Positions 1 to 64,000 of a stretch of 64,000 nt of DNA are shown here, in pieces. This stretch comes from Escherichia phage T4. Positions within the stretch are counted from its first letter, which is position 1. Each line of letters begins with the position of its first letter. The translations under genes and the position numbers were made by a program. The notes under the pieces are model-generated. The model saw nothing but the letters and a program-made list of their open reading frames with translations, ran no database searches and was not told the origin of the DNA. The stretch is taken from the sequence record OL964735.1; one strand, given 5' to 3'.

Positions 1-204
1 TTAATTCATATTACGCTTAATAACTTCAGCAACTTCTAGTAGTTCATCTTTAGTTGCGGTGTCGGATTGAATTTTATCTCTAATATCTTTAAAGCGGGTT
101 TTAAATTCTTCGGCTTCTCCCATATCGAAAAAGCGTTGAATGATTCTATATTCTCGATGAACTGCTTTATCAAAAAGTTCTAAATTTACTTTATATGATT
201 TCAT
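1..204 (-). CDS. small early protein, positional equivalent of T4 rIIA.1 (67 aa)
   Basis: Complete ORF (ATG at 202-204, stop at window edge); early promoter 230-259 directly upstream; lies downstream of gene 60 as in T4. Confidence 0.6.
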   Translation of the reverse strand: MKSYKVNLELFDKAVHREYRIIQRFFDMGEAEEFKTRFKDIRDKIQSDTATKDELLEVAEVIKRNMN

Positions 205-229
205 TTCAATATCCTCATTTGCCCAATTA

Positions 230-259
230 ATTATACCACATCCTTGTGGTAAAGTAAAC
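230..259 (-). promoter_or_regulatory. T4-type early promoter (minus strand -35 GTTTAC at 254-259, 18-nt spacer, -10 TATAAT at 230-235)
   Basis: Exact match to recurring GTTTAC-18-TATAAT architecture; upstream of the 1-204 ORF. Confidence 0.7.
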
Positions 260-791
260 TACTGGCTCATCCATTCTTTACGAAGGTCAGCATTATCTCC
301 CATGAGCATTTCAAAAAGCTCTTTCCAGTTCTCAGGAAGTTTAACAACATCATATACTGGGTTTTGAATCATCTCACGATATTCAGATTTTTCCAAAGAG
401 CCAAGTCCCTTAATATAACGGATGCTATGTTTAGGTAGAGCATCTTTGGCACTCTCATATTCAGCGACTGTATAAAACCATTCTTGTTTTTTACCGACCT
501 GAGCGATGATTACAGGAGTTTTGACAAAGCGAATTCGTCCTTGCTCAAACAATTCTGGCCAATTACTAAAAAATCCGAGCAGAGAAGGATAAATAGAACC
601 TAATCCAATAATCTCTTAATTATGAGGTATTTCTATAGATAGCCCGAAGGCTATCCATCGTGATCTGCGTCTGTCATAATAGCGACATTCGCATAGTTCA
701 TTGAAGAGGATTTAATAGAACGACGAACATTGTTCTGCAATTTATATTTTTTCATATCAACGCTAGAAGAATCAATTTTTACAAATTTCAT
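259..791 (-). CDS. 60: DNA topoisomerase II subunit gp60, translated through a 50-nt ribosomal bypass (codons 1-46 at 654-791, coding gap 604-653, codons 47-160 at 259-603)
   Basis: N-terminal segment MKFVKIDSSSVDM...MTDADHDG ends in GGA followed by TAG (651-653); second segment LGSIYPSLLGFFSNWPELFEQGRIRF... resumes at UUA (601-603); both match recalled T4 gp60. Confidence 0.93.
604..653 (-). other. gene 60 translational bypass (hop) element: 50-nt untranslated coding gap with take-off GGA 654-656 and landing GGA 604-606
   Basis: Minus-strand sequence GGA UAG CCUUCGGGCUAUCUAUAGAAAUACCUCAUAAUUAAGAGAUUAUUGGA UUA read directly; contains the UUCG-loop hairpin right after the take-off codon. Confidence 0.93.
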
Positions 792-1590
792 TATACACCT
801 CATAGAACTTTTCATCAGGAATCCAACCGCGTTTAAATTCATTAAATGCTCGGCCGAATAATTTTGAATTCACAGTTATATTATTAACTGATTTCCATTT
901 AGCAACTCCCGTTCGTTTATAATGATCGGGGTCATATTTCGTGACGTACCATTCATATAAATTTGGTATTAATTTTACAGCCTCTGGATTTGTCGCTGAT
1001 TTATTATACCATGGTTTCGCTTTTTCAAGTTCAGCTGCTTTTGCAGTAGCAGCAACAGTATTTCCAATACCAACTAATTTTTCAGTTTTAATGCGTGGAT
1101 CATTAACATGAAGACGAAAAACTTCGCCCTTTTCATTTTTAAAGCATGTCATGCCTTTAATTCCAGGAAGCTTAACACCTTTATTAACACCGCACCATTC
1201 CTTTGGGTTAAATGATCCTTTAATTAATAAGGCGCATTTACCCGATTTAATACTTCTCATTAAAACTTTATCTTTCATAAAGTTTTTTGACCATTCAGAT
1301 ACTGCTCTTTGATGGTAAATTCTAGCAATTTCATATAATTTACTAGAACGTAAATATTTTTCAGTGTTTAACATTCTATTCATCGCATATGCCATTTCAC
1401 GATTACGATGAATTTTATATAGTAGAAAATGTGCTAAAAAGTGTTCACGAAAAGTCAGTTTCACCAAATTTTCTTTATCATCAGAACCTCCCATTGATCT
1501 TGGAAGGATATGATGAATTTCACCCTTAAATTTAGAAACGCGGGTTTTACCCCGCACTATTAAGTCATTATAGATTTTTTCGTAATTCAC
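772..1590 (-). CDS. mobA: HNH homing endonuclease MobA inserted between topoisomerase genes 39 and 60
   Basis: HNH motif EIHHILPRSMGGSDDKENLV; N-terminus MNYEKIYNDLI like other mob genes; first codon reads GTG; overlaps gene 39 end by 23 nt and gene 60 start by 20 nt. Confidence 0.8.
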   Translation of the reverse strand: MNYEKIYNDLIVRGKTRVSKFKGEIHHILPRSMGGSDDKENLVKLTFREHFLAHFLLYKIHRNREMAYAMNRMLNTEKYLRSSKLYEIARIYHQRAVSEWSKNFMKDKVLMRSIKSGKCALLIKGSFNPKEWCGVNKGVKLPGIKGMTCFKNEKGEVFRLHVNDPRIKTEKLVGIGNTVAATAKAAELEKAKPWYNKSATNPEAVKLIPNLYEWYVTKYDPDHYKRTGVAKWKSVNNITVNSKLFGRAFNEFKRGWIPDEKFYEVYNEICKN

Positions 1591-3118
1591 CTACTGTTAT
1601 CCATTTACCATTAATCTGTACTTCATCATTTTCATTTACGATAATTGTATCGCCATTTAGCTCGAAAGTAAACCACTCGCCATCTTCTTTTTCTTCAAAC
1701 GCTTTTTCACCGAGAACTAGACCAGTGATTGCGCAAATATCAAATAGTTCTTTGTTTTTAAGCATATCTGCATAAGACATACCCCAACTGTTGAGAACTT
1801 TACCACGCAATGGATAACCACCGTGAAGTTCTTTATCACGAACATCAATAAGATATCCGATAGCCGAATCACCCTCAGTCAAGAAAAGAGTAGTATCAGC
1901 ATCTTTACCGCAAAGATTCGCTTTGATATGTTTATGAACCTTAGCTTTAGAAGCCTTTTTAGCTGCTTTAGTTTCTGCTGCTTTTTCTGCCGCCAATTTA
2001 CGAGCCAAAGCAGCTTCAATAATCGGCATTAGAATTGCTTCATTATTTAGAATAGCACGTGAAATCTTTTTAGCATCAAGTTGAATATGACTACGAATTT
2101 CGCCAAATGGAGAAGTCAAACGCTCTTTAGTTTGAGAATCAAATCGCATGTTTTTCATATCACGAACAAACATAACGATAGTCAAACATTCTTTGACACG
2201 TGCTTTAGTCACATCAATTTTGAACTTACGTTTGATTTGTGGAATAAGGTCTTCACAAATATCATCCATAGCGCAGTCAATGTGATGGCCACCATTCTTA
2301 GTATGAATGTTATTGACGTATGTTAATTGACGAAAACCATCCGGTGAACGACCAACCGCAATAGAACAATTTTCTTGCTCTTGAACAATAGCATGTTCAT
2401 CATACTGCCGTGCATATTTCTTAAAATTGCCCTGAACCTTTTTACCATTAAAGGTAAATTGAATATCAGGATAAACTACAGCAAGTGTCTGGAGACGATC
2501 CAGTGTAATGTCAAGATAAACTTGGGACAGCTCATTAGTTTCAAATGACATAAAATCAGGAATGAAAGTAACACGAGTTCCTTTCCATTTTCCAGGAATA
2601 TCTTCCCATGATTTATTTTCCATGCCATTTGAACAACGAACTACAATATTATTTTGACCGTCGCCAGTTTCACCGACAAACATCACAGAAAAAATGTTTG
2701 TCAAACTAGAACCAACACCGTTCATACCGCCGGTGACGCGTTCTTTATCATCACCAAAGTTACCACCTGCTTTTGGAATAGTCCATGCGGCAACAGGACC
2801 AGGAATTTCTTCACCGGTAGGTGTTTTAACCATCGCTTGTGGAATACCGCGACCGTTATCTTCAACTGTTACTTGATTGTTTTTAATAGTAACATTAATT
2901 TTATTCGCGAATTTAAACTTAGTACGAATACCTTCATCTACTGAGTTATCGATAATTTCATCAATAAGCTTAACAAGACCAGGTACATACTGAACACTTT
3001 CCCATTTACCAAACATAAAGCGCTCATGCGTTTCATTAGCAGAAGAGCCAATGTACATGCCACTACGCTTTTTGATATGTTCAATATCGCTCAGAATTTT
3101 AATTTCATTCTTAATCAT
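1568..3118 (-). CDS. 39: DNA topoisomerase II large (ATPase, GyrB-like) subunit gp39, 516 aa
   Basis: Track ORF begins GTG-ATG; ATG at 3116-3118 gives MIKNEIKILSDIEHIKKRSGMYIGS, matching recalled T4 gp39 length and N-terminus. Confidence 0.92.
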   Translation of the reverse strand: MIKNEIKILSDIEHIKKRSGMYIGSSANETHERFMFGKWESVQYVPGLVKLIDEIIDNSVDEGIRTKFKFANKINVTIKNNQVTVEDNGRGIPQAMVKTPTGEEIPGPVAAWTIPKAGGNFGDDKERVTGGMNGVGSSLTNIFSVMFVGETGDGQNNIVVRCSNGMENKSWEDIPGKWKGTRVTFIPDFMSFETNELSQVYLDITLDRLQTLAVVYPDIQFTFNGKKVQGNFKKYARQYDEHAIVQEQENCSIAVGRSPDGFRQLTYVNNIHTKNGGHHIDCAMDDICEDLIPQIKRKFKIDVTKARVKECLTIVMFVRDMKNMRFDSQTKERLTSPFGEIRSHIQLDAKKISRAILNNEAILMPIIEAALARKLAAEKAAETKAAKKASKAKVHKHIKANLCGKDADTTLFLTEGDSAIGYLIDVRDKELHGGYPLRGKVLNSWGMSYADMLKNKELFDICAITGLVLGEKAFEEKEDGEWFTFELNGDTIIVNENDEVQINGKWITVGELRKNL

Positions 3119-3170
3119 CACTTATCCTCGTTTGGTTTCGGGAATATTATACTCCGGTAATCATAAAGCT

Positions 3171-3188
3171 AAAGGCCCGAAGGCCTTT
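3171..3188 (-). terminator. intercistronic GC hairpin (GGCC-UUCG-GGCC on transcript) between 39.1 and 39
   Basis: Plus-strand aaaGGCCcgaaGGCCttt; anchored to 39.1 stop at 3188-3190; weak U-run, likely RNA-stability element or attenuating terminator. Confidence 0.5.
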
Positions 3189-3448
3189 TATTTAAAACGA
3201 ATAGTTGAATCCTTAAAGAACAGCCCAGAACATACTGTTCCTTCTACTTTCTGCCCGGTAGGTCCAATAGCACGAAATCCAGTATGCTGGAAATCATTTT
3301 CAGAGCAACCGAACCAATTATATCCAGTGATTTCAATATTAGTAAAACCACTTGAAGACAAAACTTTGGTTGCATTATCAGCATCAGTACATCCTATTAA
3401 AGACACTGCTAATACTAATGCTGCAATAGAACGATTAATATATTTCAT
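3188..3448 (-). CDS. small lipoprotein-like protein (86 aa), positional equivalent of T4 39.1
   Basis: Signal peptide with lipobox (AVSLIGC); ATG at 3446-3448. Confidence 0.65.
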   Translation of the reverse strand: MKYINRSIAALVLAVSLIGCTDADNATKVLSSSGFTNIEITGYNWFGCSENDFQHTGFRAIGPTGQKVEGTVCSGLFFKDSTIRFK

Positions 3449-3450
3449 AA

Positions 3451-3627
3451 TTACCCTTTAAGCAAGTCGTAAAATCCACCATTCACATGCTTAGGAGCGG
3501 AAACTAACCGAACAGCCAGCCGATGACAATCAGGACATACATCAGTATCTCTTTCAGAAATTTTCTTGATTTTTTCGTATTCTTTTGCACAGTCTTTGGA
3601 TTGACATTTATAATCATAAAGCGGCAT
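3451..3627 (-). CDS. 58-aa zinc-ribbon protein (CxxC...CxxC), positional equivalent of T4 39.2
   Basis: Translated by hand: MPLYDYKCQSKDCAKEYEKIKKISERDTDVCPDCHRLAVRLVSAPKHVNGGFYDLLKG; below the 60-aa track cutoff; fills the gap between goF and 39.1 exactly. Confidence 0.6.
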   Translation of the reverse strand: MPLYDYKCQSKDCAKEYEKIKKISERDTDVCPDCHRLAVRLVSAPKHVNGGFYDLLKG

Positions 3628-3629
3628 AA

Positions 3630-4055
3630 TTATTCCTTAAAGTAAGCTTTCAACATCTGATATAAAGACCACGCCTGATCATTATTTTCAATAGTAACTT
3701 TCATGACTGGGAATTCTGTGAAATCTTCTATTTGTTCTTGCTCTTTCTCTTCCTGCTCTTGCTCTTCAACCGCCTGATATGGATTTTCCACTTCATCAAA
3801 GAACCCAGCTTCGTTAGTAGAGAGCCAGATAAAGTTTTCGTCAAGGATATCACCGCCGGCACAACGTTTGAGTACACCTATGGATGTCATAATTTTAGTA
3901 GGACGCCCAAGATAATCAGCATCTAAAATTTTAAAAGGCTCCATACCTAAACGTCGTGCATAGATTCCGTTATCAGTATGGTCTTTAATAAAATTTTCTT
4001 GAGCTTGTTTATTTTTAAATTGATACCATTTATTAACTTCAAATTTAATAGCCAT
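3630..4055 (-). CDS. goF: GoF (comC-alpha) early protein, 141 aa
   Basis: Length and position match T4 goF; acidic C-terminal region. Confidence 0.7.
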
Positions 4056-4270
4056 TAATAAATTTCCTTCCAGTAAGTTGTGCCGTCTTCAGTAATTTCA
4101 CGAAATACACCATAAATTGGCTGTTTATCACCGACTTTCTCATACACATAAACAGAAGTCAAGTGAGTAAACTTGCTAGTATGTTCCTTTTGAACTACTA
4201 CCAAATTTGGATCAAATAATACATCTTCAAATTCATCATTAGTGCAATTCTGAACAATTTTACGTTTCAT
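4055..4270 (-). CDS. cef: Cef-like small protein (71 aa)
   Basis: Length and position as in T4; 1-nt stop/start overlap with goF. Confidence 0.65.
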
Positions 4271-4440
4271 TACAATTTCCTCATTAATTGAACAGTGGAG
4301 CGATACGTTTCAGAAGAGTATCAACACCTTTAGCGAATTTTCCATTTTATTCTCCAAGTTGTTTTCTGTATCAGTAGTTGATATTGATATAGTACCATAA
4401 TCAACTACTGATGTATATAGTTTTATGAAAAATTTAAACT

Positions 4441-4929
4441 TTATGCATAGAGAGCATTGCTATAGTGTTTAATCCAACTTTCAGGAATGACTTTGTATGT
4501 TCCTAAAAATACCACGTTGTACAACTTAACACCATCTTCTACCCATTGATCGGTAATGTATCCACACATAGCGCGAGTATAAACAACCCTTCCATCATCT
4601 TTAATAAAGTTAAATTCACAAGGAGCAATGAACTTGATAGCCTGACCGAGTTTCCACTTAAAGTCTACACCTACATGCGAAGTATCAATCGTTTCAATTC
4701 CTTTAGCAGGAACAGCTTTTAAAAACGCAGACTCAAGAAATTTCGCACGAACATAGCCAAACTGGGGTTTAGACTTTCCATCTTTAGGAATGATACGCAC
4801 TTTTACTTCAGAATCTTCATCTTTAACACCATGCTTAAGCTGAATGCTTACAACTTCGACCAATTTTCCTGCTGCTTTAGAACGGGATTTATCAGATACA
4901 CGAGCTAATTCACCAATATTAATAATCAT
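4441..4929 (-). CDS. motB: MotB, 162 aa
   Basis: Length and position match T4 motB; paralogous to the next ORF upstream. Confidence 0.7.
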   Translation of the reverse strand: MIINIGELARVSDKSRSKAAGKLVEVVSIQLKHGVKDEDSEVKVRIIPKDGKSKPQFGYVRAKFLESAFLKAVPAKGIETIDTSHVGVDFKWKLGQAIKFIAPCEFNFIKDDGRVVYTRAMCGYITDQWVEDGVKLYNVVFLGTYKVIPESWIKHYSNALYA

Positions 4930-4973
4930 AGTTATCTCTCACTTGTTAAAAAGATTTTATACTCCACGGGACC

Positions 4974-5003
4974 ATTATACTCTGGTCCCAAGAGTTTGTA
5001 AAC
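4974..5003 (-). promoter_or_regulatory. T4-type early promoter (-35 GTTTAC 4998-5003, -10 TATAAT 4974-4979)
   Basis: GTTTAC-18-TATAAT on minus strand; an inverted repeat GGGACC/GGTCCC (4968-4989) overlaps the -10. Confidence 0.7.
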
Positions 5004-5005
5004 TA

Positions 5006-5437
5006 TTAATTCAAAATAGCTACCACTGCACTACGAGGAACTACGGAGTACTCTCCAGCATGAACTACGTTCAGAAGTTCAACGCCATCTTCAATCCATT
5101 GGTCAGTTACCCAACCACCAATCGGATTCGCAAATGGACGACGAATGTAAACTGCCTTACACAACAAATCAGTCGGGTCTTCAGGTTTTTCAATTTCTGT
5201 CAATAGATTAAAATCTTCTTCATAGATGATGAATGATGATACCCTTCCATAATAGTTTCTAATTTCCATGTACACTGTACCAATGAGAATTCCACTATTA
5301 ACACTAATGACAGTAAAAGGATATCCGCCAGTTGTACCAAGAAGTTCCCAAAATTTGCTATCAGTCGTATTCGACATTGTCTGAAAATCAATTTCAGATG
5401 GTTTTTTCATTTGATACGCAGTATTAATTTTAATCAT
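5006..5437 (-). CDS. hypothetical protein (143 aa), paralog of MotB C-terminal region (positional motB.1)
   Basis: Shares ...TDQWIEDGVELLNVV... with MotB ...TDQWVEDGVKLYNVV... Confidence 0.65.
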   Translation of the reverse strand: MIKINTAYQMKKPSEIDFQTMSNTTDSKFWELLGTTGGYPFTVISVNSGILIGTVYMEIRNYYGRVSSFIIYEEDFNLLTEIEKPEDPTDLLCKAVYIRRPFANPIGGWVTDQWIEDGVELLNVVHAGEYSVVPRSAVVAILN

Positions 5438-5447
5438 AATTTTCTCT

Positions 5448-5948
5448 TTAGTTTAAGGTAATAAAGCCTTTTAGTTCGGCATAGGATTTACGGAACATTA
5501 CTTGATGCCCGCCAATGATAACTTGGTCATCTGGTACTTCGTATACAGCAAGATAAAATCCTTTCGAAGCTAATTCTTCACGCTCTTCTCGTGTGAACCA
5601 TTTCATCATATCATATTCGCTAGCAAAAGCAAAATGATAAAGAGCTACAAACCATCCGGGAATATGATATTCTACTCCAACATAATCTTTCTTGAACTTA
5701 GTATTAATTACGATATTAGCATTTTTAACTAATAGTTTGTCTTCGTGCGGCACAGGAATTCTTTTATTATCATTACTATGATGCATAAAATTAGGTCTGT
5801 CATAACCTACATGTAATAACCACTCTTCACTCCATGAATCTATTATACTTCTATACGGCGTTATTTGAACACAAAGATCTCGGCGTATTGTTATAGCGTC
5901 TTCATAATTAAGAATACTAAACGATGATTCAACACGATAAATTTTCAT
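5448..5948 (-). CDS. hypothetical early protein (166 aa from ATG at 5948; positional motB.2)
   Basis: Track ORF starts at TTG inside promoter 5976-6005; first ATG (MKIYRVESS...) has SD GAGGA 7 nt upstream. Confidence 0.6.
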   Translation of the reverse strand: MKIYRVESSFSILNYEDAITIRRDLCVQITPYRSIIDSWSEEWLLHVGYDRPNFMHHSNDNKRIPVPHEDKLLVKNANIVINTKFKKDYVGVEYHIPGWFVALYHFAFASEYDMMKWFTREEREELASKGFYLAVYEVPDDQVIIGGHQVMFRKSYAELKGFITLN

Positions 5949-5975
5949 TTTATTATCCTCAGTAGCTATGGTGTT

Positions 5976-6005
5976 ATAGTACCACAACTAACCGAGGAAG
6001 TAAAC
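5976..6005 (-). promoter_or_regulatory. T4-type early promoter (-35 GTTTAC 6000-6005, -10 TACTAT 5976-5981)
   Basis: GTTTAC-18-TACTAT on minus strand, anchored to dexA stop at 6012. Confidence 0.7.
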
Positions 6006-6011
6006 AACTTT

Positions 6012-6695
6012 TTATCGTTTTGTTGGAAGAGATAGAGGATCGCATTCTTCCTCTGATGGAGCATCTTCAAGACCCATAGCATATCGCAAAGCATACTTCA
6101 TCATCAGGATGTCTTTCGCACAGTCATGAATAGAATCATGTGCAACGAATCCATCTAAAGTTCCCTTTGGAAGAGGACACGTTGTCATATCACGAACAAG
6201 CAGAAGTGCTTCAATTCTAGTACGAATATCACGCTGATTCCAAAATTTACAAGGTTCTAACTTAAATGTATCAAGCTCATTCTCGGAAACGCCGTTAAGA
6301 CGTTGAATATCGCGAATAAGATCGACTAAAATTGGAAAATCAAACGACATTCCACGGCACCAGCCTTGAGATTTCCAAGGATCGATATTATGTGCATTGA
6401 TGTAATCATTAAATTTTGCAATACCGTCGATAGTGCTTACATCTTCATCGGATGGTGCAATATTTTTTCGAGCTTCAGGAGATTGATTCTTCCACCATTC
6501 GATAGTACTTTTAGTAAAAAGACGGTGTCCTTTTTGGCTTTTTAAATCAAATTTGATTTTAATGCCACGTGAAACTAATTCATCGAATGTTTCAACTACT
6601 TCTGGATTAGGGTCAAAAGCAATTACAGCCAAATCAATAACCGCTGCTTTTTCACCACTTCCCATTGTTTCAAAATCTATAATAAAATCAAACAT
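6012..6695 (-). CDS. dexA: exonuclease A (DEDDh 3'-5' exonuclease), 227 aa
   Basis: Length and N-terminus MFDFIIDFETMGSGEKAAVIDLAV match T4 DexA; DEDD motifs. Confidence 0.88.
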   Translation of the reverse strand: MFDFIIDFETMGSGEKAAVIDLAVIAFDPNPEVVETFDELVSRGIKIKFDLKSQKGHRLFTKSTIEWWKNQSPEARKNIAPSDEDVSTIDGIAKFNDYINAHNIDPWKSQGWCRGMSFDFPILVDLIRDIQRLNGVSENELDTFKLEPCKFWNQRDIRTRIEALLLVRDMTTCPLPKGTLDGFVAHDSIHDCAKDILMMKYALRYAMGLEDAPSEEECDPLSLPTKR

Positions 6696-6952
6696 TAAAT
6701 TTTCCTCGCTAAATCACGAATTTGACCTACAGTATAGTCTTGAATATAAACTTTATTAATAGGCTCATCAATAAATTTTGCCATAGATTCAATATCTTTT
6801 TGTATTTCTTCAAGACTGTATACTATCTTTGAAGCTTTTTCGCGAATAGTGATATTTTCAGGACCCGGATTTTCTTGAATGACAACTTTAACATTTGTCA
6901 TAAGAGATTTAAACTGGTACCAACTTAATTCAATCATTAATAATCGCCTCAT
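6695..6952 (-). CDS. hypothetical small protein (85 aa; positional dexA.1)
   Basis: ORF in track; paralogous to adjacent 6930-7190 ORF (LEEIQKDI / LEEIERDL; DYTVGQI / DYVLGEI). Confidence 0.6.
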   Translation of the reverse strand: MRRLLMIELSWYQFKSLMTNVKVVIQENPGPENITIREKASKIVYSLEEIQKDIESMAKFIDEPINKVYIQDYTVGQIRDLARKI

Positions 6953-7190
6953 AAAGATAGCTAATTTCGCCTAAAACATAATCATTGATTGTAACAGTTT
7001 TAACTTCACCGCAAAAGAATTCTAACGCAATTAAATCTCGTTCAATTTCTTCTAATTGAAGCATCAACTTACTAGATTCAATTTTTACAGTTTCACGATT
7101 TTTGCTATAAGCTATTTCATAAATTTCGCTTACTTTATCTTGAAGAAGATAAAACTGATCTTTAGTTATTTCCACGAATAGCTTCCTCAA
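6930..7190 (-). CDS. hypothetical small protein (86 aa; positional dexA.2)
   Basis: ORF in track; tandem paralog of 6695-6952. Confidence 0.6.
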   Translation of the reverse strand: MRKLFVEITKDQFYLLQDKVSEIYEIAYSKNRETVKIESSKLMLQLEEIERDLIALEFFCGEVKTVTINDYVLGEISYLYEAIIND

Positions 7191-7196
7191 ATTTAA

Positions 7197-8516
7197 TCAT
7201 ACATAAAACACATCATAACGACCACGGGTGACACCAACATAAAGAAGTTGTTGAGCTAATTCAGCATCTGCATAATGAATACAAGGCGTATAAATGAAAG
7301 CACGGTCTACAGACATACCCTGCGCTTTATGGAATGTTGATGCAGGAAGTGCTTTCACTTTACTAAACTGTGATTTAGCATCCCAAAAATCACTCCACGG
7401 AGCTTTTCCGCCTTTGTTCCAATTTTTATAAGTTTCTGCTGTTTTACCTAAAAATAGGTTAAACTTATACAATTCTTCGTCAGATGAAATTATTTTAATC
7501 TTTTCACGATAATATTCATCATCGCCATAAGTTTCTACTGTTAAATCCCAATGACGAATTAGATATTCTCCAGGAACACCACGGGCTTTAACAAACGTTG
7601 ATGTATACTCTGCTTCTATAATACGAACTAATTGTCCGTTATTAAAAATAATTTCTGACACAGGCTTTCCATCAATTTTATATGTTTTAATTAATGGTTC
7701 CTGCATTACAATAATTTCACCGACAATAAAATCTTTATCAGTTTCAAAAATCTTTTTACGAATAATGCTATTTAACTTGTCAACAGATTTATTCGTAAAT
7801 GCCATTACGCGATTTTCAAACAAATCATCTAGTGATTTGACGATTGAAAAATAATTTACCATAAAATCGCGTAAAGCGGTATCACCAGTAAATCCACGTA
7901 CTCCATGCCCGTCAACAACTTTATCATAAATCCACTTACCGTTGCGAACGTCAGTAGCTACATCAATAATAGGAGCATTACTGCGTTTAACTTCAGTGAG
8001 TTCACACTGATAAAAATCTTTATGTGTAAAGAATGGACTGATATAAGCAGTATTTTCTCCTGGGTCAACAGGTCTGATTTGCTTATTATCCCCTATTCCA
8101 ATTATAGTACACCAAGGTGGAATAGTTGAAAGCAGAATTTTAAATAGCTTTCTATCATACATTGACACTTCGTCGCAGATTAATACTCTGCATTTGGCTA
8201 AATCAGGTACTTCTTTTTGTTCAAAAAGAACATTTTCTTCATATGTTACTGGGTTAATTTTAAGAATACTATGAATAGTACTCGCTTCTTTCCCTGATAG
8301 TTTTGAAAGAATCTTTTTAGCTGCATGTGTAGGAGCTGCTAAAATAATACCAGTTTCACCCGTAGATATTAAAGCTTCAATGATGAACTTAGTAAGAGTA
8401 GTCTTACCGGTACCAGCAGGTCCATTAATAGTTACATGATGTTTCTTTTCTTTAATAGCCTTCATAACAATGTTAAAGGCATTTTTCTGGCCTTCGGTCA
8501 AATCATCAAATGTCAT
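7197..8516 (-). CDS. dda: Dda DNA helicase (SF1B), 439 aa
   Basis: Walker A GPAGTGKTT; length and sequence match recalled T4 Dda. Confidence 0.92.
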   Translation of the reverse strand: MTFDDLTEGQKNAFNIVMKAIKEKKHHVTINGPAGTGKTTLTKFIIEALISTGETGIILAAPTHAAKKILSKLSGKEASTIHSILKINPVTYEENVLFEQKEVPDLAKCRVLICDEVSMYDRKLFKILLSTIPPWCTIIGIGDNKQIRPVDPGENTAYISPFFTHKDFYQCELTEVKRSNAPIIDVATDVRNGKWIYDKVVDGHGVRGFTGDTALRDFMVNYFSIVKSLDDLFENRVMAFTNKSVDKLNSIIRKKIFETDKDFIVGEIIVMQEPLIKTYKIDGKPVSEIIFNNGQLVRIIEAEYTSTFVKARGVPGEYLIRHWDLTVETYGDDEYYREKIKIISSDEELYKFNLFLGKTAETYKNWNKGGKAPWSDFWDAKSQFSKVKALPASTFHKAQGMSVDRAFIYTPCIHYADAELAQQLLYVGVTRGRYDVFYV

Positions 8517-8824
8517 CGTAAATTCCCTGCAATTGGTATACTAACAATACGCCCAGTATCTAAAATTCGCTGATATAATCTTTGCGTGTCTACGTCAGGC
8601 TTAACATGTTTAACTTCTATTTTATTAAACCAAAATTTACGTGGAGTCTCAACTAATCTTGGAATTCCCTTACCTAAAGCTAATCGATACTGCTCTTTAA
8701 GAGTGGTAAATACTTTATCAGCAATCTTCCATTCAAAAAATACAGCAGGACGATGTTCATCAAGCGGAACTGGCGCTGTAAATCCGTCTTTGTCTCGGTA
8801 AACTATCGCATATACATAAACCAT
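8513..8824 (-). CDS. hypothetical protein (103 aa; positional dda.1)
   Basis: ORF in track; ATGA overlap with dda. Confidence 0.6.
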   Translation of the reverse strand: MVYVYAIVYRDKDGFTAPVPLDEHRPAVFFEWKIADKVFTTLKEQYRLALGKGIPRLVETPRKFWFNKIEVKHVKPDVDTQRLYQRILDTGRIVSIPIAGNLR

Positions 8825-8825
8825 A

Positions 8826-9572
8826 TTATCCTCGGATAAGTTTAAAAATTGAACAATTTAGCGGATATCCTCTTTTCAGTTTAAGTTTATCAATAAAAGA
8901 CAAATTTTGATACCGCTCTACACCTTGAATAATTTTATCACACATATCATATTGCATTTCTGCTTCTGACAACTTTTTCACAATTTTCCAATCCGAGCCT
9001 TTAAGAAGAACGTTCAATTTAACAACTTCAGCGCCTTCTGCTATGCGAGAACCATCAATACGTGCTTTAAGTGCTATAATTCTCAGCTTAATGTCAGAGG
9101 TCTGTTTTGATTTAGAAAGCTGAGAAATGTGTTCAATTCGATTTTCACGTTTTTTCTGTATAGCTTTAATTTGATTATAAGTCTTTTTGATTTTAGCCCA
9201 TTTCTTTTCATCTAAATTTAGTTTATGAACTTTTTTCGCAGATGAACGACCAATTCGCAAAGCAAATAAATCACGCTTTTCAATCAACTCTTCTAAAGTA
9301 TAATCAGAACGAAATGTATTATACTTTTTCTTTACTGCAATAACATTCCCTTTAATGTATCCAACGTTATTATCAAAACGTTCTAATGATAATTTCTCTC
9401 CTTCAATACGATTATCAAAAGGTTCTCCCGAGTAAGCACAAACTTTTTGATCTAAAATGTTCTTAATGTAATTGAAGTCTAAGTTAAAATCTTTAGAACG
9501 TCTTTTTGCAGATGCCTGAGTATGCTCTAAACGACGTTTAATTTTACGAATTTGGTTATTAGACAGCTTCAT
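8826..9572 (-). CDS. srd: Srd-like protein, 248 aa
   Basis: Length and position match T4 srd; basic, helical. Confidence 0.65.
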   Translation of the reverse strand: MKLSNNQIRKIKRRLEHTQASAKRRSKDFNLDFNYIKNILDQKVCAYSGEPFDNRIEGEKLSLERFDNNVGYIKGNVIAVKKKYNTFRSDYTLEELIEKRDLFALRIGRSSAKKVHKLNLDEKKWAKIKKTYNQIKAIQKKRENRIEHISQLSKSKQTSDIKLRIIALKARIDGSRIAEGAEVVKLNVLLKGSDWKIVKKLSEAEMQYDMCDKIIQGVERYQNLSFIDKLKLKRGYPLNCSIFKLIRG

Positions 9573-9608
9573 ATTTTTCTCACATCTTACGGACGGTTAA
9601 CTACTTAT

Positions 9609-9638
9609 ACTATAACATTTTTACTTTAACTTGTAAAC
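9609..9638 (-). promoter_or_regulatory. T4-type early promoter (-35 GTTTAC 9633-9638, -10 TATAGT 9609-9614)
   Basis: GTTTAC-18-TATAGT on minus strand, anchored to srd start and modA stop. Confidence 0.7.
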
Positions 9639-9694
9639 AACTTTATGAAAAATGCTTTAAAACTTTCATGGTATAATGAATCTAAGTCCTTCCA

Positions 9695-10297
9695 TTATAG
9701 ATTAAATCCTTCAAAATCAAGAGTATAGATAGTGTATGTTGAACACTTTTTATACTCATATCTATCTGCAATTCTAAATACACTTCCAGCTGGTATCATT
9801 ACTTCTTGTTCATCTGAAACTAATTCCATATTACGATAACGATGACTATCCGGAAACTTAAAGTTTGGATTGTATTCTTTACAGCGTAGAGCTTTTATAG
9901 CATACTCCTGGAAATTGAATACCATAGGAGCTTTGAATTCAAAAATAACTTGTGTGTTATACTCTAAACCAGAAGCAAAATGTAGAGCTATATTTTTATC
10001 ATATGAAGCTGATACGACTTTATCAAATGTAATAATATCAATTCCTTGATTTAATACTTGTTTAGTCTCAGCTGGAACACCTCTCCAAAGAGGTTTATCG
10101 TTTGGAACCAAACGAGATTTGATTATTTCATTTAACCAAGAATGGTCATCTGGTTTATTAGTAATACAATGAATTAAAAGTTCAATTTCAGATAAATTAA
10201 ACCCTTCAGAAAGTAATTCTTCACGAATAGAAGCACGCACCGATGCATCCATTGATTTTATTTTAAAATCTTTTAGTTGCATTACTGAGTATTTCAT
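9695..10297 (-). CDS. modA: ModA ADP-ribosyltransferase, 200 aa
   Basis: Length and position match T4 ModA; paralog of adjacent ModB. Confidence 0.8.
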   Translation of the reverse strand: MKYSVMQLKDFKIKSMDASVRASIREELLSEGFNLSEIELLIHCITNKPDDHSWLNEIIKSRLVPNDKPLWRGVPAETKQVLNQGIDIITFDKVVSASYDKNIALHFASGLEYNTQVIFEFKAPMVFNFQEYAIKALRCKEYNPNFKFPDSHRYRNMELVSDEQEVMIPAGSVFRIADRYEYKKCSTYTIYTLDFEGFNL

Positions 10298-10917
10298 TCA
10301 ACTACCTCAATATCATAAACTTTAAATGTTCCAAATGAATCGTGTAATTTTTCTTTTGAAATAGAAGTTATTTTATACTTTCCAATTGGAATCATCCATT
10401 CTTGTTCACGCACAATCATCATTAAGTTATCAGTACGCTCTGAATCTAATCCATCAGTATCTTCATACGTGTACTTAAACTCAGTATTAGGAGAAGAAAG
10501 TATAATATCGCTGATATGGTCAGAATAATTAAAAGCTTTATCAGTTTTTAAACGAAGTATTGTTTCAGTGAAATATTCAGCATAAGAAAAAGAACACGCT
10601 GTATGCAAACTAGTAGTAAATGAATCTACCCTGTTCGTTGAAAACACTTCTCCAACTTGTAAATCTTTAATGAGTTCTTTTGTCGATTTTGATATACCAC
10701 GATATAATTGATAAGGCGATTTAGTTAAATGCTTTTTAATGATTTCATTTAAATGCTTATGAAGAGCTTCATTCTTTTTGGCTTCCATACATTGCCAAAG
10801 AACAGACTGCTCAAAGTCAGTAAATTTTTCACAGACCTTTTTATACATATCATATTGAAAATCAACGCTTTCAGCTTTTATAGATAACTGTTCAACATCT
10901 GCAAGATTAATAATCAT
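10294..10917 (-). CDS. modB: ModB ADP-ribosyltransferase, 207 aa
   Basis: Length and position match T4 ModB; ATGA overlap with modA. Confidence 0.8.
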   Translation of the reverse strand: MIINLADVEQLSIKAESVDFQYDMYKKVCEKFTDFEQSVLWQCMEAKKNEALHKHLNEIIKKHLTKSPYQLYRGISKSTKELIKDLQVGEVFSTNRVDSFTTSLHTACSFSYAEYFTETILRLKTDKAFNYSDHISDIILSSPNTEFKYTYEDTDGLDSERTDNLMMIVREQEWMIPIGKYKITSISKEKLHDSFGTFKVYDIEVVE

Positions 10918-10943
10918 GATAGCCTCCGTATACTTCAGAAGCT

Positions 10944-10973
10944 ATCATATCATCGTTAGAAAGGAAAGTAAAC
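10944..10973 (-). promoter_or_regulatory. T4-type early promoter (-35 GTTTAC 10968-10973, -10 TATGAT 10944-10949)
   Basis: Anchored between modB start and the stop of the 10985 ORF. Confidence 0.65.
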
Positions 10974-10984
10974 AACTTTTTGAA

Positions 10985-11167
10985 TTATTTTGCCCAGGGA
11001 GCCCAAGGCGGAGGGTCAAGATGGTATGAAGCTAGTTCTTCTAGAAGAGCATCTGGGGCTTCAATTCCATAATTCTGTAATACTATACGGTACTCTTTCT
11101 TATAATCACTAGAATCATTCTGGTTATTCGTAGAATGATTATCTTCTAACATCTCAAATAAATCCAT
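10985..11167 (-). CDS. hypothetical small acidic protein (60 aa)
   Basis: ORF in track. Confidence 0.5.
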   Translation of the reverse strand: MDLFEMLEDNHSTNNQNDSSDYKKEYRIVLQNYGIEAPDALLEELASYHLDPPPWAPWAK

Positions 11168-11175
11168 ATTAATTC

Positions 11176-11646
11176 CTAGCGATAAAAACCAAATTTACGA
11201 TTAGTTTCAATGATCTTTCTTTCTTCTTCGGACATTCTCCAGCGTAGTCCAACATCAAAATGAGCCCAGACCATCCTAACAAATGCATTTATATCTTTAA
11301 TATCTTCAATAATGAATGTTTTACTTTTAGAAGGTTGACTCGCTAATTTAACTTTATCGTCTTCAAACATGTCAAAAAGACCATATTCATGAGCTCTTTT
11401 ATAGCCTTTAATAGTTAAAGCTTCAGAAGAAGAAAATGGTGAATCTGTATTCTGCAAAATATCTTCAGTATGCTTTATAATTAGAATAATATTTTCTGGA
11501 TATTTTCTTTCTTTTATATCTTTAATTAAAAAATCCGGATTTTCTGCTAAAGGAATAATTAATGAGCAATTTTTATCAAGTGTATTTACTGATTTACCTT
11601 CTTTAGACATAAATTCTATTGAATATAATTTTGCTACTTCAATCAT
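11176..11646 (-). CDS. hypothetical early protein (156 aa; mrh region of T4)
   Basis: ORF in track; ATG at 11644-11646. Confidence 0.6.
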
Positions 11647-11803
11647 GTGATTTCCTTTTGCCTACTAATGGACCGTCAGGAATTTTATTTTCCTGGATAT
11701 ATTTCTCATTTTCTTCCATCATTTTACTGCCAATTTTAAGAAGCAAATCCATTGCTTCATTTGCTTTTGCTTTAGCTTCTTCTAACGTCATATCTTTGTT
11801 CAT
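11639..11803 (-). CDS. hypothetical small protein (54 aa)
   Basis: Hand translation [54 protein letters not shown]; ATGA overlap with upstream ORF and 8-nt overlap with downstream ORF. Confidence 0.45.
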
Positions 11804-12003
11804 GATTTATCACCATAGATGTCTCTCATCAATTTAAGCGCTGAGCGTTCTAGTTTCTTTTCTTTCTCAGCACTAATCATTGATTTCATCCATTCTTCTG
11901 ATTCATTCTGCATTTCTTTATTTGCTTGTTCAACCCAACCGTCATCAATATACATTGAGTTTGGTCTATTGAACCATTCAAGCATCTTCTTCAGAACTTT
12001 CAT
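11800..12003 (-). CDS. hypothetical small protein (67 aa)
   Basis: ORF in track. Confidence 0.5.
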
Positions 12004-12475
12004 TCGTTTTACCTAAAACAATAGTAGGAGCATCGTCAAATTTATGAATTTTTAGCAAATTTGGATTTAAATTATTCCATAAAGAGGTAATAAAATATGA
12101 TAGCGCACTTTCGTCCGTAATTATAAATTTATTTCCTTTATCTATTTTCCAATCATATATTGAATCATATGAATAGAAGGATAACGGTTTATTATTATAA
12201 TATGCTTCAGCAACATCAATATAGTTAGATTTAGTAAATGCTTGAATTGCCATAAATGGAGAATTTTGTACAGTTTCAATAATTCCGATCTTTTTAAGTT
12301 TTATTTCAACATCTTCTGGAATTGGCATTGAAATAAAATCTTCTACTAGATACATATTATTGTCATATCTTTTATCAATCATTACTGCTACAGTAATTGG
12401 AACATCCTTGACAAACGCCATACTAATACTATTGATAGACATTTCAAACAAAATTGCTTCCATAATTTTCCTCAA
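11978..12475 (-). CDS. hypothetical protein (165 aa)
   Basis: ORF in track. Confidence 0.55.
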
Positions 12476-12813
12476 TCACAAGATGTAGATGAACAACTAG
12501 AATCACAAGAACTTCCACATGAATCACCTGCCCATACATGAACAGGAACATTAGTATCATATGAATCAGAACTAGACTGTGTATTCTGTGTGTTAGATGA
12601 TGTAGTAGGTGTTGACCAGCGCCAAGGATTTTTATAATATTCTTGGGCTTCTTCATAAGTCATAGTAACTGCTTCTACTGTTCCATCTCCCATATAAACA
12701 TATTCAACTACAGTTAAAGGAAGGTAGTCATTTGAAATAGGAACTACACCTTCCCCAGGAGTTGTAGAGAAAAAATCCGTAAAGAAACTTTTAAACCAAT
12801 TAAAGATAAACAT
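12472..12813 (-). CDS. hypothetical protein (113 aa) with Ser/Cys-rich C-terminal tail
   Basis: ORF in track; C-terminus ...[18 protein letters not shown]. Confidence 0.5.
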
Positions 12814-13019
12814 TACAAAAAGCCTCTTTTGAATTCGACTTGCTTCTCACCATAATCATATCGAATCTCTGCATTAAATTCGACAGAACCATCTGCGTAC
12901 ATCATAAATGAATGCACAACAACTTCTGTAGACCATGGTTGTAGTTCATATTTCTTCATTACATGTCGTGAAATGATAATATCTAAATCTTCATTTGGTT
13001 TAATCCAACGATTTAACAT
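12813..13019 (-). CDS. hypothetical small protein (68 aa)
   Basis: ORF in track; ATG at 13017-13019. Confidence 0.55.
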   Translation of the reverse strand: MLNRWIKPNEDLDIIISRHVMKKYELQPWSTEVVVHSFMMYADGSVEFNAEIRYDYGEKQVEFKRGFL

Positions 13020-13045
13020 AGTACTCTCCTCTATAAGATAATTCT

Positions 13046-13075
13046 ATTATACCATACTCATTTTGGAAAGTAAAC
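13046..13075 (-). promoter_or_regulatory. T4-type early promoter (-35 GTTTAC 13070-13075, -10 TATAAT 13046-13051)
   Basis: Coordinates anchored to ORF start at 13019 and soc stop at 13118. Confidence 0.7.
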
Positions 13076-13091
13076 CATTTAAATGAAAAAA

Positions 13092-13109
13092 GGACTCCCG
13101 AAGGAGTCC
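13092..13109 (-). terminator. Rho-independent terminator downstream of soc
   Basis: Stem GGACTCC / GGAGTCC with CGAA loop, followed on the transcript by UUUUUU. Confidence 0.8.
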
Positions 13110-13117
13110 TTGAGTTA

Positions 13118-13360
13118 TTAACCAGTTACTTTCCACAAATCTTCATTTGCAGCAATCCATTCAGTACGTTGATTTTCTTCATATACTGTAGAATATGCTG
13201 CTTTTTCTGAAGGGAATGTCTGGTAATGAGCGCCAGAAATTTTGTGAACGTCAGAATAAAGAGGGAAAGCTACAGAAATTTCCTTTCCTTCAATTTTCTT
13301 ATTTCCATCTAATTTCTGCTCAAATGTTTTGATATTAACATAACCGCGAGTACTAGCCAT
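13118..13360 (-). CDS. soc: small outer capsid protein Soc, 80 aa
   Basis: Sequence MASTRGYVNIKTFEQKLDGNKK... matches recalled T4 Soc; late promoter upstream, terminator downstream. Confidence 0.92.
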   Translation of the reverse strand: MASTRGYVNIKTFEQKLDGNKKIEGKEISVAFPLYSDVHKISGAHYQTFPSEKAAYSTVYEENQRTEWIAANEDLWKVTG

Positions 13361-13389
13361 GTAATTCTCCTTTATTTAAATTACATGAT

Positions 13390-13397
13390 TATTTATA
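13390..13397 (-). promoter_or_regulatory. late promoter TATAAATA for soc
   Basis: Minus-strand TATAAATA 30 nt upstream of the soc ATG, overlapping the segF stop codon. Confidence 0.75.
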
Positions 13398-14067
13398 CAT
13401 CTTCTTTTCTGAATAAGTAAATTAAATTCTTAAGAGCCGAACTTGTTACATCATATTTTCCTTTAAGCGCCTTTACAACCGGGCCTGTTGCTGGTTTACC
13501 TAAAGAAACCCATAACTCGTGTATTTCGCTTTTAAGTGGTTCATGCCAATGCGGTGCTTTTCTTTGCGCCCTTGAAGTTCCTTCTGAAATCTTTTTATTT
13601 CCGCCATTCGAATAAAACTTTTTCATTACTTCAGATTGCCGAGCTTTTCTTTCTGCCCTATTTTGGGCTATACGTTGTGAATTCTTCATCCGAGTTTTTG
13701 TTTCAGGATTGTTTAATCTAAGTTTATGTTCTAATCGTTGTTGCTCAGTCCATTTTCTTCCTTCTCCACCCTGACCACCAGGAGAAATATTAATGCAAGT
13801 ATCTGGGTGTTTACGTTTTAATGCAGATATTAGCTCACGTTCAACTTCATATGATTTTTCTCTAGAACCATGGCATTTTGACCATCGTATTTTATAATTA
13901 AATCCATACTTACGATATATGTTCCATAGTATTTTACCTGAACCCGGATATTTATCATTATATGGATTTACAATAAATGATTCATGTTTCCCAGCGTACC
14001 AAAAGACGCCTTTCGGCGTCCTAACTTTTACTATATATGTTCTATAAAATTTTTGTTTAATATCCAT
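13393..14067 (-). CDS. segF: GIY-YIG homing endonuclease SegF, 224 aa from ATG at 14067
   Basis: GIY-YIG-like motifs (TYIV ... VFWYAGKH); between 56 and soc as in T4; track ORF starts at an upstream TTG. Confidence 0.8.
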   Translation of the reverse strand: MDIKQKFYRTYIVKVRTPKGVFWYAGKHESFIVNPYNDKYPGSGKILWNIYRKYGFNYKIRWSKCHGSREKSYEVERELISALKRKHPDTCINISPGGQGGEGRKWTEQQRLEHKLRLNNPETKTRMKNSQRIAQNRAERKARQSEVMKKFYSNGGNKKISEGTSRAQRKAPHWHEPLKSEIHELWVSLGKPATGPVVKALKGKYDVTSSALKNLIYLFRKEDV

Positions 14068-14572
14068 TATCTTGACGTTCAAAATTATGTTTGTTCTTCA
14101 GATAATAAAGTTTAAAGATTTCTTCCGCATTCATTCCAAGGCCAACAAACATATTTAATACGAAATGAAATATATCCACAAGCTCAAATTTAATTTCGAG
14201 CTGGTCTTCGGGGGACATTTCATCAATGCGTTTTTCTTGCGCTTCAATATAACGTGCTTTCCATTTTTTCCATACAGCAGAAGCTTCTTTTTCACCACGT
14301 GACATTTCACCAAGAGAAGTCAGAAGTTCGCGGAATTCATCATCAATACAGTCTTTTTGTTCACGCATCCAAGAAACAACATCACCGGCAGTTTCTAATT
14401 TATCTGGATGATAGCAGTATTCGCGGACATTAGCCAAACGAATCTGTAAAGACCGCTGCATATCAAGCATAACTTGCAGCGGATCTTTTTCATCACCGAG
14501 AATATCCCAGTATTCATTTTGAGCTTTATCAACACCTTCGATCAAATGAGCACATTCATTAAAGTGAGCCAT
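14057..14572 (-). CDS. 56: dCTP pyrophosphatase (dCTPase) gp56, 171 aa
   Basis: Track ORF begins at TTG; ATG at 14570-14572 gives MAHFNECAHLIEG..., 171 aa as recalled for T4 gp56. Confidence 0.85.
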   Translation of the reverse strand: MAHFNECAHLIEGVDKAQNEYWDILGDEKDPLQVMLDMQRSLQIRLANVREYCYHPDKLETAGDVVSWMREQKDCIDDEFRELLTSLGEMSRGEKEASAVWKKWKARYIEAQEKRIDEMSPEDQLEIKFELVDIFHFVLNMFVGLGMNAEEIFKLYYLKNKHNFERQDNGY

Positions 14573-14632
14573 TAGTTTTCCTTTCAATTCATTAATAAGT
14601 TAAATAATTATATCATTTGAGTATGTAAGCAA

Positions 14633-15421
<789 letters not shown>

Positions 15422-15524
15422 TCATTTATTGCAGCAAAAATGAATTATACAATTCTTCATCATATGTATTTGATAGTAATACTAACACGTTTTGCGATAA
15501 ATATTAATTTAAAGGAGGATATAT

Positions 15525-15725
15525 ATGGTACAAAAATTAATGGCACTTGTTAATGCCATAAAAGGTAATAAGAAACGTATAGCTTTTACTATTTCTGCTA
15601 TGGTAGGAATTTTACTCTGGAACTTTATTTTATCACCTGTTGCAATTGCACATGGTGTTAATATTCCAGTAGTTACTCTTGATACATTCGTAGATTTAGC
15701 ATTTGCTTTAGTTGGGTTAATTTAA
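15525..15725 (+). CDS. hypothetical small membrane protein (66 aa), the only plus-strand gene candidate in the window
   Basis: Strong SD AAAGGAGG 15511-15518, 6 nt before ATG 15525; two hydrophobic segments; sits in the 310-nt dam-61 gap; stop TAA 15723-15725 interlocks with the gene 61 stop in the palindrome TTTAAA. Confidence 0.55.
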   Translation: MVQKLMALVNAIKGNKKRIAFTISAMVGILLWNFILSPVAIAHGVNIPVVTLDTFVDLAFALVGLI

Positions 15726-16750
15726 ATCTTAGCATATTTAGATAGCCGCATTTTAGCCATTAACCCCTGGGCAATATTATTTTTCATATATTCCATAATT
15801 TGTTCAGGGGTTGCACCTTCCTTTCTAATCATATCATTAACATCTTTTGATTTCCAGGGAGATTTATCCCAAAACATAACCCTTTCTCCTGCATCAACTA
15901 ATTTAGTCATTCGTTTAATAGTGTCAGGGTGACGAGGTTCATTATCTAAGACCCACACACGTCTATCTTTAAATGGAACAACTTCTAGGTCTAATTGACC
16001 GCCCGTAATAGCTATACCATTTTCAATAAAAAGTGAATCTATAGGTCCTTCTAGAACATATACATCACCATCTTTAACTCGTTCGACTCCATAGATTTTT
16101 GTTGCCTCAGGATAAGCTTTGATGGTGATATATTTTTGAGGAGCATCTTTCTTTAATGCACGTCCTTGAAAAGACTCAGCTTTTCCATTAGCATTATAAA
16201 TTGGAATAACAAGACGAGGCTCAGAAATTTCCTTTTTGTATGTTCCCGGTGCTATGCTATTAACTAATTTAGGCCATTCGGTTGTAAACCAAAGATATTT
16301 CCATTTATCCTTTGGAATACAACGAGCTTTTACGTATTTTATAATTGGATGGTCTTCCGCCAGTTTATCTAATCTAACACATGACGGAAGAGATTTAATT
16401 ATTTTCTTCTCGGGTTGTTTAGGAAGTTCTTTAGGTTTTTCTATTGGACGACTTTTACCTTTTTCTTTTCTTATTTCAAAGATATACTCACGATATAAAT
16501 CGGGTTCAAACTCCTTTAAATATATTCCGATTGGTGCATGATAGTTACAGTTATAACAATGAATATTTCCTTCATTATTATCACCATAATACCATCCACG
16601 GGCTTTATTCTGGTCGGTTTTTGAATCTCCACAAACAGGGCATCTAAACCGTAATTTAAAAGTTGAACTATTATTTACTTGTGTGAATTTAGGTAAATGA
16701 GCTAATGCACGGTATGCAAACTCATTATCAATCCAAGGTATTGATGACAT
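15722..16750 (-). CDS. 61: DNA primase gp61, 342 aa
   Basis: Zinc-finger CPVCGDSK...C..C; length and sequence match recalled T4 gp61. Confidence 0.92.
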   Translation of the reverse strand: MSSIPWIDNEFAYRALAHLPKFTQVNNSSTFKLRFRCPVCGDSKTDQNKARGWYYGDNNEGNIHCYNCNYHAPIGIYLKEFEPDLYREYIFEIRKEKGKSRPIEKPKELPKQPEKKIIKSLPSCVRLDKLAEDHPIIKYVKARCIPKDKWKYLWFTTEWPKLVNSIAPGTYKKEISEPRLVIPIYNANGKAESFQGRALKKDAPQKYITIKAYPEATKIYGVERVKDGDVYVLEGPIDSLFIENGIAITGGQLDLEVVPFKDRRVWVLDNEPRHPDTIKRMTKLVDAGERVMFWDKSPWKSKDVNDMIRKEGATPEQIMEYMKNNIAQGLMAKMRLSKYAKI

Positions 16751-16752
16751 TT

Positions 16753-16917
16753 TTACTCTTCTTTTTCTTTAGATTCCTCTTTTTTCTTTTTAGGAATCTG
16801 TTCAGGACCTTTATTTACTACAGCGCCTGATGTTGTTCCAGTAGAGATATTTTCAGGATTACCACCTGAATCTCCAGCGACCATATCTTCTTTGATAAAT
16901 TCTTTAAATGTTTTCAT
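16753..16917 (-). CDS. hypothetical 54-aa protein (positional 61.1) with capsid-targeting-sequence-like N-terminus
   Basis: Hand translation MKTFKEFIKEDMVAGDSGGNPENISTGTTSGAVVNKGPEQIPKKKKEESKEKEE; coordinates anchored to gene 61 start and the stop of the 16919 ORF. Confidence 0.5.
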   Translation of the reverse strand: MKTFKEFIKEDMVAGDSGGNPENISTGTTSGAVVNKGPEQIPKKKKEESKEKEE

Positions 16918-16918
16918 A

Positions 16919-17545
16919 TTAACCTCTATTCATAAAAGCATTAAAAATTTGGTCATCAATAGAAACATTTACTTTAGGCTGTTTTTCAGATGGCAATTCA
17001 TATCCACATATTACAATTTTATGATCAATATCAAAATACACAGAAGCAATATGATTAATGATATTTTCAGTAAAGTCTAAATCAACATCAATATCTTTTT
17101 GACCAAAGCCCAAAGGATAAATAATGCGAGTAATTCGATTATCTTTAACAAAGATTCCACCGACATACTCTGTGCTGCGTTTAAAGTCTACACGCCGACG
17201 AAATGAAAAATATTCAGGCTCTTTATGAGCTCGGCTCATAGGACACAACGAATAACTAGAATAAGAGATGTCAAATCCTACGCCTTCAATATGAACTAAA
17301 TTGTCATGATTAAACCAATTATAATCATATGCCAAGTCCATTAGATTGTCATATGTGAAAGGCACCGGATTAACATCATTGGTCACAAGCATATAATTAG
17401 CAACTGCTATAATTTCATTATTTTTAACGAATACAAACCGTGATTGATGCGAATGGCCTGGACCTGCGTTTTCACGATTAATGATATAACACTGGGCACC
17501 TTTATATTTGTACGTGTCTTTACACTTGTGCATTTGATAAAGCAT
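16919..17545 (-). CDS. hypothetical protein (208 aa; positional 61.2)
   Basis: ORF in track; member of the 61.x small-gene cluster. Confidence 0.65.
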   Translation of the reverse strand: MLYQMHKCKDTYKYKGAQCYIINRENAGPGHSHQSRFVFVKNNEIIAVANYMLVTNDVNPVPFTYDNLMDLAYDYNWFNHDNLVHIEGVGFDISYSSYSLCPMSRAHKEPEYFSFRRRVDFKRSTEYVGGIFVKDNRITRIIYPLGFGQKDIDVDLDFTENIINHIASVYFDIDHKIVICGYELPSEKQPKVNVSIDDQIFNAFMNRG

Positions 17546-17838
17546 TATTCACCTACCACTTCAGCGATGATATTTTTGTTATTAAAGTTTTTATCGCAAT
17601 ACAGAACATAATTATACTGCATTACACCACCAGACTTAAGCTGTTTTTGCACTTCAGCTTTCATTTCAGGACGATCACGCTTAACGATATTCATAATATC
17701 TGCTTCAATTTGAGTTTCAACCTCAGTCTGATCCGCAGTCATAGACCATTCGCACAAATCTTTATCATAACCTGCCATAGCAGGCTGAGCAGCACAAGAA
17801 GCTAAAGCAAAAATTGTAGCAAAGATGAATTTTTTCAT
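17545..17838 (-). CDS. sp: Spackle periplasmic protein (97 aa)
   Basis: N-terminal signal peptide MKKFIFATIFALASCAAQPAMA; size and position match T4 sp. Confidence 0.8.
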   Translation of the reverse strand: MKKFIFATIFALASCAAQPAMAGYDKDLCEWSMTADQTEVETQIEADIMNIVKRDRPEMKAEVQKQLKSGGVMQYNYVLYCDKNFNNKNIIAEVVGE

Positions 17839-17898
17839 GATAATCTCCTCAGTAGTTTATGTTTATATAGTATCTCAATTTCCAACAAAAGTAAACAG

Positions 17899-18156
17899 TT
17901 ATTTTAAAATTTCTGCGTAATCACATGTTACAAACTGTTTCTCTAACTTGACGATTTTACGAAAGTATCTTTTGCATTGGCGAATCTGCCTCTTCGTAGG
18001 GCGAACAGCAAACTTAATAAATTCCACTCGACCAAATGGAGGGCTTTCTTCTGCTGGAATATCTAACACCAATTCCCACGTATCTGCAATAAGTGCTTTG
18101 AATTGCGTATTTTTCCTGACGTTATACGGAGTAGGTTTAAATAAAACAATATGCAT
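17899..18156 (-). CDS. hypothetical basic protein (85 aa; positional 61.4)
   Basis: Track ORF starts inside dmd; ATG at 18154-18156 (MHIVLFKP...) has SD GAGGA and sits 1 nt from the dmd stop. Confidence 0.6.
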   Translation of the reverse strand: MHIVLFKPTPYNVRKNTQFKALIADTWELVLDIPAEESPPFGRVEFIKFAVRPTKRQIRQCKRYFRKIVKLEKQFVTCDYAEILK

Positions 18157-18157
18157 A

Positions 18158-18340
18158 TTATCCTCGGCAATCCACTTCACATACTTTCTTGTCATCAATG
18201 AAAGCTTTAACTAATGCTTTATTAACTTCAGCATATTGAGTAGTAGCCCATTGAACGTCATCTTTCATCATTGTGATTTCTTTAGTAAACATGCTTTCAT
18301 TCTTAAACCACCCCATAAAAACTACCTTTACCAATTCCAT
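18158..18340 (-). CDS. dmd: Dmd (discriminator of mRNA degradation; antitoxin against host RnlA/LsoA), 60 aa
   Basis: 60-aa ORF MELVKVVFMGWFKNESMF... matching recalled T4 Dmd; directly downstream of gene 41. Confidence 0.8.
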   Translation of the reverse strand: MELVKVVFMGWFKNESMFTKEITMMKDDVQWATTQYAEVNKALVKAFIDDKKVCEVDCRG

Positions 18341-18369
18341 AACAATCTCCTCATTTAACCGACAAGACT

Positions 18370-18399
18370 ACTATACCATAGTCTTGTCAGCTTGTAAAC
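18370..18399 (-). promoter_or_regulatory. T4-type early promoter (-35 GTTTAC 18394-18399, -10 TATAGT 18370-18375)
   Basis: -35 overlaps the gene 41 stop codon; inverted repeat GACAAGACTA/TAGTCTTGTC flanks the -10. Confidence 0.7.
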
Positions 18400-19826
18400 T
18401 AAAATTTTAATTCATTCGCCAAAGCATCTAACTGAGCTCGAGTCGATTCATTTCTTTGATAGCGATTCTGCTCAGCCTGAATCTGTTGTGAACCTGCTAC
18501 TTCGTTCACTTCAGTTGGAGTAGAATCTTGTTCAATTTCTACCCATTTTTGATTTCCTTTTTGAACACCCATCAAAAACTTATTCCACTTATTCTTATCA
18601 CCATATCGTGATTTGATTTGCTTAATGAGTTGTTGTTCAGCAGCTGCTAGCTCCTCGGTTTCAATGACCGCAAGCATAAAATCGGCTGTTGCTGGAAGAC
18701 CGGCAGATTCTGCAATATCGCTCATGTTAACATCGGAAGAGTCCCAAGCTTGTTTACCAACCTGTGCTGCAGTCCAAAGAACAGTTTCGGTTTCAACAGC
18801 CAGAGCACGTAATTCCTCTGCAATAGCTTTAACAGTTGTGTAACTATTTTCTGAATAAACTCTAATGCGGCAAGATTTACAAATACCTAGATAGTCGACA
18901 ATAATGATTGTTGGAACAAAATTCTTCTTGAGCTTCAATTCGTTTAAAAGTGATCGAAATGTATTAGCGTCTGCTCCACCAGTAGGATACTGTTTAACGA
19001 TTAAACGACCAAGAGTAGATTTCTCACGCCATTTTTCCATTTTTCCTTTATACTCAGCGTAAGAAATATGCCCATCATCAATGTCATCAAGAGAAACATC
19101 AAGCATATTAGCGTCAATACGTTTAGCACAGACTTCTTCTGCCATTTCCATGGAAATGTAAAGAACATTATGTCCGAGCTGTAAATAATCTGCCGCTAAT
19201 GAACACAATCCTAATGATTTACCAACGTTAACGCCAGCCATTAAAACGTTCAGTGTTCCAGTTTCAGCTCCGCCTTTCGTAATTTTGTTCAGAATTCTGA
19301 GTTTAAATGGAACCTTACGAGCTTTATTCATATAAGATAGCCAACGTGCTTCGTAGTCATCCATCCAATCATGACCAACGTAACTATCAAATGAAATTGA
19401 TAATGCCTGGCGCATGATGTCAGGAATAGCACCAACATCCGGCATTTTCTTATTTCGTTTTTCCGGAGGAAGCTCAGCATTAGTTTGAATTTCGATTATT
19501 TTAGACGTAGCATTAAACATCGCCCTTTGCTGAACATATTTTTCTGTTTCTTTTACTAACCAGCTGTGGTCTTCCGGAGAATCAGCCAGTTTTGAAATAA
19601 GTGTTTTTACACCAGAATATTCTGTTTCAGTAAATGAACTATTTTCTAATGCAACATTTAACGCATTAATAGATGGAACGCTATGGTACTCATTAACATG
19701 AGATTTAATTAATTTGAATGTATTTTTAGCTGGACCACTTTCAAAATATTCTGAATCCATATATGGCCAAACTTTTGAAAAATAAGCTTGATCAAATATG
19801 AGATGAGAAAGAATAATTTCTACCAC
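18399..19826 (-). CDS. 41: replicative DNA helicase gp41 (DnaB-like), 475 aa
   Basis: Length and N-terminus MVEIILSHLIFDQAYF match T4 gp41; first codon reads GTG with SD AAGGAG 4 nt upstream. Confidence 0.9.
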   Translation of the reverse strand: MVEIILSHLIFDQAYFSKVWPYMDSEYFESGPAKNTFKLIKSHVNEYHSVPSINALNVALENSSFTETEYSGVKTLISKLADSPEDHSWLVKETEKYVQQRAMFNATSKIIEIQTNAELPPEKRNKKMPDVGAIPDIMRQALSISFDSYVGHDWMDDYEARWLSYMNKARKVPFKLRILNKITKGGAETGTLNVLMAGVNVGKSLGLCSLAADYLQLGHNVLYISMEMAEEVCAKRIDANMLDVSLDDIDDGHISYAEYKGKMEKWREKSTLGRLIVKQYPTGGADANTFRSLLNELKLKKNFVPTIIIVDYLGICKSCRIRVYSENSYTTVKAIAEELRALAVETETVLWTAAQVGKQAWDSSDVNMSDIAESAGLPATADFMLAVIETEELAAAEQQLIKQIKSRYGDKNKWNKFLMGVQKGNQKWVEIEQDSTPTEVNEVAGSQQIQAEQNRYQRNESTRAQLDALANELKF

Positions 19827-19835
19827 ACTTACTCC

Positions 19836-20198
19836 TTAAAAGAATTTAAATTTTTTCTTTGACCTTTTATTAAATGCATCTTGCAGTTGCATTGTAATAC
19901 ATTTTTCTACATGAGGAGCTAACTCAGCTTTTCTTTCTTGGTCAAGAACAGCAAAGTCCATTACAACCTTTCCATCAACCCAATCCAGTTTAGTTACATA
20001 CACTATATGCGTAGAACCATCTTCTAGTTTAATGACAATCTCCTGGATAACATTTTCCATAGCAGATTTAATTATCTTAAGAGACTCATTAAAAAGACGT
20101 TCTTTTCTTTCTTCTTCCCCCTCCGAAGAGGGGGATTCATCGATAATTTCTAGATCTAAATCTAAATCATCTTTATTCATTAAATTCTTCCATATCAC
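19836..20198 (-). CDS. 40: gp40 head vertex assembly protein (120 aa)
   Basis: Position between uvsX and 41 and size match T4 gene 40. Confidence 0.75.
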   Translation of the reverse strand: MIWKNLMNKDDLDLDLEIIDESPSSEGEEERKERLFNESLKIIKSAMENVIQEIVIKLEDGSTHIVYVTKLDWVDGKVVMDFAVLDQERKAELAPHVEKCITMQLQDAFNKRSKKKFKFF

Positions 20199-21348
20199 TT
20201 AGCTGTTCGAGGTCAGTTTCTAAATCAGCAGCTGATTTACTTTTACTTTCTGGAGATTTAAATTTTTCAACCTTTGAGTTAATCAATTCATCAACTTCAG
20301 CTTCAACAATTTCATTACTATCAATAGCACCTAACTGATAAGCACGTTTAATAGCATCTCGGAATGGTTGATGCTTAAATAAAGGACCCCAGAATGTAGT
20401 GCAGTTGGTATCTTTTGCACGCCAAGATTTTTCTTCGCGAATCATCTCGCCAGTTTCTTCGTCAAGAAATTCACGAGCATACCAGCCATTTTTAGGTTTT
20501 ACCACGAATCCTAATTCTAGAGCCATATCTAACAATCCAGAATAAGGATCGATACCACCGTCAAATTTAACATCAATAAAGAATTTACTTTTTTCTTTAA
20601 CGGTACGAGATTTTTCTACATTTAGAACAAATTGATACCCCTGAAGATCAGAACCATCTTTAATCTGGCGTTTACCGATAATGAATACGGTATCAGCCGA
20701 ATACATCGGTCCAGTACCACCTCCCATAACTGTTTTACTAAACATTTCTTGTGTTTCGTATGTATGGTTAATAGCAATACATGGAATATTTTTAGTACTA
20801 AAATAGGGAGTTACGATACGAAATAAGCTTTTCATTGTTTTAGCTCTAGTCATATCACTAACAACTTTTTCATTTAAAGCATCTTCAGTTTCTTTCTTAG
20901 AAGCTAAGTTACCAAGTGAATCGATAAAAACGACTACCTTTTCGCCGCGTTCAATTGCATCCAATTGATTAACCATGTCAATACGTAATTGCTCAAGTGA
21001 TTGAACCGGAGTATGAATTACTCGTTCTGGATCGACTCCCATAGACCGCAAATAAGCAGGAGTAATACCAAATTCACTATCATAAAACAAACATACTGCA
21101 TCAGGATATTGACGCATGTAAGATGACACCATTGTTAATCCAAAGTTTGATTTAAATGATTTTGATGGACCTGCCAAAATTAACAGACCAGATTGCATAC
21201 CACCAGTAATTTCACCAGAAAGTGCAATATTCATCATAGGAATTTTTGTTCGAACTACATCTTTTTCATTAAAGAATTTAGATGCTGTTAATTCTGCAGT
21301 CAATTTAGAAGTAGAAGCTTTAATCAAACGAGATTTTAAATCAGACAT
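20173..21348 (-). CDS. uvsX: UvsX recombinase (RecA-like), 391 aa
   Basis: Sequence MSDLKSRLIKASTSKLTAELTASKFFNEKDV... matches recalled T4 UvsX. Confidence 0.93.
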   Translation of the reverse strand: MSDLKSRLIKASTSKLTAELTASKFFNEKDVVRTKIPMMNIALSGEITGGMQSGLLILAGPSKSFKSNFGLTMVSSYMRQYPDAVCLFYDSEFGITPAYLRSMGVDPERVIHTPVQSLEQLRIDMVNQLDAIERGEKVVVFIDSLGNLASKKETEDALNEKVVSDMTRAKTMKSLFRIVTPYFSTKNIPCIAINHTYETQEMFSKTVMGGGTGPMYSADTVFIIGKRQIKDGSDLQGYQFVLNVEKSRTVKEKSKFFIDVKFDGGIDPYSGLLDMALELGFVVKPKNGWYAREFLDEETGEMIREEKSWRAKDTNCTTFWGPLFKHQPFRDAIKRAYQLGAIDSNEIVEAEVDELINSKVEKFKSPESKSKSAADLETDLEQLSDMEEFNE

Positions 21349-21356
21349 ATAATACC

Positions 21357-22022
21357 TTATAGTAGTGTTCTTGTTCCACGAAATACTTCGAGCATTCTTG
21401 CATAAGATTTATTTGGAAATCCAGCTTCAATTGCTAATTTTTTAAGCTTAATAGCACCGGGTTTTCCAGAGTTTTCCCATATTTCTTTAATCTTTTCAAT
21501 GTTATCCCACATTATTGGGTCACGTTTATGTGATGGTTTATTTCTATTATAACCATATGGATTATTAAGCAAAGCTTCTTTTCGTTTTGCTTTAGTTTCT
21601 TCTGACTGCTTTTTGCCTAGCTGGGCTTTCCGGCAAACATCACTAAATCCAAGATGTTTTGGTTTTCCTTTTTGAGCTTTTGAAATTTTTTCTTTGGTTT
21701 CTGATGAAACTCTATAACCAATTCTTCTACCACCCTCTCCACCAATTTTTAAATTATAAGTCATAGGATCATTTACCACATCTATTGTTACTAATTCTCT
21801 TTCAGCATCACGGGCTGATTTAAAATCTTTATAAAACCCAAGAATGCTTAAATTAAAATTTTTCTTACCATACTTTTTCTTGGCTTGTGCTAATAAAGTT
21901 CCTGATCCCATATAACCATCATTTAAATCATCGGTTGAATGAGTTCCATAGTAAATTTTATTATTAACTAAATTAGTTATAACATAAGTATAATTATATT
22001 TCTTTTCTTTATGTCTTTTCAT
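21357..22022 (-). CDS. segA: GIY-YIG homing endonuclease SegA, 221 aa from ATG at 22022
   Basis: GIY-YIG motifs (YTYVITN ... KIYYGTH); between uvsX and beta-gt as in T4; track ORF starts at TTG. Confidence 0.8.
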   Translation of the reverse strand: MKRHKEKKYNYTYVITNLVNNKIYYGTHSTDDLNDGYMGSGTLLAQAKKKYGKKNFNLSILGFYKDFKSARDAERELVTIDVVNDPMTYNLKIGGEGGRRIGYRVSSETKEKISKAQKGKPKHLGFSDVCRKAQLGKKQSEETKAKRKEALLNNPYGYNRNKPSHKRDPIMWDNIEKIKEIWENSGKPGAIKLKKLAIEAGFPNKSYARMLEVFRGTRTLL

Positions 22023-22186
22023 GTCATTAATCAACTGCTATTCGATGAACTTCTCTCTTTTCTAATCAATATAACAAAAGAAGTCCCAAAAAGCAAACAG
22101 ACCTAAACCGATAATAAGCAATAAAGGTCCTAACATTTATTCCACCGGTTAAAGATAAATAACTTTCTAATAATAGTTCATAATTT

Positions 22187-23242
22187 TTATAAATCAATAG
22201 CTTTTTTGAACGCATCTTGCCATTCGGCTTTCTTTGCACGGGTTTTATTTAAAATATCATGTTGAATAGAAAGCATCTCTTTACGCAAAACATCACTGTG
22301 TTTTAACTCATTGACTCTATCAATGAGTTCAGCACGATTATTTACATAAAAACGAGCATCATTAATAATTCGATGTTTGGTATCAAATTCTTCGTCAATT
22401 AGCATCACTGCATCAGATGCCATTGTTTCCCAGACGCGTAAGGTAATAAAGTTGTCATTATAATTCTTGTCACCAATAATTAATGCAGCAATAGCTTGAC
22501 TATTCTTTTCAGATACCATGTTCATAGGAATTTTTCCAGTGAACACCGGAGCTTTGGTCCAAGGATATTTAGGATTTTTAAACTGTTTTTCTCGTGCATT
22601 GCCAAAAAACTCAATATTTAAACCGGTGTCAAATAAGAATTCTACCATCTTGGATTCGCGTTGACCGGACCGAAATGAACCGCCATAAATAACATCCAAA
22701 GTTTTCTTGGTAGGCTTAGATAATTGAAAATCGTTCATATGAATTTTATATTGTTCAATAGGAAAATATTCAAATTCAATAACATTATCAACTTTCTTAT
22801 GCGCAGCCTTAGCAATGTCTAAATTTATACCTTGGGAAATCACTTTAATTGGTGATTTAATTAATAGCTCTTCTTCAGTGTACAAATATGCCCATGGTCT
22901 ATTTTTAACATTTGGCCAAGACTGCGAAAACGGCAAACGTATATCTGTAAATAAATAATAAATTTTACTTTTGTATTTTGCCATAAATTTTTGCGCAGAT
23001 AAAATTGCTAAATTAGGTTTACCGCCAAAAAAGTTAATAGAAGAATTAACAACTATCAAACGGTCATAATCATTAACATCTACTTCATCAAAAGATTTAG
23101 TGTAAACACCATTTTTAAGAGAAATAATGTCGACATTAAGACCCATTTCAGAAATAACTTTAAAAAGATAAATAGTTTCAGAAGATGGAACAGTTTTAAA
23201 ATTAATAACATTATTACCCATATTAATTATAGCAATTTTCAT
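22187..23242 (-). CDS. bgt: DNA beta-glucosyltransferase, 351 aa
   Basis: Length, position and N-terminus MKIAIINMGNNVINFKT match T4 beta-gt. Confidence 0.9.
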   Translation of the reverse strand: MKIAIINMGNNVINFKTVPSSETIYLFKVISEMGLNVDIISLKNGVYTKSFDEVDVNDYDRLIVVNSSINFFGGKPNLAILSAQKFMAKYKSKIYYLFTDIRLPFSQSWPNVKNRPWAYLYTEEELLIKSPIKVISQGINLDIAKAAHKKVDNVIEFEYFPIEQYKIHMNDFQLSKPTKKTLDVIYGGSFRSGQRESKMVEFLFDTGLNIEFFGNAREKQFKNPKYPWTKAPVFTGKIPMNMVSEKNSQAIAALIIGDKNYNDNFITLRVWETMASDAVMLIDEEFDTKHRIINDARFYVNNRAELIDRVNELKHSDVLRKEMLSIQHDILNKTRAKKAEWQDAFKKAIDL

Positions 23243-23265
23243 ATTATTCCTTTTATGTTAAACGA

Positions 23266-24006
23266 TTAAGCGTATTTTCCTACATAATCTTTTTTCGAAA
23301 TATGTGTTTCGCCAGTTTTCCACCAATGATCAACCAAATAAAAATGACGAGAATACACATGTAGGCTTCCAACATTCCATATAATGGAACCTGCTTTATA
23401 CTGGCGAGTTGAATCACCTGCATTCAAATCAGATACTAATTTATCTAATACGTATTTTTGCCATGCATAATCATTACGGAATCCGAAGACCACGTCATTT
23501 GAGCGCATGTTAACAACCGCATTGATTTTCTTGTCACGAATCAGGTATTGTACTGTATTCGTGCACATGAAATCTGACATACCATCTTTATTATAGTCAA
23601 ACTGCATAGATGGACGAGTATAAATCATGATACCACGTCGAGAATCAGGATTTTGACCAAGTTCAGCTAAACACATGTCATACTGAGCATAGTTATCTTC
23701 TGACCAGATAGCCCAACCATAATTCGAGTTAATTTCACCTTTAGAAGATGCTACTTGTTGCCAAATCTTCGGTGTTTCACCCGGAATATCTTTAACGAAC
23801 AAGCTTTTAGATTTATACCATTCAAGTTCACGCTGAATGTATTCATCATTAAGAGCGCCAAAAATAAACGGTTCATCTGCTACAAATGATGCGCCAATAA
23901 TTTCAATAGTTTTAACACCTGTTTTATCAACTACGAAATCTTTTTCTTTTAATGCAAGCCCCAAATGAAGACGGATTTCTTCAACTGTCATAGAGTCACT
24001 AATCAT
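23266..24006 (-). CDS. 42: dCMP hydroxymethylase gp42, 246 aa
   Basis: Thymidylate-synthase-like fold, 246 aa, T4 position. Confidence 0.9.
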   Translation of the reverse strand: MISDSMTVEEIRLHLGLALKEKDFVVDKTGVKTIEIIGASFVADEPFIFGALNDEYIQRELEWYKSKSLFVKDIPGETPKIWQQVASSKGEINSNYGWAIWSEDNYAQYDMCLAELGQNPDSRRGIMIYTRPSMQFDYNKDGMSDFMCTNTVQYLIRDKKINAVVNMRSNDVVFGFRNDYAWQKYVLDKLVSDLNAGDSTRQYKAGSIIWNVGSLHVYSRHFYLVDHWWKTGETHISKKDYVGKYA

Positions 24007-24159
24007 TTAAACCTCAATTGATACATTCATATTTAACTTGTAACAGTAATAAACTCCAACCTAAAATAATAGTTGGAATCATAAGAGGAACCGTTACACT
24101 ATAGTATATACTTATTATAATCATCAAGATTAAAAGCAATGCTGCTATAATTTTGCTTT

Positions 24160-24411
24160 TCATTCCTTCTCTCTGATGATAATTACCTGATTTGGCTGCG
24201 CAGACTTTTTAGTTTCACCTGCAATTGACCAAATAAATGTAATAAACCAACCAATAATTGACCAGTTAAACAGTAAAGATGCGAAAAAGATTCCTACTGT
24301 CGATTTTGACCCACGCATCAAGGCGATAAACCATGGAAGCATGTATATAATAATAGCCAACACGCCTGAAACTAAAACCATAAAAATTGAACCTGCTACT
24401 AAAGTTTCCAT
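24160..24411 (-). CDS. imm: Imm superinfection immunity membrane protein, 83 aa
   Basis: Two transmembrane segments; size and position match T4 imm. Confidence 0.85.
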   Translation of the reverse strand: METLVAGSIFMVLVSGVLAIIIYMLPWFIALMRGSKSTVGIFFASLLFNWSIIGWFITFIWSIAGETKKSAQPNQVIIIREKE

Positions 24412-24418
24412 GTTTTCC

Positions 24419-24799
24419 TCACTTAGTCAAATTTTTTACACATGAATTATAAGAATTCACTACATACTCCATCGGAGCGTTTTTACCTGTACGCCACTGG
24501 TAATTATTAGCCCAATTTGCCCAAAGCTCAGCGCAGTAGTTTTCAATTTTTTCTTCGCGTGTAATTACATCTGAATTACGATATGCTTGAGCAGATTCAT
24601 CTGGACGAATAGCTTCGTCAAAATTCGCCTGCATTTGTTCTACTGTCTGTTTTGGAGCTTCTTTATAACACTTGACATTAGGATTATAAAATTTGCTTGA
24701 ACAGTTTACAATTTTTCCTACATCAGACTGATTTACTACCGGTCCTTGAGCTACACAACCAGCAAGACCTAATGCAATAACCAAAATAGCGATTTTCAT
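24419..24799 (-). CDS. lipoprotein-like protein (126 aa; positional imm.1)
   Basis: ATG at 24797-24799 with SD GGAG; signal peptide with lipobox LAGC; track ORF starts at TTG. Confidence 0.65.
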   Translation of the reverse strand: MKIAILVIALGLAGCVAQGPVVNQSDVGKIVNCSSKFYNPNVKCYKEAPKQTVEQMQANFDEAIRPDESAQAYRNSDVITREEKIENYCAELWANWANNYQWRTGKNAPMEYVVNSYNSCVKNLTK

Positions 24800-24836
24800 T
24801 TCATTCTCCAAATCCGTATCAGTAGTTGATAGTTGT

Positions 24837-24866
24837 ATAGTACCATGGAAGAACAGTCTTGTAAAC
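24837..24866 (-). promoter_or_regulatory. T4-type early promoter (-35 GTTTAC 24861-24866, -10 TACTAT 24837-24842)
   Basis: Anchored between imm.1 start and gene 43 stop. Confidence 0.7.
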
Positions 24867-24954
24867 AGTTTTGTGAAAAAATTTTTAGGGAATCCAAAGG
24901 GTCCAGAATCATCTCTTTTTCATAAGTATAGATTTATATTACTTGTATGAAAAA

Positions 24955-24970
24955 GGGACCTGGAGGTCCC
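24955..24970 (-). terminator. Rho-independent terminator downstream of gene 43
   Basis: Stem GGGACC / GGTCCC followed on the transcript by UUUUU. Confidence 0.8.
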
Positions 24971-24983
24971 TAGATTTATTCTA

Positions 24984-27680
24984 TCAGCCAAACAGGAAGT
25001 CTAACGAAGCTTTTTCTTCATAGTCCATGCCAGCCGATTCACACATACCCGCAAGCGGTTTAACAAACGATTTTTGGAACAAAGTTGAGTGGTCAATCCA
25101 AGATAGCACATCAGAACGAATTTCTTTTGGAAGTTCTGTACCCGATGGCCAAGCAATGCACTTGTCACCAAATGGATTTCCTTCACGTAATGGAAGAACC
25201 ATTACTTTATTTCCATCCAAAATTGGAGCTACACCTAAACCGCTAACAGCTCGACGATAAGTTAGCACACCACGAATATGGAACGGGCATTTAAATCCTG
25301 GCCAACCTTTATCATCATATTTCGCTATATCGTTCGCAGTTTTTACTTCAGCAATAACTTTATAGTCAAGTTGACGATATTCTTTCTCGAAGTTCTTGTA
25401 GTATTCTTGGACAGACTCTTCACCTTCCTGAAGAATACGACGAATACTTTCTTCGAGAGCTTCTTGCACTGCTTTTGGTGTTGAACTCTGCTGAGTTTCC
25501 ATACCCATGATTTTTAGATGCGGTTCAGCAAATCGCTTATCTTCCATATCATAAACGTTCAGAGCATAACGCTTTTTCGCTTTCCAAAATCCACCAACGC
25601 CCTTTGAACCAAGCGGAGGGCAAGAAATAGCTTCACGGTCCATATGCATCAGATGCTCGCGGTTATTCATATAATCACATAACTCACGATATGCAACATC
25701 AATCATAGGTTCCATCTTTTTCTTACCGAACTGATTCATGAATTCAACCAAATCGTTCTGCTCTTTGAATCGGTCAAGACCAACTTTTTCAATAACTTTA
25801 TCTACGCAAACATATACCGAATCAGTATCACCTGCTGCAATGAAATCTTCATCATTAGTTCCGCATACTTTATTCAGATATTCATTAATTTTACGAGCAA
25901 TCCACTGAATACCGACTTGGCCGAAAATTGTGATAGCAGTAGCATTTCGCAAATCATAGTAACGGAAATGAATATTACCAAGAGCACCATAAAGACTGTT
26001 AATGAGAATTTTACGGTTCAGCTGATTTGTATTAGCAAGTGTAGCTGCTTTTTCACATTCTTCAATCAGACTATTGAGAACAGATTCGGTGTAATTCGAT
26101 AGTTCATTTAAGAAATCATCACTGAACTTAACATATCGTTCAACTTCTGGTTTAGTTGAACAAGACCCTGCGCCTTTCATAATAATCTTTTTAATAGCTT
26201 CGGCATTCATTTCTTCAGCGAACATTTTCTTTTTCCAGTCTTTACGCTGGAAAAATACTTTAGCGATTTCCTTTGGAATGATACCTTCTTGATGTTTATC
26301 ATACATCCATCCATTCGGAGAACAAGAATATTCATCACTCGGTTTAGGAGCTGTTCCTGCGATATATTCATGAATTGGATGAACTTTAAACTGACCACGA
26401 ATAGTTTCAGGACTAATGTTAACCTGGCGAATAATGCTCGGATACAGAGACGTCAAGTCAAAACTCATAATGTATCGACGTGCAATTGGTTTAGGTTCAA
26501 ACACAAATGCACCCGGAAAACTCTGTTTAACGTGCGAACCTTGTTGAGGAATAACCTTATGTTCACCTTTCAATGAGTTAAAAATAATAGCATCCCAAGT
26601 TTTAATAGGACTCATTACACCAGAAAAAGGCATTTTAGCGTAATAAGACATACTTAAAACTAGATCGATAAACCCACGAATTTTATCGATTGCTTGAACT
26701 GATTCTACGTCAATGATGTTATAACTAATGTATCGTTGATGATTAGTCTCACGAAGTTTATTAATAGGACCGTCGTATGGTAATTTACCTTTTTTGGTTT
26801 CATGTTGAGCAACTGATTCCAAAGAGAATGACGGCAAATTAGTAAAAGCGAATTTCTTGTACAAATCTAAATAATCAAGAATAGATACGCCATCAATAGA
26901 ATAAATTTCTTTGCTACCGTACATATTTTGAATTAGTTTAGATTTTACCCGACCGATTGGAGAGAAACGTTTCATACTACGTTCACCCAGAATCATTTTA
27001 ACACGATTCATGATATACGGAACGTCAAACCCCTCAATATTCCAACCAGTAAAAATAGCAGGTCGTTTCTGTTCCCAAAGATTGATATATTCCATGAGCA
27101 TATCACGCTCATTATCGAATGGCATATAAATTACTCGGTCAAGAATTTCTTGAGGAACTTCATCACCACCTTCACAGTCAAGCTTAGCAGCTAACTTTGC
27201 ATCCCATTTTGATACTGAACCGTACATTGAATTCAAAAGGTCGAAAACATAAAAACGATCGTCAATTGAATCGTAATGAGTGATAGCATCAATTTCATAT
27301 TCTGCTTTCATTGGGTCAGGAAATTTATCACCAGTAACCTCAATGTCACAGTTAGCTACACGAACAAATTTTCGGTCATAAACAATTTCTGAACCATATG
27401 TATCACTTATATAAGCGAGTTTAAAATCGTTCATACCGAGAGCTTCGAGACCGATGTCTTCCATTCGCTTCATCCAATCTCGAGCATCTTTCATTGATGG
27501 AAATTTTTGAGGAGCGCAGTTTTTACCATAGATGTCTTTGTATTTTGACTCTTCCTTACAATGCCTAAACATAGTTGGAAGATATTCTACTTCACGGGTA
27601 CGTTCCTTTCCATTTTCATCAATATAACGTTCAACAATGTTATTTCCGACTGTTTCAATAGAGATATAAAATTCTTTCAT
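24984..27680 (-). CDS. 43: DNA polymerase gp43 (family B), 898 aa
   Basis: N-terminus MKEFYISIETVGNNIVERYIDENGKERTREVEYLPTMFRH and length match recalled T4 gp43. Confidence 0.95.
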   Translation of the reverse strand: MKEFYISIETVGNNIVERYIDENGKERTREVEYLPTMFRHCKEESKYKDIYGKNCAPQKFPSMKDARDWMKRMEDIGLEALGMNDFKLAYISDTYGSEIVYDRKFVRVANCDIEVTGDKFPDPMKAEYEIDAITHYDSIDDRFYVFDLLNSMYGSVSKWDAKLAAKLDCEGGDEVPQEILDRVIYMPFDNERDMLMEYINLWEQKRPAIFTGWNIEGFDVPYIMNRVKMILGERSMKRFSPIGRVKSKLIQNMYGSKEIYSIDGVSILDYLDLYKKFAFTNLPSFSLESVAQHETKKGKLPYDGPINKLRETNHQRYISYNIIDVESVQAIDKIRGFIDLVLSMSYYAKMPFSGVMSPIKTWDAIIFNSLKGEHKVIPQQGSHVKQSFPGAFVFEPKPIARRYIMSFDLTSLYPSIIRQVNISPETIRGQFKVHPIHEYIAGTAPKPSDEYSCSPNGWMYDKHQEGIIPKEIAKVFFQRKDWKKKMFAEEMNAEAIKKIIMKGAGSCSTKPEVERYVKFSDDFLNELSNYTESVLNSLIEECEKAATLANTNQLNRKILINSLYGALGNIHFRYYDLRNATAITIFGQVGIQWIARKINEYLNKVCGTNDEDFIAAGDTDSVYVCVDKVIEKVGLDRFKEQNDLVEFMNQFGKKKMEPMIDVAYRELCDYMNNREHLMHMDREAISCPPLGSKGVGGFWKAKKRYALNVYDMEDKRFAEPHLKIMGMETQQSSTPKAVQEALEESIRRILQEGEESVQEYYKNFEKEYRQLDYKVIAEVKTANDIAKYDDKGWPGFKCPFHIRGVLTYRRAVSGLGVAPILDGNKVMVLPLREGNPFGDKCIAWPSGTELPKEIRSDVLSWIDHSTLFQKSFVKPLAGMCESAGMDYEEKASLDFLFG

Positions 27681-27683
27681 AGA

Positions 27684-27716
27684 TATTCCTTAGTTTATAG
27701 CCCGAGTTATTAGGCT
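27684..27716 (-). promoter_or_regulatory. gp43 translational operator: hairpin (5-bp stem, 8-nt loop) plus Shine-Dalgarno just 5' of the gene 43 ATG
   Basis: Transcript ...AGCCU AAUAACUC GGGCU AUAAACUAAGGAAUAUCU AUG; stem 27699-27716, SD 27687-27691. Confidence 0.7.
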
Positions 27717-27740
27717 CTTGATATATTATACTCCAAATAA

Positions 27741-27754
27741 GGGGCCGAAGCCCC
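27741..27754 (-). terminator. GC hairpin (GGGGC-UUCG-GCCCC) between regA and gene 43
   Basis: Plus-strand GGGGCcgaaGCCCC directly after the regA stop; U-rich 3' side. Confidence 0.6.
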
Positions 27755-27758
27755 TTGC

Positions 27759-28127
27759 TTAATTACCAATCGTATATTTAGGAACGAGCTTCCATTCATG
27801 TTTTTGTTTAAAAGAAATAACTCGGAAGTTATTAGTTAAATCTTTCATAAAAGTTCTTTGACCAGGAACGATTTCAATTAGTCCCCAATCTTCTAATAGC
27901 CATGCAATCGAATCACGACGAACTTCATCTTCTTCTGTCATTTCAACTTGACGACCATCCATACGAAGCATTTCTTTAAAATGAACGATATAGTATAGTC
28001 CTTTTTTCTGAAGAATATGACAGGACTGATATAGAACTTTATCTTTATTATTAGCAATTCCCATACGAGTCAAAGTTTCTTTTACTTTCAGAAAATCTTC
28101 AGGTTTTTTAAGAGTAATTTCAATCAT
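27759..28127 (-). CDS. regA: RegA translational repressor, 122 aa
   Basis: Length, position and sequence match recalled T4 RegA. Confidence 0.9.
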   Translation of the reverse strand: MIEITLKKPEDFLKVKETLTRMGIANNKDKVLYQSCHILQKKGLYYIVHFKEMLRMDGRQVEMTEEDEVRRDSIAWLLEDWGLIEIVPGQRTFMKDLTNNFRVISFKQKHEWKLVPKYTIGN

Positions 28128-28128
28128 T

Positions 28129-28692
28129 TTACCATTCCAATGCTAGTTTTTTGAGTTGTTTCTGTTCTTTTACGTTCTTAGTCACTTCTTTCAAAAAATC
28201 ATCCGTGACTAAACCTTTTAGTTCTTTTAATACTAAAGGAAGTTTTCCATTTTTAGTAAGAATTGATTTATAGTTAATTGCATCATTTGTATTAACTTGA
28301 TACCGCTTAGCAAGTAACTTAATAATCAATACTTCGGTGGAATCTTCAACCAGTTTTGCCCATTTACCATATCTTTTACCACGAGGAACTGCAGCCATTA
28401 GATAATTAAAATGAGCTTCATCACTTAAGCCTGATCCAATTAAATTCATAGCATATACAGCTGGCATACACTCTGGAAATTGTGATAATGCATTTTCAAC
28501 CATGAATTTTGAATAATCTTTTTGAGCAATAGAGCATTTAGTTTTATTATTAATAGCTCCAATTATTTCAAAAAATTCATTTTCTGCTTTTTCTTTAAAA
28601 GAATCAGCAGCGGATTGGACAGCTGTCCAATCTTTTGAATACCAAGCAACTTGATGCTCGTTTAATTGAATATCATCTTTAAATAAGCTCAT
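28129..28692 (-). CDS. 62: clamp-loader subunit gp62, 187 aa
   Basis: Length and position match T4 gp62. Confidence 0.9.
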
Positions 28693-28693
28693 A

Positions 28694-29653
28694 TCACTTC
28701 CACTGCATTTCGCATGCTAATTGAATGAAAAGATAAGCTAAATGCAATTCAGTATTAGCTGCAATACCATGATACTGATTATTTTCGCCGACAATTTCGT
28801 ACATACGAATAATACTTTGTGGAGTTACACGTGAATAGATTTCTTCGGCAAGTTTACCCACGAACCACGAATAATCAGCCGCATATTTTGGTGCTAAAGC
28901 TCTGAGTTGTTTAACATCTTTATTTTTGAGAGACTCAAGAACATCATCAATAGCACCACGATCGTTAGTAACCAGTGATAAAATACCAGCATCCAAAACA
29001 CCTTTAGACGAATAACTATCGAGCTCGCCAATAGTTTTACGAAAATCAGGAAAATTCTTTTTAACCAAAGCTGCTACAACTTTCATATCAGCTATAGCAA
29101 TTCCTTCATGCTTGCAGATTTCAGTCAATCGACGAATCATCTGCTTCATCATTTCAATTTTATCTTCATCAGTTGGTTGACCGAATGTAATAACTCGGCA
29201 GCGTGACTGAAGCGGTTTAATAATACCATCAATATTATTAGCAGTAATAATAATACTACAGTTTGAACTATAAGCTTCCATAAAGGAACGAAGATGTCGC
29301 TGAGACTCTGCTAACCCTGAACGGTCAAATTCATCAATAACGATTACTTTTTGACGACCATCAAATGAAGCGGCGCTGGCAAAATTAGTCAAAGGACCAC
29401 GAACGAAATCAATTTTACAATCTGACCCATTCACAAACATCATATCAGCATTTACATCATGACATAATGCTTTTGCTACAGTTGTTTTACCTGTTCCTGG
29501 AGAAGGAGAATGAAGAATAATATGTGGAATCTTACCTTTACTTGTAATAGATTTAAAGGTTTCTTTATCAAAGGCGGGAAGAATACATTCATCGATAGTA
29601 GATGGACGATATTTCTGTTCAAGAATGTGTTCTTTTTCATTTACAGTAATCAT
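28694..29653 (-). CDS. 44: clamp-loader ATPase gp44, 319 aa
   Basis: ATG at 29651-29653 gives [22 protein letters not shown]...; Walker A GTGKTT; track ORF starts 5 codons upstream at TTG. Confidence 0.92.
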
Positions 29654-29688
29654 AATTTCCTCATTCAAGTTTTAGTGTAAATTATAAA

Positions 29689-29700
29689 GGGCCGAAGCCC
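29689..29700 (-). terminator. intercistronic GC hairpin (GGGC-UUCG-GCCC) between genes 45 and 44
   Basis: Plus-strand GGGCcgaaGCCC; no strong U-run, likely RNA processing/stability element. Confidence 0.5.
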
Positions 29701-29704
29701 TCTA

Positions 29705-30391
29705 TTAAAAATCGTGGGTAGAATCAGCTTCAAGAGCTACCACATAATTCGCGTGTTCACCTTCAAATTTAGCAGCACCTTGTTTACCTTTTGCCCAAAG
29801 CAGAAGTTTATAATTTCCTGGTTGCATTTTCATATTTGCCATATTGATAATGAAATTAAATGTATTTTCACCATCATAATCACCAAGAGTCAAAGAATAT
29901 TTAACACGGGTCAGAGCAGAATCTTCTACTTTATTAAAACCGTTAATTACGATTTTACCTTCTTTTACCGTGATAGCAATTGTATCAATTTGCAGACCAC
30001 GAGATACACGCAACAGCTGTTGAAGGTCTTCAGCTTTAATTTCAGTAACAGCAGATGCTACCGGGAATGGAATTGGTTTATTAGGAGCAACTACTGTACT
30101 CGGATCGGCTGCTGGCCAAAAAATTGTTGAGCGGGCATCAGCAATTTTAATATTTCCATCTTCTGACTGGGAAATTTCTGCATCATCATTAACTAAAGAC
30201 AGAATACCGAGAAAACCGTTCAAATCGTAAATTGCTACATCAAAATCAATAACGTCAGAAATATTTGCTTCCGCATAAGTTGTACCATTAACTGCGCGAG
30301 TCATAATAAATTGACCGGATTTAAGCATAATACCAGAGTTAATAGTAGCGAAATTTTTAAGCAGAGCAGTAGTATCTTTAGACAGTTTCAT
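29705..30391 (-). CDS. 45: sliding clamp gp45, 228 aa
   Basis: Sequence MKLSKDTTALLKNFATINSGIMLKSGQFIM... matches recalled T4 gp45. Confidence 0.95.
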   Translation of the reverse strand: MKLSKDTTALLKNFATINSGIMLKSGQFIMTRAVNGTTYAEANISDVIDFDVAIYDLNGFLGILSLVNDDAEISQSEDGNIKIADARSTIFWPAADPSTVVAPNKPIPFPVASAVTEIKAEDLQQLLRVSRGLQIDTIAITVKEGKIVINGFNKVEDSALTRVKYSLTLGDYDGENTFNFIINMANMKMQPGNYKLLLWAKGKQGAAKFEGEHANYVVALEADSTHDF

Positions 30392-30422
30392 GTAATTTCC
30401 TTCAATTCAAATGAGATTTAAT

Positions 30423-30447
30423 TTTATAACTAATTTAATAAAGCAAT
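30423..30447 (-). promoter_or_regulatory. putative MotA-dependent middle promoter for gene 45 (MotA box ATTGCTTTA 30439-30447, -10 TATAAA 30423-30428)
   Basis: Minus-strand ATTGCTTTA 10 nt upstream of TATAAA; overlaps the rpbA stop codon. Confidence 0.5.
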
Positions 30448-30836
30448 TAACGATTAAAATCAGCCGCAATTGTTTCCGCAACAATTTGAGCAGCAACAAT
30501 TAGACGTTCATCTGCATTACCGCAATAATCATCTTCAAGGCGTTCACCACATGAAGTCATAATAAATTTAGCACCGGCGTTTAGGGATTCTGTAGTATGT
30601 TTGCGCATTAGTTCAATCCATTTATTACTTACTTCACGATCGATAGCTTCATAATACGCATGACGAGCAGGTGCAGATTTAATTTTGTTCTGAATAACTT
30701 CCATTGCGTTATCAGAAAGAGACAAAACCCATGCTCGACGAATTTTATTTTGGTTTTGTGGATTTGATTCAGAACGCACGTGTTTTGGCTGAATATCTTT
30801 TACATCAACAGTATAATTCACAGTAATTTTAGTCAT
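30447..30836 (-). CDS. rpbA: RpbA RNA-polymerase-binding protein, 129 aa
   Basis: Length and position match T4 rpbA. Confidence 0.8.
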
Positions 30837-30845
30837 AATACACCT

Positions 30846-31034
30846 TTAGTCATAATAATCAGTAACAGTCCAAGCTTCATTTCTATTGGACATTATTTTT
30901 GTATATTCTGCTTTAAATGCATTCCTAAGCATAGATTCAGTAACTATATGCTCTTCATTAGAAAAATTATTTCTCAGAATATATCGTTTTATTTCAGGAA
31001 TAGTTAATAGATGCTGTCCAGTTGAATATTCCAT
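30846..31034 (-). CDS. hypothetical small protein (62 aa; positional 45.2)
   Basis: ORF in track. Confidence 0.55.
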   Translation of the reverse strand: MEYSTGQHLLTIPEIKRYILRNNFSNEEHIVTESMLRNAFKAEYTKIMSNRNEAWTVTDYYD

Positions 31035-31089
31035 GTTTTTCCTCCATAGAGATTATACTCTAATAAATTAAAGCATAATCTCTTATAAA

Positions 31090-32772
31090 TTAAACCATTA
31101 CAGTAAATCGACCAACTTTCTTCATTTGAAGATGCTGACCATATTCTTGCGGGTCATGGTCTTTATGCGAAATTATAAAAACGTTAGTGTTTTTCATTGA
31201 ATTTATAATATTAGCTACACCTTTAATACCTTCGGCATCAAATGACCCATCAAACACTTCATCAAGAATTAATGTACTAATACTAACACCAGATACGATA
31301 GAAGCAATATCACGCCAAGTAAATAAAAGAGCAATATCGATTCGTGCCTTTTCACCTTCACTAAATGAAGCATAACTAAAATCTTCACGACCACGGGATT
31401 TAATTGTCTCATTAAATTCTTCATCTAATGTAAACACATAATCCGCTTCCATTATTTTAAGATAATGGTTAATCTGCTTATTAAATAATGGAATGTACTT
31501 TTTAATAATAGCACCTTTAATACCAGAATCTTTGAGCATATCAGTCAAAATTCCTCGGTGGTATTTTTCCATTACTAAATTAGTTTTTGTCTTAACAATT
31601 TTATCAAGTTCTTCTTGAAGCAGTGCTATTTCATCAGCATGGTCAATAAACTCAGAAGATGCTTTTTCTATAGCCGCTTTAACTTTTTTAGCTTTATCTA
31701 CTGCTGCGATCAGAGATTGCTTTTTATTGCGAATATCATTTGCCAACGACTGCTGGGTTTTAATATTATCTCGGTATTCATCAACAAGAACTTTTAAATT
31801 ATCACGATGTGTTGAAAGCTGTTCAAACGAATGTGTGCATTCAGAAACTTTATCTTTAATTTTAGAAACAACTTTATCACCGGAACTCAATTGTGACAAA
31901 CAGGTTGGACATAATCCACCTTCGTGATACATATTAATGACTTTATTATACGAGTCAATTTTTGATTTAATTAAAAATGCTTCTTGACCGATTTTATTAA
32001 ATGCATCAGTCGGGTCTTCGTCCAAAACAATATTAACTAATCTTTCGTTAGCTTCTTCTATTTCCGATTTTAGCGTTCTAGCTTCTTTTGCCAAATCATC
32101 ATACATATTTTGTAGACGAGTAAGGTTGTCACCCGTTAATTTTTTCTGGCGTTCAACATTATCATTATATATTTTAATTTGTTGGATAATACTATCTTTT
32201 TTAACATCAAGCACTTGGTTCTGCGAATTTAATTCACGTATTAGTGCTTTATTAAGCTTATCCATTTCAGCTAATGTTCCTACCTCAAGCAGGTCTTCCA
32301 CAAGCTTTCTTCGCGCAGGGGTCGACAAACCCATGAAAGGGGTATACCCTGCTGTACCAAGGACAACAATCTGCTTGAAACTGGCATATGACATTCCGAT
32401 AAGCTGTTCAAATTCTGCTTGGAAATCTTTACTGCTGGCAGATTCATTAAGACGTGTACCGTTAACGGTGATTTCGAAAACGTTTGGTTTTTGTCCTCTT
32501 TTGATATAGTACTTTTTCTCATCATATTCCATCCACAGTTCAACTAAAAGTTCTTTCTTATTTGTGCTGTTTATTAATTGACCTTTCTTTACATCGCGAA
32601 ATGGCTTACCAAAAAGCCCAAATGTGATGGCTTCTAGCATAGTAGACTTACCACCGCCATTTCGTCCAGTAATAAGAGTTTTTTGAACCTTATCTAATTG
32701 AATGTCAATCCCATTTTGACCAACTGACATTATATTTTTATATTTTACTCTATTAAGTTTAAAATTCTTCAC
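31090..32772 (-). CDS. 46: recombination nuclease subunit gp46 (Rad50/SbcC-like ATPase), 560 aa
   Basis: Walker A GRNGGGKST, coiled-coil middle, signature/Walker B at C-terminus; length matches T4 gp46. Confidence 0.92.
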   Translation of the reverse strand: MKNFKLNRVKYKNIMSVGQNGIDIQLDKVQKTLITGRNGGGKSTMLEAITFGLFGKPFRDVKKGQLINSTNKKELLVELWMEYDEKKYYIKRGQKPNVFEITVNGTRLNESASSKDFQAEFEQLIGMSYASFKQIVVLGTAGYTPFMGLSTPARRKLVEDLLEVGTLAEMDKLNKALIRELNSQNQVLDVKKDSIIQQIKIYNDNVERQKKLTGDNLTRLQNMYDDLAKEARTLKSEIEEANERLVNIVLDEDPTDAFNKIGQEAFLIKSKIDSYNKVINMYHEGGLCPTCLSQLSSGDKVVSKIKDKVSECTHSFEQLSTHRDNLKVLVDEYRDNIKTQQSLANDIRNKKQSLIAAVDKAKKVKAAIEKASSEFIDHADEIALLQEELDKIVKTKTNLVMEKYHRGILTDMLKDSGIKGAIIKKYIPLFNKQINHYLKIMEADYVFTLDEEFNETIKSRGREDFSYASFSEGEKARIDIALLFTWRDIASIVSGVSISTLILDEVFDGSFDAEGIKGVANIINSMKNTNVFIISHKDHDPQEYGQHLQMKKVGRFTVMV

Positions 32773-33032
32773 AAAAGATTCCTTTTAATGTATCTTTTAG
32801 ACCATTCTATCATATCATCATAATCTAAAAAGTATTCATCAAATTCAGCCATGCAAACAACGCCTTGTGCTGTTTTTGATGTGATATAAATTATTCCAAC
32901 ATATCTAGAATCTTCTTCGGTATAATCAATATTTGCTATGAATTCATCATTAATGTCAAATGTCGAAAACTTCACAGTATGCATCCTTAATACAAGATAC
33001 AGCCATATCTCGTAATGATTTAGGTGTGTCAT
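32769..33032 (-). CDS. hypothetical small protein (positional 46.1; start uncertain)
   Basis: ORF in track; overlaps the next ORF by 77 nt, so the real start is probably an internal ATG. Confidence 0.5.
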   Translation of the reverse strand: MTHLNHYEIWLYLVLRMHTVKFSTFDINDEFIANIDYTEEDSRYVGIIYITSKTAQGVVCMAEFDEYFLDYDDMIEWSKRYIKRNLL

Positions 33033-33219
33033 TATCTAAAATGTTGAAGTTAAAAGATACAGCCCAGTCAGTGCAGACAGTAACCTTTTTAATACAATTA
33101 TCTTCAACCTCTAACGGTTCAAACCAGTATTCAATAATTTCTTTATGACCAATATCATCTTTTACTTCACATTTAAAATGCTGACTCATCATAACATTTT
33201 TAAATTCATCAAAAGTCAT
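32956..33219 (-). CDS. hypothetical small protein (87 aa; positional 46.2)
   Basis: ORF in track; ATGA overlap with gene 47. Confidence 0.55.
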   Translation of the reverse strand: MTFDEFKNVMMSQHFKCEVKDDIGHKEIIEYWFEPLEVEDNCIKKVTVCTDWAVSFNFNILDNDTPKSLRDMAVSCIKDAYCEVFDI

Positions 33220-34235
33220 TGTGTTGCCTCTACATATAGCTGATTTGCATATTGAATAAGTGCTTCACGGTCAGAATCAGTGATGTCTGGAATTGCATTA
33301 ATATACTCTTCCATTAATGTCTGAAGCGATTGAACTTCAACTTCTTCACTGTCATCTGACTCGACAGAGTTATCAATCTTTGACACAACTCGTAATGAAT
33401 GCACAACTTTTTCTAGTTCAGATTCGAACTTCGTCAGATTTTTGTCTACTTCAGTTACTATAACACGTACTGATAGATTTGTAAAATCTTTATAGTCAAT
33501 TTTTCCTTTAAATGGATAATGAATTCTACGATGCCAGGTAGTATTGTTTGGAATAAATTCCGTTCGTTCTGTTTCTGTATCAAACATCCAGAACCCACGA
33601 GGGTCATTCTCGTCACCTGCGGTTAGTGTCCATGGTGTCCCAATATATCTGACGTTTGCAGCCTCAGAAATAGTATGGAAGTGACCAGACCACACTTCTT
33701 TATAAGTCTTAAGGAAATCGGGTTCAAGACCATGAGATTTCATTCCTTTATAAAAATAAAATCCATTCAGTTCCCAGTGACCAACACAAAAAGAAGCAGA
33801 TGAAGTTTTGATATGCTCAAGAATTTCACCAGTATTTTCTTCGCACATCCAAGGAATCAAATCAATCAAACACCCGTCAAAATCTACTGTAGTAGGCTTA
33901 TCATACACTTTAACATTAGGATATTTAGCCAAAAGCTCAGTAGAAGCATTTGGATGCATTACATTTTTATAGTGGAGATCGTGATTTCCTACAATAGTGT
34001 GTAATGTAATTCCAGCATCATCAAGCGTTTGAACTATTTCACGGGCAAACTCCATAGTTTTATGTGTGATCGCTTTTCGCACATCAAAAATATCACCGTA
34101 TTGAATCCAGGTAGTAATTCCATTTTTCTTAGAATATTCTATCGCTTGCTTAATTCCATCAATTTGAATACCGCGAATCCACTCATCATCAGCTTTAACG
34201 CCTAAATGCCAATCACCTAAATTTAAAATTTTCAT
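33216..34235 (-). CDS. 47: recombination nuclease subunit gp47 (Mre11/SbcD-like), 339 aa
   Basis: Calcineurin-like phosphoesterase motifs (GDWH..., GNHD); length matches T4 gp47. Confidence 0.92.
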   Translation of the reverse strand: MKILNLGDWHLGVKADDEWIRGIQIDGIKQAIEYSKKNGITTWIQYGDIFDVRKAITHKTMEFAREIVQTLDDAGITLHTIVGNHDLHYKNVMHPNASTELLAKYPNVKVYDKPTTVDFDGCLIDLIPWMCEENTGEILEHIKTSSASFCVGHWELNGFYFYKGMKSHGLEPDFLKTYKEVWSGHFHTISEAANVRYIGTPWTLTAGDENDPRGFWMFDTETERTEFIPNNTTWHRRIHYPFKGKIDYKDFTNLSVRVIVTEVDKNLTKFESELEKVVHSLRVVSKIDNSVESDDSEEVEVQSLQTLMEEYINAIPDITDSDREALIQYANQLYVEATQ

Positions 34236-34395
34236 ATATCAAGAACCGTCATTGAAATGCAAAATAAAATTATTGAAATAAATCCATCTGGAGTGCTAAA
34301 GAACCCAATCCAACATGCTCTAGTGAATAGATAAAATGCAAGAAAAAGTATCACATATCCAAGAAATATCATTATATCAAACTCCGTATAAAGCT

Positions 34396-34413
34396 AAAGG
34401 GCCGAAGCCCTTT
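34396..34413 (-). terminator. GC hairpin (GGGC-UUCG-GCCC) after the alpha-gt stop
   Basis: Plus-strand aaaGGGCcgaaGCCCttt overlapping the alpha-gt stop codon. Confidence 0.5.
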
Positions 34414-35614
34414 ATTTTGTAATAATGTCAAACTGTTCTTTAAAGCAGAAGCTTGAATCTTGATGCTGATACAAAAATTCATATGCTTTTTCTCGCTCAC
34501 GGTCATAAAGAGCTCGGTCAGATGACAGTTCTTTAATACGTTCAAATGTTGATTCCATATCATTTTCATCAAACCAAATGATACCGCTATCATGCGAGGT
34601 CAAAGGAGTATTATCAACACGGAATTTTAAATTTTCGCCAGTAGATTTCCAAAATACCGGAATTGTTCCACATGCACCAAGCTCGAGATGAGTATATTCG
34701 AGTGAGCGTTGTAAGTATTTCTGGTTAAGTTTACTCAACTGATATCCAAAGCCAGATTTACTCATTCGTTCAAGCATTTCACTATTAATATAACAATCTA
34801 GGATTTGTGCCGGTTGATTCGGCGCGAGATTCATTTTATCAATCTCACGATTACCGTAATATTCATACGGAATACCTTTTTCCTTAATTGCAATAAAAGC
34901 AGGGGAACGTTCCAGACCTTCCATTACAGTGGATTTACCAGCAGGTTTTAAGAATTTTTCATGAAAATCAAACATCTGGTAAAAACCTTTCCATGTAGTC
35001 GTACGACCAATCCAACGGTTGATATTCATGTTAATTTCAGAAACATCTTTCCAATAAGTTGACCGAACCTTCACAATATCCATAGGAGGCTGAAAATTAT
35101 ATACTGTCGGTGCTTCTTCAATATCATCAAACAGAGAAACAGTTTCTGGATACCATTCTTTCATCAGAACTTTATTAAAATCACCATTATCAGAATGGCT
35201 AAAAATAACATCAGCTCGACGAACAGTTTCTTCTAATCCCAAATTTCGACGCAAAGAAAGAACAGAATGATCATGCTGATAAACTACAACACGAATAGAA
35301 GGTTTAATATTATCTAAAAGTTTTTTATAGTTATTAATCGTAGCTTCTTGAACGGAAGTAGCAGGAACAGAATTAATAATTAGAATATCACAATCATTTA
35401 CTAGCTTAAGTGCTTTATCGTATTCTTTAGCTAAAATAACTGGAATTGAAAATGATTTGTGGTCATGAGAACTTGTACGAGTAAATGATTTATCTTTAGC
35501 ATAAACCAAAGTTACTTCATGACCATTTTTAATAAACCAATCACGTTGCTCGAGTGAGAATTTTGTTACACCACAACCTTCAAGACCTCGAGCCATAAAA
35601 ATGCAAATACGCAT
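34412..35614 (-). CDS. agt: DNA alpha-glucosyltransferase, 400 aa
   Basis: Length and position match T4 alpha-gt. Confidence 0.88.
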   Translation of the reverse strand: MRICIFMARGLEGCGVTKFSLEQRDWFIKNGHEVTLVYAKDKSFTRTSSHDHKSFSIPVILAKEYDKALKLVNDCDILIINSVPATSVQEATINNYKKLLDNIKPSIRVVVYQHDHSVLSLRRNLGLEETVRRADVIFSHSDNGDFNKVLMKEWYPETVSLFDDIEEAPTVYNFQPPMDIVKVRSTYWKDVSEINMNINRWIGRTTTWKGFYQMFDFHEKFLKPAGKSTVMEGLERSPAFIAIKEKGIPYEYYGNREIDKMNLAPNQPAQILDCYINSEMLERMSKSGFGYQLSKLNQKYLQRSLEYTHLELGACGTIPVFWKSTGENLKFRVDNTPLTSHDSGIIWFDENDMESTFERIKELSSDRALYDREREKAYEFLYQHQDSSFCFKEQFDIITK

Positions 35615-35672
35615 AGTTTTCCTCTTTTCATTTAATAAATCATGTAAATAATATTTTATTTTCTATAAAACG

Positions 35673-36467
35673 CTACGAATAGGCCCAAACATATCCATAA
35701 GCAATTTTGCTTTTTCCAGATATGCACTTTTTAATATTAGACATGCATCCTTTAACGGATACAGCTGCGTCTTTAATTCTAGGAAATACTCGTAATAATT
35801 TTCCAGTAGTATCATATTGAAATACTGGCACATTTCTTTTCTGAGTTATCCCACGTTTAGATTTAGACATTTTTTGTTTAGTTGCATTAGACATCCTAGA
35901 GGGCTTTCCTATGTTATCAGAATAATAATATTTCCATTGAAATCCTCCAGCGGTTTTCCTTTTACCATCTACACATTGTTTAATTGAAGTTGAACAGCTA
36001 TATGACATATCTTCTGCAGCATCTGTAATACATCTATATTTGCGAATAAAATTTCCATTTAAATCATATTGATAAATTGGTTTTCCAGCATTTCGTCTAG
36101 CGTTAGACATGTATTTTTTATTATCATCATCTTTCCAGAACTCTTTCATGCTTTCCGATATTGAAGAAGATACAGCTGTTTTAATCCATCCATACATTTT
36201 ATTATTTAGTCTTGTTCCGTCAGAACTATAACACATCATACGAATAGCTAAAGCCAATTTAGGAAGTCTATAAATTTTAAATAATAATAAATGCGCGGTA
36301 AAATGTTCTTCTGGTGTCAAAAGAACTAAATTAGTTTTATCATCTGTACCACCCATACATCTAGGAATTATATGATGTGTTTCAGTATAGTATGTCAAAA
36401 GACTTTTATCATTGCCTCTGTTTAGTCCTTTTTCGATCAGTAAATTATATATGTTTAAATAATTCAT
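35673..36467 (-). CDS. mobB: HNH homing endonuclease MobB, 264 aa
   Basis: N-terminus MNYLNIYNLLIEKG and HNH motif HHIIPRCMGGTDDKTNLV. Confidence 0.8.
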   Translation of the reverse strand: MNYLNIYNLLIEKGLNRGNDKSLLTYYTETHHIIPRCMGGTDDKTNLVLLTPEEHFTAHLLLFKIYRLPKLALAIRMMCYSSDGTRLNNKMYGWIKTAVSSSISESMKEFWKDDDNKKYMSNARRNAGKPIYQYDLNGNFIRKYRCITDAAEDMSYSCSTSIKQCVDGKRKTAGGFQWKYYYSDNIGKPSRMSNATKQKMSKSKRGITQKRNVPVFQYDTTGKLLRVFPRIKDAAVSVKGCMSNIKKCISGKSKIAYGYVWAYS

Positions 36468-36502
36468 TTTAGTTTATTTTACCAAAAAATTTATAAAGCA
36501 AT

Positions 36503-36522
36503 ATAGGAGCCGAAGCTCCTAT
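36503..36522 (-). terminator. GC hairpin (GGAGC-UUCG-GCUCC) downstream of the 36519 ORF
   Basis: Plus-strand ataGGAGCcgaaGCTCCtat. Confidence 0.5.
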
Positions 36523-36710
36523 CCACATAATACGCCATACAGAGGCTCGTTAGAACTTTTAAATTTTATGCGCTTATATGTTATAGTTCCTTCTGCTTTA
36601 GCTTTATCATGAGCCTCTTTAAAGCGTCTCATCATTTCCTCTCTAGAGGAACGAATTTTATTATAATCTATTTCAGAAGTCGGATGTTCATCTTTCACAG
36701 TTGCCACCAT
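36519..36710 (-). CDS. hypothetical small protein (63 aa)
   Basis: ORF in track. Confidence 0.5.
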   Translation of the reverse strand: MVATVKDEHPTSEIDYNKIRSSREEMMRRFKEAHDKAKAEGTITYKRIKFKSSNEPLYGVLCG

Positions 36711-36901
36711 TTTTTGACTTGATAAGAATCAACCCACACTTTCATATTAGGGTCTGCTCTTACAATAGGAGGATTAACTTCTTTGATTGAACTATCACGG
36801 TATTCTTTTTCAGAAATTTTCACGCAAAGATGACCATTCAAAGATTCAGTAAATCCTGCATTAATTTTAAGACGCTTGAATTTTACGTGTGTAAGCATCA
36901 A
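36695..36901 (-). CDS. hypothetical small protein (68 aa)
   Basis: ORF in track. Confidence 0.5.
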   Translation of the reverse strand: MMLTHVKFKRLKINAGFTESLNGHLCVKISEKEYRDSSIKEVNPPIVRADPNMKVWVDSYQVKKWWQL

Positions 36902-37184
36902 TCATATCCTCAATCTGCGATCTAGTAGTCTTCCAAAGAATACTGATGAGTTCATCGTTATATGGCTGTTTTAGAATATCCCGACTTTTCTTGATAGCAT
37001 ATTCGTATTGAGCAAAATTATTATTTTCAGCTGCGATCTGAGCGTGCTTATAAAGACGATTCAGTTCGCGTTTGTTTTTAGACAATAACTTATTTGCTTT
37101 TCTTTCTGCTTCAAGACGGTTCTTTTCTTCAATAGAAGAAATAAGCTTTTCCACTTCATCATTAATTTCGGGTTTATCAGTCAT
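36867..37184 (-). CDS. hypothetical protein (105 aa)
   Basis: ORF in track. Confidence 0.5.
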   Translation of the reverse strand: MTDKPEINDEVEKLISSIEEKNRLEAERKANKLLSKNKRELNRLYKHAQIAAENNNFAQYEYAIKKSRDILKQPYNDELISILWKTTRSQIEDMIDAYTRKIQAS

Positions 37185-37185
37185 A

Positions 37186-37431
37186 TTATTTCTCTAATAT
37201 AAAATAAAAATCATCATCTGTTAAATGATACCGATAGTTTAATTCTACACCATTAGATTTAAAAGCGGTATCATACGGATTTTCTGGATCAATATCAATG
37301 TCAAGAGCTAAAACTTCCCTGAGATACATTTTAAGTAAATAGGGAATAGCTTCAACTTCAGGTATTTCTTCCAAGAATCCGGAGAGGTTAATCGTTAGCC
37401 TCATATAAAAAATCCAAACTAGGAGAATCAT
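37186..37431 (-). CDS. hypothetical small protein (81 aa)
   Basis: ORF in track; overlaps the gene 55 end. Confidence 0.5.
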
Positions 37432-37945
37432 CTACAACACTTTTCTTTTCAGCCCCCGGTGTTCTATAGGTTGATTCTTCGTAATGCGTCATTTTATCAT
37501 AGATGTCTTGAATAAAAGTTTCATCTACTAACGCAACCATATCGTCGTCACGGCTGTCATAGACATTGTGAACGAAGTAACTATATTTCTTTGCAACTTC
37601 CTTACGTTCTTTTTTAATACGTTGGACGAATGCATTAAAACAAGCTTGAGTTATATACGCATGTGGGTTTTTATATTTCGTTTCATCAAAATTGTGAAGC
37701 CCCTTAATAGAAGCTTCTATACCATCTGCAATCATTTCTTGTTTCCAAGACTGGGTGTATCCTGAAAAGTTGAAACGTTTAGATAAGCCTTCTGCAATAA
37801 GCATAATGGCTAATCCGATAGTATCATTCTGACGAACTACTTTATTTGGGTCTTTATTATTTGCTAATTCTGTTTTCCAATCAATAATAGCTTGTAAAAG
37901 CTCTTTATTGTTTACGTAATTATATTTAGGCTTAGTTTCTGACAT
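37388..37945 (-). CDS. 55: late-transcription sigma factor gp55, 185 aa
   Basis: ATG at 37943-37945 gives [24 protein letters not shown]...; SD GAGGTG upstream; matches recalled T4 gp55. Confidence 0.9.
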
Positions 37946-38027
37946 TTTCACCTCTTAGCTCAATTCATAGATCTATTATATCATAATATTTGAAGACCTA
38001 TCTTAAAGCATAGAGGATGAATCAATT

Positions 38028-38243
38028 TCAAGCATTCATCAGATTAGCCGCTCCAAGAGCTGCATCTAGTGAATCAAATTGGTCAACATATTCAATTAAT
38101 TCGCCGTAATTAGCGTATAACCACCATTGGCTAAATTCATACTCAAGGATGAATCCATTTCCTTCAATTTGAGTTAAACCAATGCCATTTGTATTTACTT
38201 CATACCCAGCGAGACGTAAATCGTTAATAAGAGCTTCGTTCAT
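38028..38243 (-). CDS. hypothetical small protein (71 aa)
   Basis: ORF in track. Confidence 0.5.
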   Translation of the reverse strand: MNEALINDLRLAGYEVNTNGIGLTQIEGNGFILEYEFSQWWLYANYGELIEYVDQFDSLDAALGAANLMNA

Positions 38244-38245
38244 AA

Positions 38246-38572
38246 TTATACCTTAGTAATTTTCAGGTCTGCAAATTTTTTCTTGCGTTGATTTTTCATG
38301 CGACGAATAGTTTTATCGGAAATTTCATGCTTTTGATAAGCTTTAGATTCTACACCAAAAGCTTTAACATCAAATTCTGACAAGATATATTGAACCAACA
38401 ATTCACGGACAGTATTGCGTCCAATCTTCTGATCATTCTGTTTCATCGTTTGATGAAGCTCTTTTTCCCATTTATCCAAAATTTGAGGAGTTACAATATC
38501 GCCTTTTTCTAGCAAAGAAACTACTTTATCATATGCGTAAGAATTGATGGCGTTTTTAATTTGAATAGTCAT
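38246..38572 (-). CDS. hypothetical protein (108 aa)
   Basis: ORF in track. Confidence 0.5.
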   Translation of the reverse strand: MTIQIKNAINSYAYDKVVSLLEKGDIVTPQILDKWEKELHQTMKQNDQKIGRNTVRELLVQYILSEFDVKAFGVESKAYQKHEISDKTIRRMKNQRKKKFADLKITKV

Positions 38573-38610
38573 ACATTATCCTCAATTACGTTAAAATTTT
38601 ATTATCCAAA

Positions 38611-38626
38611 AAGGGCCGAAGCCCTT
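38611..38626 (-). terminator. GC hairpin (GGGC-UUCG-GCCC) after the 38625 ORF
   Basis: Plus-strand aaGGGCcgaaGCCCtt overlapping the ORF stop. Confidence 0.5.
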
Positions 38627-38825
38627 AGCTAAACTTTTTGGCACCCTTCCAGCCTTCGTACATCATTGCGACTGACAATGACAAAGCTCCTTCACATGCT
38701 GCATACTTATTATTCCAGAACCAATTTAGAAAAACTTCATCCTCAATACCGTTGTGTTTCATGTTCTGGAAAAATTTGGCGCGTTCTTCAGCAATTCGCT
38801 GCGATAATTTAGATTCAGGATTCAT
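38625..38825 (-). CDS. hypothetical small protein (66 aa)
   Basis: ORF in track. Confidence 0.5.
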   Translation of the reverse strand: MNPESKLSQRIAEERAKFFQNMKHNGIEDEVFLNWFWNNKYAACEGALSLSVAMMYEGWKGAKKFS

Positions 38826-38957
38826 TTAAATTTCCCAATTGCCATTTTCATCAATAAATTTAATCCAGTCATTTACTGACCACTTGGTCGTATCGCCTTT
38901 TGGAGTAACATTTAAAGTGTATAGCCCTTGCTTAAAAAGCATGCGTTTGATATTCAT
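38826..38957 (-). CDS. hypothetical 43-aa protein (start moved to ATG with SD GAGGA)
   Basis: Track ORF overlaps the upstream ORF by 77 nt; internal ATG at 38955-38957 removes the overlap. Confidence 0.4.
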   Translation of the reverse strand: MNIKRMLFKQGLYTLNVTPKGDTTKWSVNDWIKFIDENGNWEI

Positions 38958-38964
38958 ATTTTCC

Positions 38965-39303
38965 TCAGCTGTAACGATAACACTCGTTTGATTTACGTTT
39001 AGCAACTCGTTGAGAAGTATTATAATCAAAATCATCATCAATGTAAACTGATTTTTTCAACTTTCTTACTTCACCGCGTAATTGACGATTTAACTCATCT
39101 TTAACTTCTGAATCAATACCTTTCATTCTACGCCATTTATCTGAGCGAAAAATGTTTTCAACCATATCTTTATGACTTACCCCATCAGGAGCTTTACGCT
39201 TTCCGAAATAGTCATAATCACGCACTTTTAAGTCTTTACGACGATACGTTTTACCCATGGAGTTTAATTTCCTTAGCAACTGAACTAAATACAGCACGAT
39301 CAC
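38965..39303 (-). CDS. hypothetical basic protein (112 aa)
   Basis: ORF in track. Confidence 0.5.
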   Translation of the reverse strand: MIVLYLVQLLRKLNSMGKTYRRKDLKVRDYDYFGKRKAPDGVSHKDMVENIFRSDKWRRMKGIDSEVKDELNRQLRGEVRKLKKSVYIDDDFDYNTSQRVAKRKSNECYRYS

Positions 39304-39433
39304 AAATCATACGTTTATGTAACTTGAGTATAAGATAGTAAACATCAAAACCATTTACATAAGTAACACGAACAACATTACCATTCACGAGATAATACTG
39401 TCCCTTTTTAATCTCTTTATCAACCACAACCAT
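39251..39433 (-). CDS. hypothetical small protein (60 aa)
   Basis: ORF in track; ATG at 39431-39433. Confidence 0.5.
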   Translation of the reverse strand: MVVVDKEIKKGQYYLVNGNVVRVTYVNGFDVYYLILKLHKRMICDRAVFSSVAKEIKLHG

Positions 39434-39463
39434 ATCAATTCCTCAAAGGTAATTCATATGTTA

Positions 39464-39493
39464 ATAATACCACGGTTTGAACTTGTTGTAAAC
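39464..39493 (-). promoter_or_regulatory. T4-type early promoter (-35 GTTTAC 39488-39493, -10 TATTAT 39464-39469)
   Basis: Anchored between the 39433 start and the nrdH stop. Confidence 0.65.
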
Positions 39494-39574
39494 AACTTTG
39501 TGAAAAATATTTTAGGGAATGATAAGAAAGGAACGATAGCTTAGAATGGTAATATACAGAATGTGAGAAAGAAA

Positions 39575-39587
39575 GGCCCAGAGGGCC
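39575..39587 (-). terminator. short GC hairpin (GGCCC-AGA-GGGCC) after the nrdH stop
   Basis: Plus-strand GGCCCagaGGGCC 5 nt below the nrdH stop. Confidence 0.45.
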
Positions 39588-39591
39588 CGTC

Positions 39592-39900
39592 TTAATCTTC
39601 TATGATATCTCTATCATATCCAAGTGAAATGAGAGTTTCTTTGAAGTGTTTAATGTTCTTTTGTCTAGAATCATTAATGAAAATGACTGGATAACGAATG
39701 TTAAGAGATGTGAATCCAGCGCGTTTAGCAAGAGATACAATCAGCGGACGATCATACTCAATCTTACCATTATTTGTAAGAACTTTATAGAAAGTAAAAG
39801 GAGCATTGAGCTCCTTTAGAAGTTTTGTAACTGATTGACATCCAGGACAACGACCTACTTCATCTGGAATTCCATAGACTTCAATCTTATTTTGTTTCAC
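39592..39900 (-). CDS. nrdH: glutaredoxin-like protein NrdH, 102 aa
   Basis: CPGC redox motif near the N-terminus; upstream of nrdG. Confidence 0.75.
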   Translation of the reverse strand: MKQNKIEVYGIPDEVGRCPGCQSVTKLLKELNAPFTFYKVLTNNGKIEYDRPLIVSLAKRAGFTSLNIRYPVIFINDSRQKNIKHFKETLISLGYDRDIIED

Positions 39901-39902
39901 AA

Positions 39903-40115
39903 CTATTCCTTACTAAGAGCAGCATTCAGCTTGTTAGTAATTTTATCCAGACGCTCATTGAATTCACTAGAAGATAAGCCCTTTTCTGGAGAAATCAAAC
40001 TAATCACGAAAAATATAGCAATAAAAGGAATAAGGAAAATAGCTCCAACTGCCATAAACAGAAAGAATGTTACAGTTGTAAGAAAATCAGCTAAACCTTT
40101 ACGAAATTTATACAT
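39903..40115 (-). CDS. hypothetical small membrane protein (70 aa)
   Basis: ORF in track; one long hydrophobic segment. Confidence 0.5.
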   Translation of the reverse strand: MYKFRKGLADFLTTVTFFLFMAVGAIFLIPFIAIFFVISLISPEKGLSSSEFNERLDKITNKLNAALSKE

Positions 40116-40233
40116 TTACATTTACCTTTAATTGATTAACCAAGCATTGATAAGCACTAAACTATACTGCGAATAAAATTCTGGACCAAAATGAAAAATC
40201 ATATCATTTATAGTATCCATAATGTAATTCAAT

Positions 40234-40704
40234 TTAATCATGTTTCCACACCCCATCGGTATTTGACCAAAGTCGCTGATTATCTGATCCTCGCCACAGC
40301 TTTTTGGTCGGAAGATTTTTCTCATACTTCCCATCAATAATAACATCAACATATTTAAGCATTTCTAGTTGTTTAATATCTTCAAACTTATATCCTGTCC
40401 ACAACCAGATATCTTTCTCCGGAAATCTTGCTTTAACCCAAGAAACTAAATTTGAAATCTCTTCTCGGTTCTGTGGATAAAGTGGGTCACCGCCGGTTAA
40501 GGTAAGGCCTTGGATATACGATTTGCTTAAATGGGACGCAAGTTCTTTAACGGTATTCATAGTGAATAACTGTCCGTTACGAGCATTCCAAGTACTACGA
40601 TTATAACAACCTTCGCATTTATGCAAACATCCAGTGACGAAGAGAACGACCCTACATCCAGGGCCGTTAACGAAATCGCATGGATAAATTCTATCATAAT
40701 TCAT
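40234..40704 (-). CDS. nrdG: anaerobic ribonucleotide reductase activating protein NrdG (radical SAM), 156 aa
   Basis: ATG at 40702-40704 gives MNYDRIYPCDFVNGPGCRVVLFVTGCLHKCEGC...; track ORF extends upstream from TTG into mobC. Confidence 0.88.
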   Translation of the reverse strand: MNYDRIYPCDFVNGPGCRVVLFVTGCLHKCEGCYNRSTWNARNGQLFTMNTVKELASHLSKSYIQGLTLTGGDPLYPQNREEISNLVSWVKARFPEKDIWLWTGYKFEDIKQLEMLKYVDVIIDGKYEKNLPTKKLWRGSDNQRLWSNTDGVWKHD

Positions 40705-41326
40705 CTTTATATTTCCAAGTATATCCCTTATGAATAGATTGAATTCCTTTGCAACATTTATAAACAGCAGAATGAAAAAATCCTGCATTTCTTATTTCAG
40801 TTGCTCCAGTTAGTTCTATTGTATTTCCGTCTGGTGAATAGCCAATAACCGTTTTGGTGTTAAAGCGATTTCTAGAACTATTTTTGATATGCTCTTTATG
40901 ATTAGTAGACAAAGTTCTTCCTGTTAGCCCATCAGATATCCTTTTTCCAAAATCATCAGGAAGAGTTACTTTAGACCTAGCTATGCTCATTAGCTTCTTA
41001 GTTTTATCGCTTCTTTTTGCGCCACGCTGATTTTCAAATTTCTTAGCTTTTGCATACGCGTATTGTGAAGAAGTAACTTTTCTATGCTTACTATTACTCA
41101 TTATCCAATATGCATCATACATCTTTCCACCATATATTTTAGCCAATAAATGGTGAGCAGTATAGTGGGCCTTATAAGTTAAAAATACTAAGTTGTCTAA
41201 ATCATCTGAACCACCCATACTTCTTGGAATTATATGATGAAGTTCATACCCGGCTTTAGTTTGACGGGGCTTAGATGGGTGTTCAGCAGAATTAACTAGA
41301 TTTGAATAGATTCTGTCATAATTCAT
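40694..41326 (-). CDS. mobC: HNH homing endonuclease MobC, 210 aa
   Basis: N-terminus MNYDRIYSNLVNS and HNH motif HHIIPRSMGGSDDLDNLV; between nrdD and nrdG. Confidence 0.8.
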   Translation of the reverse strand: MNYDRIYSNLVNSAEHPSKPRQTKAGYELHHIIPRSMGGSDDLDNLVFLTYKAHYTAHHLLAKIYGGKMYDAYWIMSNSKHRKVTSSQYAYAKAKKFENQRGAKRSDKTKKLMSIARSKVTLPDDFGKRISDGLTGRTLSTNHKEHIKNSSRNRFNTKTVIGYSPDGNTIELTGATEIRNAGFFHSAVYKCCKGIQSIHKGYTWKYKDEL

Positions 41327-42602
41327 TGGTGCTTAACCCTATGCATGATTTCTTTATTTTTACCGAGATTAAATCCGCGTTCGTTCGGATTTCCCAAATA
41401 ACCACATGTTCTTCTTATGGTATTCATCTTTTTAGGATCAGTTTCTCCACAAATAGAACAAACAAATCCGTTTTCAGTAGGAGTCATTTCATGGGTACTT
41501 CCACATGTAAAACATTTATCTACTGGCATATTAACACCAAAATAATCTAAATGCTGTGCAGCATAATCCCACACGGCCTCAAGACCTTTTAAGTTATTTT
41601 TCATATCAGGAAGTTCAACATAAGAAATGTGACCACCTGTCGCAATGAAATGATATGGCGCTTCACGAGAAATCTTTTCAAACGGAGTAATATTTTCTTC
41701 TACTGAAACATGGAAACTGTTAGTGTACCAGCCTTTATCGGTAACATCTTTTACGCTTCCATATTTTTCTGTATCGAGTTTACAGAAGCGATAACACAGG
41801 TTTTCAGCAGGAGTCGAATATAAACTAAAAGCAAATCCGGTTCTTTCAGTCCACTGTTTAAGATGAGCATTCATTTTAGTTAAAATTTCTCGTCCAATAT
41901 CACGACCGACAAGAATATTCAATTCGTGAATACCAATGTATCCTAAAGACACTGAACTTCTACCGTTTTTAAATAACTCAATTATGTCGTCATCAGGTTT
42001 AAGACGAACCCCGAATGCACCTTCTTGGTAAAGAATAGGAGCAACAGTAGCTTTAACTCCTTTTAAGGAACTAATTCTACACATCAAAGCTTCAAAACAT
42101 AAATCCATTCGTTCATTAAATAGCTCAACAAATTTCTGTTCATTGAACTGTGTTCCAATATAAGAATCTAACGCGATGCGAGGAAGATTCAGTGTTACAA
42201 CACCAAGATTATTGCGTCCATCAAGAATTTCATTGCCAGTCGAATCTTTCCATACGCTCAAGAAACTACGGCAACCCATCGGAGAAACAGGAACAGATGA
42301 ACCAGTGATAGCTTTATTGTTCTTAGCTGAAATAATATCAGGATACATCCTTTTGCTTGCGCACTCTAGAGCAAGCTGTTTAATATCATAGTTCGGATCG
42401 TCTTTATAAAGATTAACACCTTCTTCAACGAACATAACAAGCTTAGGGAAAATAGGAGTTATCCCATCACGACCAAGACCTTTAATACGATTTTTCAGAA
42501 TTGCTTTCTGAATCATTCGTTCAGTCCAGTCAGTTCCCGTACCAAATGTAATTGTTACAAAAGGAGTCTGTCCGTTTGAACTGAATAACGTGTTCACTTC
42601 AT
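41323..42602 (-). CDS. nrdD: anaerobic ribonucleotide reductase NrdD, exon 2 (codons 181-605)
   Basis: Joining 43636 to 42602 gives ...AYE-Y-EVNTLFSSNGQ... and a 605-aa product; C-terminal glycyl-radical region. Confidence 0.85.
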
Positions 42603-43635
42603 CAATGTGTTCAGTAGAGTTCGCTACTTCTCTACCCGTTTATATGAAACAATGTAATTTGGATAATTGTCATCTAAACACAAATCTTTAATACGACTTG
42701 GGTGGAGTTTTAAATCTTTAGCAGCATCCACAAATGATTTATAGATATTGTCATTTATTTTAACATATTCTGGGACGGGATGAATTGTTATTTTTATATC
42801 TATAACATTTGGATGATTACTAACCTGTTCTTCAGAGCATTTAAGAAATTTTGCAGCTGATTTAAAACTTCTAAATTTATTTCCGGATTTTAAAGCTATA
42901 GAAACAGTCTTTTTAGCCGTTCTACTACCAATATTATTTTTAACATGAGCTTCACTTCTACTATTATTTTTATAATGCTCAATCAATTTCTCTCGTATCT
43001 TATCTTTATGTTTTAAAGATAAGATTTTACCTTTATGGGCATTACTAAGTTTTTGCTTATGTTCTTCTGAATCCGGATATTTGTTAAATTTATATCCACC
43101 TATAGATTTATTAAGAATAAATTCGTTATTAAAATATTTCCTAATAAGCATTTCTTCATGTTTAAGGGCCGATTCATAAGAATCAAAAACTTGAAGAATT
43201 ATCCACTTAGCTTTATAATCTTTAAGCTTTTCTTTAACAAGCTTAGATGACGAATTGTATTCTTTCCAATTTGTATCTTTACCATATATAGTTTTGAATT
43301 TTTTAAAACCTATATAAAAAGACTTATCAGGAAATCTTACCATATAGGTAAATGCTACAGAATTGGCAATTTTTAAGCTTTTTCTTAATTTCCATTTCAT
43401 CGTTTCACCTCGTATTCATATTTATACGAGGATAAACAGCTGCATGTCACCATGCAGTTCAGACTATATCTTCAACTCTTAGAGTTGTCTGCCGTTTCGG
43501 GTCGCTTGACCCTACTCCCTTACATTCATCAGGGATAGTCGTTGGGCATTTACAGCTACTGCTGATTTAGCAACGGATTGTCTCAGTGAGAGTTTCCCGT
43601 TTTAGGCAGATTTTACATGAGCTTGACTTACGTTA
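42603..43635 (-). mobile_element. group I self-splicing intron in nrdD (1033 nt) carrying the I-TevII ORF
   Basis: 5' exon ends in U (43636), intron ends in G (42603); the 1033-nt length and restored frame match the known T4 nrdD (sunY) intron. Confidence 0.85.
42624..43400 (-). CDS. I-TevII: intron-encoded GIY-YIG homing endonuclease I-TevII, 258 aa
   Basis: Entirely inside the nrdD intron; GIY-YIG-like motifs (FTYMVRF ... SFYIGF). Confidence 0.85.
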   Translation of the reverse strand: MKWKLRKSLKIANSVAFTYMVRFPDKSFYIGFKKFKTIYGKDTNWKEYNSSSKLVKEKLKDYKAKWIILQVFDSYESALKHEEMLIRKYFNNEFILNKSIGGYKFNKYPDSEEHKQKLSNAHKGKILSLKHKDKIREKLIEHYKNNSRSEAHVKNNIGSRTAKKTVSIALKSGNKFRSFKSAAKFLKCSEEQVSNHPNVIDIKITIHPVPEYVKINDNIYKSFVDAAKDLKLHPSRIKDLCLDDNYPNYIVSYKRVEK

Positions 43636-44173
43636 ACTCATAAGCTTGGAATGCATCGTATACGTCTTTTTCTGTTTTAGATTGAGCATAATTCAACGCA
43701 TCAGCGATTTGCCATTTTTCTGCATCCTCAATATGTTTTGCATAGGTGCGTTTAACATAAGGAGAAAGTACTTTATCTACATTCGCAAAAGTCGTTCCGC
43801 CGTATTGGTGAGAAGCAACTTGCGCAGTAATTTGTGCCATAATTGCAGTAGCAACTCCAATTGATTTAGGAGTTTCAATCTGCGCATTACCAAGCTTAAA
43901 TCCGTTTTCAAGCATTCCTTTTAAATATACTAAACAGCAATTAGTAAATGGAAGAGCAGGGGAATAATCAATATCATGCACGTGAATAATTCCGCTTTCA
44001 TGCGCTTTCATAATAAAAGACGGGACCATATTTTTGGCAATGTGTTTAGACACAATACCAGCCATAAGGTCCCGTTGAGTTGGAAAAACACGAGAATCTT
44101 TATTAGCATTCTCGTTTAAAAGGTCTTTATTAGTTTTATGAATTAATCCTTCAATTTCTTTTTCAATTGTCAT
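43636..44173 (-). CDS. nrdD: anaerobic ribonucleotide reductase NrdD, exon 1 (codons 1-179 plus first base of codon 180)
   Basis: N-terminus MTIEKEIEGLIHKTNKDLLNENANKD...; the ORF would hit a stop 2 codons into the intron. Confidence 0.85.
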
Positions 44174-44643
44174 TTTAAACTCTTTCTAAGCTGCTTCTTG
44201 AATGAAGCTATTAATTGTGTTTTGGTGTCAGATTCATTATATTCAAATCCTCTTTGAAGCATCTCGGCCATCATTTCCTCTTTTCCTAAACGAGAAAATT
44301 CCTTTGATTTATCTCCAACAAAGTTAGGGTGAATATTATTTTGGGTGTAATCGGATTTTAAATAAGTAAGTAAATTTTCTAACCATTCAAGATAATCAAC
44401 ACCTTGTCCCTTTAAGCCAGAACGATTAAATTTATGCTTCATTTGACCTTCTGCAGCATTGCATAGATTACAAAGCAATCCACGCACCTTTCCTGCTTTT
44501 GGTCCATTTAATTCATGGTCATGGTCGAGGTGATTAGCTTGAACATCAGGATTTAGTTCTCGTTGGCAAATTAAGCATTTACCGTTTTGTGCATCATAAA
44601 ATTTCTGTTTTTCTTCTTTGTATAATTTGCCAGTCAATAACAT
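44170..44643 (-). CDS. 49: endonuclease VII (Holliday junction resolvase) gp49, 157 aa
   Basis: Length and Zn-binding Cys cluster (CLICQ...C..C) match T4 gp49. Confidence 0.88.
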   Translation of the reverse strand: MLLTGKLYKEEKQKFYDAQNGKCLICQRELNPDVQANHLDHDHELNGPKAGKVRGLLCNLCNAAEGQMKHKFNRSGLKGQGVDYLEWLENLLTYLKSDYTQNNIHPNFVGDKSKEFSRLGKEEMMAEMLQRGFEYNESDTKTQLIASFKKQLRKSLK

Positions 44644-44684
44644 AATAAACCCTTACCTTAAATAGATAAGGGTATTTATTATTT

Positions 44685-45170
44685 TCAAGTATTGTAAAAC
44701 ATTTGATGCAATCGCTTATATTGCTGAATCATTCGGTCAGAAAAAGAAATTTGAGTTTCAAGCCATTCAATGTACTCTGCGGCAGCTTGCATTAAATTTC
44801 CTTCATAGCCATCGTTATTTTCTTGTGCAGCTAATTTAGCTAATGCGTATGAAATACGTTCACCTTGAAAATCGGCTTTAGGCTTCTGAACAACTTGATT
44901 AGTTCGCTCTACAACTTCTTCAATTTCGCCATTTTCTACTGATTCAGTATTCCACAAACACCAATACGTAATTGGCTTATCGTAGATGTTAATAATCTTT
45001 CCATCAGAAAGTTCAATTTCAATAATTCCAGTGTCAGGCTCTATATCATCTTCACATTCTTTTACAAGTTCACGAACTTTAAAGACAGTACCTGCACTAA
45101 GTTCCGGCCAGTAATTACACAGCCCTGTATCAGCACGATTAATTCTAAACCATTTATCTACTGTAATCAT
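44685..45170 (-). CDS. pin: Pin (Lon protease inhibitor), 161 aa from ATG at 45170
   Basis: Position next to gene 49 and size match T4 pin; track ORF extends 6 codons upstream from TTG. Confidence 0.65.
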   Translation of the reverse strand: MITVDKWFRINRADTGLCNYWPELSAGTVFKVRELVKECEDDIEPDTGIIEIELSDGKIINIYDKPITYWCLWNTESVENGEIEEVVERTNQVVQKPKADFQGERISYALAKLAAQENNDGYEGNLMQAAAEYIEWLETQISFSDRMIQQYKRLHQMFYNT

Positions 45171-45328
45171 GTCCCATCTCCATATCAATTAAGTCATTTA
45201 TCGTTGGTTCATTATACACCGTTTCTTCATCAGTGTAAACCGGTTCTTCCGGCTCTGGCTCTACAGTTTCCCATCTAGCCGCCCACCAAGGTTTTATAGC
45301 GTAATCCATTCTCGTACTGTCTGAGTTA

Positions 45329-45514
45329 CTACACGTTCTCGAAGCTCAACCAGTTCAACCGATATTGGCATTTACCATCTTGCACCCAGTCTTCTATTTC
45401 GATAGGTTTAAGATAGTCGGAAAAATCGAAATCATAGTTTTCCGAAAATGCATCATGGTCTTCAATGATTTCGCTCAGAACTGCATCAACATCTAATTTA
45501 TTTTCAATATTCAT
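45329..45514 (-). CDS. hypothetical small acidic protein (61 aa)
   Basis: ORF in track. Confidence 0.5.
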   Translation of the reverse strand: MNIENKLDVDAVLSEIIEDHDAFSENYDFDFSDYLKPIEIEDWVQDGKCQYRLNWLSFENV

Positions 45515-45717
45515 TTTTCACACCACCAACTGCTTACTTCAAAATCGGGTTCGCCATGTTCCCAGAACCAGGGGCCGATAGGAATCCACTTACCTTCATC
45601 GGTGACGTCATATTCTTCGGATTTAGCTAACCAAATCATGTATTCATAGAGTTTATATTCCAGGTCGCCTTCTGTTCCATCGCCTAGAAAAATAATTTGT
45701 TCATTTAATTCTATCAT
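45511..45717 (-). CDS. hypothetical small protein (68 aa)
   Basis: ORF in track; ATGA overlaps on both sides. Confidence 0.5.
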   Translation of the reverse strand: MIELNEQIIFLGDGTEGDLEYKLYEYMIWLAKSEEYDVTDEGKWIPIGPWFWEHGEPDFEVSSWWCEK

Positions 45718-45977
45718 TTAAAGTATTCCCGCAATTGGTCAAATCCACCAATATGACTTCCATCAGGAGCAAATACCTGAGGCATTGTTAAGCCGATTTG
45801 AGTATCACGACCTAGTTTAGTCAGAAGCTCAGCAATTTTCTCATCATCAAAAACACCTTTTTCCGGCATAATGTTGATAAATTCAAACGGCTGTTTCTTC
45901 ACAGTCAAAAGACGTTTTGCATTATCGCAATACACACATTTATGAATGTTGCTATCATAACCATATACTTTAAACAT
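45714..45977 (-). CDS. nrdC: glutaredoxin NrdC, 87 aa
   Basis: Sequence MFKVYGYDSNIHKCVYCDNAKRLL... with CVYC active site matches recalled T4 NrdC. Confidence 0.9.
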   Translation of the reverse strand: MFKVYGYDSNIHKCVYCDNAKRLLTVKKQPFEFINIMPEKGVFDDEKIAELLTKLGRDTQIGLTMPQVFAPDGSHIGGFDQLREYFK

Positions 45978-45978
45978 A

Positions 45979-46221
45979 TTATTCCTTAATTCCTAGTACT
46001 TGTTTAAAAGTCTCGTCGTAATCAAGACTTTGGCCCGTTTGTTCTTTATGCTTGTATATAATATCACTTACTTCTGATAGCATATTTTTATATGAACGAG
46101 TTAAAGCAGATTTAAGCACGCTGTATCTATCAGGAAATTTACCGTGTTCATTATAATAAGCTATTGCTAATTCACGGACTGCCTTTTCAGCAGTCTCCAT
46201 ATATTCTTTACGCTTTGTCAT
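45979..46221 (-). CDS. hypothetical protein (80 aa from ATG at 46221; nrdC-proximal cluster)
   Basis: Track ORF (127 aa) overlaps the next ORF; internal [18 protein letters not shown]... removes most of the overlap. Confidence 0.5.
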
Positions 46222-46522
46222 TTTCTTCTCGGTCAAATCGGTGTTTACAATGGCGACATTTATAACGAAGATTATTAGTCTGCCAATGGACCAATTGCAC
46301 CTGTTCAGTTCCACATTCAGGGCAATTAGGAACGTTTTTAGAAGCCCTTTCGCGACGTTCAACCATGACCATTACAGAATCCCAATTAACAGGAGGGCTA
46401 TAATCATCACAACCATAAATCTTTCCACGCATTTCCAGATCGTCTTCTTCACCAGCCATAATAATTTTAATTAGACTAGAATTACTTGAAGCTGCAATGT
46501 CTTCTAATAGACGCTTTTTCAT
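46208..46522 (-). CDS. hypothetical zinc-ribbon protein (104 aa)
   Basis: CPECGTEQ ... CRHCKHRF double CxxC pair. Confidence 0.55.
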
Positions 46523-47445
46523 TTCAATACCTCAATAGCATTACGTAAACCATTTGCTTTGGCGGTTAAATCCTTAAGAACTTTAGTATGCTCTTCAATC
46601 TGTTTTTCAACTTCAATCAAACGGGTACTGAGATATTCGCGTTCTTCTTTCATAGTATCATTCCCATGATTGGGCTTTGGCGTAGGTTTAAATTTATTAG
46701 GGTCCTTTAACTTAATAACAACTTTAGTTTCAAACAGTGAAAGACCATAATTCGTATTATCATCAAAGGATTCAACTACGTCCATTTTAGACAATAACGT
46801 ACGAAGATTATAAGTCAAAGAACGAATCGTTTTATTATGTTTATTAGCTTCACATGGTTTCATATATGGAAGATTTTTATATATTTCATGCGGAGCACAA
46901 ACAATAATTAACAATTCAAATGGTCCATTCTGTGATGATGGAATGAATTTAGCCGTAACCCAATCTTTTACATTTACATTAATAGTACGATCATCGCCAT
47001 GACAAAACAGTCTACGAGAATGCTTAAAAAGCATATTCACATTATTATTAAATTCGTGTGAAAACTCACTGGCAAATTTTTCTTTACTATCTTTAGAAAA
47101 CCATTCTTCTAAATAAGTTCTTTTCACGTCGTTAATAATATTAAATGTAACAACATTATCATTTGATACATTAGTCTCAATGTAGCTTGGATACATAAAT
47201 TTTTTAACATTATTAACAGCTATCACAGAAGATAGTAATCGGGAACGTTTGAACCACTCGAGCAAAGAACCAAGAGAATGTGAATACGCATTTTGTGTAT
47301 CTTTACAAATATGGTTTTCCCATCCAATATAGTCTAAAAAATCACGAAGAATATTATTGATTACTTCTCTATGTCCTTTCTGATAATCACGATGTTTAGT
47401 AATAAGACTGTCAAAATAATCAATATAATGTTTACGAGTTTTCAT
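46519..47445 (-). CDS. hypothetical protein (308 aa), member of a 4-gene tandem paralog family with C-terminal coiled coil
   Basis: ORF in track; C-terminal heptad-like region ...[31 protein letters not shown]. Confidence 0.6.
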   Translation of the reverse strand: MKTRKHYIDYFDSLITKHRDYQKGHREVINNILRDFLDYIGWENHICKDTQNAYSHSLGSLLEWFKRSRLLSSVIAVNNVKKFMYPSYIETNVSNDNVVTFNIINDVKRTYLEEWFSKDSKEKFASEFSHEFNNNVNMLFKHSRRLFCHGDDRTINVNVKDWVTAKFIPSSQNGPFELLIIVCAPHEIYKNLPYMKPCEANKHNKTIRSLTYNLRTLLSKMDVVESFDDNTNYGLSLFETKVVIKLKDPNKFKPTPKPNHGNDTMKEEREYLSTRLIEVEKQIEEHTKVLKDLTAKANGLRNAIEVLK

Positions 47446-47499
47446 GTTCTTCTCACTTGGTTAATGATTTATACTCCGAGCCATCCTTGGCTTTAAATT

Positions 47500-48501
47500 T
47501 TACTTAATTAACTGCAAAGCTTGTTCTAGACGATCAAGACGATTAACGGATTCTTCCCAAATCTTTTTAGCCTGCTCATATTCTTTCTGCGCTTTATTAG
47601 AAATTTCTAGAACTTCTTTATAAGCTTTTTCTAGTGCAATAACTTCTGGACGAATTTCTATCGGTTCAGGTGAATCATCAAGACATTCCATTAGTTCCTC
47701 AAGGGTAGTTTCTTCTTTAGGAGTATTCACAATTTCATCACATTTTTGTTGGTAAATTTCTTTACTAGTAGGTGAATAAGCACATTTCACTTCACGAAGG
47801 CTAATTACGAGTTTATATCCTTCCCAACCGCATATATTCTTAAAAGGATATGTATGAATATTTTCTACTGTTTCCATACAAAGTAATGCGGTCTCTAATT
47901 GACGAGTTATAGTGCTAGCAATTGAGAAAAATTTATTAATATTCTTTTGGTTAGTTTCTGGTGTAAAAAATCCATAATTCACAAAAATAGATACTTTATT
48001 TTTATCAAGTTCATATTCTTTTATGATAATCATATCAGAAGCCAAAGGATGAATTTGACGATAATCGCCATAACATAATTTAGAAGCTGATTTTAGAATT
48101 TGCTTCTTGAAAAGTCTGAAATTACTAATCCAACGACGAGTAAAAATATTCTCAGGGTCTTCTTTATTATTGAGATGATAAGAATTAACATCACCGAACC
48201 AATTATATCCTACTACATCTTTAGTTCGTTTAATTTCTTTCCCAAAATTACCAAGAATATCCCGATTAACCAAATATGAAAGAAGACGAGACTCTTTAAA
48301 GGTTTTCTTGATAACATCTTTATCTACACGGCTAGAAATTTTACGAATTTCATGAATAAATTTAGTAGAAGAAACAATACTTGCATCAACACTATTGAGC
48401 CACTGATTGATAATAGAAAGAACGCTATTTTGGCCAAACATCGGTATAGCTTTATCATCAATAACGCTATTGAATGATTTGATATATTCGTTACGAGTCA
48501 T
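47500..48501 (-). CDS. hypothetical protein (333 aa), paralog family member
   Basis: ATG at 48499-48501 (MTRNEYIKSF...) with SD GAGGAG; shared motif RRWISNFRLFKKQILKSASKL; track start TTG lies inside promoter 48530-48559. Confidence 0.6.
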   Translation of the reverse strand: MTRNEYIKSFNSVIDDKAIPMFGQNSVLSIINQWLNSVDASIVSSTKFIHEIRKISSRVDKDVIKKTFKESRLLSYLVNRDILGNFGKEIKRTKDVVGYNWFGDVNSYHLNNKEDPENIFTRRWISNFRLFKKQILKSASKLCYGDYRQIHPLASDMIIIKEYELDKNKVSIFVNYGFFTPETNQKNINKFFSIASTITRQLETALLCMETVENIHTYPFKNICGWEGYKLVISLREVKCAYSPTSKEIYQQKCDEIVNTPKEETTLEELMECLDDSPEPIEIRPEVIALEKAYKEVLEISNKAQKEYEQAKKIWEESVNRLDRLEQALQLIK

Positions 48502-48529
48502 ATTAATCTCCTCAGTAGAAAGTAAGAAC

Positions 48530-48559
48530 ATTATACCACATCCTTGTGGCAAAGTAAAC
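48530..48559 (-). promoter_or_regulatory. T4-type early promoter (-35 GTTTAC 48554-48559, -10 TATAAT 48530-48535)
   Basis: Anchored between the ATG at 48501 and the stop at 48559; near-identical to the promoter at 230-259. Confidence 0.7.
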
Positions 48560-49581
48560 TAGTTCAGTGCATTTAGTGCATTGTTCAGTTTAGAACGTTG
48601 CTTTGTCAGATTTTGAACCCTTGACTGAGCTTGTTCTAACGCCTTTTCAGCTTCTAGCACTTCATTGGTCGCTTTAACTAATTCAGCATCTACTGCCTTA
48701 AGAGACTTCTCAATCGCATCCGCGTGCCATTTTTCAACAGGTTTAAGACTTGGATTTTCAACAGGAAGAAAATTCACTTTATTGAATTTCCATGCATCTT
48801 TATTACCTGAGCTATACATCCAAAATTTAGGATCGTTTGATAAGTAATTAGATAAATTTAAGTTATCTTGCACTTCTTGCTTTTTCTCTTGTGTGACTTC
48901 GTCCTTTCTCAAAAATTCATATTTAAATGAAACGATCATATCAAGTTCATATGATGTTGTATCTAACTTAAATCGTTCAAAACGAGGTAAAATCTTAGAT
49001 TGAACAGCAGCAACAACATCCATATACTTAAATGCTTCTGTCAACTGCGATTTAAGGCATTCGCAAATTGAAAGAGAATTTTTTGTATTAGGTTTAAAGC
49101 TAATTCGTGCAGTTCTATTATTTTCTTTTAACGGTCTTACTTCCATCTGAAGAGTATAACCATCAAATTTCAGATTCTTTAAGTTAATGTCAGAGCCTTT
49201 TAATCGACTAGCAGTAGACAAAATTTGCTTTAATTGTCTACGGAACAGAGCAATAAATCTCCATTCAATACGATAATGATTTGGATTGAAAAATCCAGAT
49301 GATAAATCGACCTTACTTTGACCAACGCCTTGAACAAATAGAGGATTTTTATAATCAATAGTTTTACAGAAATCGGTGAGCTGTTCACGAGCAGTCATTT
49401 GAGTAATATACCCTGCTTTACTAAAATTACGCACCCATTCACTGCTATTCGTATACTTAAAGTGATGAATAACACGATTAACTTTATCAGGGTCTAAATT
49501 ATTTTCACACAAAAATGTCATAACATCACGAGTATAGCTGGCATTACGAACCATATCTTCAATTTGAGAACGAGTTTTCAT
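48559..49581 (-). CDS. hypothetical protein (340 aa), paralog family member
   Basis: Shared motif EWRFIALFRRQLKQILSTASRLKG; C-terminal coiled coil. Confidence 0.6.
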   Translation of the reverse strand: MKTRSQIEDMVRNASYTRDVMTFLCENNLDPDKVNRVIHHFKYTNSSEWVRNFSKAGYITQMTAREQLTDFCKTIDYKNPLFVQGVGQSKVDLSSGFFNPNHYRIEWRFIALFRRQLKQILSTASRLKGSDINLKNLKFDGYTLQMEVRPLKENNRTARISFKPNTKNSLSICECLKSQLTEAFKYMDVVAAVQSKILPRFERFKLDTTSYELDMIVSFKYEFLRKDEVTQEKKQEVQDNLNLSNYLSNDPKFWMYSSGNKDAWKFNKVNFLPVENPSLKPVEKWHADAIEKSLKAVDAELVKATNEVLEAEKALEQAQSRVQNLTKQRSKLNNALNALN

Positions 49582-49589
49582 GGTGTTCC

Positions 49590-50504
49590 TTAAGATTTAA
49601 GTAAATCAACAATTTTAATTAACTTTTCACGCTCAGATTTAGCTTTACTACTCAATCCAGATAGTCTGAAAATTTCATCATCATATTGTTGAATAGAAAT
49701 ATTCAGCTCTTCAATTTGCTTATTAAAATAATCAATTTGTTCAGAATGTTTTTCGTTACTACGAACTGGTACAGGTTTTGTAGGCAATTTAGTTGAACTG
49801 GATTCATTCGGGCGATAAATTAAAATGCAATTTGAACCAATCGGGCATTTAGCACCAGATGAATATTCTAACGTTCCAGCTTCTTTTAAAACTTCAAAAG
49901 CTAAACAGAGATGATGCCCCATATTAACATAATCAGTAGAGCGAGCTCTGATGTAATAATCATCTCCACGAGTGCTAAATTTAAAGCATTTAAGGTCTTC
50001 TGTATTATTAGTTTTAAAAATCATTTGTTTATCTAGACCTTTAGCCAATCGAGCACCTAATGCTAATAATCGTCGTTGATTTTCCCACAAATCTGCGATC
50101 ATTTGGTCAAATGATAATTTCGGCATTAGCCGACCATAAAGGTCATATCCTTTATTATAATTGCGAAGGATTTCACTCGCATTAATACGAGACAACGCTC
50201 CAATTTTATTAAGGGCTTTCATAATACGATTAGATAAACTCATTCCAGACCCGTTTGTTCGCTGTAAATGTTTTTCTAATCCAAATCCAATATCAACTTT
50301 AAATTTATCTAAAATTTCAGCATGAACATCTCTGTCAATAACATTCAAATCCAAAGTTGGGTTAAATCTATGAAAAAATTTATCTGGCTCTCCACGACGT
50401 AAAACAGTCCATTCATTCATCATTTTTTTATTAACTAAAGATTTAATTACTGCGTTGACATTATTAATTACTACTGACATATTTTCCTCACTCAATTTTA
50501 CCAA
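49590..50504 (-). CDS. hypothetical protein (304 aa), paralog family member
   Basis: Shared motif LWENQRRLLALGARLAKG; C-terminal coiled coil. Confidence 0.6.
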   Translation of the reverse strand: MVKLSEENMSVVINNVNAVIKSLVNKKMMNEWTVLRRGEPDKFFHRFNPTLDLNVIDRDVHAEILDKFKVDIGFGLEKHLQRTNGSGMSLSNRIMKALNKIGALSRINASEILRNYNKGYDLYGRLMPKLSFDQMIADLWENQRRLLALGARLAKGLDKQMIFKTNNTEDLKCFKFSTRGDDYYIRARSTDYVNMGHHLCLAFEVLKEAGTLEYSSGAKCPIGSNCILIYRPNESSSTKLPTKPVPVRSNEKHSEQIDYFNKQIEELNISIQQYDDEIFRLSGLSSKAKSEREKLIKIVDLLKS

Positions 50505-50889
50505 TTACGCGGAATAAGATTGAACAGACTATATAAGTACCACATATAGATTGAACTAATGCCATTCCAAAGAACCAAACAATATTATCAAACCATGTCT
50601 GTTTTACGTCGAAAGGACGTAAACTTACAGTAATATTATCACCTTTTTCTATTGAAGAATACATCTCTGGGGAAATATATTCACTAAATCTATAACCGTC
50701 TTTGAGTTCATATACAGCAATAAACGATAAACTAGACCCCTTTCCTTGAGTTCCTGTAAGGGTATTAACTACAGTAACATCATAATCTTTATAATGCATA
50801 TAATCATTAATTGCGTAATAACCATATGCAATTACTATACATAAACAACATATCAATAAATTCAATCTTTTAATTATCAACTGTTTCAT
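50488..50889 (-). CDS. hypothetical membrane protein (133 aa)
   Basis: N- and C-terminal hydrophobic segments. Confidence 0.55.
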   Translation of the reverse strand: MKQLIIKRLNLLICCLCIVIAYGYYAINDYMHYKDYDVTVVNTLTGTQGKGSSLSFIAVYELKDGYRFSEYISPEMYSSIEKGDNITVSLRPFDVKQTWFDNIVWFFGMALVQSICGTYIVCSILFRVIGKIE

Positions 50890-50944
50890 AATAATCTCAA
50901 TTAAAAGGGCTTAGAACCATTATACCATCCTTGGTATAAAGCGG

Positions 50945-51472
50945 TTATGCGAGTACCGTATTTAACCGTTCTTCAAACTTCCGAAGAGTGTTCTGGCGTT
51001 CAGCTCTTTGCTTTTTGTAAGTTTCAATACGCTCTGAAATGAGAGTGTATCGTTCATTTACTGATTCTTTCATAAAATCAGGAATTTCACGAGAAGCTTT
51101 AATCTCGTCAAATTTATCAATAACAGCTTGCTCTTCAGCAATTAAGTTATCATACATCAAAATATCTTTCTTGATGAACTCAATATCTTCTTGAGTTACA
51201 CGAGATAATTTAGATGCTTTATCCTTTTTGTACTGTTCGTTAGTATCACGAGACCAGTGTAATGTACGATTTTTATTCGTATTCTTGTAAATTTCTACAA
51301 TACCAATCTCATCGATAATAACGATCCAATTCCAACGGGATTTGTAAATTTGTCCTCCATTAACAGTGATTTCACCTCCGATTGAGATGTCATTAAAGAA
51401 CTTGCTTTGTGCTTCTGATTTAAATTTACCATCGTTGTAATTTACCAGGTTGAAAATATCTTTAGCGTTCAT
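50945..51472 (-). CDS. hypothetical protein (175 aa from ATG at 51472)
   Basis: ATG MNAKDIFNLV... with SD GGAGG; track start lies inside promoter 51501-51530. Confidence 0.55.
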   Translation of the reverse strand: MNAKDIFNLVNYNDGKFKSEAQSKFFNDISIGGEITVNGGQIYKSRWNWIVIIDEIGIVEIYKNTNKNRTLHWSRDTNEQYKKDKASKLSRVTQEDIEFIKKDILMYDNLIAEEQAVIDKFDEIKASREIPDFMKESVNERYTLISERIETYKKQRAERQNTLRKFEERLNTVLA

Positions 51473-51500
51473 TTTGTGTTCCTCCGTAGTTGATAGTTGT

Positions 51501-51530
51501 ATAGTACCACAGAGGAACGGTCTTGTAAAC
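51501..51530 (-). promoter_or_regulatory. T4-type early promoter (-35 GTTTAC 51525-51530, -10 TACTAT 51501-51506)
   Basis: Anchored between the ATG at 51472 and the stop at 51533. Confidence 0.7.
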
Positions 51531-51532
51531 AA

Positions 51533-51847
51533 CTAAAAGAAACTTCTTTCACAATTTTTTCCACTGAACCAAGCGCTCACTGCTTTCTTAGTTTCAGGAG
51601 CAGTGTTATCCATAAACCATTCAAAGGCAGCCTTTTTATGATTCTGGAGGGCTTCTCGGGCTTTAATCTGCTCACGGTCTATTAACACTAACATATGAGC
51701 CTTTCTTGTCACCAGGGGCTTCTTATGATTTTTTGAATACTCCCAATCATTTGTCCATCGCATCGTTGTTGCGAATTGAAATACAGCTTCTTTAATCTTA
51801 GTTTCGTAAATTTCACGAGCCTTTGAGTATAACATCATTACCTCCAT
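51533..51847 (-). CDS. hypothetical protein (104 aa)
   Basis: ORF in track. Confidence 0.5.
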   Translation of the reverse strand: MEVMMLYSKAREIYETKIKEAVFQFATTMRWTNDWEYSKNHKKPLVTRKAHMLVLIDREQIKAREALQNHKKAAFEWFMDNTAPETKKAVSAWFSGKNCERSFF

Positions 51848-51937
51848 TTACCAGTTTAATTCTAGTCATCTTTTTGATGGCAGTCCATATAATCTATTTC
51901 TGAACTGCCTTTTTGTCTTAGAAGGCCTCTTATGAAT

Positions 51938-52906
51938 TTATTTCAGAAGAGTAACCGTAGCGATTTCTTCCCAACCGTTTTTGTCGGTCATAATAAAGTC
52001 AGCAAGATAAAGTGCAGTACGCAGTGAAACATTACGTAAACGGTTAACATTGACTTTCATCCATGATAATGCTTTATAAGTTTCTTCATCAGAAAGACCA
52101 CGCTTTTGCATCATGTCGGTTGAAAGAATAACATCTTCAACCCTGACCATAATTTCTTCATTAGTGTGAACACCCAAATCCAAATAAACTGAGCGGGACA
52201 CTAATGCTTGTAAATGTGGAGCAAGTTTAGTACCACGGTCTAATTCGCGGTCAATGTCAACGTTTGTGATAAAAACAATTGTTCCTTTAAATTCAAACTC
52301 ACGCTCAATGCCTTTTTCTTCTAAGTAAGAAGATGCAGTGCTCCAGCAGACTTTACGGGTCTCTCCAGTGTCCAGAGCAGCTTTCAGAAGATTAAGAATG
52401 TCCATATCAGAGAAAACATCCACATCATCAATCAAAAGGACAGAATTCTCTTCACGATTATTCCAAAGCTGTTCATAAAGACCGATACCAGAGATTTTAC
52501 CGTTAATGCTTTTATACTCAATGTATCCAATATCATTTGCTTTATTCAAAGCTTTATCTAAAGAATATGTTTTACCAATACCCGCCGCACCAGAGATAAT
52601 TAATGAACGAATATTTCCGTTAATAATACCATTCGTCATCATTCCCATAACATTAAATCTTTTATTAATGCGGGTTTTCATATCTTCATATGATTCTTTA
52701 ACTTCTTCAACTTTTACACCATCATATGAAATGTCTGATTTGTAAACCCAAACACCGCGACGTTTACCGTCAATTTCAACAAAAACTTTACCATCTCCTT
52801 GTGCATCTACCGGAGCATTATCAGGGAACCATTCACCTAAGAGCTCAAAAGTTCCAGAGATTTCTTTACCGAAGTAGATACCCTTATTGATAGTTACAGT
52901 TTTCAT
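51938..52906 (-). CDS. P-loop NTPase of unknown function (322 aa from ATG at 52906)
   Basis: Walker A GAAGIGKTYS and Walker B LLIDDVD; ATG MKTVTINKG... with SD GGAG; track start is TTG. Confidence 0.65.
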   Translation of the reverse strand: MKTVTINKGIYFGKEISGTFELLGEWFPDNAPVDAQGDGKVFVEIDGKRRGVWVYKSDISYDGVKVEEVKESYEDMKTRINKRFNVMGMMTNGIINGNIRSLIISGAAGIGKTYSLDKALNKANDIGYIEYKSINGKISGIGLYEQLWNNREENSVLLIDDVDVFSDMDILNLLKAALDTGETRKVCWSTASSYLEEKGIEREFEFKGTIVFITNVDIDRELDRGTKLAPHLQALVSRSVYLDLGVHTNEEIMVRVEDVILSTDMMQKRGLSDEETYKALSWMKVNVNRLRNVSLRTALYLADFIMTDKNGWEEIATVTLLK

Positions 52907-52940
52907 TTTATTCTCCAAATCCGTATCAGTTGATAGTTGT

Positions 52941-52970
52941 ATAGTACCATAAAGCTTTATGCTTGTAAAC
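52941..52970 (-). promoter_or_regulatory. T4-type early promoter (-35 GTTTAC 52965-52970, -10 TACTAT 52941-52946)
   Basis: Anchored between the ATG at 52906 and the stop at 53021. Confidence 0.7.
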
Positions 52971-53000
52971 CGTTTTGTGAAAAAATTTTGAAATAAAAAA

Positions 53001-53018
53001 GGGAGCCCGAAGGCTCCC
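53001..53018 (-). terminator. Rho-independent terminator after the 53021 ORF
   Basis: Stem GGGAGCC / GGCTCCC with CGAA loop, followed on the transcript by UUUUUUAUUU. Confidence 0.8.
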
Positions 53019-53020
53019 TA

Positions 53021-54067
53021 TCATTTATAATAACTTCGATGGTTTTCAAGATAAACCCTCTCAAGGAAGTCATCCCAGAAACTCATGTCTACTTTTTGCT
53101 GCATACCGTTCTTAGAAGCTTCAGTAGATGCTGCTTCTACTTGATCGACCACATCTTCCAAAAACTCTTGAACGGTTTTAAATGGATGCTTACCCAACTT
53201 CACGTCGAGAATAAATGGAGCATCTTGGAGTGGATAAACCAAGTCACCAGTTTTGTAAATTTCCAATAGTTGAAGTCCACCACGACAAGCATGGCTCAGA
53301 GCTTTCCAGTCAATGCCTTCATTGGCTTCGGCCTTACGAGCACGTTCGCCGTATTCAGCATCTAATTTGTTCAGTGACTGCTTAAGCTCAATAAGAGAAA
53401 GCGTTGTCTGATATTTACGACCCAACACTGTGTAAAACGTTTGTGGGCCTGTTTTCTCATGATTATGGAACACCCATTCACAGAATTCGTTTTCTGGAAG
53501 ACGATGCTTAATATCTTCAACTTTAGTACGACGCTGCTTAATGGAACCATCTTCTTGGTAATCAACCCATTGCTCAGGGATTTGATTAACTACTTTCAAT
53601 ACATCGCGTAATGCAGCCAAACGAGAACCCTTGACGCCGTATTTAGAAGCTTGCTTGCGGACATATCCTAAATATGATTTCATGTTAGTCGTATAAAAAC
53701 GAGAACGGTTGTCTTGAATAAACTTCCACACATCAGGCAAATCGGATTTAACCACTAGTTCAGGTGGAGTGTGGAGCATATCCAATGCTACAGTTTCACC
53801 ATCTGCTGCTAATTTAAAGAAATACTTAAGACTATACAATTCGTGGTCAATATCATCTTTAGTGTTTTTAGATGATGTGTTGTTGGTATTTTTACTCATG
53901 TGCTCTTTGACGTTTCCAATAAGAATATCGCGAGCAGGAGGAACAAAGATTTCTTTAAAATCTACATCAGATTCTGGAGTAGAAGTTCCATAAAGATGAC
54001 TACCAAAATAAGACTTAACTACAGTTTTCATTATTAGACCTTTCATAATCTTCATTAAATTGTACAA
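53021..54067 (-). CDS. nucleotidyltransferase-fold protein of unknown function (up to 348 aa; probable ATG start at 54031)
   Basis: N-terminal motif GSHLYGTSTPESDVDF fits the Pol-beta-type NTase signature G[GS]x9-13DxD. Confidence 0.6.
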   Translation of the reverse strand: MYNLMKIMKGLIMKTVVKSYFGSHLYGTSTPESDVDFKEIFVPPARDILIGNVKEHMSKNTNNTSSKNTKDDIDHELYSLKYFFKLAADGETVALDMLHTPPELVVKSDLPDVWKFIQDNRSRFYTTNMKSYLGYVRKQASKYGVKGSRLAALRDVLKVVNQIPEQWVDYQEDGSIKQRRTKVEDIKHRLPENEFCEWVFHNHEKTGPQTFYTVLGRKYQTTLSLIELKQSLNKLDAEYGERARKAEANEGIDWKALSHACRGGLQLLEIYKTGDLVYPLQDAPFILDVKLGKHPFKTVQEFLEDVVDQVEAASTEASKNGMQQKVDMSFWDDFLERVYLENHRSYYK

Positions 54068-54794
54068 TCAATCGATGATAATTAGATTTTGGATATCCTA
54101 ATTTACTTATATAAGTTCCGAATGACCCACGTTTAGGTCTATTTAATTTAATCCATAACTTATAAAGTAAGTCATAGTCTTGCCAATGTTTACCAGTTCT
54201 TTGTCTAATTTTAGATGAATTTGATTGTTTCTTTTTAGTTTCAAAATTATTCAAAGATTTTTTGACTGCAGCAGAGTGTTTTTCTTTAACTCCCGGTCGT
54301 TTAAAAGCAGCTTTCACCCCTTTAGATATTTTTTCTTTAACTTCCGGTTTGTTTTGTGCTTCTAACTGGGATTCTGAAATTTTAGCCCTTATTTCAGGAA
54401 GACTTAATGTTATCGAACGTTTTTCTCTGTATTCATTAGACTTCCACATTTCTTTCATTGTATTAGAATGTATTTTTGAAAATTTTTCTCTAACTAACTG
54501 ATATCCTCTTGAAGTTAATTTGAGATTTCTTCCTAAAGAATCTTCTCCAAAATTATAAAATGACCACCATGCATAAATTAATCCAGGCGAATTGTAATGA
54601 ATTTTAGCTAAAAGCCAATGGGCTATAAAATGCTCTCTAGCTGTTAATAAAACTAGATTATCAGAATCATCATTACCACCAATACAAGATGGAATAATAT
54701 GATGCTTTTCCGTATAAAAATTTAATTTAGATTTATCTAATTTTCTGAGTTTTCCTTTCTTAATTAAATTATTATATACTTTAGTATAATTCAT
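54015..54794 (-). CDS. mobD: HNH homing endonuclease MobD, 259 aa
   Basis: N-terminus MNYTKVYNNLIKKGK and HNH motif HHIIPSCIGGNDDSDNLV. Confidence 0.8.
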   Translation of the reverse strand: MNYTKVYNNLIKKGKLRKLDKSKLNFYTEKHHIIPSCIGGNDDSDNLVLLTAREHFIAHWLLAKIHYNSPGLIYAWWSFYNFGEDSLGRNLKLTSRGYQLVREKFSKIHSNTMKEMWKSNEYREKRSITLSLPEIRAKISESQLEAQNKPEVKEKISKGVKAAFKRPGVKEKHSAAVKKSLNNFETKKKQSNSSKIRQRTGKHWQDYDLLYKLWIKLNRPKRGSFGTYISKLGYPKSNYHRLIVQFNEDYERSNNENCS

Positions 54795-54868
54795 TGGTTC
54801 TTCGTCTCATTTAATTTTGCTTTGCATTTATAACACATGTCTGTTCCACTTGAAATAAACATATTTCC

Positions 54869-55414
54869 TCACTTTGAAATCATAGTTGGAATAACAGAAT
54901 CAAGATAAGTCTTTAGTGCAATAGCTTCGTCTTTGTTTAATGTAATGATATGTGATCGAAAATCATCAATTTGACGAATAGATACTACATCTCCCTCTTC
55001 ATAGCATTTTGAAACATTTAAAATAGTTTCATCATTCTGATTACAGGAGTTAGTAATAATAGCATTACATTTTTTAAACCATTTTAAATTATGTTTTCTT
55101 TTAGTAGAATCATAAAAATATTTAATGTTAGTTATAAAATTATCCCAATTATTAATTGATAAGCACATTGACTCGCTTTTAATATTAAATCCTGGGCATG
55201 AAGAATAAAAATGAATTTTATGCTCATCATTAATGCTTACAATTTTATCAGTGTAAGCATATTCAATTTGGGTTAAACGAACAATTTCGCTAGGCGTAAA
55301 ATATAACATGTCATCTTCTTGCGTCAAACGATACATGTTATTTACTTTTTCTATAGCCAATTCACCAAAAAGTGGACTAACTTCTAATACTAGTCGTTTC
55401 GCCTCGCTCATCAT
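54869..55414 (-). CDS. hypothetical protein (181 aa; positional mobD.1)
   Basis: ORF in track; ATG at 55412-55414. Confidence 0.55.
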   Translation of the reverse strand: MMSEAKRLVLEVSPLFGELAIEKVNNMYRLTQEDDMLYFTPSEIVRLTQIEYAYTDKIVSINDEHKIHFYSSCPGFNIKSESMCLSINNWDNFITNIKYFYDSTKRKHNLKWFKKCNAIITNSCNQNDETILNVSKCYEEGDVVSIRQIDDFRSHIITLNKDEAIALKTYLDSVIPTMISK

Positions 55415-55518
55415 TACATACTCCTCTGAATCATATTAATAATGTTATTCACCAGATTATAAGTAAACATTGGGTAATTATATTGAATCATCACATATAT
55501 AACAAACAAAACTTTCAT
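55414..55518 (-). CDS. hypothetical 34-aa hydrophobic peptide, first ORF of the early transcript from promoter 55547-55576
   Basis: Hand translation MKVLFVIYVMIQYNYPMFTYNLVNNIINMIQRSM; SD AAGGAG 6 nt upstream; TAATG overlap with the next ORF. Confidence 0.4.
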   Translation of the reverse strand: MKVLFVIYVMIQYNYPMFTYNLVNNIINMIQRSM

Positions 55519-55546
55519 TCTCTTCTCCTTGGCAGTTGACAAGATT

Positions 55547-55576
55547 ACTATACCATAATCTTGTCAACTTGTAAAC
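55547..55576 (-). promoter_or_regulatory. T4-type early promoter (-35 GTTTAC 55571-55576, -10 TATAGT 55547-55552)
   Basis: Inverted repeat TTGACAAGATT/AATCTTGTCAA flanks the -10. Confidence 0.7.
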
Positions 55577-55578
55577 CA

Positions 55579-55752
55579 TTAAATGACGTTTTCGATAAAA
55601 TTTTGAAGCTTTGTATGAGCATCAACCATGATTTTCATTTCTTCCTTGGCAAAAGCTGTGCCTCTTTCCCGAGAAGAACATTCATAGTCAGAAACTGCAT
55701 TAGCATATTCTTCAATTAGCTTCATTAAAAACATCTGTTTTTCAGTTTTCAT
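55579..55752 (-). CDS. hypothetical 57-aa protein, member of small helical paralog family
   Basis: Hand translation MKTEKQMFLMKLIEEYANAVSDYECSSRERGTAFAKEEMKIMVDAHTKLQNFIENVI; SD AGGTGGA. Confidence 0.5.
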   Translation of the reverse strand: MKTEKQMFLMKLIEEYANAVSDYECSSRERGTAFAKEEMKIMVDAHTKLQNFIENVI

Positions 55753-55936
55753 TATTCCACCTAATCATTTCAAGATATTGAACTAACTTAGCTTTGGATT
55801 TATCCAAATCCCTTTTAGCTGCTTCTATACCGTCGTATGAATATCCTTCACAATGCTCAACTGCTAATTGATATGAATCTATTTCAATATCATGCGCTAA
55901 TTTAATGATTTTTTCAAACTGTTCGCGTGTTAGCAT
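55742..55936 (-). CDS. hypothetical 64-aa protein, member of small helical paralog family
   Basis: ORF in track; MLTREQFEKIIKLAHDIE... Confidence 0.55.
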   Translation of the reverse strand: MLTREQFEKIIKLAHDIEIDSYQLAVEHCEGYSYDGIEAAKRDLDKSKAKLVQYLEMIRWNNEN

Positions 55937-55938
55937 AC

Positions 55939-56121
55939 TTAAACTCTCGTATTATGATCGATAATTTCATCAAGAAACATATCTAACGCTTCTACAGCAT
56001 TATTAACTTTAGCTTCAAATTCTTCAATACCTGATAAGGCAAAGTTAATGCGTTCCTCATCTGCTTTACGAATTAAAGCTACCAATTCCTTAATTTTATC
56101 CGCTTGTTCGATACTAATCAT
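55939..56121 (-). CDS. hypothetical 60-aa protein, member of small helical paralog family
   Basis: [19 protein letters not shown]... chosen over the upstream track start. Confidence 0.5.
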   Translation of the reverse strand: MISIEQADKIKELVALIRKADEERINFALSGIEEFEAKVNNAVEALDMFLDEIIDHNTRV

Positions 56122-56309
56122 TATTCCACCACATATGAAAGAGAGAATATTGCACACGCCATGTGAGTTGCAACTTCATCACACATATTATAACGTTTCT
56201 TAAGAAGTTCTACAAGTTCTTCACTAGTAACTTCATCCATGTCGACGAAAAAATCACCATTAATGATGACGTAGATATTTCCTTCTTGATTGAGTGCTTC
56301 AATTTTCAT
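56121..56309 (-). CDS. hypothetical 62-aa acidic protein
   Basis: Track ORF starts at TTG inside promoter 56338-56367; first ATG ([10 protein letters not shown]...) has SD GAGGAG 6 nt upstream. Confidence 0.5.
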
Positions 56310-56337
56310 GATGTTCTCCTCTTTATCCGATGGTTGT

Positions 56338-56367
56338 ATAGTACCACAGCTCAAACGGAAAGTAAAC
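56338..56367 (-). promoter_or_regulatory. T4-type early promoter (-35 GTTTAC 56362-56367, -10 TACTAT 56338-56343)
   Basis: Anchored between the ATG at 56309 and the stop at 56406. Confidence 0.7.
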
Positions 56368-56384
56368 CGGTAAAATGAAAAAAA

Positions 56385-56400
56385 GTCTCCCGAAGGAGAC
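56385..56400 (-). terminator. Rho-independent terminator after the 56406 ORF
   Basis: Stem GTCTCC / GGAGAC with CGAA loop, followed on the transcript by UUUUUUU. Confidence 0.8.
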
Positions 56401-56405
56401 TAATG

Positions 56406-56792
56406 TTATTCGAGGGAAAGAAGATACTTACTCTGGTAAAACATTCCAGTAATATCATCTATCGTGCTTTGGATGGCTGGAGGCATTTCTTTATAAATGC
56501 TGTTAGATTGGTCTAGTATGCGATCAATCATTTTAATTGTGTCGGTAGGAAGTTTACTGGCATCTGGAATTGAAGGCGTGTATTTTCGACCAGAATACCC
56601 CAAATATTGCTCACCAAATTTATCAATCAAATCTGGCAACTCGGAAAAAATAAAATCGTATGCTTTGTGTCTAGCATAACTTTTAGTTTCAAAATGTGCA
56701 GAATGAAAATAAGCTTGTGCAGCCATTAATAAACCTAAGTATTCATCTGCCTTTGAAGGTTTTCCACTTTGTGAAAAGTCGCTGAATTTCAT
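56406..56792 (-). CDS. hypothetical protein (128 aa)
   Basis: ORF in track; ATGA overlap with rI. Confidence 0.55.
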   Translation of the reverse strand: MKFSDFSQSGKPSKADEYLGLLMAAQAYFHSAHFETKSYARHKAYDFIFSELPDLIDKFGEQYLGYSGRKYTPSIPDASKLPTDTIKMIDRILDQSNSIYKEMPPAIQSTIDDITGMFYQSKYLLSLE

Positions 56793-57082
56793 TCAGTCTC
56801 CAATTTAATGTTCATAATTCTAGCGTATGATTGTGCCATCTCCGCGCCTCGCTCTATACATTCAAAATCAGAAGAGCACGGGTCATTTTTATAGGTCGTT
56901 CTCATAAAACTATAGAATTGTTCAGACGATTCTACGCTTTTATTTTCAAAAAGCATATAAACGTGCCTAATACCAGATTCCATAAATTTATCAAAATGAG
57001 GATCGACATTCGCTTCAATCGATGGAGATAAAACAAATGACAATCCTAGCATGGCAAAAAGTGCTGTTGCTTTTAAGGCCAT
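56789..57082 (-). CDS. rI: RI lysis-inhibition antiholin, 97 aa
   Basis: Sequence MALKATALFAMLGLSFVLSPSIEANVDPHFDKF... with signal-anchor matches recalled T4 RI. Confidence 0.9.
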   Translation of the reverse strand: MALKATALFAMLGLSFVLSPSIEANVDPHFDKFMESGIRHVYMLFENKSVESSEQFYSFMRTTYKNDPCSSDFECIERGAEMAQSYARIMNIKLETE

Positions 57083-57094
57083 AAAGGCCTCCTA

Positions 57095-57307
57095 TCATTT
57101 TTGTCCTGTATTTACTTTGTGCCGATGCACGGCCTTAACTTTATCAAGGTATTTTTCAAAATTTCGCAATCTAGTATAGTCTGCCGGAGATTGGTTGAGT
57201 GATACTTCTCGACGCAAAGCTGAAATGATATTTCCAACTTCCCTACGAATTTCATCTAATTGAAGAACAGTAAGATTGCGAAGTTGCTTTTCAGTTAATT
57301 GTAGCAT
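57095..57307 (-). CDS. hypothetical small protein (70 aa; positional rI.1)
   Basis: ORF in track. Confidence 0.5.
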
Positions 57308-57349
57308 ATATACCCCTTTAGTTAGATAAACCTATTTATAACTTTTGCA

Positions 57350-57931
57350 CTAACCGAGCTTTTTAGTTAATTCATTCCAATGTTTTCTACACAAAGAAAC
57401 ATAAATTTCATCACCAATACAAATTTGATTACCTTCTTTAACTGGTGTTCCATCTTCCATTAATCGAGCTGTCATAATCGCTTTTTTACCACAATGACAA
57501 ACTGCTTTTAGTTCAATAAGTTTATCTGCAATCGCTAAAAGTTCTTTAGAACCTTCAAATAATTTTCCAGCGAAATCAGTCCTTAGCCCATAAGCCATAA
57601 CAGGAACATTATATGTATCAACAATTCGGCTCAATTGATGCACCTGTTCAGTTTTTAAAAACTGAGCTTCATCTACAAATACGCAATGAATATCTTTTTG
57701 TGCTTCAGCCCATTTATAGAACTCGAAAATATCCATATCATCTGTAATAATATTCGCTTCCTGCTTAATTCCAATGCGAGAAACGACTTCACAGACAGAA
57801 TCGCGAGTATCAATAGCAGGCTTAAGAACTAATACACTCATTCCACGTTCTTTATAATTATGTGCAGCAGTCAAAAGAGAAGCAGATTTTCCAGCATTCA
57901 TTGCTGCATAAGTAAAAATTAAACTCGCCAT
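57350..57931 (-). CDS. tk: thymidine kinase, 193 aa
   Basis: P-loop AAMNAGKSASLL and Zn-ribbon CxxC...CxxH at the C-terminus; matches T4 Tk. Confidence 0.92.
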   Translation of the reverse strand: MASLIFTYAAMNAGKSASLLTAAHNYKERGMSVLVLKPAIDTRDSVCEVVSRIGIKQEANIITDDMDIFEFYKWAEAQKDIHCVFVDEAQFLKTEQVHQLSRIVDTYNVPVMAYGLRTDFAGKLFEGSKELLAIADKLIELKAVCHCGKKAIMTARLMEDGTPVKEGNQICIGDEIYVSLCRKHWNELTKKLG

Positions 57932-57932
57932 C

Positions 57933-58121
57933 TTAGTCCTTAGTTAAATTTTCTAAATATGTTTCTAAATCATTTTCAGCTTTATCGATAGATTTTACTA
58001 ATTCGTAATATGTTTCGGCATCTCCATATTCAGAAGATATTTCAAAAGACAAATCCTTTTCTAAACTAATAATTTCACCAACTAAAAATAATATTTCGTT
58101 CTTTTGTTCGCGAGTAATCAT
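57933..58121 (-). CDS. hypothetical 62-aa protein, member of small helical paralog family
   Basis: MITREQKNEILFLVGEI... Confidence 0.55.
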   Translation of the reverse strand: MITREQKNEILFLVGEIISLEKDLSFEISSEYGDAETYYELVKSIDKAENDLETYLENLTKD

Positions 58122-58309
58122 AAGGAATTTATATAATCAATGAGTTCTTGTTCTTTATTATCGAATTCTTTAGAAAGTTCTTCGTACTCGTTTGCGCTAA
58201 AAGGACCGCATTCATTACAAACTTTTTCCAATTCACTATTTTTATCCATAACTTCGTGGATAAGAGAAAAGAGTGTGTCTTTTTGTTCTTTGCTTAAACT
58301 CATAACCAT
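58118..58309 (-). CDS. hypothetical 63-aa protein, member of small helical paralog family
   Basis: M..SLSKEQKDTLFSLIHEV...; ATGA overlap with the previous ORF. Confidence 0.55.
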   Translation of the reverse strand: MVMSLSKEQKDTLFSLIHEVMDKNSELEKVCNECGPFSANEYEELSKEFDNKEQELIDYINSL

Positions 58310-58527
58310 GTCACCTTTAAGCAGTATTCTTCTACATGCTGTTTACGACCTTTCTTATCAATAAAGGTATATTCAACGAATGTTCCAATGTAGTCTTTAT
58401 CTACATCATGTGGACTATTAATTGGACATTTAGTGCGACAAATGCGTTCCCATTGACGAATAATTACTGCCTTATTCTTTGGGTCATATGGATGTGGATA
58501 ATGTATATTCATAATAATGGTTCCCAA
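58300..58527 (-). CDS. hypothetical small protein (75 aa)
   Basis: ORF in track. Confidence 0.5.
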   Translation of the reverse strand: MGTIIMNIHYPHPYDPKNKAVIIRQWERICRTKCPINSPHDVDKDYIGTFVEYTFIDKKGRKQHVEEYCLKVTWL

Positions 58528-58976
58528 TCAACAATCACAATTTCTAATTTAGAGGAATATGTATCTAAAATCCCCTCAATAATATCCCAGTTCCCTTTAC
58601 CTATGCCTGCACCAATCCTAGGCATATAGATTGTAGGTTTAATCAGTTTATTTTCACCAAACTCATTTAATTCTAACATACAATTCATTAAAGCGGAATA
58701 CTCAAAATTTGGCCCTGGTTGAAATTGAGTATAAAGATTGAAGCAGTAAGCTTTATGAGTCCTAAAGTATTTTTCATAGACTGAGTAAGAACCGAGTTTA
58801 GTTACATCACCCCATTCAGTCTGTAATTTATCAGCTTCCAAAATTTTAGGGAAAGCTTTGGTTAATTGACCCGCTACGCCTGAACCCATAGTATGAAAAC
58901 AATTACATCCATGTGCAATATTTTTACCTTCAGCGAAAAGGGCGACAATATCGCCCTTGATATATTTTACAATCAT
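58509..58976 (-). CDS. macro-domain-like protein (155 aa), putative ADP-ribose binding/hydrolase
   Basis: N-terminal KGDIVALFAEGKNIAHGCNCFHTMGSGVAGQL resembles the macro-domain GDI...AAN...GGGV.GAI signature. Confidence 0.55.
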   Translation of the reverse strand: MIVKYIKGDIVALFAEGKNIAHGCNCFHTMGSGVAGQLTKAFPKILEADKLQTEWGDVTKLGSYSVYEKYFRTHKAYCFNLYTQFQPGPNFEYSALMNCMLELNEFGENKLIKPTIYMPRIGAGIGKGNWDIIEGILDTYSSKLEIVIVDWEPLL

Positions 58977-59320
58977 CTAGTACTCAATCCTCGATTATAA
59001 GAATCTACCAAACGGTCAACCATTGAATGACAAGCGGCTTTATCTTTCTCCTCCGCAACTGAACATTCTAAGGTATTCCACTTTTTAGCATATCGTTTTA
59101 ACAATGTATCGTTTTTGTATCTGCTTGATTTATCTCTTTCTCCGTCTTTATATGCATATATTAATTTCTGTGCAAATTCAGCTTGGCATGCCTTATTTTT
59201 CCCACAATAATCTGCCGCAGTGCGGTTTACATATTCTCTAATTTCAGTATATGATGTATCTGCTGACGCAGAAGCAGAAAATGAAATTAATCCTATACAT
59301 AAAACCAAAATTTTAGTCAT
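58973..59320 (-). CDS. secreted small protein (115 aa) with signal peptide and 4 Cys
   Basis: Signal peptide MTKILVLCIGLISFSASASA; ATGA overlap with neighbours. Confidence 0.55.
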   Translation of the reverse strand: MTKILVLCIGLISFSASASADTSYTEIREYVNRTAADYCGKNKACQAEFAQKLIYAYKDGERDKSSRYKNDTLLKRYAKKWNTLECSVAEEKDKAACHSMVDRLVDSYNRGLSTR

Positions 59321-59858
59321 TTACTATTTCCAAAAGTTTATTATTTTTAAGGTAATTAGCCTTTTCTAGGACTTCAGAAGCATATTTAGAACCTGCTTTA
59401 ACATTCCATCCCGAATTATAAGAGGATATTGCTTTTCTTATATCGCCCTTATGTATATTTAACCAATAAGAAAGTTCAATGTACGCCCAGGAAGCTGAAT
59501 TGGATCGTTTATTCAACATTCTTTTTATTTCAGCATCGGTCATATTATAACCAAGTTCCTTAACTCTTGCTCGCATAGTAGGCAAATAATTTTGGAACAT
59601 TCCGTAGGCGTGATGCTTTGGTTTAGATTTTAAATTAACTCCGCCAGAGCTTTCTTGCCATAAAATGGCAGCCATTATATGACCTAATCCGCTCTTGTGG
59701 ATATTTTTGTGTGTTTTATATTTTCCATCCTTAGAAAATTGTTCCCCGAATTGATACGCGTAACGCATGTTATCGAGTTGGACATTACTGAAAGTATGCT
59801 CGGAGCTATGTGCCATCATTGAAATGGCCAATAGACCAGCGAGTAGTGCTTTTCTCAT
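59313..59858 (-). CDS. periplasmic soluble lytic transglycosylase (SLT)-like protein, 181 aa
   Basis: Signal peptide MRKALLAGLLAISMMAHS; SLT motifs ES (LWQESSG), GMFQ, SYNSG. Confidence 0.7.
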   Translation of the reverse strand: MRKALLAGLLAISMMAHSSEHTFSNVQLDNMRYAYQFGEQFSKDGKYKTHKNIHKSGLGHIMAAILWQESSGGVNLKSKPKHHAYGMFQNYLPTMRARVKELGYNMTDAEIKRMLNKRSNSASWAYIELSYWLNIHKGDIRKAISSYNSGWNVKAGSKYASEVLEKANYLKNNKLLEIVND

Positions 59859-59865
59859 GCTTACC

Positions 59866-60327
59866 TCATTGAGTTTTAATTACTGCTTTAGAAGCCTTTC
59901 CTGGTAAACGACGACTGTTGATAATTGCCATCCTACATTGAAGTGACGGGTCTTTGAACTTCTCGTTAGGTTTACAAACTGTAAATCCAAGCCAAAGATT
60001 TCCATCTGTGATTTCTAAACGTCCAGGACGATATTCAACCCCATCAATAAAATCCTCGTCAATGTCAGGACGCGGAGGCATACTCAGGAATTCATTAACT
60101 TCTAAAACATGGTCTTTTATTTTATGGAATAATTCAAAAACGTATGTCTCATCAATCTCCCGTTGAATTGCGCGATCAAGAAGATGTTGAGAATATTTTA
60201 GATGAAACGATGAGACTCCTGCTGCTTTTGATGCCTCACGAATCTCATTGTTAATTTGACGAAACTCCGACTCAAAGTGACGACGAAGCTTATTTCGACG
60301 GATAAAAACTTCTGTATTGATAGTCAT
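59866..60327 (-). CDS. regB: RegB sequence-specific endoribonuclease, 153 aa
   Basis: Length, position and N-terminus MTINTEVFIRRNKLRRHF match recalled T4 RegB. Confidence 0.88.
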   Translation of the reverse strand: MTINTEVFIRRNKLRRHFESEFRQINNEIREASKAAGVSSFHLKYSQHLLDRAIQREIDETYVFELFHKIKDHVLEVNEFLSMPPRPDIDEDFIDGVEYRPGRLEITDGNLWLGFTVCKPNEKFKDPSLQCRMAIINSRRLPGKASKAVIKTQ

Positions 60328-60354
60328 GTTATTCTCCTCTTAACTGATAGAAAA

Positions 60355-60384
60355 ATTATACCACAGTCAAGAGGAAAAGTAAAC
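60355..60384 (-). promoter_or_regulatory. T4-type early promoter for regB (-35 GTTTAC 60379-60384, -10 TATAAT 60355-60360)
   Basis: Anchored between the regB ATG and the stop at 60387. Confidence 0.75.
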
Positions 60385-60386
60385 AG

Positions 60387-60665
60387 TTATTCTTTAAATC
60401 TAATCAATTTATTCATAGACTTTGAAACTTCGGCACGAACCTCATGTAGATTTTTGAGCTGTTCAAGACGCTGCGTATAGTAAGCAATTTCATCTTCTTC
60501 GAGACAGTCCTGCGAATCTTCTTTAAGATAACGTGCATAGTCCTGGAAAGCGTTACGGACTACTTCCTGGAAGTCATCAAGACTTTGAATTTTCTTAGGA
60601 GCAACAGATACACGACGAGGGGCAGTATAATACTCATAACCAAACCCTGCGCTTAATTGAGCCAT
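60387..60665 (-). CDS. hypothetical 92-aa protein (positional vs.3)
   Basis: [16 protein letters not shown]... forms a TAATG overlap with the upstream ORF stop. Confidence 0.55.
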
Positions 60666-60931
60666 TAGTATTTTTCCTCTGGTTGGAACACTGCACGACA
60701 AGCCCACATACTGGCTTCTTTGAGTTTCGTTTTAGCAATAGTTAACTGATCGAGACTTTCAGCATAATTCTTCGCGAATTCACAGTCTTCGCAATTATCT
60801 AGTGCTTCCCAGAATTCATCATATAAAGCATCAAAGATAAGTCCTAAACGAACTTCAGCGTCTTTAATAGCATTTACTTTACCGATTTTCTCTTCAGTAT
60901 GTGGTTTATAACCCTTAATATCTTCAATCAT
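60665..60931 (-). CDS. hypothetical 88-aa helical protein (positional vs.4)
   Basis: [18 protein letters not shown]... with SD GAGGAAG. Confidence 0.55.
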
Positions 60932-61145
60932 ATTTGACTTCCTCACCAGTACATAAATCGTATTCAACTAAACGAATAGGTTCATGAATGCCATAGCCTT
61001 GAACAGAAATTTCTGTCGTAGGATAAATTCCATCAATATCACCCATATTCCACGCTTCATTAAATTGCTGTTCGCCTGAGTTACTAAACCACTCGGCGAA
61101 AGCATTTAGCACATCTTCAGAACCTTCAATAATTATCTTTGCCAT
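60924..61145 (-). CDS. hypothetical small acidic protein (73 aa; positional vs.5)
   Basis: ORF in track. Confidence 0.5.
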   Translation of the reverse strand: MAKIIIEGSEDVLNAFAEWFSNSGEQQFNEAWNMGDIDGIYPTTEISVQGYGIHEPIRLVEYDLCTGEEVKYD

Positions 61146-61507
61146 TACAAACTTTCAGTAAAGGTACGAGCGATAACGTCGCGCTGCTGTTCCGGAGTCA
61201 GAGAGTTAAAGCGAACTGCATAACCGGATACACGGATGGTCAGCTGCGGATATTTTTCCGGATGCTTAACTGCATCTTCCAGAGTTTCACGACGCAGAAC
61301 GTTAACGTTCAGGTGTTGACCACCTTCAATTTTAACTGTAGGTTGTGGCTCAATTTCAATTTCACGGGCATGCAAACCATAGAAAATTTCTGGGTCTACA
61401 AAAGAGTCCTCTTTAAAGGTTTTAGAGACAATAATTCGTGCTTGAATACCATCTTCAAAATAAATAGTACCTTTATGTGTGCCTTCAAGAATTTGATATG
61501 CTTTCAT
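61145..61507 (-). CDS. autonomous glycyl-radical cofactor (GrcA/YfiD-like) protein, 120 aa (positional vs.6, T4 Y06I-like)
   Basis: C-terminal [29 protein letters not shown] glycyl-radical motif; the 3' half is GC-rich with host-like codon usage. Confidence 0.8.
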
Positions 61508-61514
61508 ATAAACC

Positions 61515-61844
61515 TCAATTAGAAAATAAATTTATCCAAGATTGTTCTTTAATTAAAAATGGCTCAGAATCATATGCCATTAAACTTTGCGTAATTAATC
61601 CTTTAAAAGGTCCATCAATAAATTCCATGGTAAAATATGGAATTTTATTCATTAGCCGTGCATTAGGAGCAGTGCACAAAACTCTGCATCCTTTGAATAC
61701 GCCTTTTTGTAATTTGTATTGCTTGGGATAAAATTCGCTCAAAATGTTATTTTTTGCCAAAATTTCAAAATGATTCACCAATTTATTTTTAATAGTTTTT
61801 GGCGAAAAATAAAGATATTCGAAAAGCTGAGTGTCTGTCATCAT
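61515..61844 (-). CDS. hypothetical protein (109 aa from ATG at 61844; positional vs.7)
   Basis: [13 protein letters not shown]... forms an ATGA overlap with the upstream ORF stop. Confidence 0.5.
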
Positions 61845-62491
61845 TGCATTCCGATTACGAAAAACTGTGGACGAGTAATACCACCAATGCAACATTTACT
61901 ATTACAGCAGTAGTGTACGGTGTCAATATGGACACTATAAATCTTATCCATATCAGGAGATTTGACAGGCTCATCAATTATATACAAAATTCGCGAAAGC
62001 TTTAAACCTCTGAACTTGCTTCCTTTATTACCAATAAAACTGCGTACAGAATCAGTAAATAAACGAAAACGTATATCATCATTAGAATAACGCGAAAATT
62101 CCTTTTTGATGTTATTTGCAGAAATTTTAGCATAAGCTGAAGTATTAGAAAGAACAATAACTGTTCCGCCATCATACAACCAATTAGCAGCAAAGTTAGT
62201 CACAGCAATTGATTTACCGGATTGACGTCCACCATCTAGTCGAAGTGTACAATACTGTTTAAGTAAGTCTTCAAATGGCGGGATATATTCGTTTTTACAA
62301 ATTTCTTCTACTCTAGCATCAGAATGGTGTGTAAAAGCATTCATCAGGGATAGATAAGGACCAGTTAAAAATGTTCTCATTTCTTCTCTATAAGTTTGGG
62401 CCATTCCGTGGCGCATGAATTGTCCATTTCTGTATTTACCCATTACCGCGCTTGGGCTCGACCTTATTACAGGTTGGCGGGAATCCCTCAT
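61841..62491 (-). CDS. P-loop NTPase-like protein (up to 216 aa; start uncertain; positional vs.8)
   Basis: Walker A LDGGRQSGKS and Walker B-like ILYIIDEP; several candidate ATG starts. Confidence 0.55.
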   Translation of the reverse strand: MRDSRQPVIRSSPSAVMGKYRNGQFMRHGMAQTYREEMRTFLTGPYLSLMNAFTHHSDARVEEICKNEYIPPFEDLLKQYCTLRLDGGRQSGKSIAVTNFAANWLYDGGTVIVLSNTSAYAKISANNIKKEFSRYSNDDIRFRLFTDSVRSFIGNKGSKFRGLKLSRILYIIDEPVKSPDMDKIYSVHIDTVHYCCNSKCCIGGITRPQFFVIGMQ

Positions 62492-62517
62492 ATAATCATG
62501 AGGTCCAGGTTGTTCCC

Positions 62518-62883
62518 TTATGCATAAATCGCCTTACCGTAGTATTTGTACCAAGTAGGACGTTGTGCAATTTTTTCATCTAAACGAGCTTGTGATATAG
62601 CAATAGAAGCTTCATGGGGAATATAATCACCACGGAATTCCTGAGGAATATCACTAATATCCTGGACTGTAGTATCCTTGATATTAAAACCACGTTTTAA
62701 ACATTCAGCTATAAGCTCAATTTGACGTTTACGTAAGAACTCGAGCTTATCGTAAAAGAATGTAACATGACCTGCGCCAAGGATAAAAGTAGGACTGATT
62801 TTAAAATCACGAACACGTTTACCGTTAGCAACATGCTTACGAACTGCACCAAAAACACGCGGCAATTCACGATATTCAGCCAT
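62518..62883 (-). CDS. denV: endonuclease V (pyrimidine-dimer DNA glycosylase) DenV, 5'-truncated: 121-aa ORF equal to residues 18-138 of canonical T4 DenV
   Basis: [30 protein letters not shown]...YGKAIYA is identical to recalled T4 endo V from Met18 on; in-frame upstream codons read stop-T-D-Q-H-L; ATG overlaps the ipII stop (TAATG). Confidence 0.8.
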
Positions 62884-63197
62884 TAAGTGTTGGTCAGTTT
62901 ATCTTTAATTGCTTTAGCTGCTTCGATAGCCGCTTGCTGAAGGTCATCCATAGACATGCCGAACTTAGAAGCAAAGTTATCAATTTTCTTTTCGACGGCA
63001 TTCAAAGGCTTGGCCTGTTTACCTTCATTAGCGCCAGGAAGAGCGAGAATACGCTCTCTGTCAATATAAAGGCTTACAAGTTTCTTACGGTCTTTATCGG
63101 GCAAATCATGAAATGAATGGGCCTTTTTATTTACAGCGGCTTCTAATTTACCTGCGCCCACTCGCGCTTCGGCAATAAATTCTTGATATGTTTTCAT
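62883..63197 (-). CDS. ipII: internal protein II (IPII), 104 aa, with capsid-targeting N-terminus
   Basis: N-terminus [11 protein letters not shown] shared with IPIII; position upstream of denV. Confidence 0.85.
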
Positions 63198-63248
63198 ATG
63201 TTTCCTTTAAATGTAAATATTTTTATTATTCTATCCTAGAATTGTGAT

Positions 63249-63278
63249 AATATATTCACAATTCTAGGAGTTGTAAAC
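63249..63278 (-). promoter_or_regulatory. T4-type early promoter for ipII (-35 GTTTAC 63273-63278, -10 TATATT 63249-63254)
   Basis: Perfect 13-bp inverted repeat CCTAGAATTGTGA / TCACAATTCTAGG (63235-63268) brackets the -10. Confidence 0.65.
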
Positions 63279-63312
63279 TGCTTTTATTTAAGCGTCCCAA
63301 GTATAAGCTTTA

Positions 63313-63894
63313 TTAAGAATTACCACGGGCTGCATTAGCAACGGCGTAAGCGTACTGAATATTAGCGTCTTTAAACTTACCTTTAGAGGTATCTATTTCT
63401 GCCTTAAAGCCGCCTTTAGTCATAACATCGGCAAATTCTTTACGGAAAGCCATTGCATCAAGACCTTTCCATGATGATTTATGCTTGGCAAATTCAAGAC
63501 CTGCGAAGTTGACAGCTTTAGCCAATTTATTATCAATGACCCATTTACCGGCTTTAGGCACAAACTTCGGGCCTTTCTGTTTAGAGAACAGTTTTAAATT
63601 CCAGCGGCGAAGGTCTGCATCAGCTTTAACAAATTCTGAGTCTAAGTTACTAGCAACAACATCTTCAATATGAGCAAATTTAAGTCCGTCAACTTCAATA
63701 TTTAAATCGGTACGCCAGCGAAGTCCTTCCCAAGCGAAGGCTTTAAAGTCGGAAGCCTTTGTAGCTAAGTACCGTTCAATAGGAGCTGTTTTAGGGTCAA
63801 AGCCGTTTCCTGATCGGTAGGTCCACTCATCTTTGTTAATGCCTTTGGCCTTTACTACAGAAGCTTCGGCAATAAATTCTTGATATGTTTTCAT
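63313..63894 (-). CDS. ipIII: internal protein III (IPIII), 193 aa, with capsid-targeting N-terminus
   Basis: N-terminus [18 protein letters not shown]; length matches T4 IPIII. Confidence 0.88.
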   Translation of the reverse strand: MKTYQEFIAEASVVKAKGINKDEWTYRSGNGFDPKTAPIERYLATKASDFKAFAWEGLRWRTDLNIEVDGLKFAHIEDVVASNLDSEFVKADADLRRWNLKLFSKQKGPKFVPKAGKWVIDNKLAKAVNFAGLEFAKHKSSWKGLDAMAFRKEFADVMTKGGFKAEIDTSKGKFKDANIQYAYAVANAARGNS

Positions 63895-63948
63895 ATGTTT
63901 CCTTTAAATTATTTTAATTAGTAATTGTCTATTCAAGTAATTGTGAAT

Positions 63949-63978
63949 ATACTATCACAATTCCAAGAGAAAGTAAAC
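63949..63978 (-). promoter_or_regulatory. T4-type early promoter for ipIII (-35 GTTTAC 63973-63978, -10 TAGTAT 63949-63954)
   Basis: Inverted repeat ATTGTGA/TCACAAT flanks the -10, mirroring the ipII promoter. Confidence 0.6.
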
Positions 63979-64000
63979 AGCTTTATAGATTTTTATACGC

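Follow-up and report, generated by a model that had tools for sequence, protein, structure and literature searches.

The programmed translational bypass of bacteriophage T4 gene 60 in sequence record OL964735.1

Genes 39, mobA and 60 in the window

We analyzed a stretch of 64,000 nucleotides of Escherichia phage T4 (OL964735.1), which is called the window in this report and is numbered from 5' to 3' along the given strand. Gene 60 is located near the beginning of the window on the minus strand, where it runs from 791 to 259 as a joined CDS, and its neighbor on the same strand is rIIA.1 (1-204). Gene 39, which encodes the N-terminal part of the large subunit of topoisomerase II, occupies 1568..3118 of the minus strand, as seen from the Pfam matches HATPase_c and DNA_gyraseB and from the T4T annotation. 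The product of gene 39 contains the ATPase and the beginning of TOPRIM, and the mobA insertion has added about 43 amino acids to its C terminus.

The mobA gene (772..1590, minus strand) lies between genes 39 and 60 and overlaps the 3' end of the former as well as the 5' end of the latter. It is an intact ORF for an HNH homing endonuclease of 272 amino acids and is annotated as MobA in T4T. The Pfam HNH match of the product is weak (E = 7e-4, below the curated cut-off). The role of mobA as a mobile cassette has been described (PMC7026636; bioRxiv 2022.08.31.505936), and, as quoted by later papers from Bonocora et al. (2011), the 50-nt gap of gene 60 makes the gene resistant to MobA. The nearby ORFs on the plus strand are short (39 and 43 amino acids), and none of them extends across the bypass element.

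The mobA ORF is intact here and in all modern T4 sequences, but it is annotated as a pseudogene in the older T4 reference AF158101 (1990s-2003). Compared with the window, AF158101 has 11 scattered single-base insertions and 5 substitutions, all of which are found within 1068-1474. The pseudogene status of mobA in AF158101 therefore looks like a sequencing artefact.

Reading frames, signals and RNA structures of the bypass element

The first ORF of gene 60 (654..791, minus strand) starts with the ATG at 791-789 and contains codons 1-46, which encode MKFVKIDSSSVDMKKYKLQNNVRRSIKSSSMNYANVAIMTDADHDG. Codon 46 is the take-off codon GGA for Gly46 (654..656), as read from the letters and from the T4 annotation. 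It is immediately followed by UAG (651..653), which forms the first three nucleotides of the coding gap. The gap skipped by the ribosome is 50 nt long (604..653) and corresponds to the misc_feature at 2803-2852 in HM137666 and AF158101. Besides the UAG, it contains a hidden GGG (645-643, that is, nucleotides 9-11 of the gap), a second UAG, the motif UAAuUAA, and an AU-rich 3' part. The landing codon, at which the peptidyl-tRNA-Gly pairs again, is the GGA at 604..606. The trinucleotide GAG at 613..615, to which the literature assigns the role of a mini-Shine-Dalgarno sequence, lies in AU-rich surroundings upstream of the landing codon, with 6 nt between the two (GAG, AUUAUU, GGA). Decoding resumes at UUA for Leu47 (601..603), and Gly and Leu are contiguous in the uninterrupted homologues. 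The reading of the minus strand is therefore ...GAU GGA UAG CCUUCGGGCUAUCUAUAGAAAUACCUCAUAAUUAAGAGAUUAUU GGA UUA GGU....

The initial annotation had placed the take-off GGA, the UAG, the landing GGA and the UUA at these same positions, and all four were exact on the minus strand. It had also described a gap of 47 nt. That value holds for the spacing between the matched GGA codons (656-654 and 606-604), that is, the UAG plus 44 nt, but the canonical coding gap is the 50 nt of 604-653.

The second ORF (259..603, minus strand) contains codons 47-160 and the stop codon. It matches Pfam TOPRIM_C and covers what remains of TOPRIM together with the associated C-terminal domain. Since the gap is 50 nt, ORF2 is in a different frame from ORF1. 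We looked for a contiguous in-frame ORF starting at 791, which the initial annotation had named as the observation that would speak against a bypass, and none was present: frame 0 has stops at codons 47, 54 and 64. In addition, the frame of ORF2 is closed on its upstream side, where a UAA lies four codons away from the landing GGA. When 791-654 is joined to 603-259, a product of 160 amino acids (46 + 114) is obtained, and its junction is ...DADHDG/LGSIYPSLL....

The take-off codon is part of an RNA hairpin. In the core of this hairpin, 656-649 pairs with 644-637 around a UUCG tetraloop (648-645), and the take-off codon is contained in the 5' arm. The core, GGAUAGCC-UUCG-GGCUAUCU, folds with an energy of -12.2 kcal/mol (z = -3.9), and the take-off hairpin with a UUCG loop that had been reported in the gap is present. 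The extended take-off stem-loop (633..660, minus strand), which is supported by folding and by natural variants, has an energy of -14.7 kcal/mol (z = -5.0). A 5' stem-loop (666..693, minus strand; -10.1 kcal/mol, z = -3.2) ends 9 nt before the take-off GGA, and this agrees with its published position.

A helix is also predicted for the 3' stem-loop (538..589, minus strand), the barrier against forward slippage. It begins at the published site, 14 nt downstream of the landing codon, and its sequence is identical to that of T4. The folding energy of this stem-loop was not distinguishable from that of shuffled sequences (z = -0.9), and the same was true of the shorter sub-window 550-592.

ORF1 also encodes the nascent peptide KKYK...SSS. 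The bypass signal defined in the literature, KKYKLQNNVRRSIKSSS, corresponds to codons 14-30 (702..752, minus strand), and the residues that contact the exit tunnel, namely Y16, Q19, V22, R24, Y33, M39, T40 and H44, are all present. The functional element is larger than 604-656: it extends from about 752, in the codons for the nascent-peptide signal, to about 538 in the 3' stem-loop.

The only match obtained by the Rfam search of the window was the group I intron of nrdD at 43440-43671. No Rfam family covers the bypass element, and the search therefore gave no independent model-based match for it. This search also bears on the idea that a small intron or RNA editing eliminates the 50 nt before translation, which would then be contiguous. 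T4 does have self-splicing introns, including the one of nrdD in this window, and genes of homing endonucleases frequently occur together with introns. However, although the nrdD intron was found, neither an intron nor another RNA family was detected by Rfam at 604-653, and the core of a group I or group II intron needs far more than 50 nt. Moreover, mRNA containing the gap was used for in vitro translation and cryo-EM, and according to the literature the gap sequence persists in the mRNA. We consider removal of the gap at the RNA level to be scarcely conceivable.

Comparison with T4, undivided homologues and natural variants

A query of 1501 nt spanning gene 39, mobA and gene 60 was 100% identical to T4T, RB55, RB59 and several resequenced T4 genomes (a T4T coordinate equals the window coordinate plus 2199). 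In HM137666 and AF158101, gene 60 is annotated as a two-piece joined CDS with a "non-coding translational bypass region in mRNA" at 2803-2852. There were no differences between gene 60 of the window and that of AF158101, which departs from the window only outside the gene, at the adjoining mobA. The DNA, the annotation coordinates and the protein are all identical to those of the T4 gene 60 bypass described by Huang et al. (1988) and Weiss et al. (1990).

All 160 residues of the joined product, including those encoded by ORF2, were identical to gp60 as contained in the gp39-gp60 chain of the T4 topoisomerase II structure PDB 8yo3, and the assignment of the two encoded halves to gp60 was thereby upheld. 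The product of ORF1 was identical at 46 of 46 residues to the nascent chain (chain C) of PDB 5np6, which is the structure of a ribosome stalled at the take-off site with the nascent peptide (PMC5462505). Furthermore, the alignment of residues 27-160 of gp60 with the undivided large subunit of PDB 8ylu, which is the T6 enzyme (PMC11461880), spans the junction and has no gaps.

For the comparison with undivided genes, we used two T4-like phages, G4507 and JLBYU31. Residues 1-473 of the 605-aa subunit of G4507 were 99% identical to residues 2-474 of gp39, and its residues 472-605 were 96% identical to residues 27-160 of gp60 with 0 gaps. The DNA of the undivided phages reads GAT GGT TTA/CTA GGA AGC ATT TAT. 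Compared with these homologues, the T4 DNA has a clean insertion of 50 nt at the boundary of the Gly and Leu codons, and the block 604-653 is absent as an exact block from both G4507 and JLBYU31. The last 43 or so amino acids of gp39 and the first 26 or so of gp60 have no counterpart in the undivided homologues. These unmatched extensions fit the published picture of extensions carried in by a mobile cassette.

These data can be set against the possibility that the locus consists of two independent genes, one for a 46-aa peptide ending at the UAG and the other for a separate C-terminal protein starting, for example, at the TTG at 552. Automatic annotation does give two CDSs in OL964745 (651-791 and 259-552), GRNsp7, G50, ELT1 and S16, and the ORF list of the window gives the same two fragments. 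In addition, release of the 46-aa product by roughly half of the ribosomes is described in the literature. However, the frame of ORF2 contains no ATG, GTG or TTG between the upstream UAA and the TTG at 552. A start at this TTG would remove LGSIYPSLLGFFSNWPE, a conserved stretch of 17 residues that directly adjoins DADHDG in the uninterrupted homologues. No promoter-like site was found between the two ORFs, and the hairpin is not terminator-like. In addition, the whole TOPRIM region is present in neither half, and the solved enzyme has the joined sequence (PMC11461880). Protein sequencing and mass spectrometry of the T4 product are cited in the literature as having shown the junction peptide, which contradicts two separate genes. 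Two separate genes are therefore highly improbable. The TTG at 552 is an artefact of automatic ORF calling, and the true start of ORF2 is the UUA at 603.

From the joined annotation and the identities to the structures, it follows that separately called ORF fragments such as those of OL964745 are one gene. The initial annotation had drawn the same conclusion for the two fragments in the window, and the curated joined CDS, the identities to 8yo3 and 5np6 and the gapless alignment with the T6 enzyme all agree with it. The element identifies the window as phage T4, and the practical use of this result is a correction of the gene track to one joined CDS (791..654, 603..259). The error recurs, since two CDSs or a "frameshift" are annotated in many records of phages that carry the cassette.

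We then consider the distribution of the element in nature. In the GenBank phage set, homology to this part of the topoisomerase gene was found at the DNA level in 1034 records. In most of them, the homology begins only at the landing site, and the bypass cassette itself was found in only 52 records. When the identity to the 69-nt element of the window was calculated, it was at least 99% in 28 records, 95-99% (1-2 changes) in 13 records, and 80-90% in 11 records, namely 5 Proteus phages, 5 Salmonella S16-like phages and 1 Escherichia phage.

The MobA-cassette elements of HY01, G50, ELT1, Proteus PM2, SJ_PmiM and Salmonella S16 have the same insertion site in the gene of the topoisomerase large subunit. 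Like the element of T4, they possess the UAG after the take-off codon, the CC-UUCG-GG hairpin, the GAG before the landing codon, and mobA upstream. In the alignment of seven variants with the window, the UAG, the CC-UUCG-GG tip and the GAG were invariant. The elements of G50 and HY01 differ from that of T4 by 1-2 substitutions, which strengthen the stem. The matched codons also vary: the T4 group uses GGA for both take-off and landing, whereas the pair is GGG/GGA in the Proteus phages and GGU/GGC in S16. The gap lengths obtained by alignment were 48, 50 and 51 nt. Such lengths are hard to reconcile with triplet decoding of the gap, and they fit a hop.

The stem of the take-off hairpin is conserved through these changes. 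In the pair A654-U639, which includes the third position of the take-off codon, the two bases change together and appear as A-U, G-C and U-A. Over the 12 pairs of the stem, 96% of the cells were paired, compared with 21-42% when the partner was slid by 1-3 columns, in a small sample of 7 distinct sequences with one doubly changed pair. The shuffle control was passed moderately, that is, 9 of 500 shuffles reached the observed score. This pattern of variants agrees with the survey by Manning and Atkins (bioRxiv 2022.08.31.505936).

We also used the hairpin core TAGCCTTCGGGCTA as a probe in IMG/VR. It matched at least 120 stretches, and no relative of gp60 was found by tblastn among the matches listed. 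Because phage DNA frequently contains this palindromic CUUCGG hairpin, TAGCCTTCGGGCTA is unusable as a probe. The more specific probe GAYGGNTAGCCTTCGGGCTA was found in one contig only, and IMG/VR yielded nothing that the GenBank phage set had not already given.

The question of chance was considered with two descriptions of the element. The bare skeleton GGATAG-N44-GGA occurs once in the 64-kb window, compared with 0.19 occurrences expected, and at least one occurrence was obtained in 19 of 100 shuffles. With such an expectation, the skeleton alone is weak proof. The full 56-nt element is present as a single copy in the window, and 0 copies are expected by chance even when 3 mismatches are allowed. 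The decisive argument is the identity to the known element and not the statistics of the bare skeleton.

The chance expectation of the skeleton could be taken in favor of a disrupted pseudogene or an error of sequencing or assembly, that is, of a 50-nt insertion with a stop that arose by chance in a dead gene, and the older T4 reference does have errors of the sequencing type in the adjoining mobA. However, the element is identical in 28 independently deposited records, and it is conserved with compensatory changes in the stem among phages of Escherichia, Salmonella and Proteus. Both ORF1 and ORF2 are intact and clearly conserved at the protein level, and the differences from AF158101 are confined to mobA, with none in gene 60. 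The chance that the gap is a defect of the gene or of the sequence is practically negligible.

Mechanism of the bypass and related systems

We therefore regard it as practically certain that the window contains bacteriophage T4 gene 60 and that the programmed translational bypass of this gene is unaltered. No sequence evidence against a gene 60 bypass was found. The present analysis provides the identity to T4, the location of the signals at their published positions, the folding potential, the colinearity of the joined product and the covariation of the hairpin; the bypass itself, its efficiency and the mechanics of the ribosome come from the literature on the identical sequence. The synthesis of a single polypeptide across the gap by ribosomes, and not by RNA processing, is experimentally established for this sequence, as cited in the literature (Huang 1988, Weiss 1990, Samatova 2014, Agirrezabala 2017). 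The mechanism can be considered from PMC5462505, PMC7026636, bioRxiv 2022.08.31.505936 and bioRxiv 2024.12.09.627546 as follows.

Codons 1-46 are translated first, and the nascent peptide with its signal KKYK...SSS grips the exit tunnel. It has been reported that translation slows while the KKYK motif passes the constriction of the tunnel (PMC5462505, PMC7026636 and both bioRxiv preprints), and that the nascent chain anchors the peptidyl-tRNA-Gly and keeps the peptidyl transferase center inactive at take-off (the same papers, including PMC5462505). Once GGA occupies the P site and UAG the A site, the UUCG-capped top of the hairpin forms within the A site and blocks the release factor and near-cognate tRNAs. 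The short A-site hairpin is described as excluding release factor 1 and near-cognate tRNAs (mechanism papers, including PMC5462505).

The peptidyl-tRNA-Gly then leaves its pairing with GGA and is retained in the ribosome. The unpairing of the anticodon at take-off takes place with an efficiency of nearly 100% (mechanism papers, including PMC7026636). EF-G and GTP drive the hyper-rotated ribosome across the 50 nt, and this movement is aided by the 5' and extended stem-loops refolding behind the ribosome. The forward slide of the hyper-rotated ribosome is reported to depend on EF-G and GTP, with about 90 GTP hydrolyzed, and ribosomes drop off at about 1% per nucleotide (mechanism papers, including PMC7026636). 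From this drop-off, an overall bypass efficiency of about 50% at 37 C is explained. After landing, decoding restarts at UUA (mechanism papers, including PMC7026636). About half of the ribosomes thus finish the hop and produce the 160-aa gp60, which forms the T4 topoisomerase II together with gp39 and gp52. Both the 50-nt gap and the split of the gene come from the mobA homing-endonuclease cassette.

In recent preprints, it is raised as a speculation that the bypass has a regulatory role or that the 46-aa peptide has a function. The efficiency of about 50% and its strong temperature dependence might tune the amount of gp60, so that the bypass would also be a regulator and not merely a tolerated scar of mobA. 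No evidence for this reading is added by the window, and we think it very unlikely.

These results confirm that the bypass of gene 60 in the window is real, had been interpreted correctly and was already known; no new biology follows from it. The initial annotation had itself called it established biology, and it is indeed the original, fully characterized T4 gene 60 bypass. Gene 60 was the first example of one protein being made although the ribosome passes over a long part of the mRNA, and it is still the best studied. It also illustrates how a selfish homing-endonuclease cassette can reside within an essential gene.

The 'byp' elements in the mitochondria of Magnusiomyces yeasts (Lang et al. 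2014) are comparable, as judged from the literature. Like gene 60, they have matched codons, a take-off hairpin and a slow codon in the A site, and one protein is produced from a discontinuous frame. However, their sequence and origin are unrelated to those of the T4 element: they are GC-cluster-like inserts of 27-55 nt that are present in 81 copies in many genes. Their A-site codon is a sense codon without a tRNA rather than a stop codon, and they are described as involving no homing endonuclease cassette.

Programmed ribosomal frameshifting and short 'stop hopping' also resemble the gene 60 bypass, because the peptidyl-tRNA unpairs and pairs again on the same mRNA within one ribosome, and because mRNA structure and a slow codon in the A site promote these events. 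In contrast to gene 60, the re-pairing occurs at an overlapping or adjacent codon and not 47 nt away, and there is no EF-G-driven slide over a long non-coding gap.

Several observations were made on other parts of the window. No tRNA genes were found in it. Compared with T4T, the window has three deletions of about 100 bp each, located in gene 49.2, in gene 49.3, and at the start of denV and the stop of ipII. The deletions in 49.2 and 49.3 are shared with no other record in the phage collection. According to local BLAST, OL964745.1 is without the three deletions of the window and has other deletions.

Natural variants and annotation of the bypass element

We determined the gap lengths of the bypass variants by alignment, and the element was found to vary both in the length of its gap and in its hairpin. 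In Salmonella phage GRNsp7, one added T is placed between GAG and the landing GGA, giving a gap of 51 nt and a spacing of 7 (about 251-320 of the locus, L130). The gap of the Proteus phages (L133 and SJ_PmiM) is also 51 nt, with the codons GGG/GGA, and that of the S16-like phages is 48 nt, with the codons GGU/GGC. In G50, HY01, and ELT1, a U-to-C change converts the closing G-U pair of the hairpin to G-C. A further A-to-U change, present in HY01 and ELT1, abolishes the second in-gap UAG and at the same time adds a G-U pair to the extended stem.

We also looked for the hairpin core, that is, the core of the UUCG-capped take-off stem-loop, in IMG/VR. The combination of Asp-Gly-UAG followed by the core occurred in a single contig, IMGVR_UViG_2706795719_000001. 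The bare core, TAGCCTTCGGGCTA, was found in at least 120 unrelated viral contigs, so that, outside the bypass context, this hairpin is a motif common among phages.

The annotation of gene 60 in deposited genomes was as follows. Many genomes bearing the cassette have no joined CDS for gene 60; it is split into two separate CDSs, labeled a hypothetical protein, or given a frameshift note. The records showing such a split or mislabeled gene 60 were OL964745, GRNsp7, G50, ELT1, S16, and SJ_PmiM. Annotation error at the gene 60 recoding site is recurrent.

mobA and the nrdD intron

The HNH endonuclease ORF of the cassette, mobA (772-1590), is intact in the window and encodes 272 aa. The same intact ORF is shared by the window, the comparison genome T4T, RB55, and several resequenced T4 genomes (100% identity with a 1.5-kb query). 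In the older T4 reference, AF158101/NC_000866, this position is annotated as a pseudogene plus a gene '60.1'. Compared with the window, the reference carries 11 single-base insertions, scattered and mostly of G, along with 5 substitutions; every one of these differences lies inside mobA (window 1068-1474). With this pattern, the 'pseudogene' of AF158101 looks less like a genuine one than like the product of misread bases on old gels.

An Rfam search of the whole window gave no match other than a group I intron (RF00028; 43440-43671, minus strand; 105 bits). T4T coordinates identify it as the intron of nrdD (sunY) and the adjoining ORF, at 42624-43400 on the minus strand, as the intron endonuclease I-TevII.

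Origin of the window and its differences from T4T

Two records titled 'Mutant Escherichia phage T4 clone', OL964745.1 and MZ375356.1, begin at the same base as the window, whose left end coincides with the rIIA.1 stop codon. The deletions of OL964745.1, the one of these records that was compared, are not present in the window, and for this reason the window probably derives from a sibling T4 derivative.

Comparison with T4T revealed three deletions. The first, of 100 bp at 45359/45360, shifts the frame of gene 49.2 and creates a new C-terminus, ...QYRLNWLSFENV. The second, of 102 bp at about 45615-45625, is in frame in gene 49.3, removes 34 aa, and is flanked by CTTC..ATTTAG microhomology. Both are absent from every T4 record of the phage collection. 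The third, of exactly 100 bp at 62897/62898 (T4T 65299-65398), takes out the stop codon of ipII together with the region upstream of denV and the initial 37 nt of that gene; ipII thereby gains LTNT at its end, and the only start remaining to denV is an internal one (121 aa). The round size of the deletions, 100 bp, suggests that they arose by engineering or data handling and are not natural variants.

Single-base differences from T4T were found at five positions in the first 45 kb (5222, 13484, 22220, 38450, and 43927), and one further difference lies within 49599-62897. In addition, a single T is inserted at 63909, upstream of ipIII.

Follow-up and report, generated by a model that had tools for sequence, protein, structure and literature searches.

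The question raised by this locus is whether the gap between two genes of phage T4, dam and the primase gene 61, contains a gene of its own and, if so, when it would be expressed and what its product might do. The window, that is, the whole 64,000-nt stretch of Escherichia phage T4 DNA that was analyzed (sequence record OL964735.1), carries nearly all of its genes on the minus strand. An earlier note on this DNA had pointed to a plus-strand open reading frame (ORF) of 66 amino acids in a dam-61 gap of 310 nt and had assigned every other gene to the minus strand. The ORF was found with exactly the sequence that had been quoted (Table 1). The gap is present as well, its length being 309 nt (15413-15721) rather than 310, and its minus strand contains no ORF of at least 30 amino acids. 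The statement on orientation requires one correction, since T4T also has an annotated plus-strand gene, the 28-aa gene 55.7 at 39458-39544. The interlocking of the stop codons was described accurately: both lie inside TTTAAA, such that the ORFs overlap by 4 nt.

The window is 100% identical to T4T (HM137666), whose coordinates are converted to window coordinates by subtracting 2199. The 381 bases around the ORF are likewise 100% identical in T4T, RB55 and RB59 and show 99.7% identity to AF158101/NC_000866, the reference records of T4. The sole difference is G15597, which is A in the reference and there changes Ala24 to Thr, leaving the ORF intact. In T4T, deposited in 2010, the ORF is annotated as "dam.1, hypothetical protein" (ADJ39749), and this name is used here. 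AF158101, NC_000866.4 and MT984581 have no feature annotated at this position. In T4T, 280 ORFs were counted vs 278 in the compiled T4 sequence (Petrov et al. 2010, PMC2993671). The RB69 homolog is annotated as RB69ORF029w (NP_861719), and the T2 homolog carries the remark "similar to RB69ORF029w", in which the RB32 copy is cited as RB32030w; the label RB32ORF030w was found on Shigella phage vB_SsoM_113. The suggestion that the gene had been left unannotated or overlooked thus holds for AF158101/NC_000866 but not for T4T, RB69, T2 and hundreds of relatives. As dam.1 was already annotated as hypothetical, in T4T in 2010 and in RB69 earlier, it is not a new gene.

Table 1. Features of the dam.1 locus, in window coordinates
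Feature	Position	Strand	Remarks
Potential early promoter P(E) 17.40 for dam	15479..15507	-	Depositor annotation in X01416
Late-promoter-type box GATAAATA	15496..15503	+	TATAAATA consensus with G at -13
Shine-Dalgarno site AAAGGAGG	15511..15518	+	6 nt (ATATAT) before the ATG
dam.1 coding sequence	15525..15725	+	ATG start, 66 aa plus stop; family phrog_2024
Residues 1-18	15525..15578	+	Predicted short amphipathic helix (AF2 2-12), then basic cluster K4, K13, K16, K17, R18
Terminator-like hairpin with T-run	15540..15559	-	3' of gene 61, within dam.1 codons 6-12
Residues 19-42, predicted transmembrane helix	15579..15650	+	Carries invariant W32, N33, P38; AF2 helix 16-42
Residues 43-66	15651..15722	+	Loop HGVNIPVVT (invariant G44, P48), then predicted short acidic-hydrophobic helix 52-63
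Interlocked stops, TTTAAA	15721..15726		dam.1 TAA 15723-15725 (+); gene 61 stop is the complement of 15722-15724

An annotated frame may still be open by accident, and the gap might consist merely of the terminator of gene 61 and the promoter region of dam. The reference annotation of T4, which has no gene here, agrees with such a reading, as do the terminator-like hairpin on the minus strand (15559-15540) and the potential early promoter for dam that the depositors of X01416 placed in the gap. The -35 element of this promoter, P(E) 17.40, occupies 15502-15507 and extends into the late box of the opposite strand; the promoter as a whole is below the threshold of our consensus scan. However, the hairpin count corresponds to that expected by chance (1 found vs 1.0 expected in the scanned region, which is not significant), and an ATG-initiated ORF of at least 66 amino acids has a probability of only ~1% in a single genome, as estimated from composition-matched randomisations of a 313-nt stretch with 28% GC.

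Stronger arguments against an accidental frame come from other phages. Homologs were found by tblastn in 692 phage records. The T4 protein matches the family phrog_2024 ("unknown function") with E=1.5e-31, residues 2-66 aligning to profile positions 1-65 of 65, and all of 10 homologs scanned from seven genera match the same family with values of 1e-24 to 1e-31 (1e-24 to 1e-28 for the Moon-, Jiaoda-, Gapriver-a and Gapriver-b-type homologs). On the plus strand and tail-to-tail with gene 61, an ORF of 61-69 amino acids occurs at 14 loci in at least nine genera of the Tevenvirinae: in Tequatrovirus (T4, T2), Mosigvirus (RB69), Gaprivervirus (UPEC01, UPEC07), Dhakavirus (QL01, ABTNLsp5), Moonvirus (CF1), Gelderlandvirus (Melville), Jiaodavirus (JD18, Kpn6N), Kanagawavirus (Q7622 and also PEi26, where it is unannotated) and an unclassified Klebsiella phage. 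The 4-nt overlap with the stop of gene 61 is kept in 9 of the 14 loci. The neighbor on the left, by contrast, varies; T4 has dam there and T2 an additional gene of 181 amino acids, and in other phages the place is taken by gene 56 or further small genes. What the ORF accompanies is therefore the 3' end of gene 61 and not dam. An accidental frame would hardly be kept open in nine genera that often lack dam and whose flanking sequences are not alignable.

The pattern of substitutions points in the same direction. The dN/dS ratios (Nei-Gojobori) are 0.07-0.20 in pairs from Tequatrovirus and Mosigvirus, 0.30 in Jiaodavirus and 0.64 in Gaprivervirus. In the comparison of T4 with RB69, synonymous substitutions have reached saturation, 53% of the residues are kept, and the differences are distributed over the three codon positions as 32/12/41. 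The low ratios and the third-position bias in the dam.1 frame show, at the level of sequence comparison, that purifying selection acts on it. The homolog search and the conservation checks that the earlier note had recommended thus bear out its proposal, and an accidental frame, which is ruled out by the comparative data, deserves practically no credence. From this comparative evidence we conclude that the ORF is a genuine, conserved T4 gene.

The family itself is narrow and diverges rapidly. Between T4 and RB69 the identity of dam.1 is 53%, that of gp61 74% and that of gp56 71%; at greater distances it is ~25% for dam.1 vs ~63% for the neighbors. Judged by these identities, the dam.1 protein evolves faster than the products of the neighboring genes. 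Searched with a profile, 1.8 billion representative proteins yielded 7 matches at E up to 1e-3, of which all plausible ones belong to the same family and one, of 1822 amino acids, has no aligned stretch. The scan of IMG/VR contributed only 7 further loci. As far as these searches reach, the family has no members outside this group of phages. In T4 no paralog was found when the family HMM was run against all stop-to-stop segments of the 158-kb genome. The family comprises three sequence types, two of which occur in tandem in Gaprivervirus UPEC01, where the second copy lies 8 nt after the first and has no box of its own; in UPEC07 only a decayed remnant of the second copy is left. In one record the second UPEC01 copy is labeled "DNA packaging ATPase", a label that looks automatic.

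The orientation of dam.1 bears on the time of its expression. Early and middle transcripts of T4 all run counter-clockwise and late ones run either way (Geiduschek and Kassavetis, PMC2988020). Since dam.1 is read clockwise, and only late T4 transcription is clockwise, the gene is expected to be late. T4 late promoters have the sequence TATAAATA between -13 and -6; among 50 that are listed, the match is perfect in 32, nine carry A at -13, the commonest natural variant, and nine deviate in other ways, nearly all of them at a single position (PMC2988020). The near-consensus late box that had been noticed upstream of dam.1 is indeed there. It departs from the consensus only at -13, where constraint is weakest; the paper on the gp55 structure gives no information on base recognition at -13. 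Its distance from the ATG, 21 nt, is within the 14-35 nt that separate boxes from the start codons of T4 late genes, as determined by locating every NATAAATA in the 158 kb of T4T, with controls that include 53, 4, 9, 15, 18, 19, 20, 22, 24, inh, 26, 51 and t.

When the boxes in these 158 kb are sorted by their first base, 18 of the 28 beginning with T lie 8-45 nt upstream of a start on the same strand, compared with 4 of 13 beginning with A, 2 of 8 with G and 0 of 5 with C. Of the two G-boxes that precede starts, the one that is not at dam.1 is shadowed by a perfect box. In view of these counts, the G variant of T4 is not decisive alone, and the case for a late promoter is carried by the comparison across genera. 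In every genus examined, the start codon is preceded by a late-promoter box at a distance of 12-22 nt. Two phages have a perfect TATAAATA, Q7622 at -28 and phi1_146055 at -27. The box reads AATAAATA at -29 in RB69 and Dhakavirus; it has this sequence also in three contigs of Tequatrovirus (L011-L013) in which the DNA upstream bears no other relation to that of T4. Gaprivervirus and Jiaodavirus have CATAAATA, and Moonvirus and Gelderlandvirus have ATTAAATA, with two deviations. Since the sequence around the box cannot be aligned between the genera, the box is under selection. In addition, such motifs are depleted in the window: TATAAATA was found 3 times vs 11.2±3.2 expected, and VATAAATA 10 times vs 32±6 expected. 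As the motif has been purged from the window, the copy retained directly ahead of the Shine-Dalgarno (SD) site gains in meaning.

Alternatively, dam.1 might be a genuine gene with early or middle transcription, driven by a plus-strand promoter of the sigma-70 or MotA type. Weak plus-strand sigma-70-like matches are located inside dam, for example at 15222-15250 (9/12 positions), and a potential P(E) 16.82 on this strand is given in X01416. The number of such matches is nevertheless that of shuffled sequence, the consensus scan found no above-chance sigma-70 promoter upstream of dam.1, and the matches are at least 275 nt upstream and unconserved because the upstream gene differs between phages. 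Moreover, every known early and middle transcript of T4 is counter-clockwise (PMC2988020), and the conserved element beside the SD site is the late box. We therefore consider early or middle expression to be very unlikely. An argument against a late promoter is that Nolan et al. (2006) listed none upstream of RB69ORF029w. Neither transcript, ribosome-footprint nor peptide evidence for dam.1 was found in the searchable literature, where searches for dam.1, ORF029w, T4 ribosome profiling and T4 TSS mapping returned nothing about the gene. Late expression, which the earlier note had considered possible, is supported by the conserved box and the clockwise orientation, and it is from these features of the DNA that we infer late transcription of dam.1. 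The gene would be transcribed only late, by RNA polymerase equipped with gp55, gp33 and gp45, from a start ~6 nt after the GATAAATA box (predicted at ~15509-15511), and the leader would comprise ~16 nt and begin almost at the SD site. If this is correct, changing GATAAATA to GACAAATA should abolish expression, whereas changing it to TATAAATA should raise it.

Translation is predicted to be efficient. The SD site had been singled out as the strongest in the window, with a spacing of 6 nt, and this assessment can be extended: the duplex with the 3' end of 16S RNA has an energy of -11.6 kcal/mol, which ranks first among 160 T4 starts. The ranking was based on the 20 nt upstream of the annotated T4T starts, of which 120 are in the window and 39 belong to late genes outside it. 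SD sites of late genes are on average stronger than those of early genes (-5.9 vs -3.9 kcal/mol, p=1.5e-4). Most homologs have AGGAGG or AAGGAG, and Q7622 has GGAGG; the SD site of the second, co-transcribed Gaprivervirus copy is only GGTGG. The best reading of these data is that dam.1 would be abundantly translated.

The position of dam.1 opposite the end of gene 61 invites another interpretation, according to which the element serves mainly to produce a late antisense RNA that shuts off the primase gene late in infection, the peptide being secondary. No intrinsic terminator was found on the plus strand after dam.1 in T4, so that late transcription would continue into gene 61 in the antisense direction. 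The stops interlock with gene 61 in most genera, which would make read-through unavoidable, and T4 is known to transcribe both strands of some sites at different times (PMC2988020). Arguing against this interpretation are the constraint on the amino acid sequence and the very strong SD site, which show that the protein itself is selected. Nor is read-through into gene 61 universally kept: in JD18 (Jiaodavirus) a GC-rich GGGGC-UUCG-GCCCC hairpin lies between the ORF and gene 61, and in Gaprivervirus UPEC07 the two are separated by a 118-nt spacer. A primarily antisense function thus seems quite improbable; an antisense effect on gene 61 that accompanies a role of the protein is possible, as the two are compatible.

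The protein had been described as a two-helix membrane peptide. One transmembrane helix, at residues ~19-42, is firmly predicted, but the second is doubtful. The Kyte-Doolittle peak covers residues 23-41, with a mean of 2.0 over 19 residues, and for RB69ORF029w a single transmembrane segment, 21-41, was predicted (Nolan et al. 2006). A second hydropathy window in T4, residues 48-66, attains 1.86 and contains D53 and D57. In T4, RB69 and Gaprivervirus the hydropathy of the C-terminal segment is 1.9-2.5, which would be enough for a second transmembrane helix, whereas in the Moon-, Jiaoda- and Dhaka-type homologs it is 0.6-1.2. In the AF2 model, which is of moderate confidence (mean pLDDT 79.5), there are helices at residues 2-12, 16-42 and 52-63, the last two of which are joined by a loop (43-51); the C-terminal helix consists of 12 residues, two of which are Asp. 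A second transmembrane helix is supported neither by the hydropathy of distant homologs nor by the helix length in the AF2 model and is best regarded as doubtful.

The product of dam.1 is most likely a small inner-membrane protein, as judged from these predictions. Its N-terminal flank (residues 1-22) has a net charge of +5 with five Lys/Arg, and its C-terminal flank a net charge of -2 without any Lys/Arg. By the positive-inside rule these charges predict an N-in topology, with residues 1-18 in the cytoplasm and the tail, residues 43-66, in the periplasm or at the membrane interface. The protein would accordingly insert into the inner membrane with its basic N-terminus in the cytoplasm and one helix at ~19-42, and the 24-residue tail would be exposed outside or at the outer leaflet. 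Residues W32, N33, P38, G44, P48 and G64 are invariant across 11 divergent homologs, and position 53 is always acidic. The tail and the outer half of the helix together contain all of these residues, and dam.1 therefore probably acts by binding to another membrane protein, its partner, on the periplasmic side.

Proteins of known function that resemble dam.1 were looked for by sequence and by fold. Pfam and NCBIfam contain no match for the T4 protein, even at E up to 10, and no NCBIfam match was obtained with three divergent homologs. A fold search of the AF2 model against BFVD and the PDB retrieved the protein's own family or noise, and a word-index protein search retrieved close relatives only. 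Taken together, Pfam, NCBIfam, the exhaustive HMM search and the fold search revealed no similarity to any characterized protein. A relationship to the superinfection-exclusion proteins Imm and Sp was considered and rejected: the family HMM finds only dam.1 in the 158 kb of T4, and the predicted timing is late, not early.

Some records suggest a function by name. UniProt calls the OE5505 homolog "Holin", and the KP1079 record reads "putative holin"; dam.1 would then be a holin or pinholin that forms the lethal membrane lesion through which endolysin is released. It is in fact a small and probably late-expressed membrane protein with at least one predicted transmembrane domain. However, the labels appear to be automatic, and no holin family was matched in Pfam or NCBIfam. 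The protein is without the charged hydrophilic C-terminal tail of holins, its C-terminal 25 residues lacking Lys/Arg, having a net charge of -2 and ending in LAFALVGLI. The neighbors of the gene are dam and the primase gene, with no adjacent endolysin or lysis gene; rI is in the window but far from dam.1, and t and rIII are outside it. The holin gene t of T4 has its own TATAAATA box. T4 mutants that are null in t do not lyse, and with the holin T in place T4 is unlikely to possess another holin that would suffice for lysis. The proteins T, E, RI, RIII and PseT.3/PseT.2 already explain how T4 lyses. It is thus quite improbable that dam.1 is a holin.

Considering all of the evidence, we regard it as probable, and with good confidence, that dam.1 is a genuine, late-transcribed gene for an inner-membrane protein that binds a partner, to which a speculative role in the envelope can be added. 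This late-envelope role is speculation. It would most likely consist in modulating a late event in the envelope, such as the timing of lysis through the holin T and the antiholin RI; alternatively, the protein might protect membrane integrity. A more specific version, which we offer only tentatively and with low confidence, is that dam.1 supplies an abundant late inner-membrane factor that binds T, RI, an i-spanin or a host envelope protein from the periplasmic side and thereby sets the timing of lysis or lysis inhibition or counters a host defense that acts on the membrane. If so, dam.1 would be a missing component of the T4 envelope program, one that the gap in the reference annotation has made invisible to genetics and genome-wide screens.

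T4 is a reference phage, yet AF158101/NC_000866 omit a conserved and probably highly expressed gene. The consequences can be seen in a CRISPRi-ART screen, in which guides were designed for the annotated coding sequences (CDSs) of NC_000866 and 273 CDSs were screened (PMC11879866); because the guides were drawn from these CDSs, dam.1 was never targeted. Trypsin yields one practical peptide from the protein, LMALVNAIK, in addition to a hydrophobic one of 48 residues, so that shotgun proteomics would tend to miss dam.1. Study of the gene could reveal a new late membrane function that is common to most enterobacterial T4-like phages, although its value as a discovery is limited by the hypothetical-gene annotation already present in T4T and RB69.

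The predicted properties of dam.1 can be compared with those of known systems. With the T4 late genes that have TATAAATA promoters (t, soc, 51, 26, uvsY.-2) it shares a TATAAATA-type box at the distance typical of late genes, AT-rich DNA downstream of the box and a strong SD site of the GGAG type, and the holin gene t is likewise placed tail-to-tail against an early gene, directly at the stop codon of the latter. It differs from them in that its box has G at -13, not T or A, and in that it sits alone in an early region and its transcription is predicted only. Gene 55.7 resembles dam.1 as the only other plus-strand micro-ORF annotated in the early block of the window but, unlike dam.1, encodes 28 amino acids and has no NATAAATA box nearby on the plus strand. 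Closest in the nature of the predicted product are the small phage holins and antiholins, such as the holins of the T7 gp17.5 type with a single transmembrane segment, the pinholin S68 of phage 21 and RI of T4, which are similar in size to dam.1, with which they share the predicted inner-membrane location and the probable late timing. In contrast to these proteins, dam.1 has no basic C-terminal tail, is encoded outside a lysis cassette and resembles them neither in sequence nor in fold. By analogy with them, dam.1 may act like a small membrane regulator of lysis.

On both strands of the window, octamers resembling late promoters are far rarer than expected. For the late-promoter-type octamer TATAAATA, 11.2±3.2 copies were expected in the whole window on both strands and 3 were observed; for the related degenerate form VATAAATA, the corresponding numbers were 32±6 and 10. 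All three perfect copies of TATAAATA are located on the minus strand (see the table). On the plus strand, NATAAATA boxes occur four times within about 1 kb (22154-23174), at 22154, 22684, 22950 and 23167, where they lie in the segA/b-gt gap or antisense to the beta-glucosyltransferase gene. No plus-strand ORF follows the first of these boxes in the stretch checked. The four boxes could be late antisense promoters or could have arisen by chance. The octamer scan of the window revealed no NATAAATA box on the plus strand near gene 55.7.

Features in the window and at related loci (window coordinates unless a locus is named; L005, phage T2; L022, Edwardsiella phage PEi26)
Feature	Coordinates	Strand	Remarks
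Perfect TATAAATA copy	13390-13397	-	29 nt upstream of soc start codon
Perfect TATAAATA copy	43419-43426	-	18 nt upstream of I-TevII start codon
Perfect TATAAATA copy	57333-57340	-	no annotated start after copy
Inverted repeat ATGGCA...TGCCAT, then T-run	15540-15559	-	terminator-like; inside dam.1 codons 6-12
Gene 55.7, 28 aa	39458-39544	+	T4T annotation; second plus-strand micro-gene within early block
dam.1 family member, 61 aa, MTKKPLFRLNNHKKK...	L022 1220-1405 (AP014715)	+	unannotated there
T2_31, 181 aa	L005 1247-1792 (MH751506)	-	between dam and dam.1 homolog

Within dam.1, the 66-aa plus-strand ORF that lies tail-to-tail with the primase gene 61, the inverted repeat is situated some 165 nt past the stop codon of gene 61, and such terminator-like sites are no more numerous in the region scanned than chance would give. 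Across a 381-nt region the sequence differs from AF158101 (reference T4) and X01416 only at position 15597, which is G in the window and A in both records; as a result, residue 24 of dam.1 is Ala in the window and in phages T4T, RB55 and RB59 but Thr in reference T4.

Among the homologs, the end of the PEi26 family member overlaps the end of gene 61 by 4 nt. The Gaprivervirus UPEC01 carries two tandem paralogs of the family (L008 1501-1907), of which the first is T4-like and the second Dhakavirus-like; in UPEC07, of the same genus, the first copy is kept and only a decayed remnant of the second persists (L009 1699-1816). Several product names at or beside the dam.1-homolog locus in public records are evidently wrong. 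They include 'DNA packaging ATPase' for UPEC01 and VAC36, 'head outer capsid protein / putative head morphogenesis protein' for T2 (AP018813), and 'Holin' or 'putative holin' for OE5505 and KP1079.

In T2-type phages, dam and the dam.1 homolog are separated by an additional gene, T2_31, that is absent from T4. In a Pfam comparison its product matched the DpnII family of restriction endonucleases below the threshold (15.7 bits, with a cut-off of 23; E=0.0096), and this similarity is not strong enough to build on. The location of T2_31 beside dam is intriguing because both DpnII and Dam act at GATC.

Follow-up and report, generated by a model that had tools for sequence, protein, structure and literature searches.

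What does gene 61.1 of phage T4 encode, and why does so small a protein begin with residues resembling the capsid-targeting sequence (CTS) of the internal proteins IPII and IPIII? We addressed the question in a window of 64,000 nucleotides of the T4 genome (OL964735.1), which is the whole stretch of DNA analysed here; subtracting 2213 from an NC_000866 coordinate gives roughly the window coordinate. NC_000866 annotates the product, gp61.1, as a hypothetical protein, and in the literature we found gp61.1 in genome tables alone. Its 54-residue translation reads MKTFKEFIKEDMVAGDSGGNPENISTGTTSGAVVNKGPEQIPKKKKEESKEKEE. The features of the locus are collected in Table 1; an arrow marks the point of cleavage there and in the text.

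Table 1 Positions of gene 61.1, its signals and parts, and sites used for comparison, in window coordinates.
Feature	Position	Strand	Description
Gene 61.1 ORF	16753..16917	minus	ATG start, 54 codons and TAA stop
61.1 Shine-Dalgarno GAGG	16923..16926	minus	5 nt upstream of the ATG, read from the sequence
CTS-like leader MKTFKEFIKE, codons 1-10	16888..16917	minus	P10-P1 of a gp23-type maturation site
Predicted gp21 cleavage motif I8-K9-E10	16888..16896	minus	Predicted cut after E10; aligned to gp23 L63-T64-E65↓A66
gp23 N-arm-like module, residues 11-42 (DMVAGDSGGNPENISTGTTSGAVVNKGPEQIP)	16792..16887	minus	Family profile against PDB and T4 ORFs
Lys-rich tail KKKKEESKEKEE	16756..16791	minus	Contains an A-run
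Primase gene 61	15722..16750	minus	Immediately downstream of 61.1; adjacency conserved across the family
Sigma-70-like promoter upstream of dmd	18370..18398	minus	TTTACA-17-TATAGT, extended TG; consensus scan only
ipII leader, for comparison	63168..63197	minus	ipII start at 63197
ipIII leader, for comparison	63865..63894	minus	ipIII start at 63894

On the transcribed (minus) strand the genes follow one another in the order 41, dmd, 61.4/tifA, sp, 61.2/adfA, 61.1, 61. This puts 61.1 directly upstream of the primase gene, not downstream of it as the first-pass annotation had stated. The genes are tightly packed: the stop codon of 61.2/adfA (16919-16921) sits between the GAGG and the ATG of 61.1, a spacer of 2 nt separates the 61.1 stop (16753-16755) from the ATG of gene 61 (16748-16750), and the probable ribosome-binding site of gene 61 lies within the last codons of 61.1. 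Given the promoter-like site before dmd and the lack of any visible terminator-like site from there to gene 61, 61.1 is probably carried on an early polycistronic transcript. Its RNA has been classed as early, as have those of ipII and ipIII (PMC9697503, supplementary file 4). 61.1 is a genuine protein-coding gene under strong purifying selection: its dN/dS against relatives is 0.10-0.19, with dS saturated.

ipII and ipIII begin with an identical 10-residue CTS. The first-pass annotation had seen in the leader of 61.1 a likeness to it at 7 of 10 positions, including the (L/I)xE motif, and this observation holds: the seven identities include I8-x-E10, and the resemblance is not due to chance, since the composition of the window predicts just 0.0014 matches at 7/10 or better. 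Among the 1,663 Met-initiated 10-mers in its six frames, the best other match outside the internal-protein genes reaches 5/10. Within the CTS, residues 4 and 7 matter mainly for targeting, residues 8 and 10 for processing (Mullaney & Black 1996, as reviewed in PMC9026906). All four are kept in 61.1, as F4 (Y4 in most homologues), F7, I8 and E10. The leader of most Tequatrovirus homologues is MKTYKEFIKE, with 8/10 identity to the CTS, and the N-terminal similarity, which the annotation had proposed to follow through homologues, is conserved within Tequatrovirus and in many distant short forms of the family. Its estimate of a mature form of about 44 aa, rich in Gly, Ser, Lys and Glu, is borne out as well: residues 11-54 make 44 aa, rich in Gly, Ser, Thr, Lys and Glu. 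In T4 this predicted mature form has 7 Lys against 9 Asp+Glu and a net charge of about -2; DMVAGDSGGNPENISTGTTSGAVVNK would be a D11-initiated peptide of a cleaved 61.1.

Recombination between 61.1 and the ip genes was considered as a source of the leader and rejected. The leader DNA is identical at 24 of 30 positions, which T4 codon bias can explain without recombination, and outside these 30 nt no DNA likeness was seen (17/40 upstream, 12/30 downstream).

The leader is one end of a longer resemblance, to gp23. Residues 2-38 of 61.1 align without gaps to gp23 residues 57-93 with 46% identity. In a phmmer search of the whole PDB with 61.1, gp23 was the sole match (E=0.0039); a family profile built from 56 segments retrieved it at E=3.7e-13, the next match being at 0.26. 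Against the six-frame ORFs of the window and the T4 head-gene locus, the same profile gave 86 bits for 61.1, 52 bits for gp23 (E=2.9e-15) and 5.9 bits for the next ORF. A tblastn search of 50,697 phage records with 61.1 returned its own homologues and true major capsid proteins, including gp23 of KKP_3664; of the 1,491 phage records matched at E<=10, some of the weaker ones match through gp23 itself and not through a 61.1 homologue. The link to gp23 rests on these PDB, T4-proteome and tblastn searches. Since no full-length gp23 appeared at E<=1e-3 when the family HMM was run over 1.84 billion proteins, the homology is local and short: gp23 residues 57-100 alone are represented in 61.1. A search with the gp23 fragment mostly returned gp23 fragments. 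Pfam gave no match to 61.1 at E<=10, PF07068 included, and nothing meaningful for six long forms of the family. By these sequence comparisons, 61.1 is a local paralogue of one gp23 segment and not a Pfam-defined capsid protein. Some homologues carry the database name 'major capsid domain-containing protein', assigned by automated pipelines; we found no paper discussing the gp23 likeness of the family.

The alignment falls on a functional boundary of gp23. The 61.1 leader lies over gp23 A56..E65, with F4 and F7 on F59 and F62, and I8-K9-E10↓D11 is exactly in register with the gp21 maturation site, L63-T64-E65↓A66. In the unexpanded head the gp23* residues that follow, 66-105, are disordered and internal, probably in contact with the scaffold; expansion moves them to the outside as the 'arm and N-fist', which helps to form the Soc site, and the arm mutations A66D, A94V and G97S alter head length (PMC9546572). 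Helical density beneath gp24* is reported in the same paper. We also compared the 61.1-family module with the gp23 arm of the same genome in 29 IMG/VR genomes, reduced to 15 non-redundant pairs. Identity averages 14.6/30 to the arm of the own genome and 14.2/30 to those of other genomes (permutation p=0.007, the genomes being related). Some substitutions run in parallel in module and arm, such as an N-to-K change found in both proteins only in genome L049. The effect is small and does no more than hint at gene conversion or a shared partner.

61.1 matches two phage protein families, phrog_1823 of short forms (E=6.8e-34) and phrog_2086 of long forms (E=2.1e-16). Searched exhaustively with the family HMM, 1.84 billion representative proteins yielded 53 members; a word-indexed homologue search gave 14 matches for 61.1 and, for the long form P0030, one besides the query. 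Homologues occur in many cultured phages. Common to the family is a module of about 40 aa, h-x-E-[DAES]-[MV]-V-A-G-D-S-G-G-x4-I-A-x-G-x-T-S-G-x-V-x3-G-P-x3, after which comes a Lys/Arg-rich tail. The protein sequence of the module hardly varies although its DNA diverges, and this holds across phages of Escherichia, Klebsiella, Acinetobacter, Aeromonas and Vibrio. The tails of the T6-type and of most other members are strongly basic; a 1-nt indel in the A-run of the 61.1 tail is enough to switch it to the T6-type basic tail RNLKKKKSKNVINTLD.

Short forms (50-70 aa) consist of a short leader and the module; in long forms (about 120-250 aa) a domain of about 100 aa comes first, and the module ends the protein or nearly so. 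The N-terminal domain of the latter bears the motif W.A.K.GIID..G.L.K.P.T..EK..YT.FH..VR..K. AlphaFold2 gives this domain a pLDDT above 90 (residues 11-70) in a long-form homologue; the module there falls to about 50, and a helix runs up to h-x-E. Foldseek found no PDB match at E<=0.001 for the AlphaFold2 model of P0030, and a BFVD search with this model yielded little beyond the family itself (E down to about 0.07) and no known fold.

Among 66 diverged members, P1 and the hydrophobic P3 ahead of the predicted cut are conserved. P1 is Glu in all 66, both in short forms, where the site is N-terminal, and in long forms, where it lies about 100 aa along the chain. At P3, 26 members have Leu, 19 Ile, 8 Met and 7 Phe, hence L/I in 45/66 (68%) and L/I/M/F in 60/66 (91%). 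Such a P1/P3 pattern would be expected under selection for an (L/I)xE protease site, a structural role being the alternative. The leader motif [FY]-x-[EDQK]-[FWY]-hydrophobic is present in about 17 of 24 short forms, including lineages only about 40% identical to T4, and stands directly before the module in none of about 30 long forms. A leader of CTS type thus seems to go with loss of the N-terminal domain; its presence in short forms and absence from that position in long ones suggest that it replaces a function of the lost domain.

The long form is apparently ancestral, and T4 61.1 a 5'-truncated version of it. Short forms probably arose more than once, since those of T4 type nest beside long forms of Mosigvirus. 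The long form of Mosigvirus phiC120 reads ...QKEIFKELPLFE↓DMVAGDSGG where T4 has MKTFKEFIKE↓DMVAGDSGG, and at this junction the two DNAs share A(T/C)A TTT AAA GAA. The KTFKEFIKE of T4 may therefore be a truncated remnant of the long-form helix and not an acquired CTS. No separate ORF for the long-form N-terminal domain exists in the T4 window or at the other short-form loci.

Our preferred reading, held tentatively and at somewhat less than even chances, is that 61.1 is a prohead-targeted substrate of gp21, cut after E10. Its leader helix and gp23-like arm would attach it to the scaffolding core in the same manner as gp23, gp24 and the internal proteins, and 61.1 would be built into the prohead. 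There gp21 would cut it after Glu10, leaving about 44 disordered residues that end in a Lys-rich tail; this peptide could stay in the head or leave with other core fragments. Targeting, gp21 cleavage and any role after injection are what we infer from the leader, the register with gp23 and the conservation of the site. Besides the invariant P1 Glu, the interior, scaffold-side place reported for gp23* 66-105 (PMC9546572) favours such a prohead component. The early class of the RNA is compatible with packaging: ipII and ipIII RNAs are early too, yet their proteins accumulate late and are packaged (PMC9697503).

A metagenomic T4-like contig, L013, speaks for the same reading. Just upstream of its 61.1 homologue (MKTFNEFLKE↓AEVSGDSGG), five small genes share CTS-like leaders: MKSLTEFMLSE, MKTFNQFLEE, MKTFNEFLTE↓A, MKTFEEYTAE↓A and MKTFEEFTTE↓A. 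Judged by these leaders, the cluster looks like an internal-protein gene array sharing one CTS. It is a single case: none of 40 IMG/VR loci had neighbouring CTS-like genes.

Several observations count against a prohead component. In a time-resolved infection proteome of T4 the 61.1 protein is listed as 'NA' (PMC9697503), and in the literature we found no virion proteome with 61.1 in its list. No TATAAATA late promoter lies near and upstream of 61.1, the nearest one on the same strand being at 43419. P3 is Met or Phe, outside the (L/I)xE consensus of gp21, in 23% of members; in long forms P2 and P4-P7 vary freely, so that the CTS-like P7 and P4 are unconserved there. The possible origin of the T4 leader as a helix remnant weighs on the same side, as do the non-basic mature peptide of T4, at odds with the basic internal proteins, and the constant position of the family gene between genes 41 and 61, which could point to replication.

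If the preferred reading is correct, the register of 61.1 with both gp23 and the CTS suggests, from shared sequence pattern, a common code for entry into the core. By this code gp23, gp24, gp22 and the internal proteins would all enter through a short helix marked by aromatic P7 and P4, L/I at P3 and Glu at P1; 61.1 would link the gp23 site to the CTS. The suggestion comes from the N-termini of gp22 and gp24, where a hydrophobic or aromatic P7 and P4 go with L/I at P3 and Glu at P1. The released arm peptide could in turn occupy gp23-arm sites during assembly, affecting head size or vertex/portal geometry. We hold a wider claim to be doubtful: that in many T4-like phages, and probably in the family as a whole, this protein is an unrecognised prohead component or regulator, and that the CTS derived from the end of the capsid propeptide.

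An unpackaged 61.1 would call for another explanation. As a soluble copy of the gp23 cleavage site and N-arm it would compete for their binders in the cytoplasm, and so tune assembly or blunt capsid sensing; candidate binders are the gp22 scaffold, gp21, the portal/gp40 initiation complex, the chaperonin system and a host capsid sensor. We judge this rather unlikely, though several observations fit it. The gp23 homology is robust, the gp23 arm mutations A66D, A94V and G97S change head length, and Lit and CapRel are reported to sense the capsid protein via short motifs (PMC13581612). 61.1 belongs to an early transcription unit, with RNA of the early class, and the conserved cluster uvsX-40-41-61.1-61 also holds gene 40, a head-vertex assembly chaperone, so early head factors do occur there. 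The parallel substitutions in module and gp23 arm would fit a shared partner, but the co-variation signal is small and its samples non-independent, and no partner of 61.1 is known. Nor does a cytoplasmic mimic explain the invariant P1 Glu and the recurrent CTS-like leader of short forms. The Gol region, by which gp23 triggers Lit, has been called the best conserved stretch of that protein, and presumably follows immediately after the copied segment; as the trigger would thus fall outside that segment, this also tells against mimicry. A role of 61.1 as Lit/Gol decoy was rejected for this reason, the Gol core being absent from the copied segment.

The genomic position of the family raises a replication role, in which 61.1 would be a primosome accessory of gp41 and gp61, serving in loading or coupling, with its Lys-rich tail bound to DNA and its gp23 likeness a relic. 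The family gene stands directly upstream of primase at every locus examined, in T4, Aeh1, Pm5461, the Serratia phage WSPA, Mosigvirus phiC120 and metagenomic contigs. In Aeromonas phage Aeh1, Proteus phage Pm5461 and the metagenomic T4-like contig L005 it is alone between helicase gene 41 and primase gene 61, and in Pm5461 its start overlaps the stop of gp41. Early expression and the basic tails of most members would also suit a primosome factor, as would the BFVD structure matches in which family domains lie inside proteins of 387-913 aa that might be fusions with neighbouring genes. We nevertheless find it improbable. T4 replication forks have been reconstituted in vitro without gp61.1. T4 has lost the entire N-terminal domain and retains the capsid-like module alone, and a role in replication would hardly account for a strongly selected module that agrees with the gp23 cleavage site at each residue. 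The presence of gene 40, moreover, means that membership of the cluster implies no replication function.

Still less probable, and in our view very unlikely, is that the mature peptide enters the cell together with the DNA and, like IPI*, counters a host defence. In T4, 61.1 adjoins dmd, tifA and adfA in a region called the anti-TA island (PMC9391042, which makes no mention of 61.1), its leader is CTS-like, and the T-even internal proteins are diverse anti-restriction factors with only the CTS in common (PMC3012670). The first-pass annotation had drawn on this position in the dmd cluster to propose counter-defence, but the argument proves weak: these neighbours are T4-specific and absent from Aeh1, Pm5461 and L005, where the family gene occurs nonetheless. 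The family thus predates the island, which is probably a later insertion, given that elsewhere the gene stands alone between 41 and 61; 61.1 shows no similarity to dmd, tifA or adfA. Counter-defence proteins are typically variable, whereas the module is nearly invariant across hosts; its conserved part resembles a structural capsid element, and such a role would require packaging of 61.1 in the first place. Finally, that the similarities are due to chance or decay, with translation of 61.1 mattering only for coupling to gene 61, is hardly credible: the gene is small, its region partly of low complexity, the gene 61 ribosome-binding site is in its last codons and the T4 and T6 tails differ by a frameshift, but 0.0014 CTS matches are expected by chance, dN/dS is 0.1-0.2 with dS saturated, the module is nearly invariant in protein while its DNA diverges, and tblastn at E<=10 matched the 1,491 phage records, some of them weakly and through gp23 itself.

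T4 head assembly is among the best-studied assembly pathways, and the CTS is a tool for loading foreign proteins into capsids. If 61.1 is a gp21 substrate, it would be a conserved extra component of the T4 prohead, too small for gels to show, and the register of CTS, gp23 site and 61.1 would amount to a simple shared rule of entry into the prohead core and supply an evolutionary origin for the CTS. If it is not packaged, a conserved soluble mimic of the capsid arm still needs explaining, with assembly regulation and evasion of capsid sensing as candidates.

How does 61.1 compare with known systems? With Dmd, TifA and AdfA it shares being a small, adjacent early T4 gene. It differs from them in having no sequence relation to them, in belonging to a family present in phages without the island, and in being conserved, not variable.

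The gp21 substrates Alt, gp24, gp22, gp67 and gp68, like 61.1, have short leaders ending in (L/I)xE. The leader of gp22 is MLKEQLIAE↓A and that of Alt MELITE↓L; that of gp24 is MAKINELLRE↓S. These five are established head components, 61.1 a candidate, and none of them shares sequence with the module. From Alt a C-terminal propeptide is removed as well (LTE-619; PMC5694885), which by analogy could serve as a precedent for release of the module from the C-terminus of long forms. As a possible relative of the module, this propeptide was compared and set aside, showing no resemblance.

The internal proteins IPI, IPII and IPIII have a leader MKT(Y/F)xEFIxE, with aromatic residues at 4 and 7 and I-x-E at 8-10, and so does 61.1. 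They share with it the early transcript class, and their loci recall the L013 homologue, whose leader is common to an array of small neighbour genes. Unlike them, 61.1 has no globular cargo: its predicted mature part, about 44 aa long and disordered, is homologous to the capsid protein and, in T4, not basic, and neither ipII nor ipIII matches the module profile. Internal-protein genes are hypervariable, while 61.1 is conserved in many T4-like phages, and the apparently ancestral long forms have their site internally, about 100 aa from the N-terminus. The internal proteins are packaged; 61.1 is a candidate for packaging.

61.1 has neither the HK97-like shell domains of gp23 nor a PF07068 match; it lacks the 55 upstream residues of the propeptide and the downstream Gol/EF-Tu-binding region, and its Lys-rich tail takes the place of the capsid body. 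What the two have in common is local homology over about 40 residues with the cleavage motif in register, the same spacing of the GD..G....NIA.G.TSG.V...GP motifs, and a flexible region at this place, modelled with low confidence in a long form of the 61.1 family and unresolved for gp23* in unexpanded heads.

Just upstream of the 61.1 homologue in a metagenomic T4-like contig (L013, Logan SRR22000239_482876), five small genes encode proteins of 78-148 aa. All five begin with MK(T/S)(F/L).(E/Q)(F/Y)...E, the leader of the adjoining homologue; judged by these N-termini, the set looks like an internal-protein-type array beside the primase of an uncultured T4-like phage. Leader-like motifs also recur within the family. 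In P0036, P0052, P0054, P0038, P0039 and P0064, a second one (FKQFVE, KTFDEFV, KTYKEW or FSEWV) follows the Lys-rich tail that comes after the module, the segment resembling the gp23 maturation site and N-arm. The first three members carry an extra domain of ~95 aa behind this motif, as if a gene bearing a capsid-targeting sequence (CTS) had been fused behind the module.

The ~100-aa domain that precedes the module in the long forms is found within much larger proteins in BFVD, the database of predicted viral protein structures: A0A411BBR2 (672 aa), A0A1B1IT15 (913 aa), A0A7S5R3P1 (387 aa) and A0A6J7WVK5 (396 aa). They could have arisen by fusion to helicase 41 or primase 61, or could reflect read-through annotation. 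In Proteus phage Pm5461, the stop of gp41 is overlapped by the start of the 61.1-family gene. In P0016 (1126 aa), 17 separate stretches align to positions 28-48 of the 61.1 profile; the protein is probably not a relative, and the match probably stems from a low-complexity Gly/Ser/Lys repeat. Because of local similarity to gp23, homologues are over-annotated as capsid proteins: many GenBank records (OL615012, NC_027349, MN580668 and others) label them 'major capsid protein', with or without 'putative' in front.

A single-base indel in an A-run separates the T4 tail KKKKEESKEKEE from the T6-type tail KKKKRNLKKKKSKNVINTLD. The complete basic T6-type tail is still encoded in the T4 +1 frame, overlapping the start of primase gene 61, and slippage at the A-run could thus yield a second 61.1 isoform. 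Separately, the ~300-nt gap between dam and gene 61 holds, on the opposite strand, a 66-aa ORF of strongly hydrophobic, membrane-like sequence, in a stretch without an annotated gene in NC_000866.

Coordinates of the features discussed
Feature	Location	Strand
66-aa hydrophobic ORF	window 15525-15725	+
61.1 tail with A-run indel and +1-frame T6-type tail	window 16777-16791, and on to about 16725	minus
Five-gene array	L013:1958-5213	
Homologue with capsid label	L001:2734-3153	
Locus of P0036, P0052, P0054	L005:6001-6744	
T4 gene 22	L003:5118-5927	

The N-terminus of the scaffold protein gp22, MLKEQLIAE|A (the bar marks the gp21 cut), shares with the CTS, the gp23 site and 61.1 the pattern hydrophobic-x-x-hydrophobic-(L/I)-x-E, which hints at one core-entry code common to all four. 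The N-terminus of gp24, MAKINELLRE|S, fits this pattern as well. In the cryo-EM structure of the expanded T4 head, unassigned helical density lies beneath the gp24* P domains, and its authors suggested that this is either the leader cut from gp24 or a piece of some other core protein that was digested (PMC9546572). A leader or arm of the 61.1 type is one more candidate for this density.

Follow-up and report, generated by a model that had tools for sequence, protein, structure and literature searches.

The intergenic cluster between genes 41 and 61 of phage T4: published counter-defence genes, spackle, and a conserved small gene resembling a segment of gp23

The window analysed here is a stretch of 64,000 nucleotides from Escherichia phage T4 (sequence record OL964735.1), in which five small genes, 61.1, 61.2, sp, 61.4 and dmd, all lie on the minus strand between gene 61 and gene 41. 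Over positions 16700-18450, this sequence is 100% identical to T4T, RB55, RB59 and several T4 records and 99.9% identical to NC_000866, with 2 SNPs, and the boundaries of the five ORFs agree base for base with the annotated NC_000866 genes of the same names. Given that the genome sequence is a known one, chance is not an issue for the gene layout or the promoter described below. The initial annotation of this DNA had reported five small ORFs between genes 61 and 41, which are indeed present and match annotated T4 genes; the span that it gave, 16919-18340, encloses four of them, whereas 61.1 (16753-16917) falls outside. In the program-made ORF list, 61.4 appears as a 99-aa ORF with a TTG start, while the annotated and published gene is an 85-aa ORF with an ATG start. 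What was observed directly is the identity of the sequence, the boundaries of the genes, the families of the proteins and their key residues. The features of the region, all on the minus strand, are as follows.

18399-19826, minus strand: gene 41, replicative helicase, the upstream flank (T4 annotation)
18370-18399, minus strand: early promoter of dmd-tifA (consensus scan, 10/12 with TG; sequence reading)
18357-18392, minus strand: 15-bp hairpin AGCUGACAAGACUAU / GUAGUCUUGUCGGUU with a 6-nt loop (RNA fold)
18158-18340, minus strand: dmd (61.5), 60 aa (T4 annotation; Pfam; PDB 5HY3_B)
17899-18156, minus strand: tifA (61.4), 85 aa (T4 gene 61.4 coordinates; Pfam DUF7279)
17867-17896, minus strand: candidate second early promoter, upstream of sp, GTTTACTTTTGTTGGAAATTGAGATACTAT (sequence reading)
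17545-17838, minus strand: sp (spackle, 61.3), 97 aa, with signal peptide (Pfam T4_Spackle; PDB 6X6O/7CN6)
16919-17545, minus strand: adfA (61.2), 208 aa (Pfam PF23813)
16753-16917, minus strand: 61.1, 54 aa, uncharacterised (ORF; T4 annotation; PHROG 1823)
15722-16750, minus strand: gene 61, primase, the downstream flank (T4 annotation)

Taken as a whole, the region is almost certainly the 41-61 intergenic cluster of phage T4, a variable accessory slot that has received several early genes acting independently of one another, of which three encode published counter-defence proteins. It has already been termed an "anti-TA island" (PMC9391042). The finding of a dmd-tifA-sp-adfA island is correct and already known; its identification here adds nothing to the literature and serves as a positive control for recognition from raw sequence.

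Among the three published factors, Dmd had been named in the initial annotation as one of the ORFs of the cluster, and this is confirmed by a match to all positions (1-60/60) of Pfam PF17587 (1.6e-46) and by the PDB entry 5HY3_B, 'Antitoxin Dmd', which matches residues 1-60 with an E value of 1.8e-37. The gene lies directly downstream of gene 41 and has its own early promoter; it is the same gene, in the same position and with the same promoter, as T4 dmd (61.5), whose product is an antitoxin mimic of RnlB/LsoB with a toxin complex in PDB 5HY3, and no difference was found. Dmd is a direct protein inhibitor of the host endoribonuclease toxins RnlA/LsoA (PMC3014915, PMC9391042), and by this literature function would bind and block these RNases. 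Published phenotypes exist for dmd on RnlAB/LsoAB hosts and for tifA on chromosomal ToxIN hosts.

The suggested correspondence of 61.4 to the anti-ToxIN factor TifA is settled by the published nomenclature, in which 61.4 (85 aa, co-operonic with dmd) was renamed tifA (PMC9391042), and the coordinates agree. The protein matches Pfam DUF7279 (2.3e-20) and is 57% identical to RB69 TifA in alignment. Its translation, aligned with the RB69 protein, contains the entire basic cluster R52, K55, R56 and R59 together with P53 and T54, all of which are needed for ToxN binding (PMC10853763). TifA is an RNA-binding inhibitor of the type III toxin ToxN, with in vivo neutralisation published for the T4 gene (PMC9391042). 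By this literature function, it would bind both RNA and ToxN and so trap the toxin on abundant RNA such as 16S rRNA. Plasmid-borne toxIN still restricts wild-type T4, which needs an amplified tifA to escape, the native gene overcoming chromosomal toxIN only (PMC9391042). RB69 TifA is more potent; the T4 protein differs from it by F41 in place of H41 and by 15 additional C-terminal residues. A search of structure databases returned no solved structure for either TifA or AdfA.

The initial annotation had also connected 61.2 with the anti-DarTG factor AdfA, and the family evidence bears this out: residues 1-208 match positions 1-211 of the profile PF23813, 'Anti-DarT factor A', at 3.8e-137, and the literature speaks of 'AdfA, encoded by gene 61.2 in T4' (PMC9391042). 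T4 AdfA is 68% identical to RB69 AdfA and, like it, is a full-length family match encoded directly after sp. The two proteins differ at the position that defines the allele, where His165 of T4 AdfA (ENIINHIAS) aligns with R164 of RB69 (ENNINRIAS); His at this position is the DarT1-neutralising state, whereas wild-type RB69 carries Arg164 (PMC11257639). By its literature function, AdfA would bind the DarT1 ADP-ribosyltransferase, with the T4 allele providing the neutralising His. However, T4 without adfA, or without both adfA and adfN, still resists DarTG1, loss of adfA has no phenotype on DarTG2 either, and neither AdfA nor AdfN of T4 counters DarTG2 (PMC11257639), so that the T4 allele might be regarded as vestigial or mis-targeted, without any counter-defence role at present, leaving two working anti-toxin genes in the island. 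On DarTG1, the dispensability of adfA is ascribed to AdfN (30.3), which also acts (PMC11257639). The reading of adfA as vestigial is rather unlikely in view of the neutralising His retained at the RB69 R164 position, the rescue of RB69 on DarTG1 by ectopic T4 AdfA (PMC11257639), and the 95-100% conservation of this full-length, high-scoring family member in more than 200 records; in addition, the authors of the same study propose another DarT homolog as the target of T4 AdfA.

With respect to transcription, an early promoter had been placed at 18370-18399 and attributed to the island as a whole. Its position proved exact: the element comprises a -35 sequence GTTTACA (18399-18393), a spacer of 17 nt and a TG-extended -10 sequence TATAGT (18375-18370), and it is the top minus-strand match of the region in the consensus scan (10/12). 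Its scope, on the other hand, is narrower than had been stated, as it serves dmd-tifA only; an early T4 promoter upstream of dmd is known to drive dmd and 61.4 (PMC9391042). A second early promoter, 17867-17896, is proposed upstream of sp. This candidate scores under the threshold of the generic consensus scan, but is almost identical to the early-type element upstream of ipIII in the same window, and 'a promoter downstream of tifA' is mentioned in PMC9391042. We infer two transcription units, one probably running from the promoter at 18370-18399 through dmd and tifA, the other from the putative promoter near 17867-17896 through sp, adfA and 61.1 into the primase gene 61. The tifA ATG lies 1 nt past the dmd stop codon, and stop and start codons abut or overlap along sp-adfA-61.1-gene 61, the adfA ATG overlapping the sp stop codon (TAATG) and the gene 61 ATG following 2 nt past the stop codon of 61.1.

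Just past the gene 41 stop codon, the hairpin at 18357-18392 contains the -10 element of the dmd-tifA promoter; it folds with -21.7 kcal/mol (z = -5.5), and none of 200 shuffled sequences folded equally well. It is without a T-run, and a scan for intrinsic terminators over 15600-18600 returned none. The exact late promoter TATAAATA is absent from the island in a motif search and occurs 3 times in the whole 64-kb window, below chance expectation. A search against Rfam (E <= 1, 15500-20000) identified no RNA family.

Sp had been described as a periplasmic protein with a signal peptide, and this description is supported by structural data. It matches Pfam T4_Spackle (PF25676, 1.6e-44) and, over residues 1-97, PDB 6X6O (2e-62), and in 7CN6 the mature chain starts with residue 23, following AQPAMA, in agreement with the predicted signal peptide. 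It is the same protein as the Spackle of these two entries, and the papers on 6X6O and 7CN6 reportedly identify it as a periplasmic inhibitor of the tail lysozyme of a superinfecting phage. Once exported to the periplasm, Sp would block that lysozyme. The role of Sp is in superinfection exclusion and not in the inhibition of toxins, and it is grouped with the anti-toxin genes by location alone; neither Sp nor 61.1 is among the known anti-toxin factors.

The content of the 41-61 gap varies among related phages. In RB69, the gap holds imm, imm.1 and four extra ORFs, and in Morganella phage MP1, Shewanella phage Thanatos-1, Aeromonas phages 31.2 and 65 and Citrobacter phage Ci1 it contains only a 61.1 homolog. 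Searches with tblastn (E <= 1e-3, phage records) identified homologs of 61.1 in 1398 records, compared with 903 for Sp, 800 for Dmd, 674 for TifA and 486 for AdfA. Rather than accessory cargo, 61.1 is the gene ancestral to the gap; it is conserved and occurs more widely than any of the other four.

The 61.1 protein begins with the decapeptide MKTFKEFIKE, continues with a core resembling the N-terminal arm of gp23 and ends in a Lys-rich tail. In alignments, the core pairs with residues ~53-102 of gp23, which surround the site cut by the prohead protease; E is 0.0039 in phmmer and 1.6e-8 for a profile of 12 homologs, and hhalign gives a probability of 96% and E 3.4e-9. This segment of ~50 residues corresponds to the end of the gp23 propeptide, the cleavage site between E65 and A66 and the N-terminal arm of gp23*, whereas the HK97-fold body of gp23 is missing from 61.1. 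In the gp23 of marine T4-like phages, the aligned segment is a variable Gly/Ser/Thr linker. No co-variation between the motif in 61.1 and that in the gp23 of the same genome was found in 7 paired IMG/VR genomes, one of which, for example, has GAVT in gp23 and GAIT in 61.1. Classification of 61.1 as a capsid protein of the gp23 family (HK97-like fold, ~450 aa mature) was rejected: the protein has 54 aa, of which ~50 residues align, and the homologous tail is predicted to be disordered. Some GenBank/UniRef entries name 61.1 homologs 'major capsid (domain-containing) protein'. A relationship to Gol, the peptide within gp23 that triggers Lit, was dropped as well, the aligned segment ending roughly where Gol, which we take to span gp23 residues about 93-122, begins.

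The decapeptide shows a second likeness, to the capsid targeting sequence carried by internal proteins IPII and IPIII, which is cleaved by the gp21 prohead protease. In all six frames of the 64-kb window, a regular expression for capsid-targeting-like sequences matched only ipII, ipIII and 61.1. MKTFKEFIKE agrees with the IPII/IPIII sequence at 7-8 of 10 residues, and the underlying DNA is identical to that of ipII/ipIII at 24 of 30 nucleotides. The critical positions are included: positions 4 and 7 serve targeting and positions 8 and 10 processing (PMC9026906), and the 61.1 decapeptide has an aromatic residue at position 4, Phe7, Ile8 and Glu10. In T6 and many relatives the leader reads MKTYKEFIKE. 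Early-type promoters lie upstream of ipII, ipIII and 61.1 alike, while the predicted mature product of 61.1, at just 44 aa, sets it apart from the two internal proteins.

On the basis of these resemblances, gp61.1 may be a fourth protein with a capsid targeting sequence, a tentative reading that is possible but still somewhat doubtful. The protein would be made early, be brought into the prohead scaffold by the leader MKTFKEFIKE and be cut by gp21 after Glu10, and the resulting 44-residue peptide DMVAGDSGG...GPEQIPKKKKEESKEKEE would mimic the N-terminal arm of mature gp23. Cleavage by gp21 would generate the peptide DMVAGDSGGNPENISTGTTSGAVVNK with a non-tryptic N-terminus at Asp11. The 44-residue product might then either accompany the DNA within the capsid or, during head assembly, serve as a pseudo-substrate or compete with the N-arm. 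A literature search found no virion proteomics of gp61.1; the two papers in which the name gp61.1 occurs are, by their titles, genome descriptions.

Database searches place 61.1 in PHROG 1823, all PHROG matches being to families of 'unknown function', and neither Pfam nor NCBIfam returned a family for 61.1 or its long-form homologs. Most homologs carry an N-terminal domain of ~100 aa, helical in the long forms, where T4 61.1 has the decapeptide. An AlphaFold2 model of one long-form homolog (P0064) has a confident helical N-domain, for which PDB folds offered no match better than E = 3 and BFVD only uncharacterised viral proteins. With hhalign, the long-form N-domain shows no similarity to the gp23 propeptide beyond the ~50-residue junction. 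One distant N-domain homolog has ribonucleotide reductase and RNase H genes as neighbours instead of head genes; because it is without the gp23-like tail, it is neutral on the packaging idea.

The difference in length raises the question of whether T4 61.1 could be a functionless, decaying remnant of a longer ancestral gene (~155 aa), left behind when the accessory genes were inserted. The ~100-aa domain is missing in T4, with no trace of it elsewhere in the 64-kb window, and RB69 has the long form in two parts, ORF032c and 61.1. However, intact short forms (51-62 aa) occur in T4-like, Klebsiella, Aeromonas 31.2 and vB_Eco_SAP lineages; these forms diverge elsewhere but hardly vary in the core MVAGDSGG..IASG.TSGA..GP and in the hydrophobic-x-E before it, and the tight translational coupling to gene 61 has been kept. 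Decay of 61.1 is improbable.

Least probable of all, and hardly to be expected, is a stronger version of the island concept, suggested in PMC9391042 for 'other genes in this region', in which sp, 61.1 and all the rest of the 41-61 gap have an anti-TA or anti-defence role. In its favour, anti-toxin activity is published for three of the five genes, and the RB69 gap gathers more small uncharacterised ORFs. Against it, Sp inhibits lysozyme in the periplasm, a role that is solved and unrelated (PDB 6X6O/7CN6), while 61.1 behaves as a conserved backbone gene, standing alone in the gap of distant Straboviridae of Aeromonas, Shewanella, Morganella and Citrobacter, exceeding the other four genes in number of records (1398 against 486-903) and showing as its sole detectable similarity a capsid protein and no defence-related protein.

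The structure of the 41-61 region is that of an ancestral 61.1 beside the primase gene and a variable upstream slot whose cargo differs between T4-like phages, which makes the corresponding slot of other Straboviridae a good place to seek new counter-defence genes. What may be novel in the present analysis is the resemblance of 61.1 to a gp23 segment, combined with its capsid-targeting-like leader. The resemblance to gp23 is statistically solid and offers a concrete and cheap experiment on a T4 gene lacking an assigned function. If gp61.1 does prove to be a capsid-targeted protein, a conserved gene in the helicase-primase gap would be tied to head morphogenesis, not to replication or counter-defence.

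The region between the primase gene 61 and the helicase gene 41 was compared with published T4 records over positions 16700-18450. It is 100% identical across all 1751 bases to T4T (HM137666), RB55, RB59 and several T4 records, and 99.9% identical to the reference NC_000866, from which it differs at two positions: 16841, where codon 26 of 61.1 specifies Thr (Ile in NC_000866), and 17361, where codon 62 of 61.2 specifies Pro (Leu in NC_000866). Both Thr26 and Pro62 are residues conserved in homologs, and at both positions the window agrees with T4T and resequenced T4 records. Gene annotation in NC_000866 and MT984581 agrees base for base with the ORFs of the window; the set of five small genes described in the initial annotation is therefore correct, while the span it gave starts at 16919 and omits 61.1, a gene that it had listed. 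The features considered here, with Pfam matches for the small genes, are:

18399-19826, minus strand: gene 41
18158-18340, minus strand: dmd, 60 aa; Pfam Dmd, E 1.6e-46
17899-18156, minus strand: 61.4 (tifA), 85 aa; Pfam DUF7279, E 2.3e-20
17896-17867, minus strand: candidate early-type element GTTTACTTTTGTTGGAAATTGAGATACTAT, in the 60-bp tifA-sp gap
17545-17838, minus strand: sp (spackle), 97 aa; Pfam T4_Spackle, E 1.6e-44
16919-17545, minus strand: 61.2 (adfA), 208 aa; Pfam AdfA ("Anti-DarT factor A"), full length, E 3.8e-137
16753-16917, minus strand: 61.1, 54 aa; no Pfam match
15722-16750, minus strand: gene 61
62883-63197 and 63313-63894, minus strand: internal protein genes ipII and ipIII; upstream regions to 63960

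A single base separates dmd from 61.4 (TAA-T-ATG), sp and 61.2 overlap (TAATG), and the spacing is 1 nt between 61.2 and 61.1 and 2 nt between 61.1 and gene 61. In the dam-61 gap, a 66-aa plus-strand ORF (15525-15725) with a hydrophobic core and a strong ribosome-binding site (AAAGGAGG) is absent from the annotation of NC_000866 and MT984581. It shows 54% identity to the annotated RB69ORF029w and has counterparts in 692 phage records, where it is in several cases annotated as a hypothetical protein; upstream of it, GATAAATA (15497-15504) is a 7/8 match to the T4 late promoter.

The proposed identity of Dmd is confirmed by a match over its whole length to "Antitoxin Dmd" of PDB 5HY3, and RnlA is directly inhibited by Dmd according to PMC9391042 and PMC3014915. 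AdfA and TifA, which had been assigned only tentatively to 61.2 and 61.4, also prove to be the right products. PMC9391042 states that T4 gene 61.2 encodes AdfA, and it renames 61.4 as tifA. T4 AdfA shares 68% identity with the RB69 protein and carries His at the position of RB69 Arg164, a residue that permits DarT1 neutralisation there (PMC11257639); in a two-hybrid assay, DarT1-neutralising AdfA variants associate with DarT1 (PMC11257639). TifA of T4 is 57% identical to its RB69 counterpart and keeps P53, T54, K55, R56 and R59, whose mutation abolishes both RNA binding and ToxN binding (PMC10853763). In published work, TifA binds RNA and ToxN, trapping the toxin in a 16S rRNA-rich ribonucleoprotein complex. 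For Sp, the match is PDB 6X6O; in 7CN6 the mature chain starts at residue 23, past the predicted signal peptide.

Caveats concerning AdfA, TifA and Sp qualify the term "island", and they matter. Sp is a superinfection exclusion factor. T4 without adfA is still resistant to DarTG1, even when adfN (30.3) is also missing, and DarTG2 is countered by neither AdfA nor AdfN (PMC11257639). With its native tifA, T4 overcomes toxIN on the chromosome but not toxIN on a plasmid, as reported in PMC9391042, where the label "anti-TA island" is already applied to this region. The observation is confirmed and its interpretation supported, and the finding, label included, is already known.

An early promoter had been placed at 18370-18399, and the dmd promoter lies exactly there: the -35 element GTTTACA (18399-18393) is followed after 17 nt by a TG-extended -10 element, TATAGT (18375-18370), and in a consensus scan the two together score higher than any other minus-strand site of the region. 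The element upstream of sp scores under the generic consensus threshold and is nearly identical to the early-type element that precedes ipIII; PMC9391042 likewise mentions a promoter downstream of tifA. We infer two transcription units, dmd-tifA and sp-adfA-61.1-61. Directly 3' of the gene 41 stop codon, a minus-strand hairpin without a T-run (18357-18392; 15 bp, -21.7 kcal/mol, z = -5.5) encloses the dmd promoter's -10 element, which lies at and near the loop; the hairpin may define the 3' end of gene 41 mRNA or stabilise it. An Rfam search around the island (15500-20000, E <= 1) returned no family, and an intrinsic-terminator scan of 15600-18600 returned no terminator-like site. Two GAAAU motifs recognised by ToxN (minus strand) fall within the dmd-tifA transcript, one inside dmd (18276-18280) and one at the tifA 3' end (17909-17913), the latter being the site ablated in PMC9391042.

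In RB69 (NC_004928, 15000-24000), the 41-61 gap holds dmd, 61.4, imm.1, imm, sp, 61.2 and 61.1 together with four further ORFs (ORF033c, ORF032c, ORF040c and ORF041c). In T4, imm and imm.1 are located elsewhere. The extra RB69 genes may be additional cargo of the counter-defence or exclusion type. By tblastn (E <= 1e-3), 61.1 occurs more widely than the other four small genes, with matches in 1398 phage records (Sp, 903; Dmd, 800; TifA, 674; AdfA, 486). Because of this highest count, and because a 61.1 homolog is the sole gene of the helicase-primase gap in distant Straboviridae (Morganella MP1, Shewanella Thanatos-1, Aeromonas 31.2 and 65, and Citrobacter Ci1), 61.1 is the ancestral gene of the 41-61 gap; the counter-defence genes joined later, as cargo of a variable slot on its upstream side.

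Homologs of 61.1 range from 51 to 185 aa. In the common form (about 155-165 aa), the N-terminal domain (PHROG 2086/18642) is conserved and is predicted with confidence to be helical (pLDDT 80-88); it matched no PDB fold and recurs in about 1800 uncharacterised metagenomic cluster representatives. T4 61.1 lacks this domain, and a search of the window found no remnant; in RB69 it is split off as ORF032c. Every homolog keeps a tail comprising hydrophobic-x-E, (D/E/S/A)-M-V-A-G-D-S-G-G, four variable residues and I-A-S-G-x-T-(S/T)-G-A-x-x-x-x-G-P, with a Lys/Arg-rich end; a few long forms have Asp instead of Glu at the junction.

In a phmmer search of all PDB sequences, the best match of T4 gp61.1 is the T4 major capsid protein gp23 (E 0.0039), with 17 of 37 residues identical between gp61.1 3-39 and gp23 58-94. 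A profile of 12 diverse 61.1 homologs matches gp23 residues 49-101 (E 1.6e-8), and hhalign of the family against gp23 gives a probability of 96% (E 3.4e-9). The core of gp61.1 aligns with gp23 residues about 53-102, a segment covering the cleavage site of the prohead protease gp21 (E65|A66) and the N-arm with which mature gp23* begins. Among capsid proteins, only those of the Tevenvirinae type conserve it, marine relatives having a variable Gly/Ser/Thr linker, and the 61.1 and gp23 motifs of the same phage show no co-variation in seven paired genomes. Some database entries name 61.1 homologs "major capsid (domain-containing) protein", and the resemblance has therefore already been picked up automatically; no paper discussing it was found in the literature. 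61.1 itself is no capsid protein, as it does not have the capsid fold.

T4 gp61.1 begins with MKTFKEFIKE, for which T6 and many relatives have MKTYKEFIKE; this N-terminus is similar to the capsid targeting sequence of internal proteins (PMC8442874). It agrees with that sequence at all four critical positions, 4 and 7 for targeting and 8 and 10 for processing (PMC9026906), where gp23 has F, F, L and E ahead of its own cleavage site. A pattern scan of all six frames of the window matched only ipIII, ipII and 61.1, a result that is only indicative because the pattern was written from the two sequences after they had been seen. The first 30 nt of ipII and ipIII are identical, and 61.1 shares 24 of these 30. 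Upstream of each of the two genes lies an early-type promoter (GTTTAC...GATAGTAT) closely similar to the 17867-17896 element upstream of sp; early expression of 61.1 is therefore no argument against packaging. These sequence resemblances raise the possibility, a doubtful one at present, that gp61.1 is targeted to the prohead and processed by gp21, giving a peptide that would mimic the gp23 N-arm.
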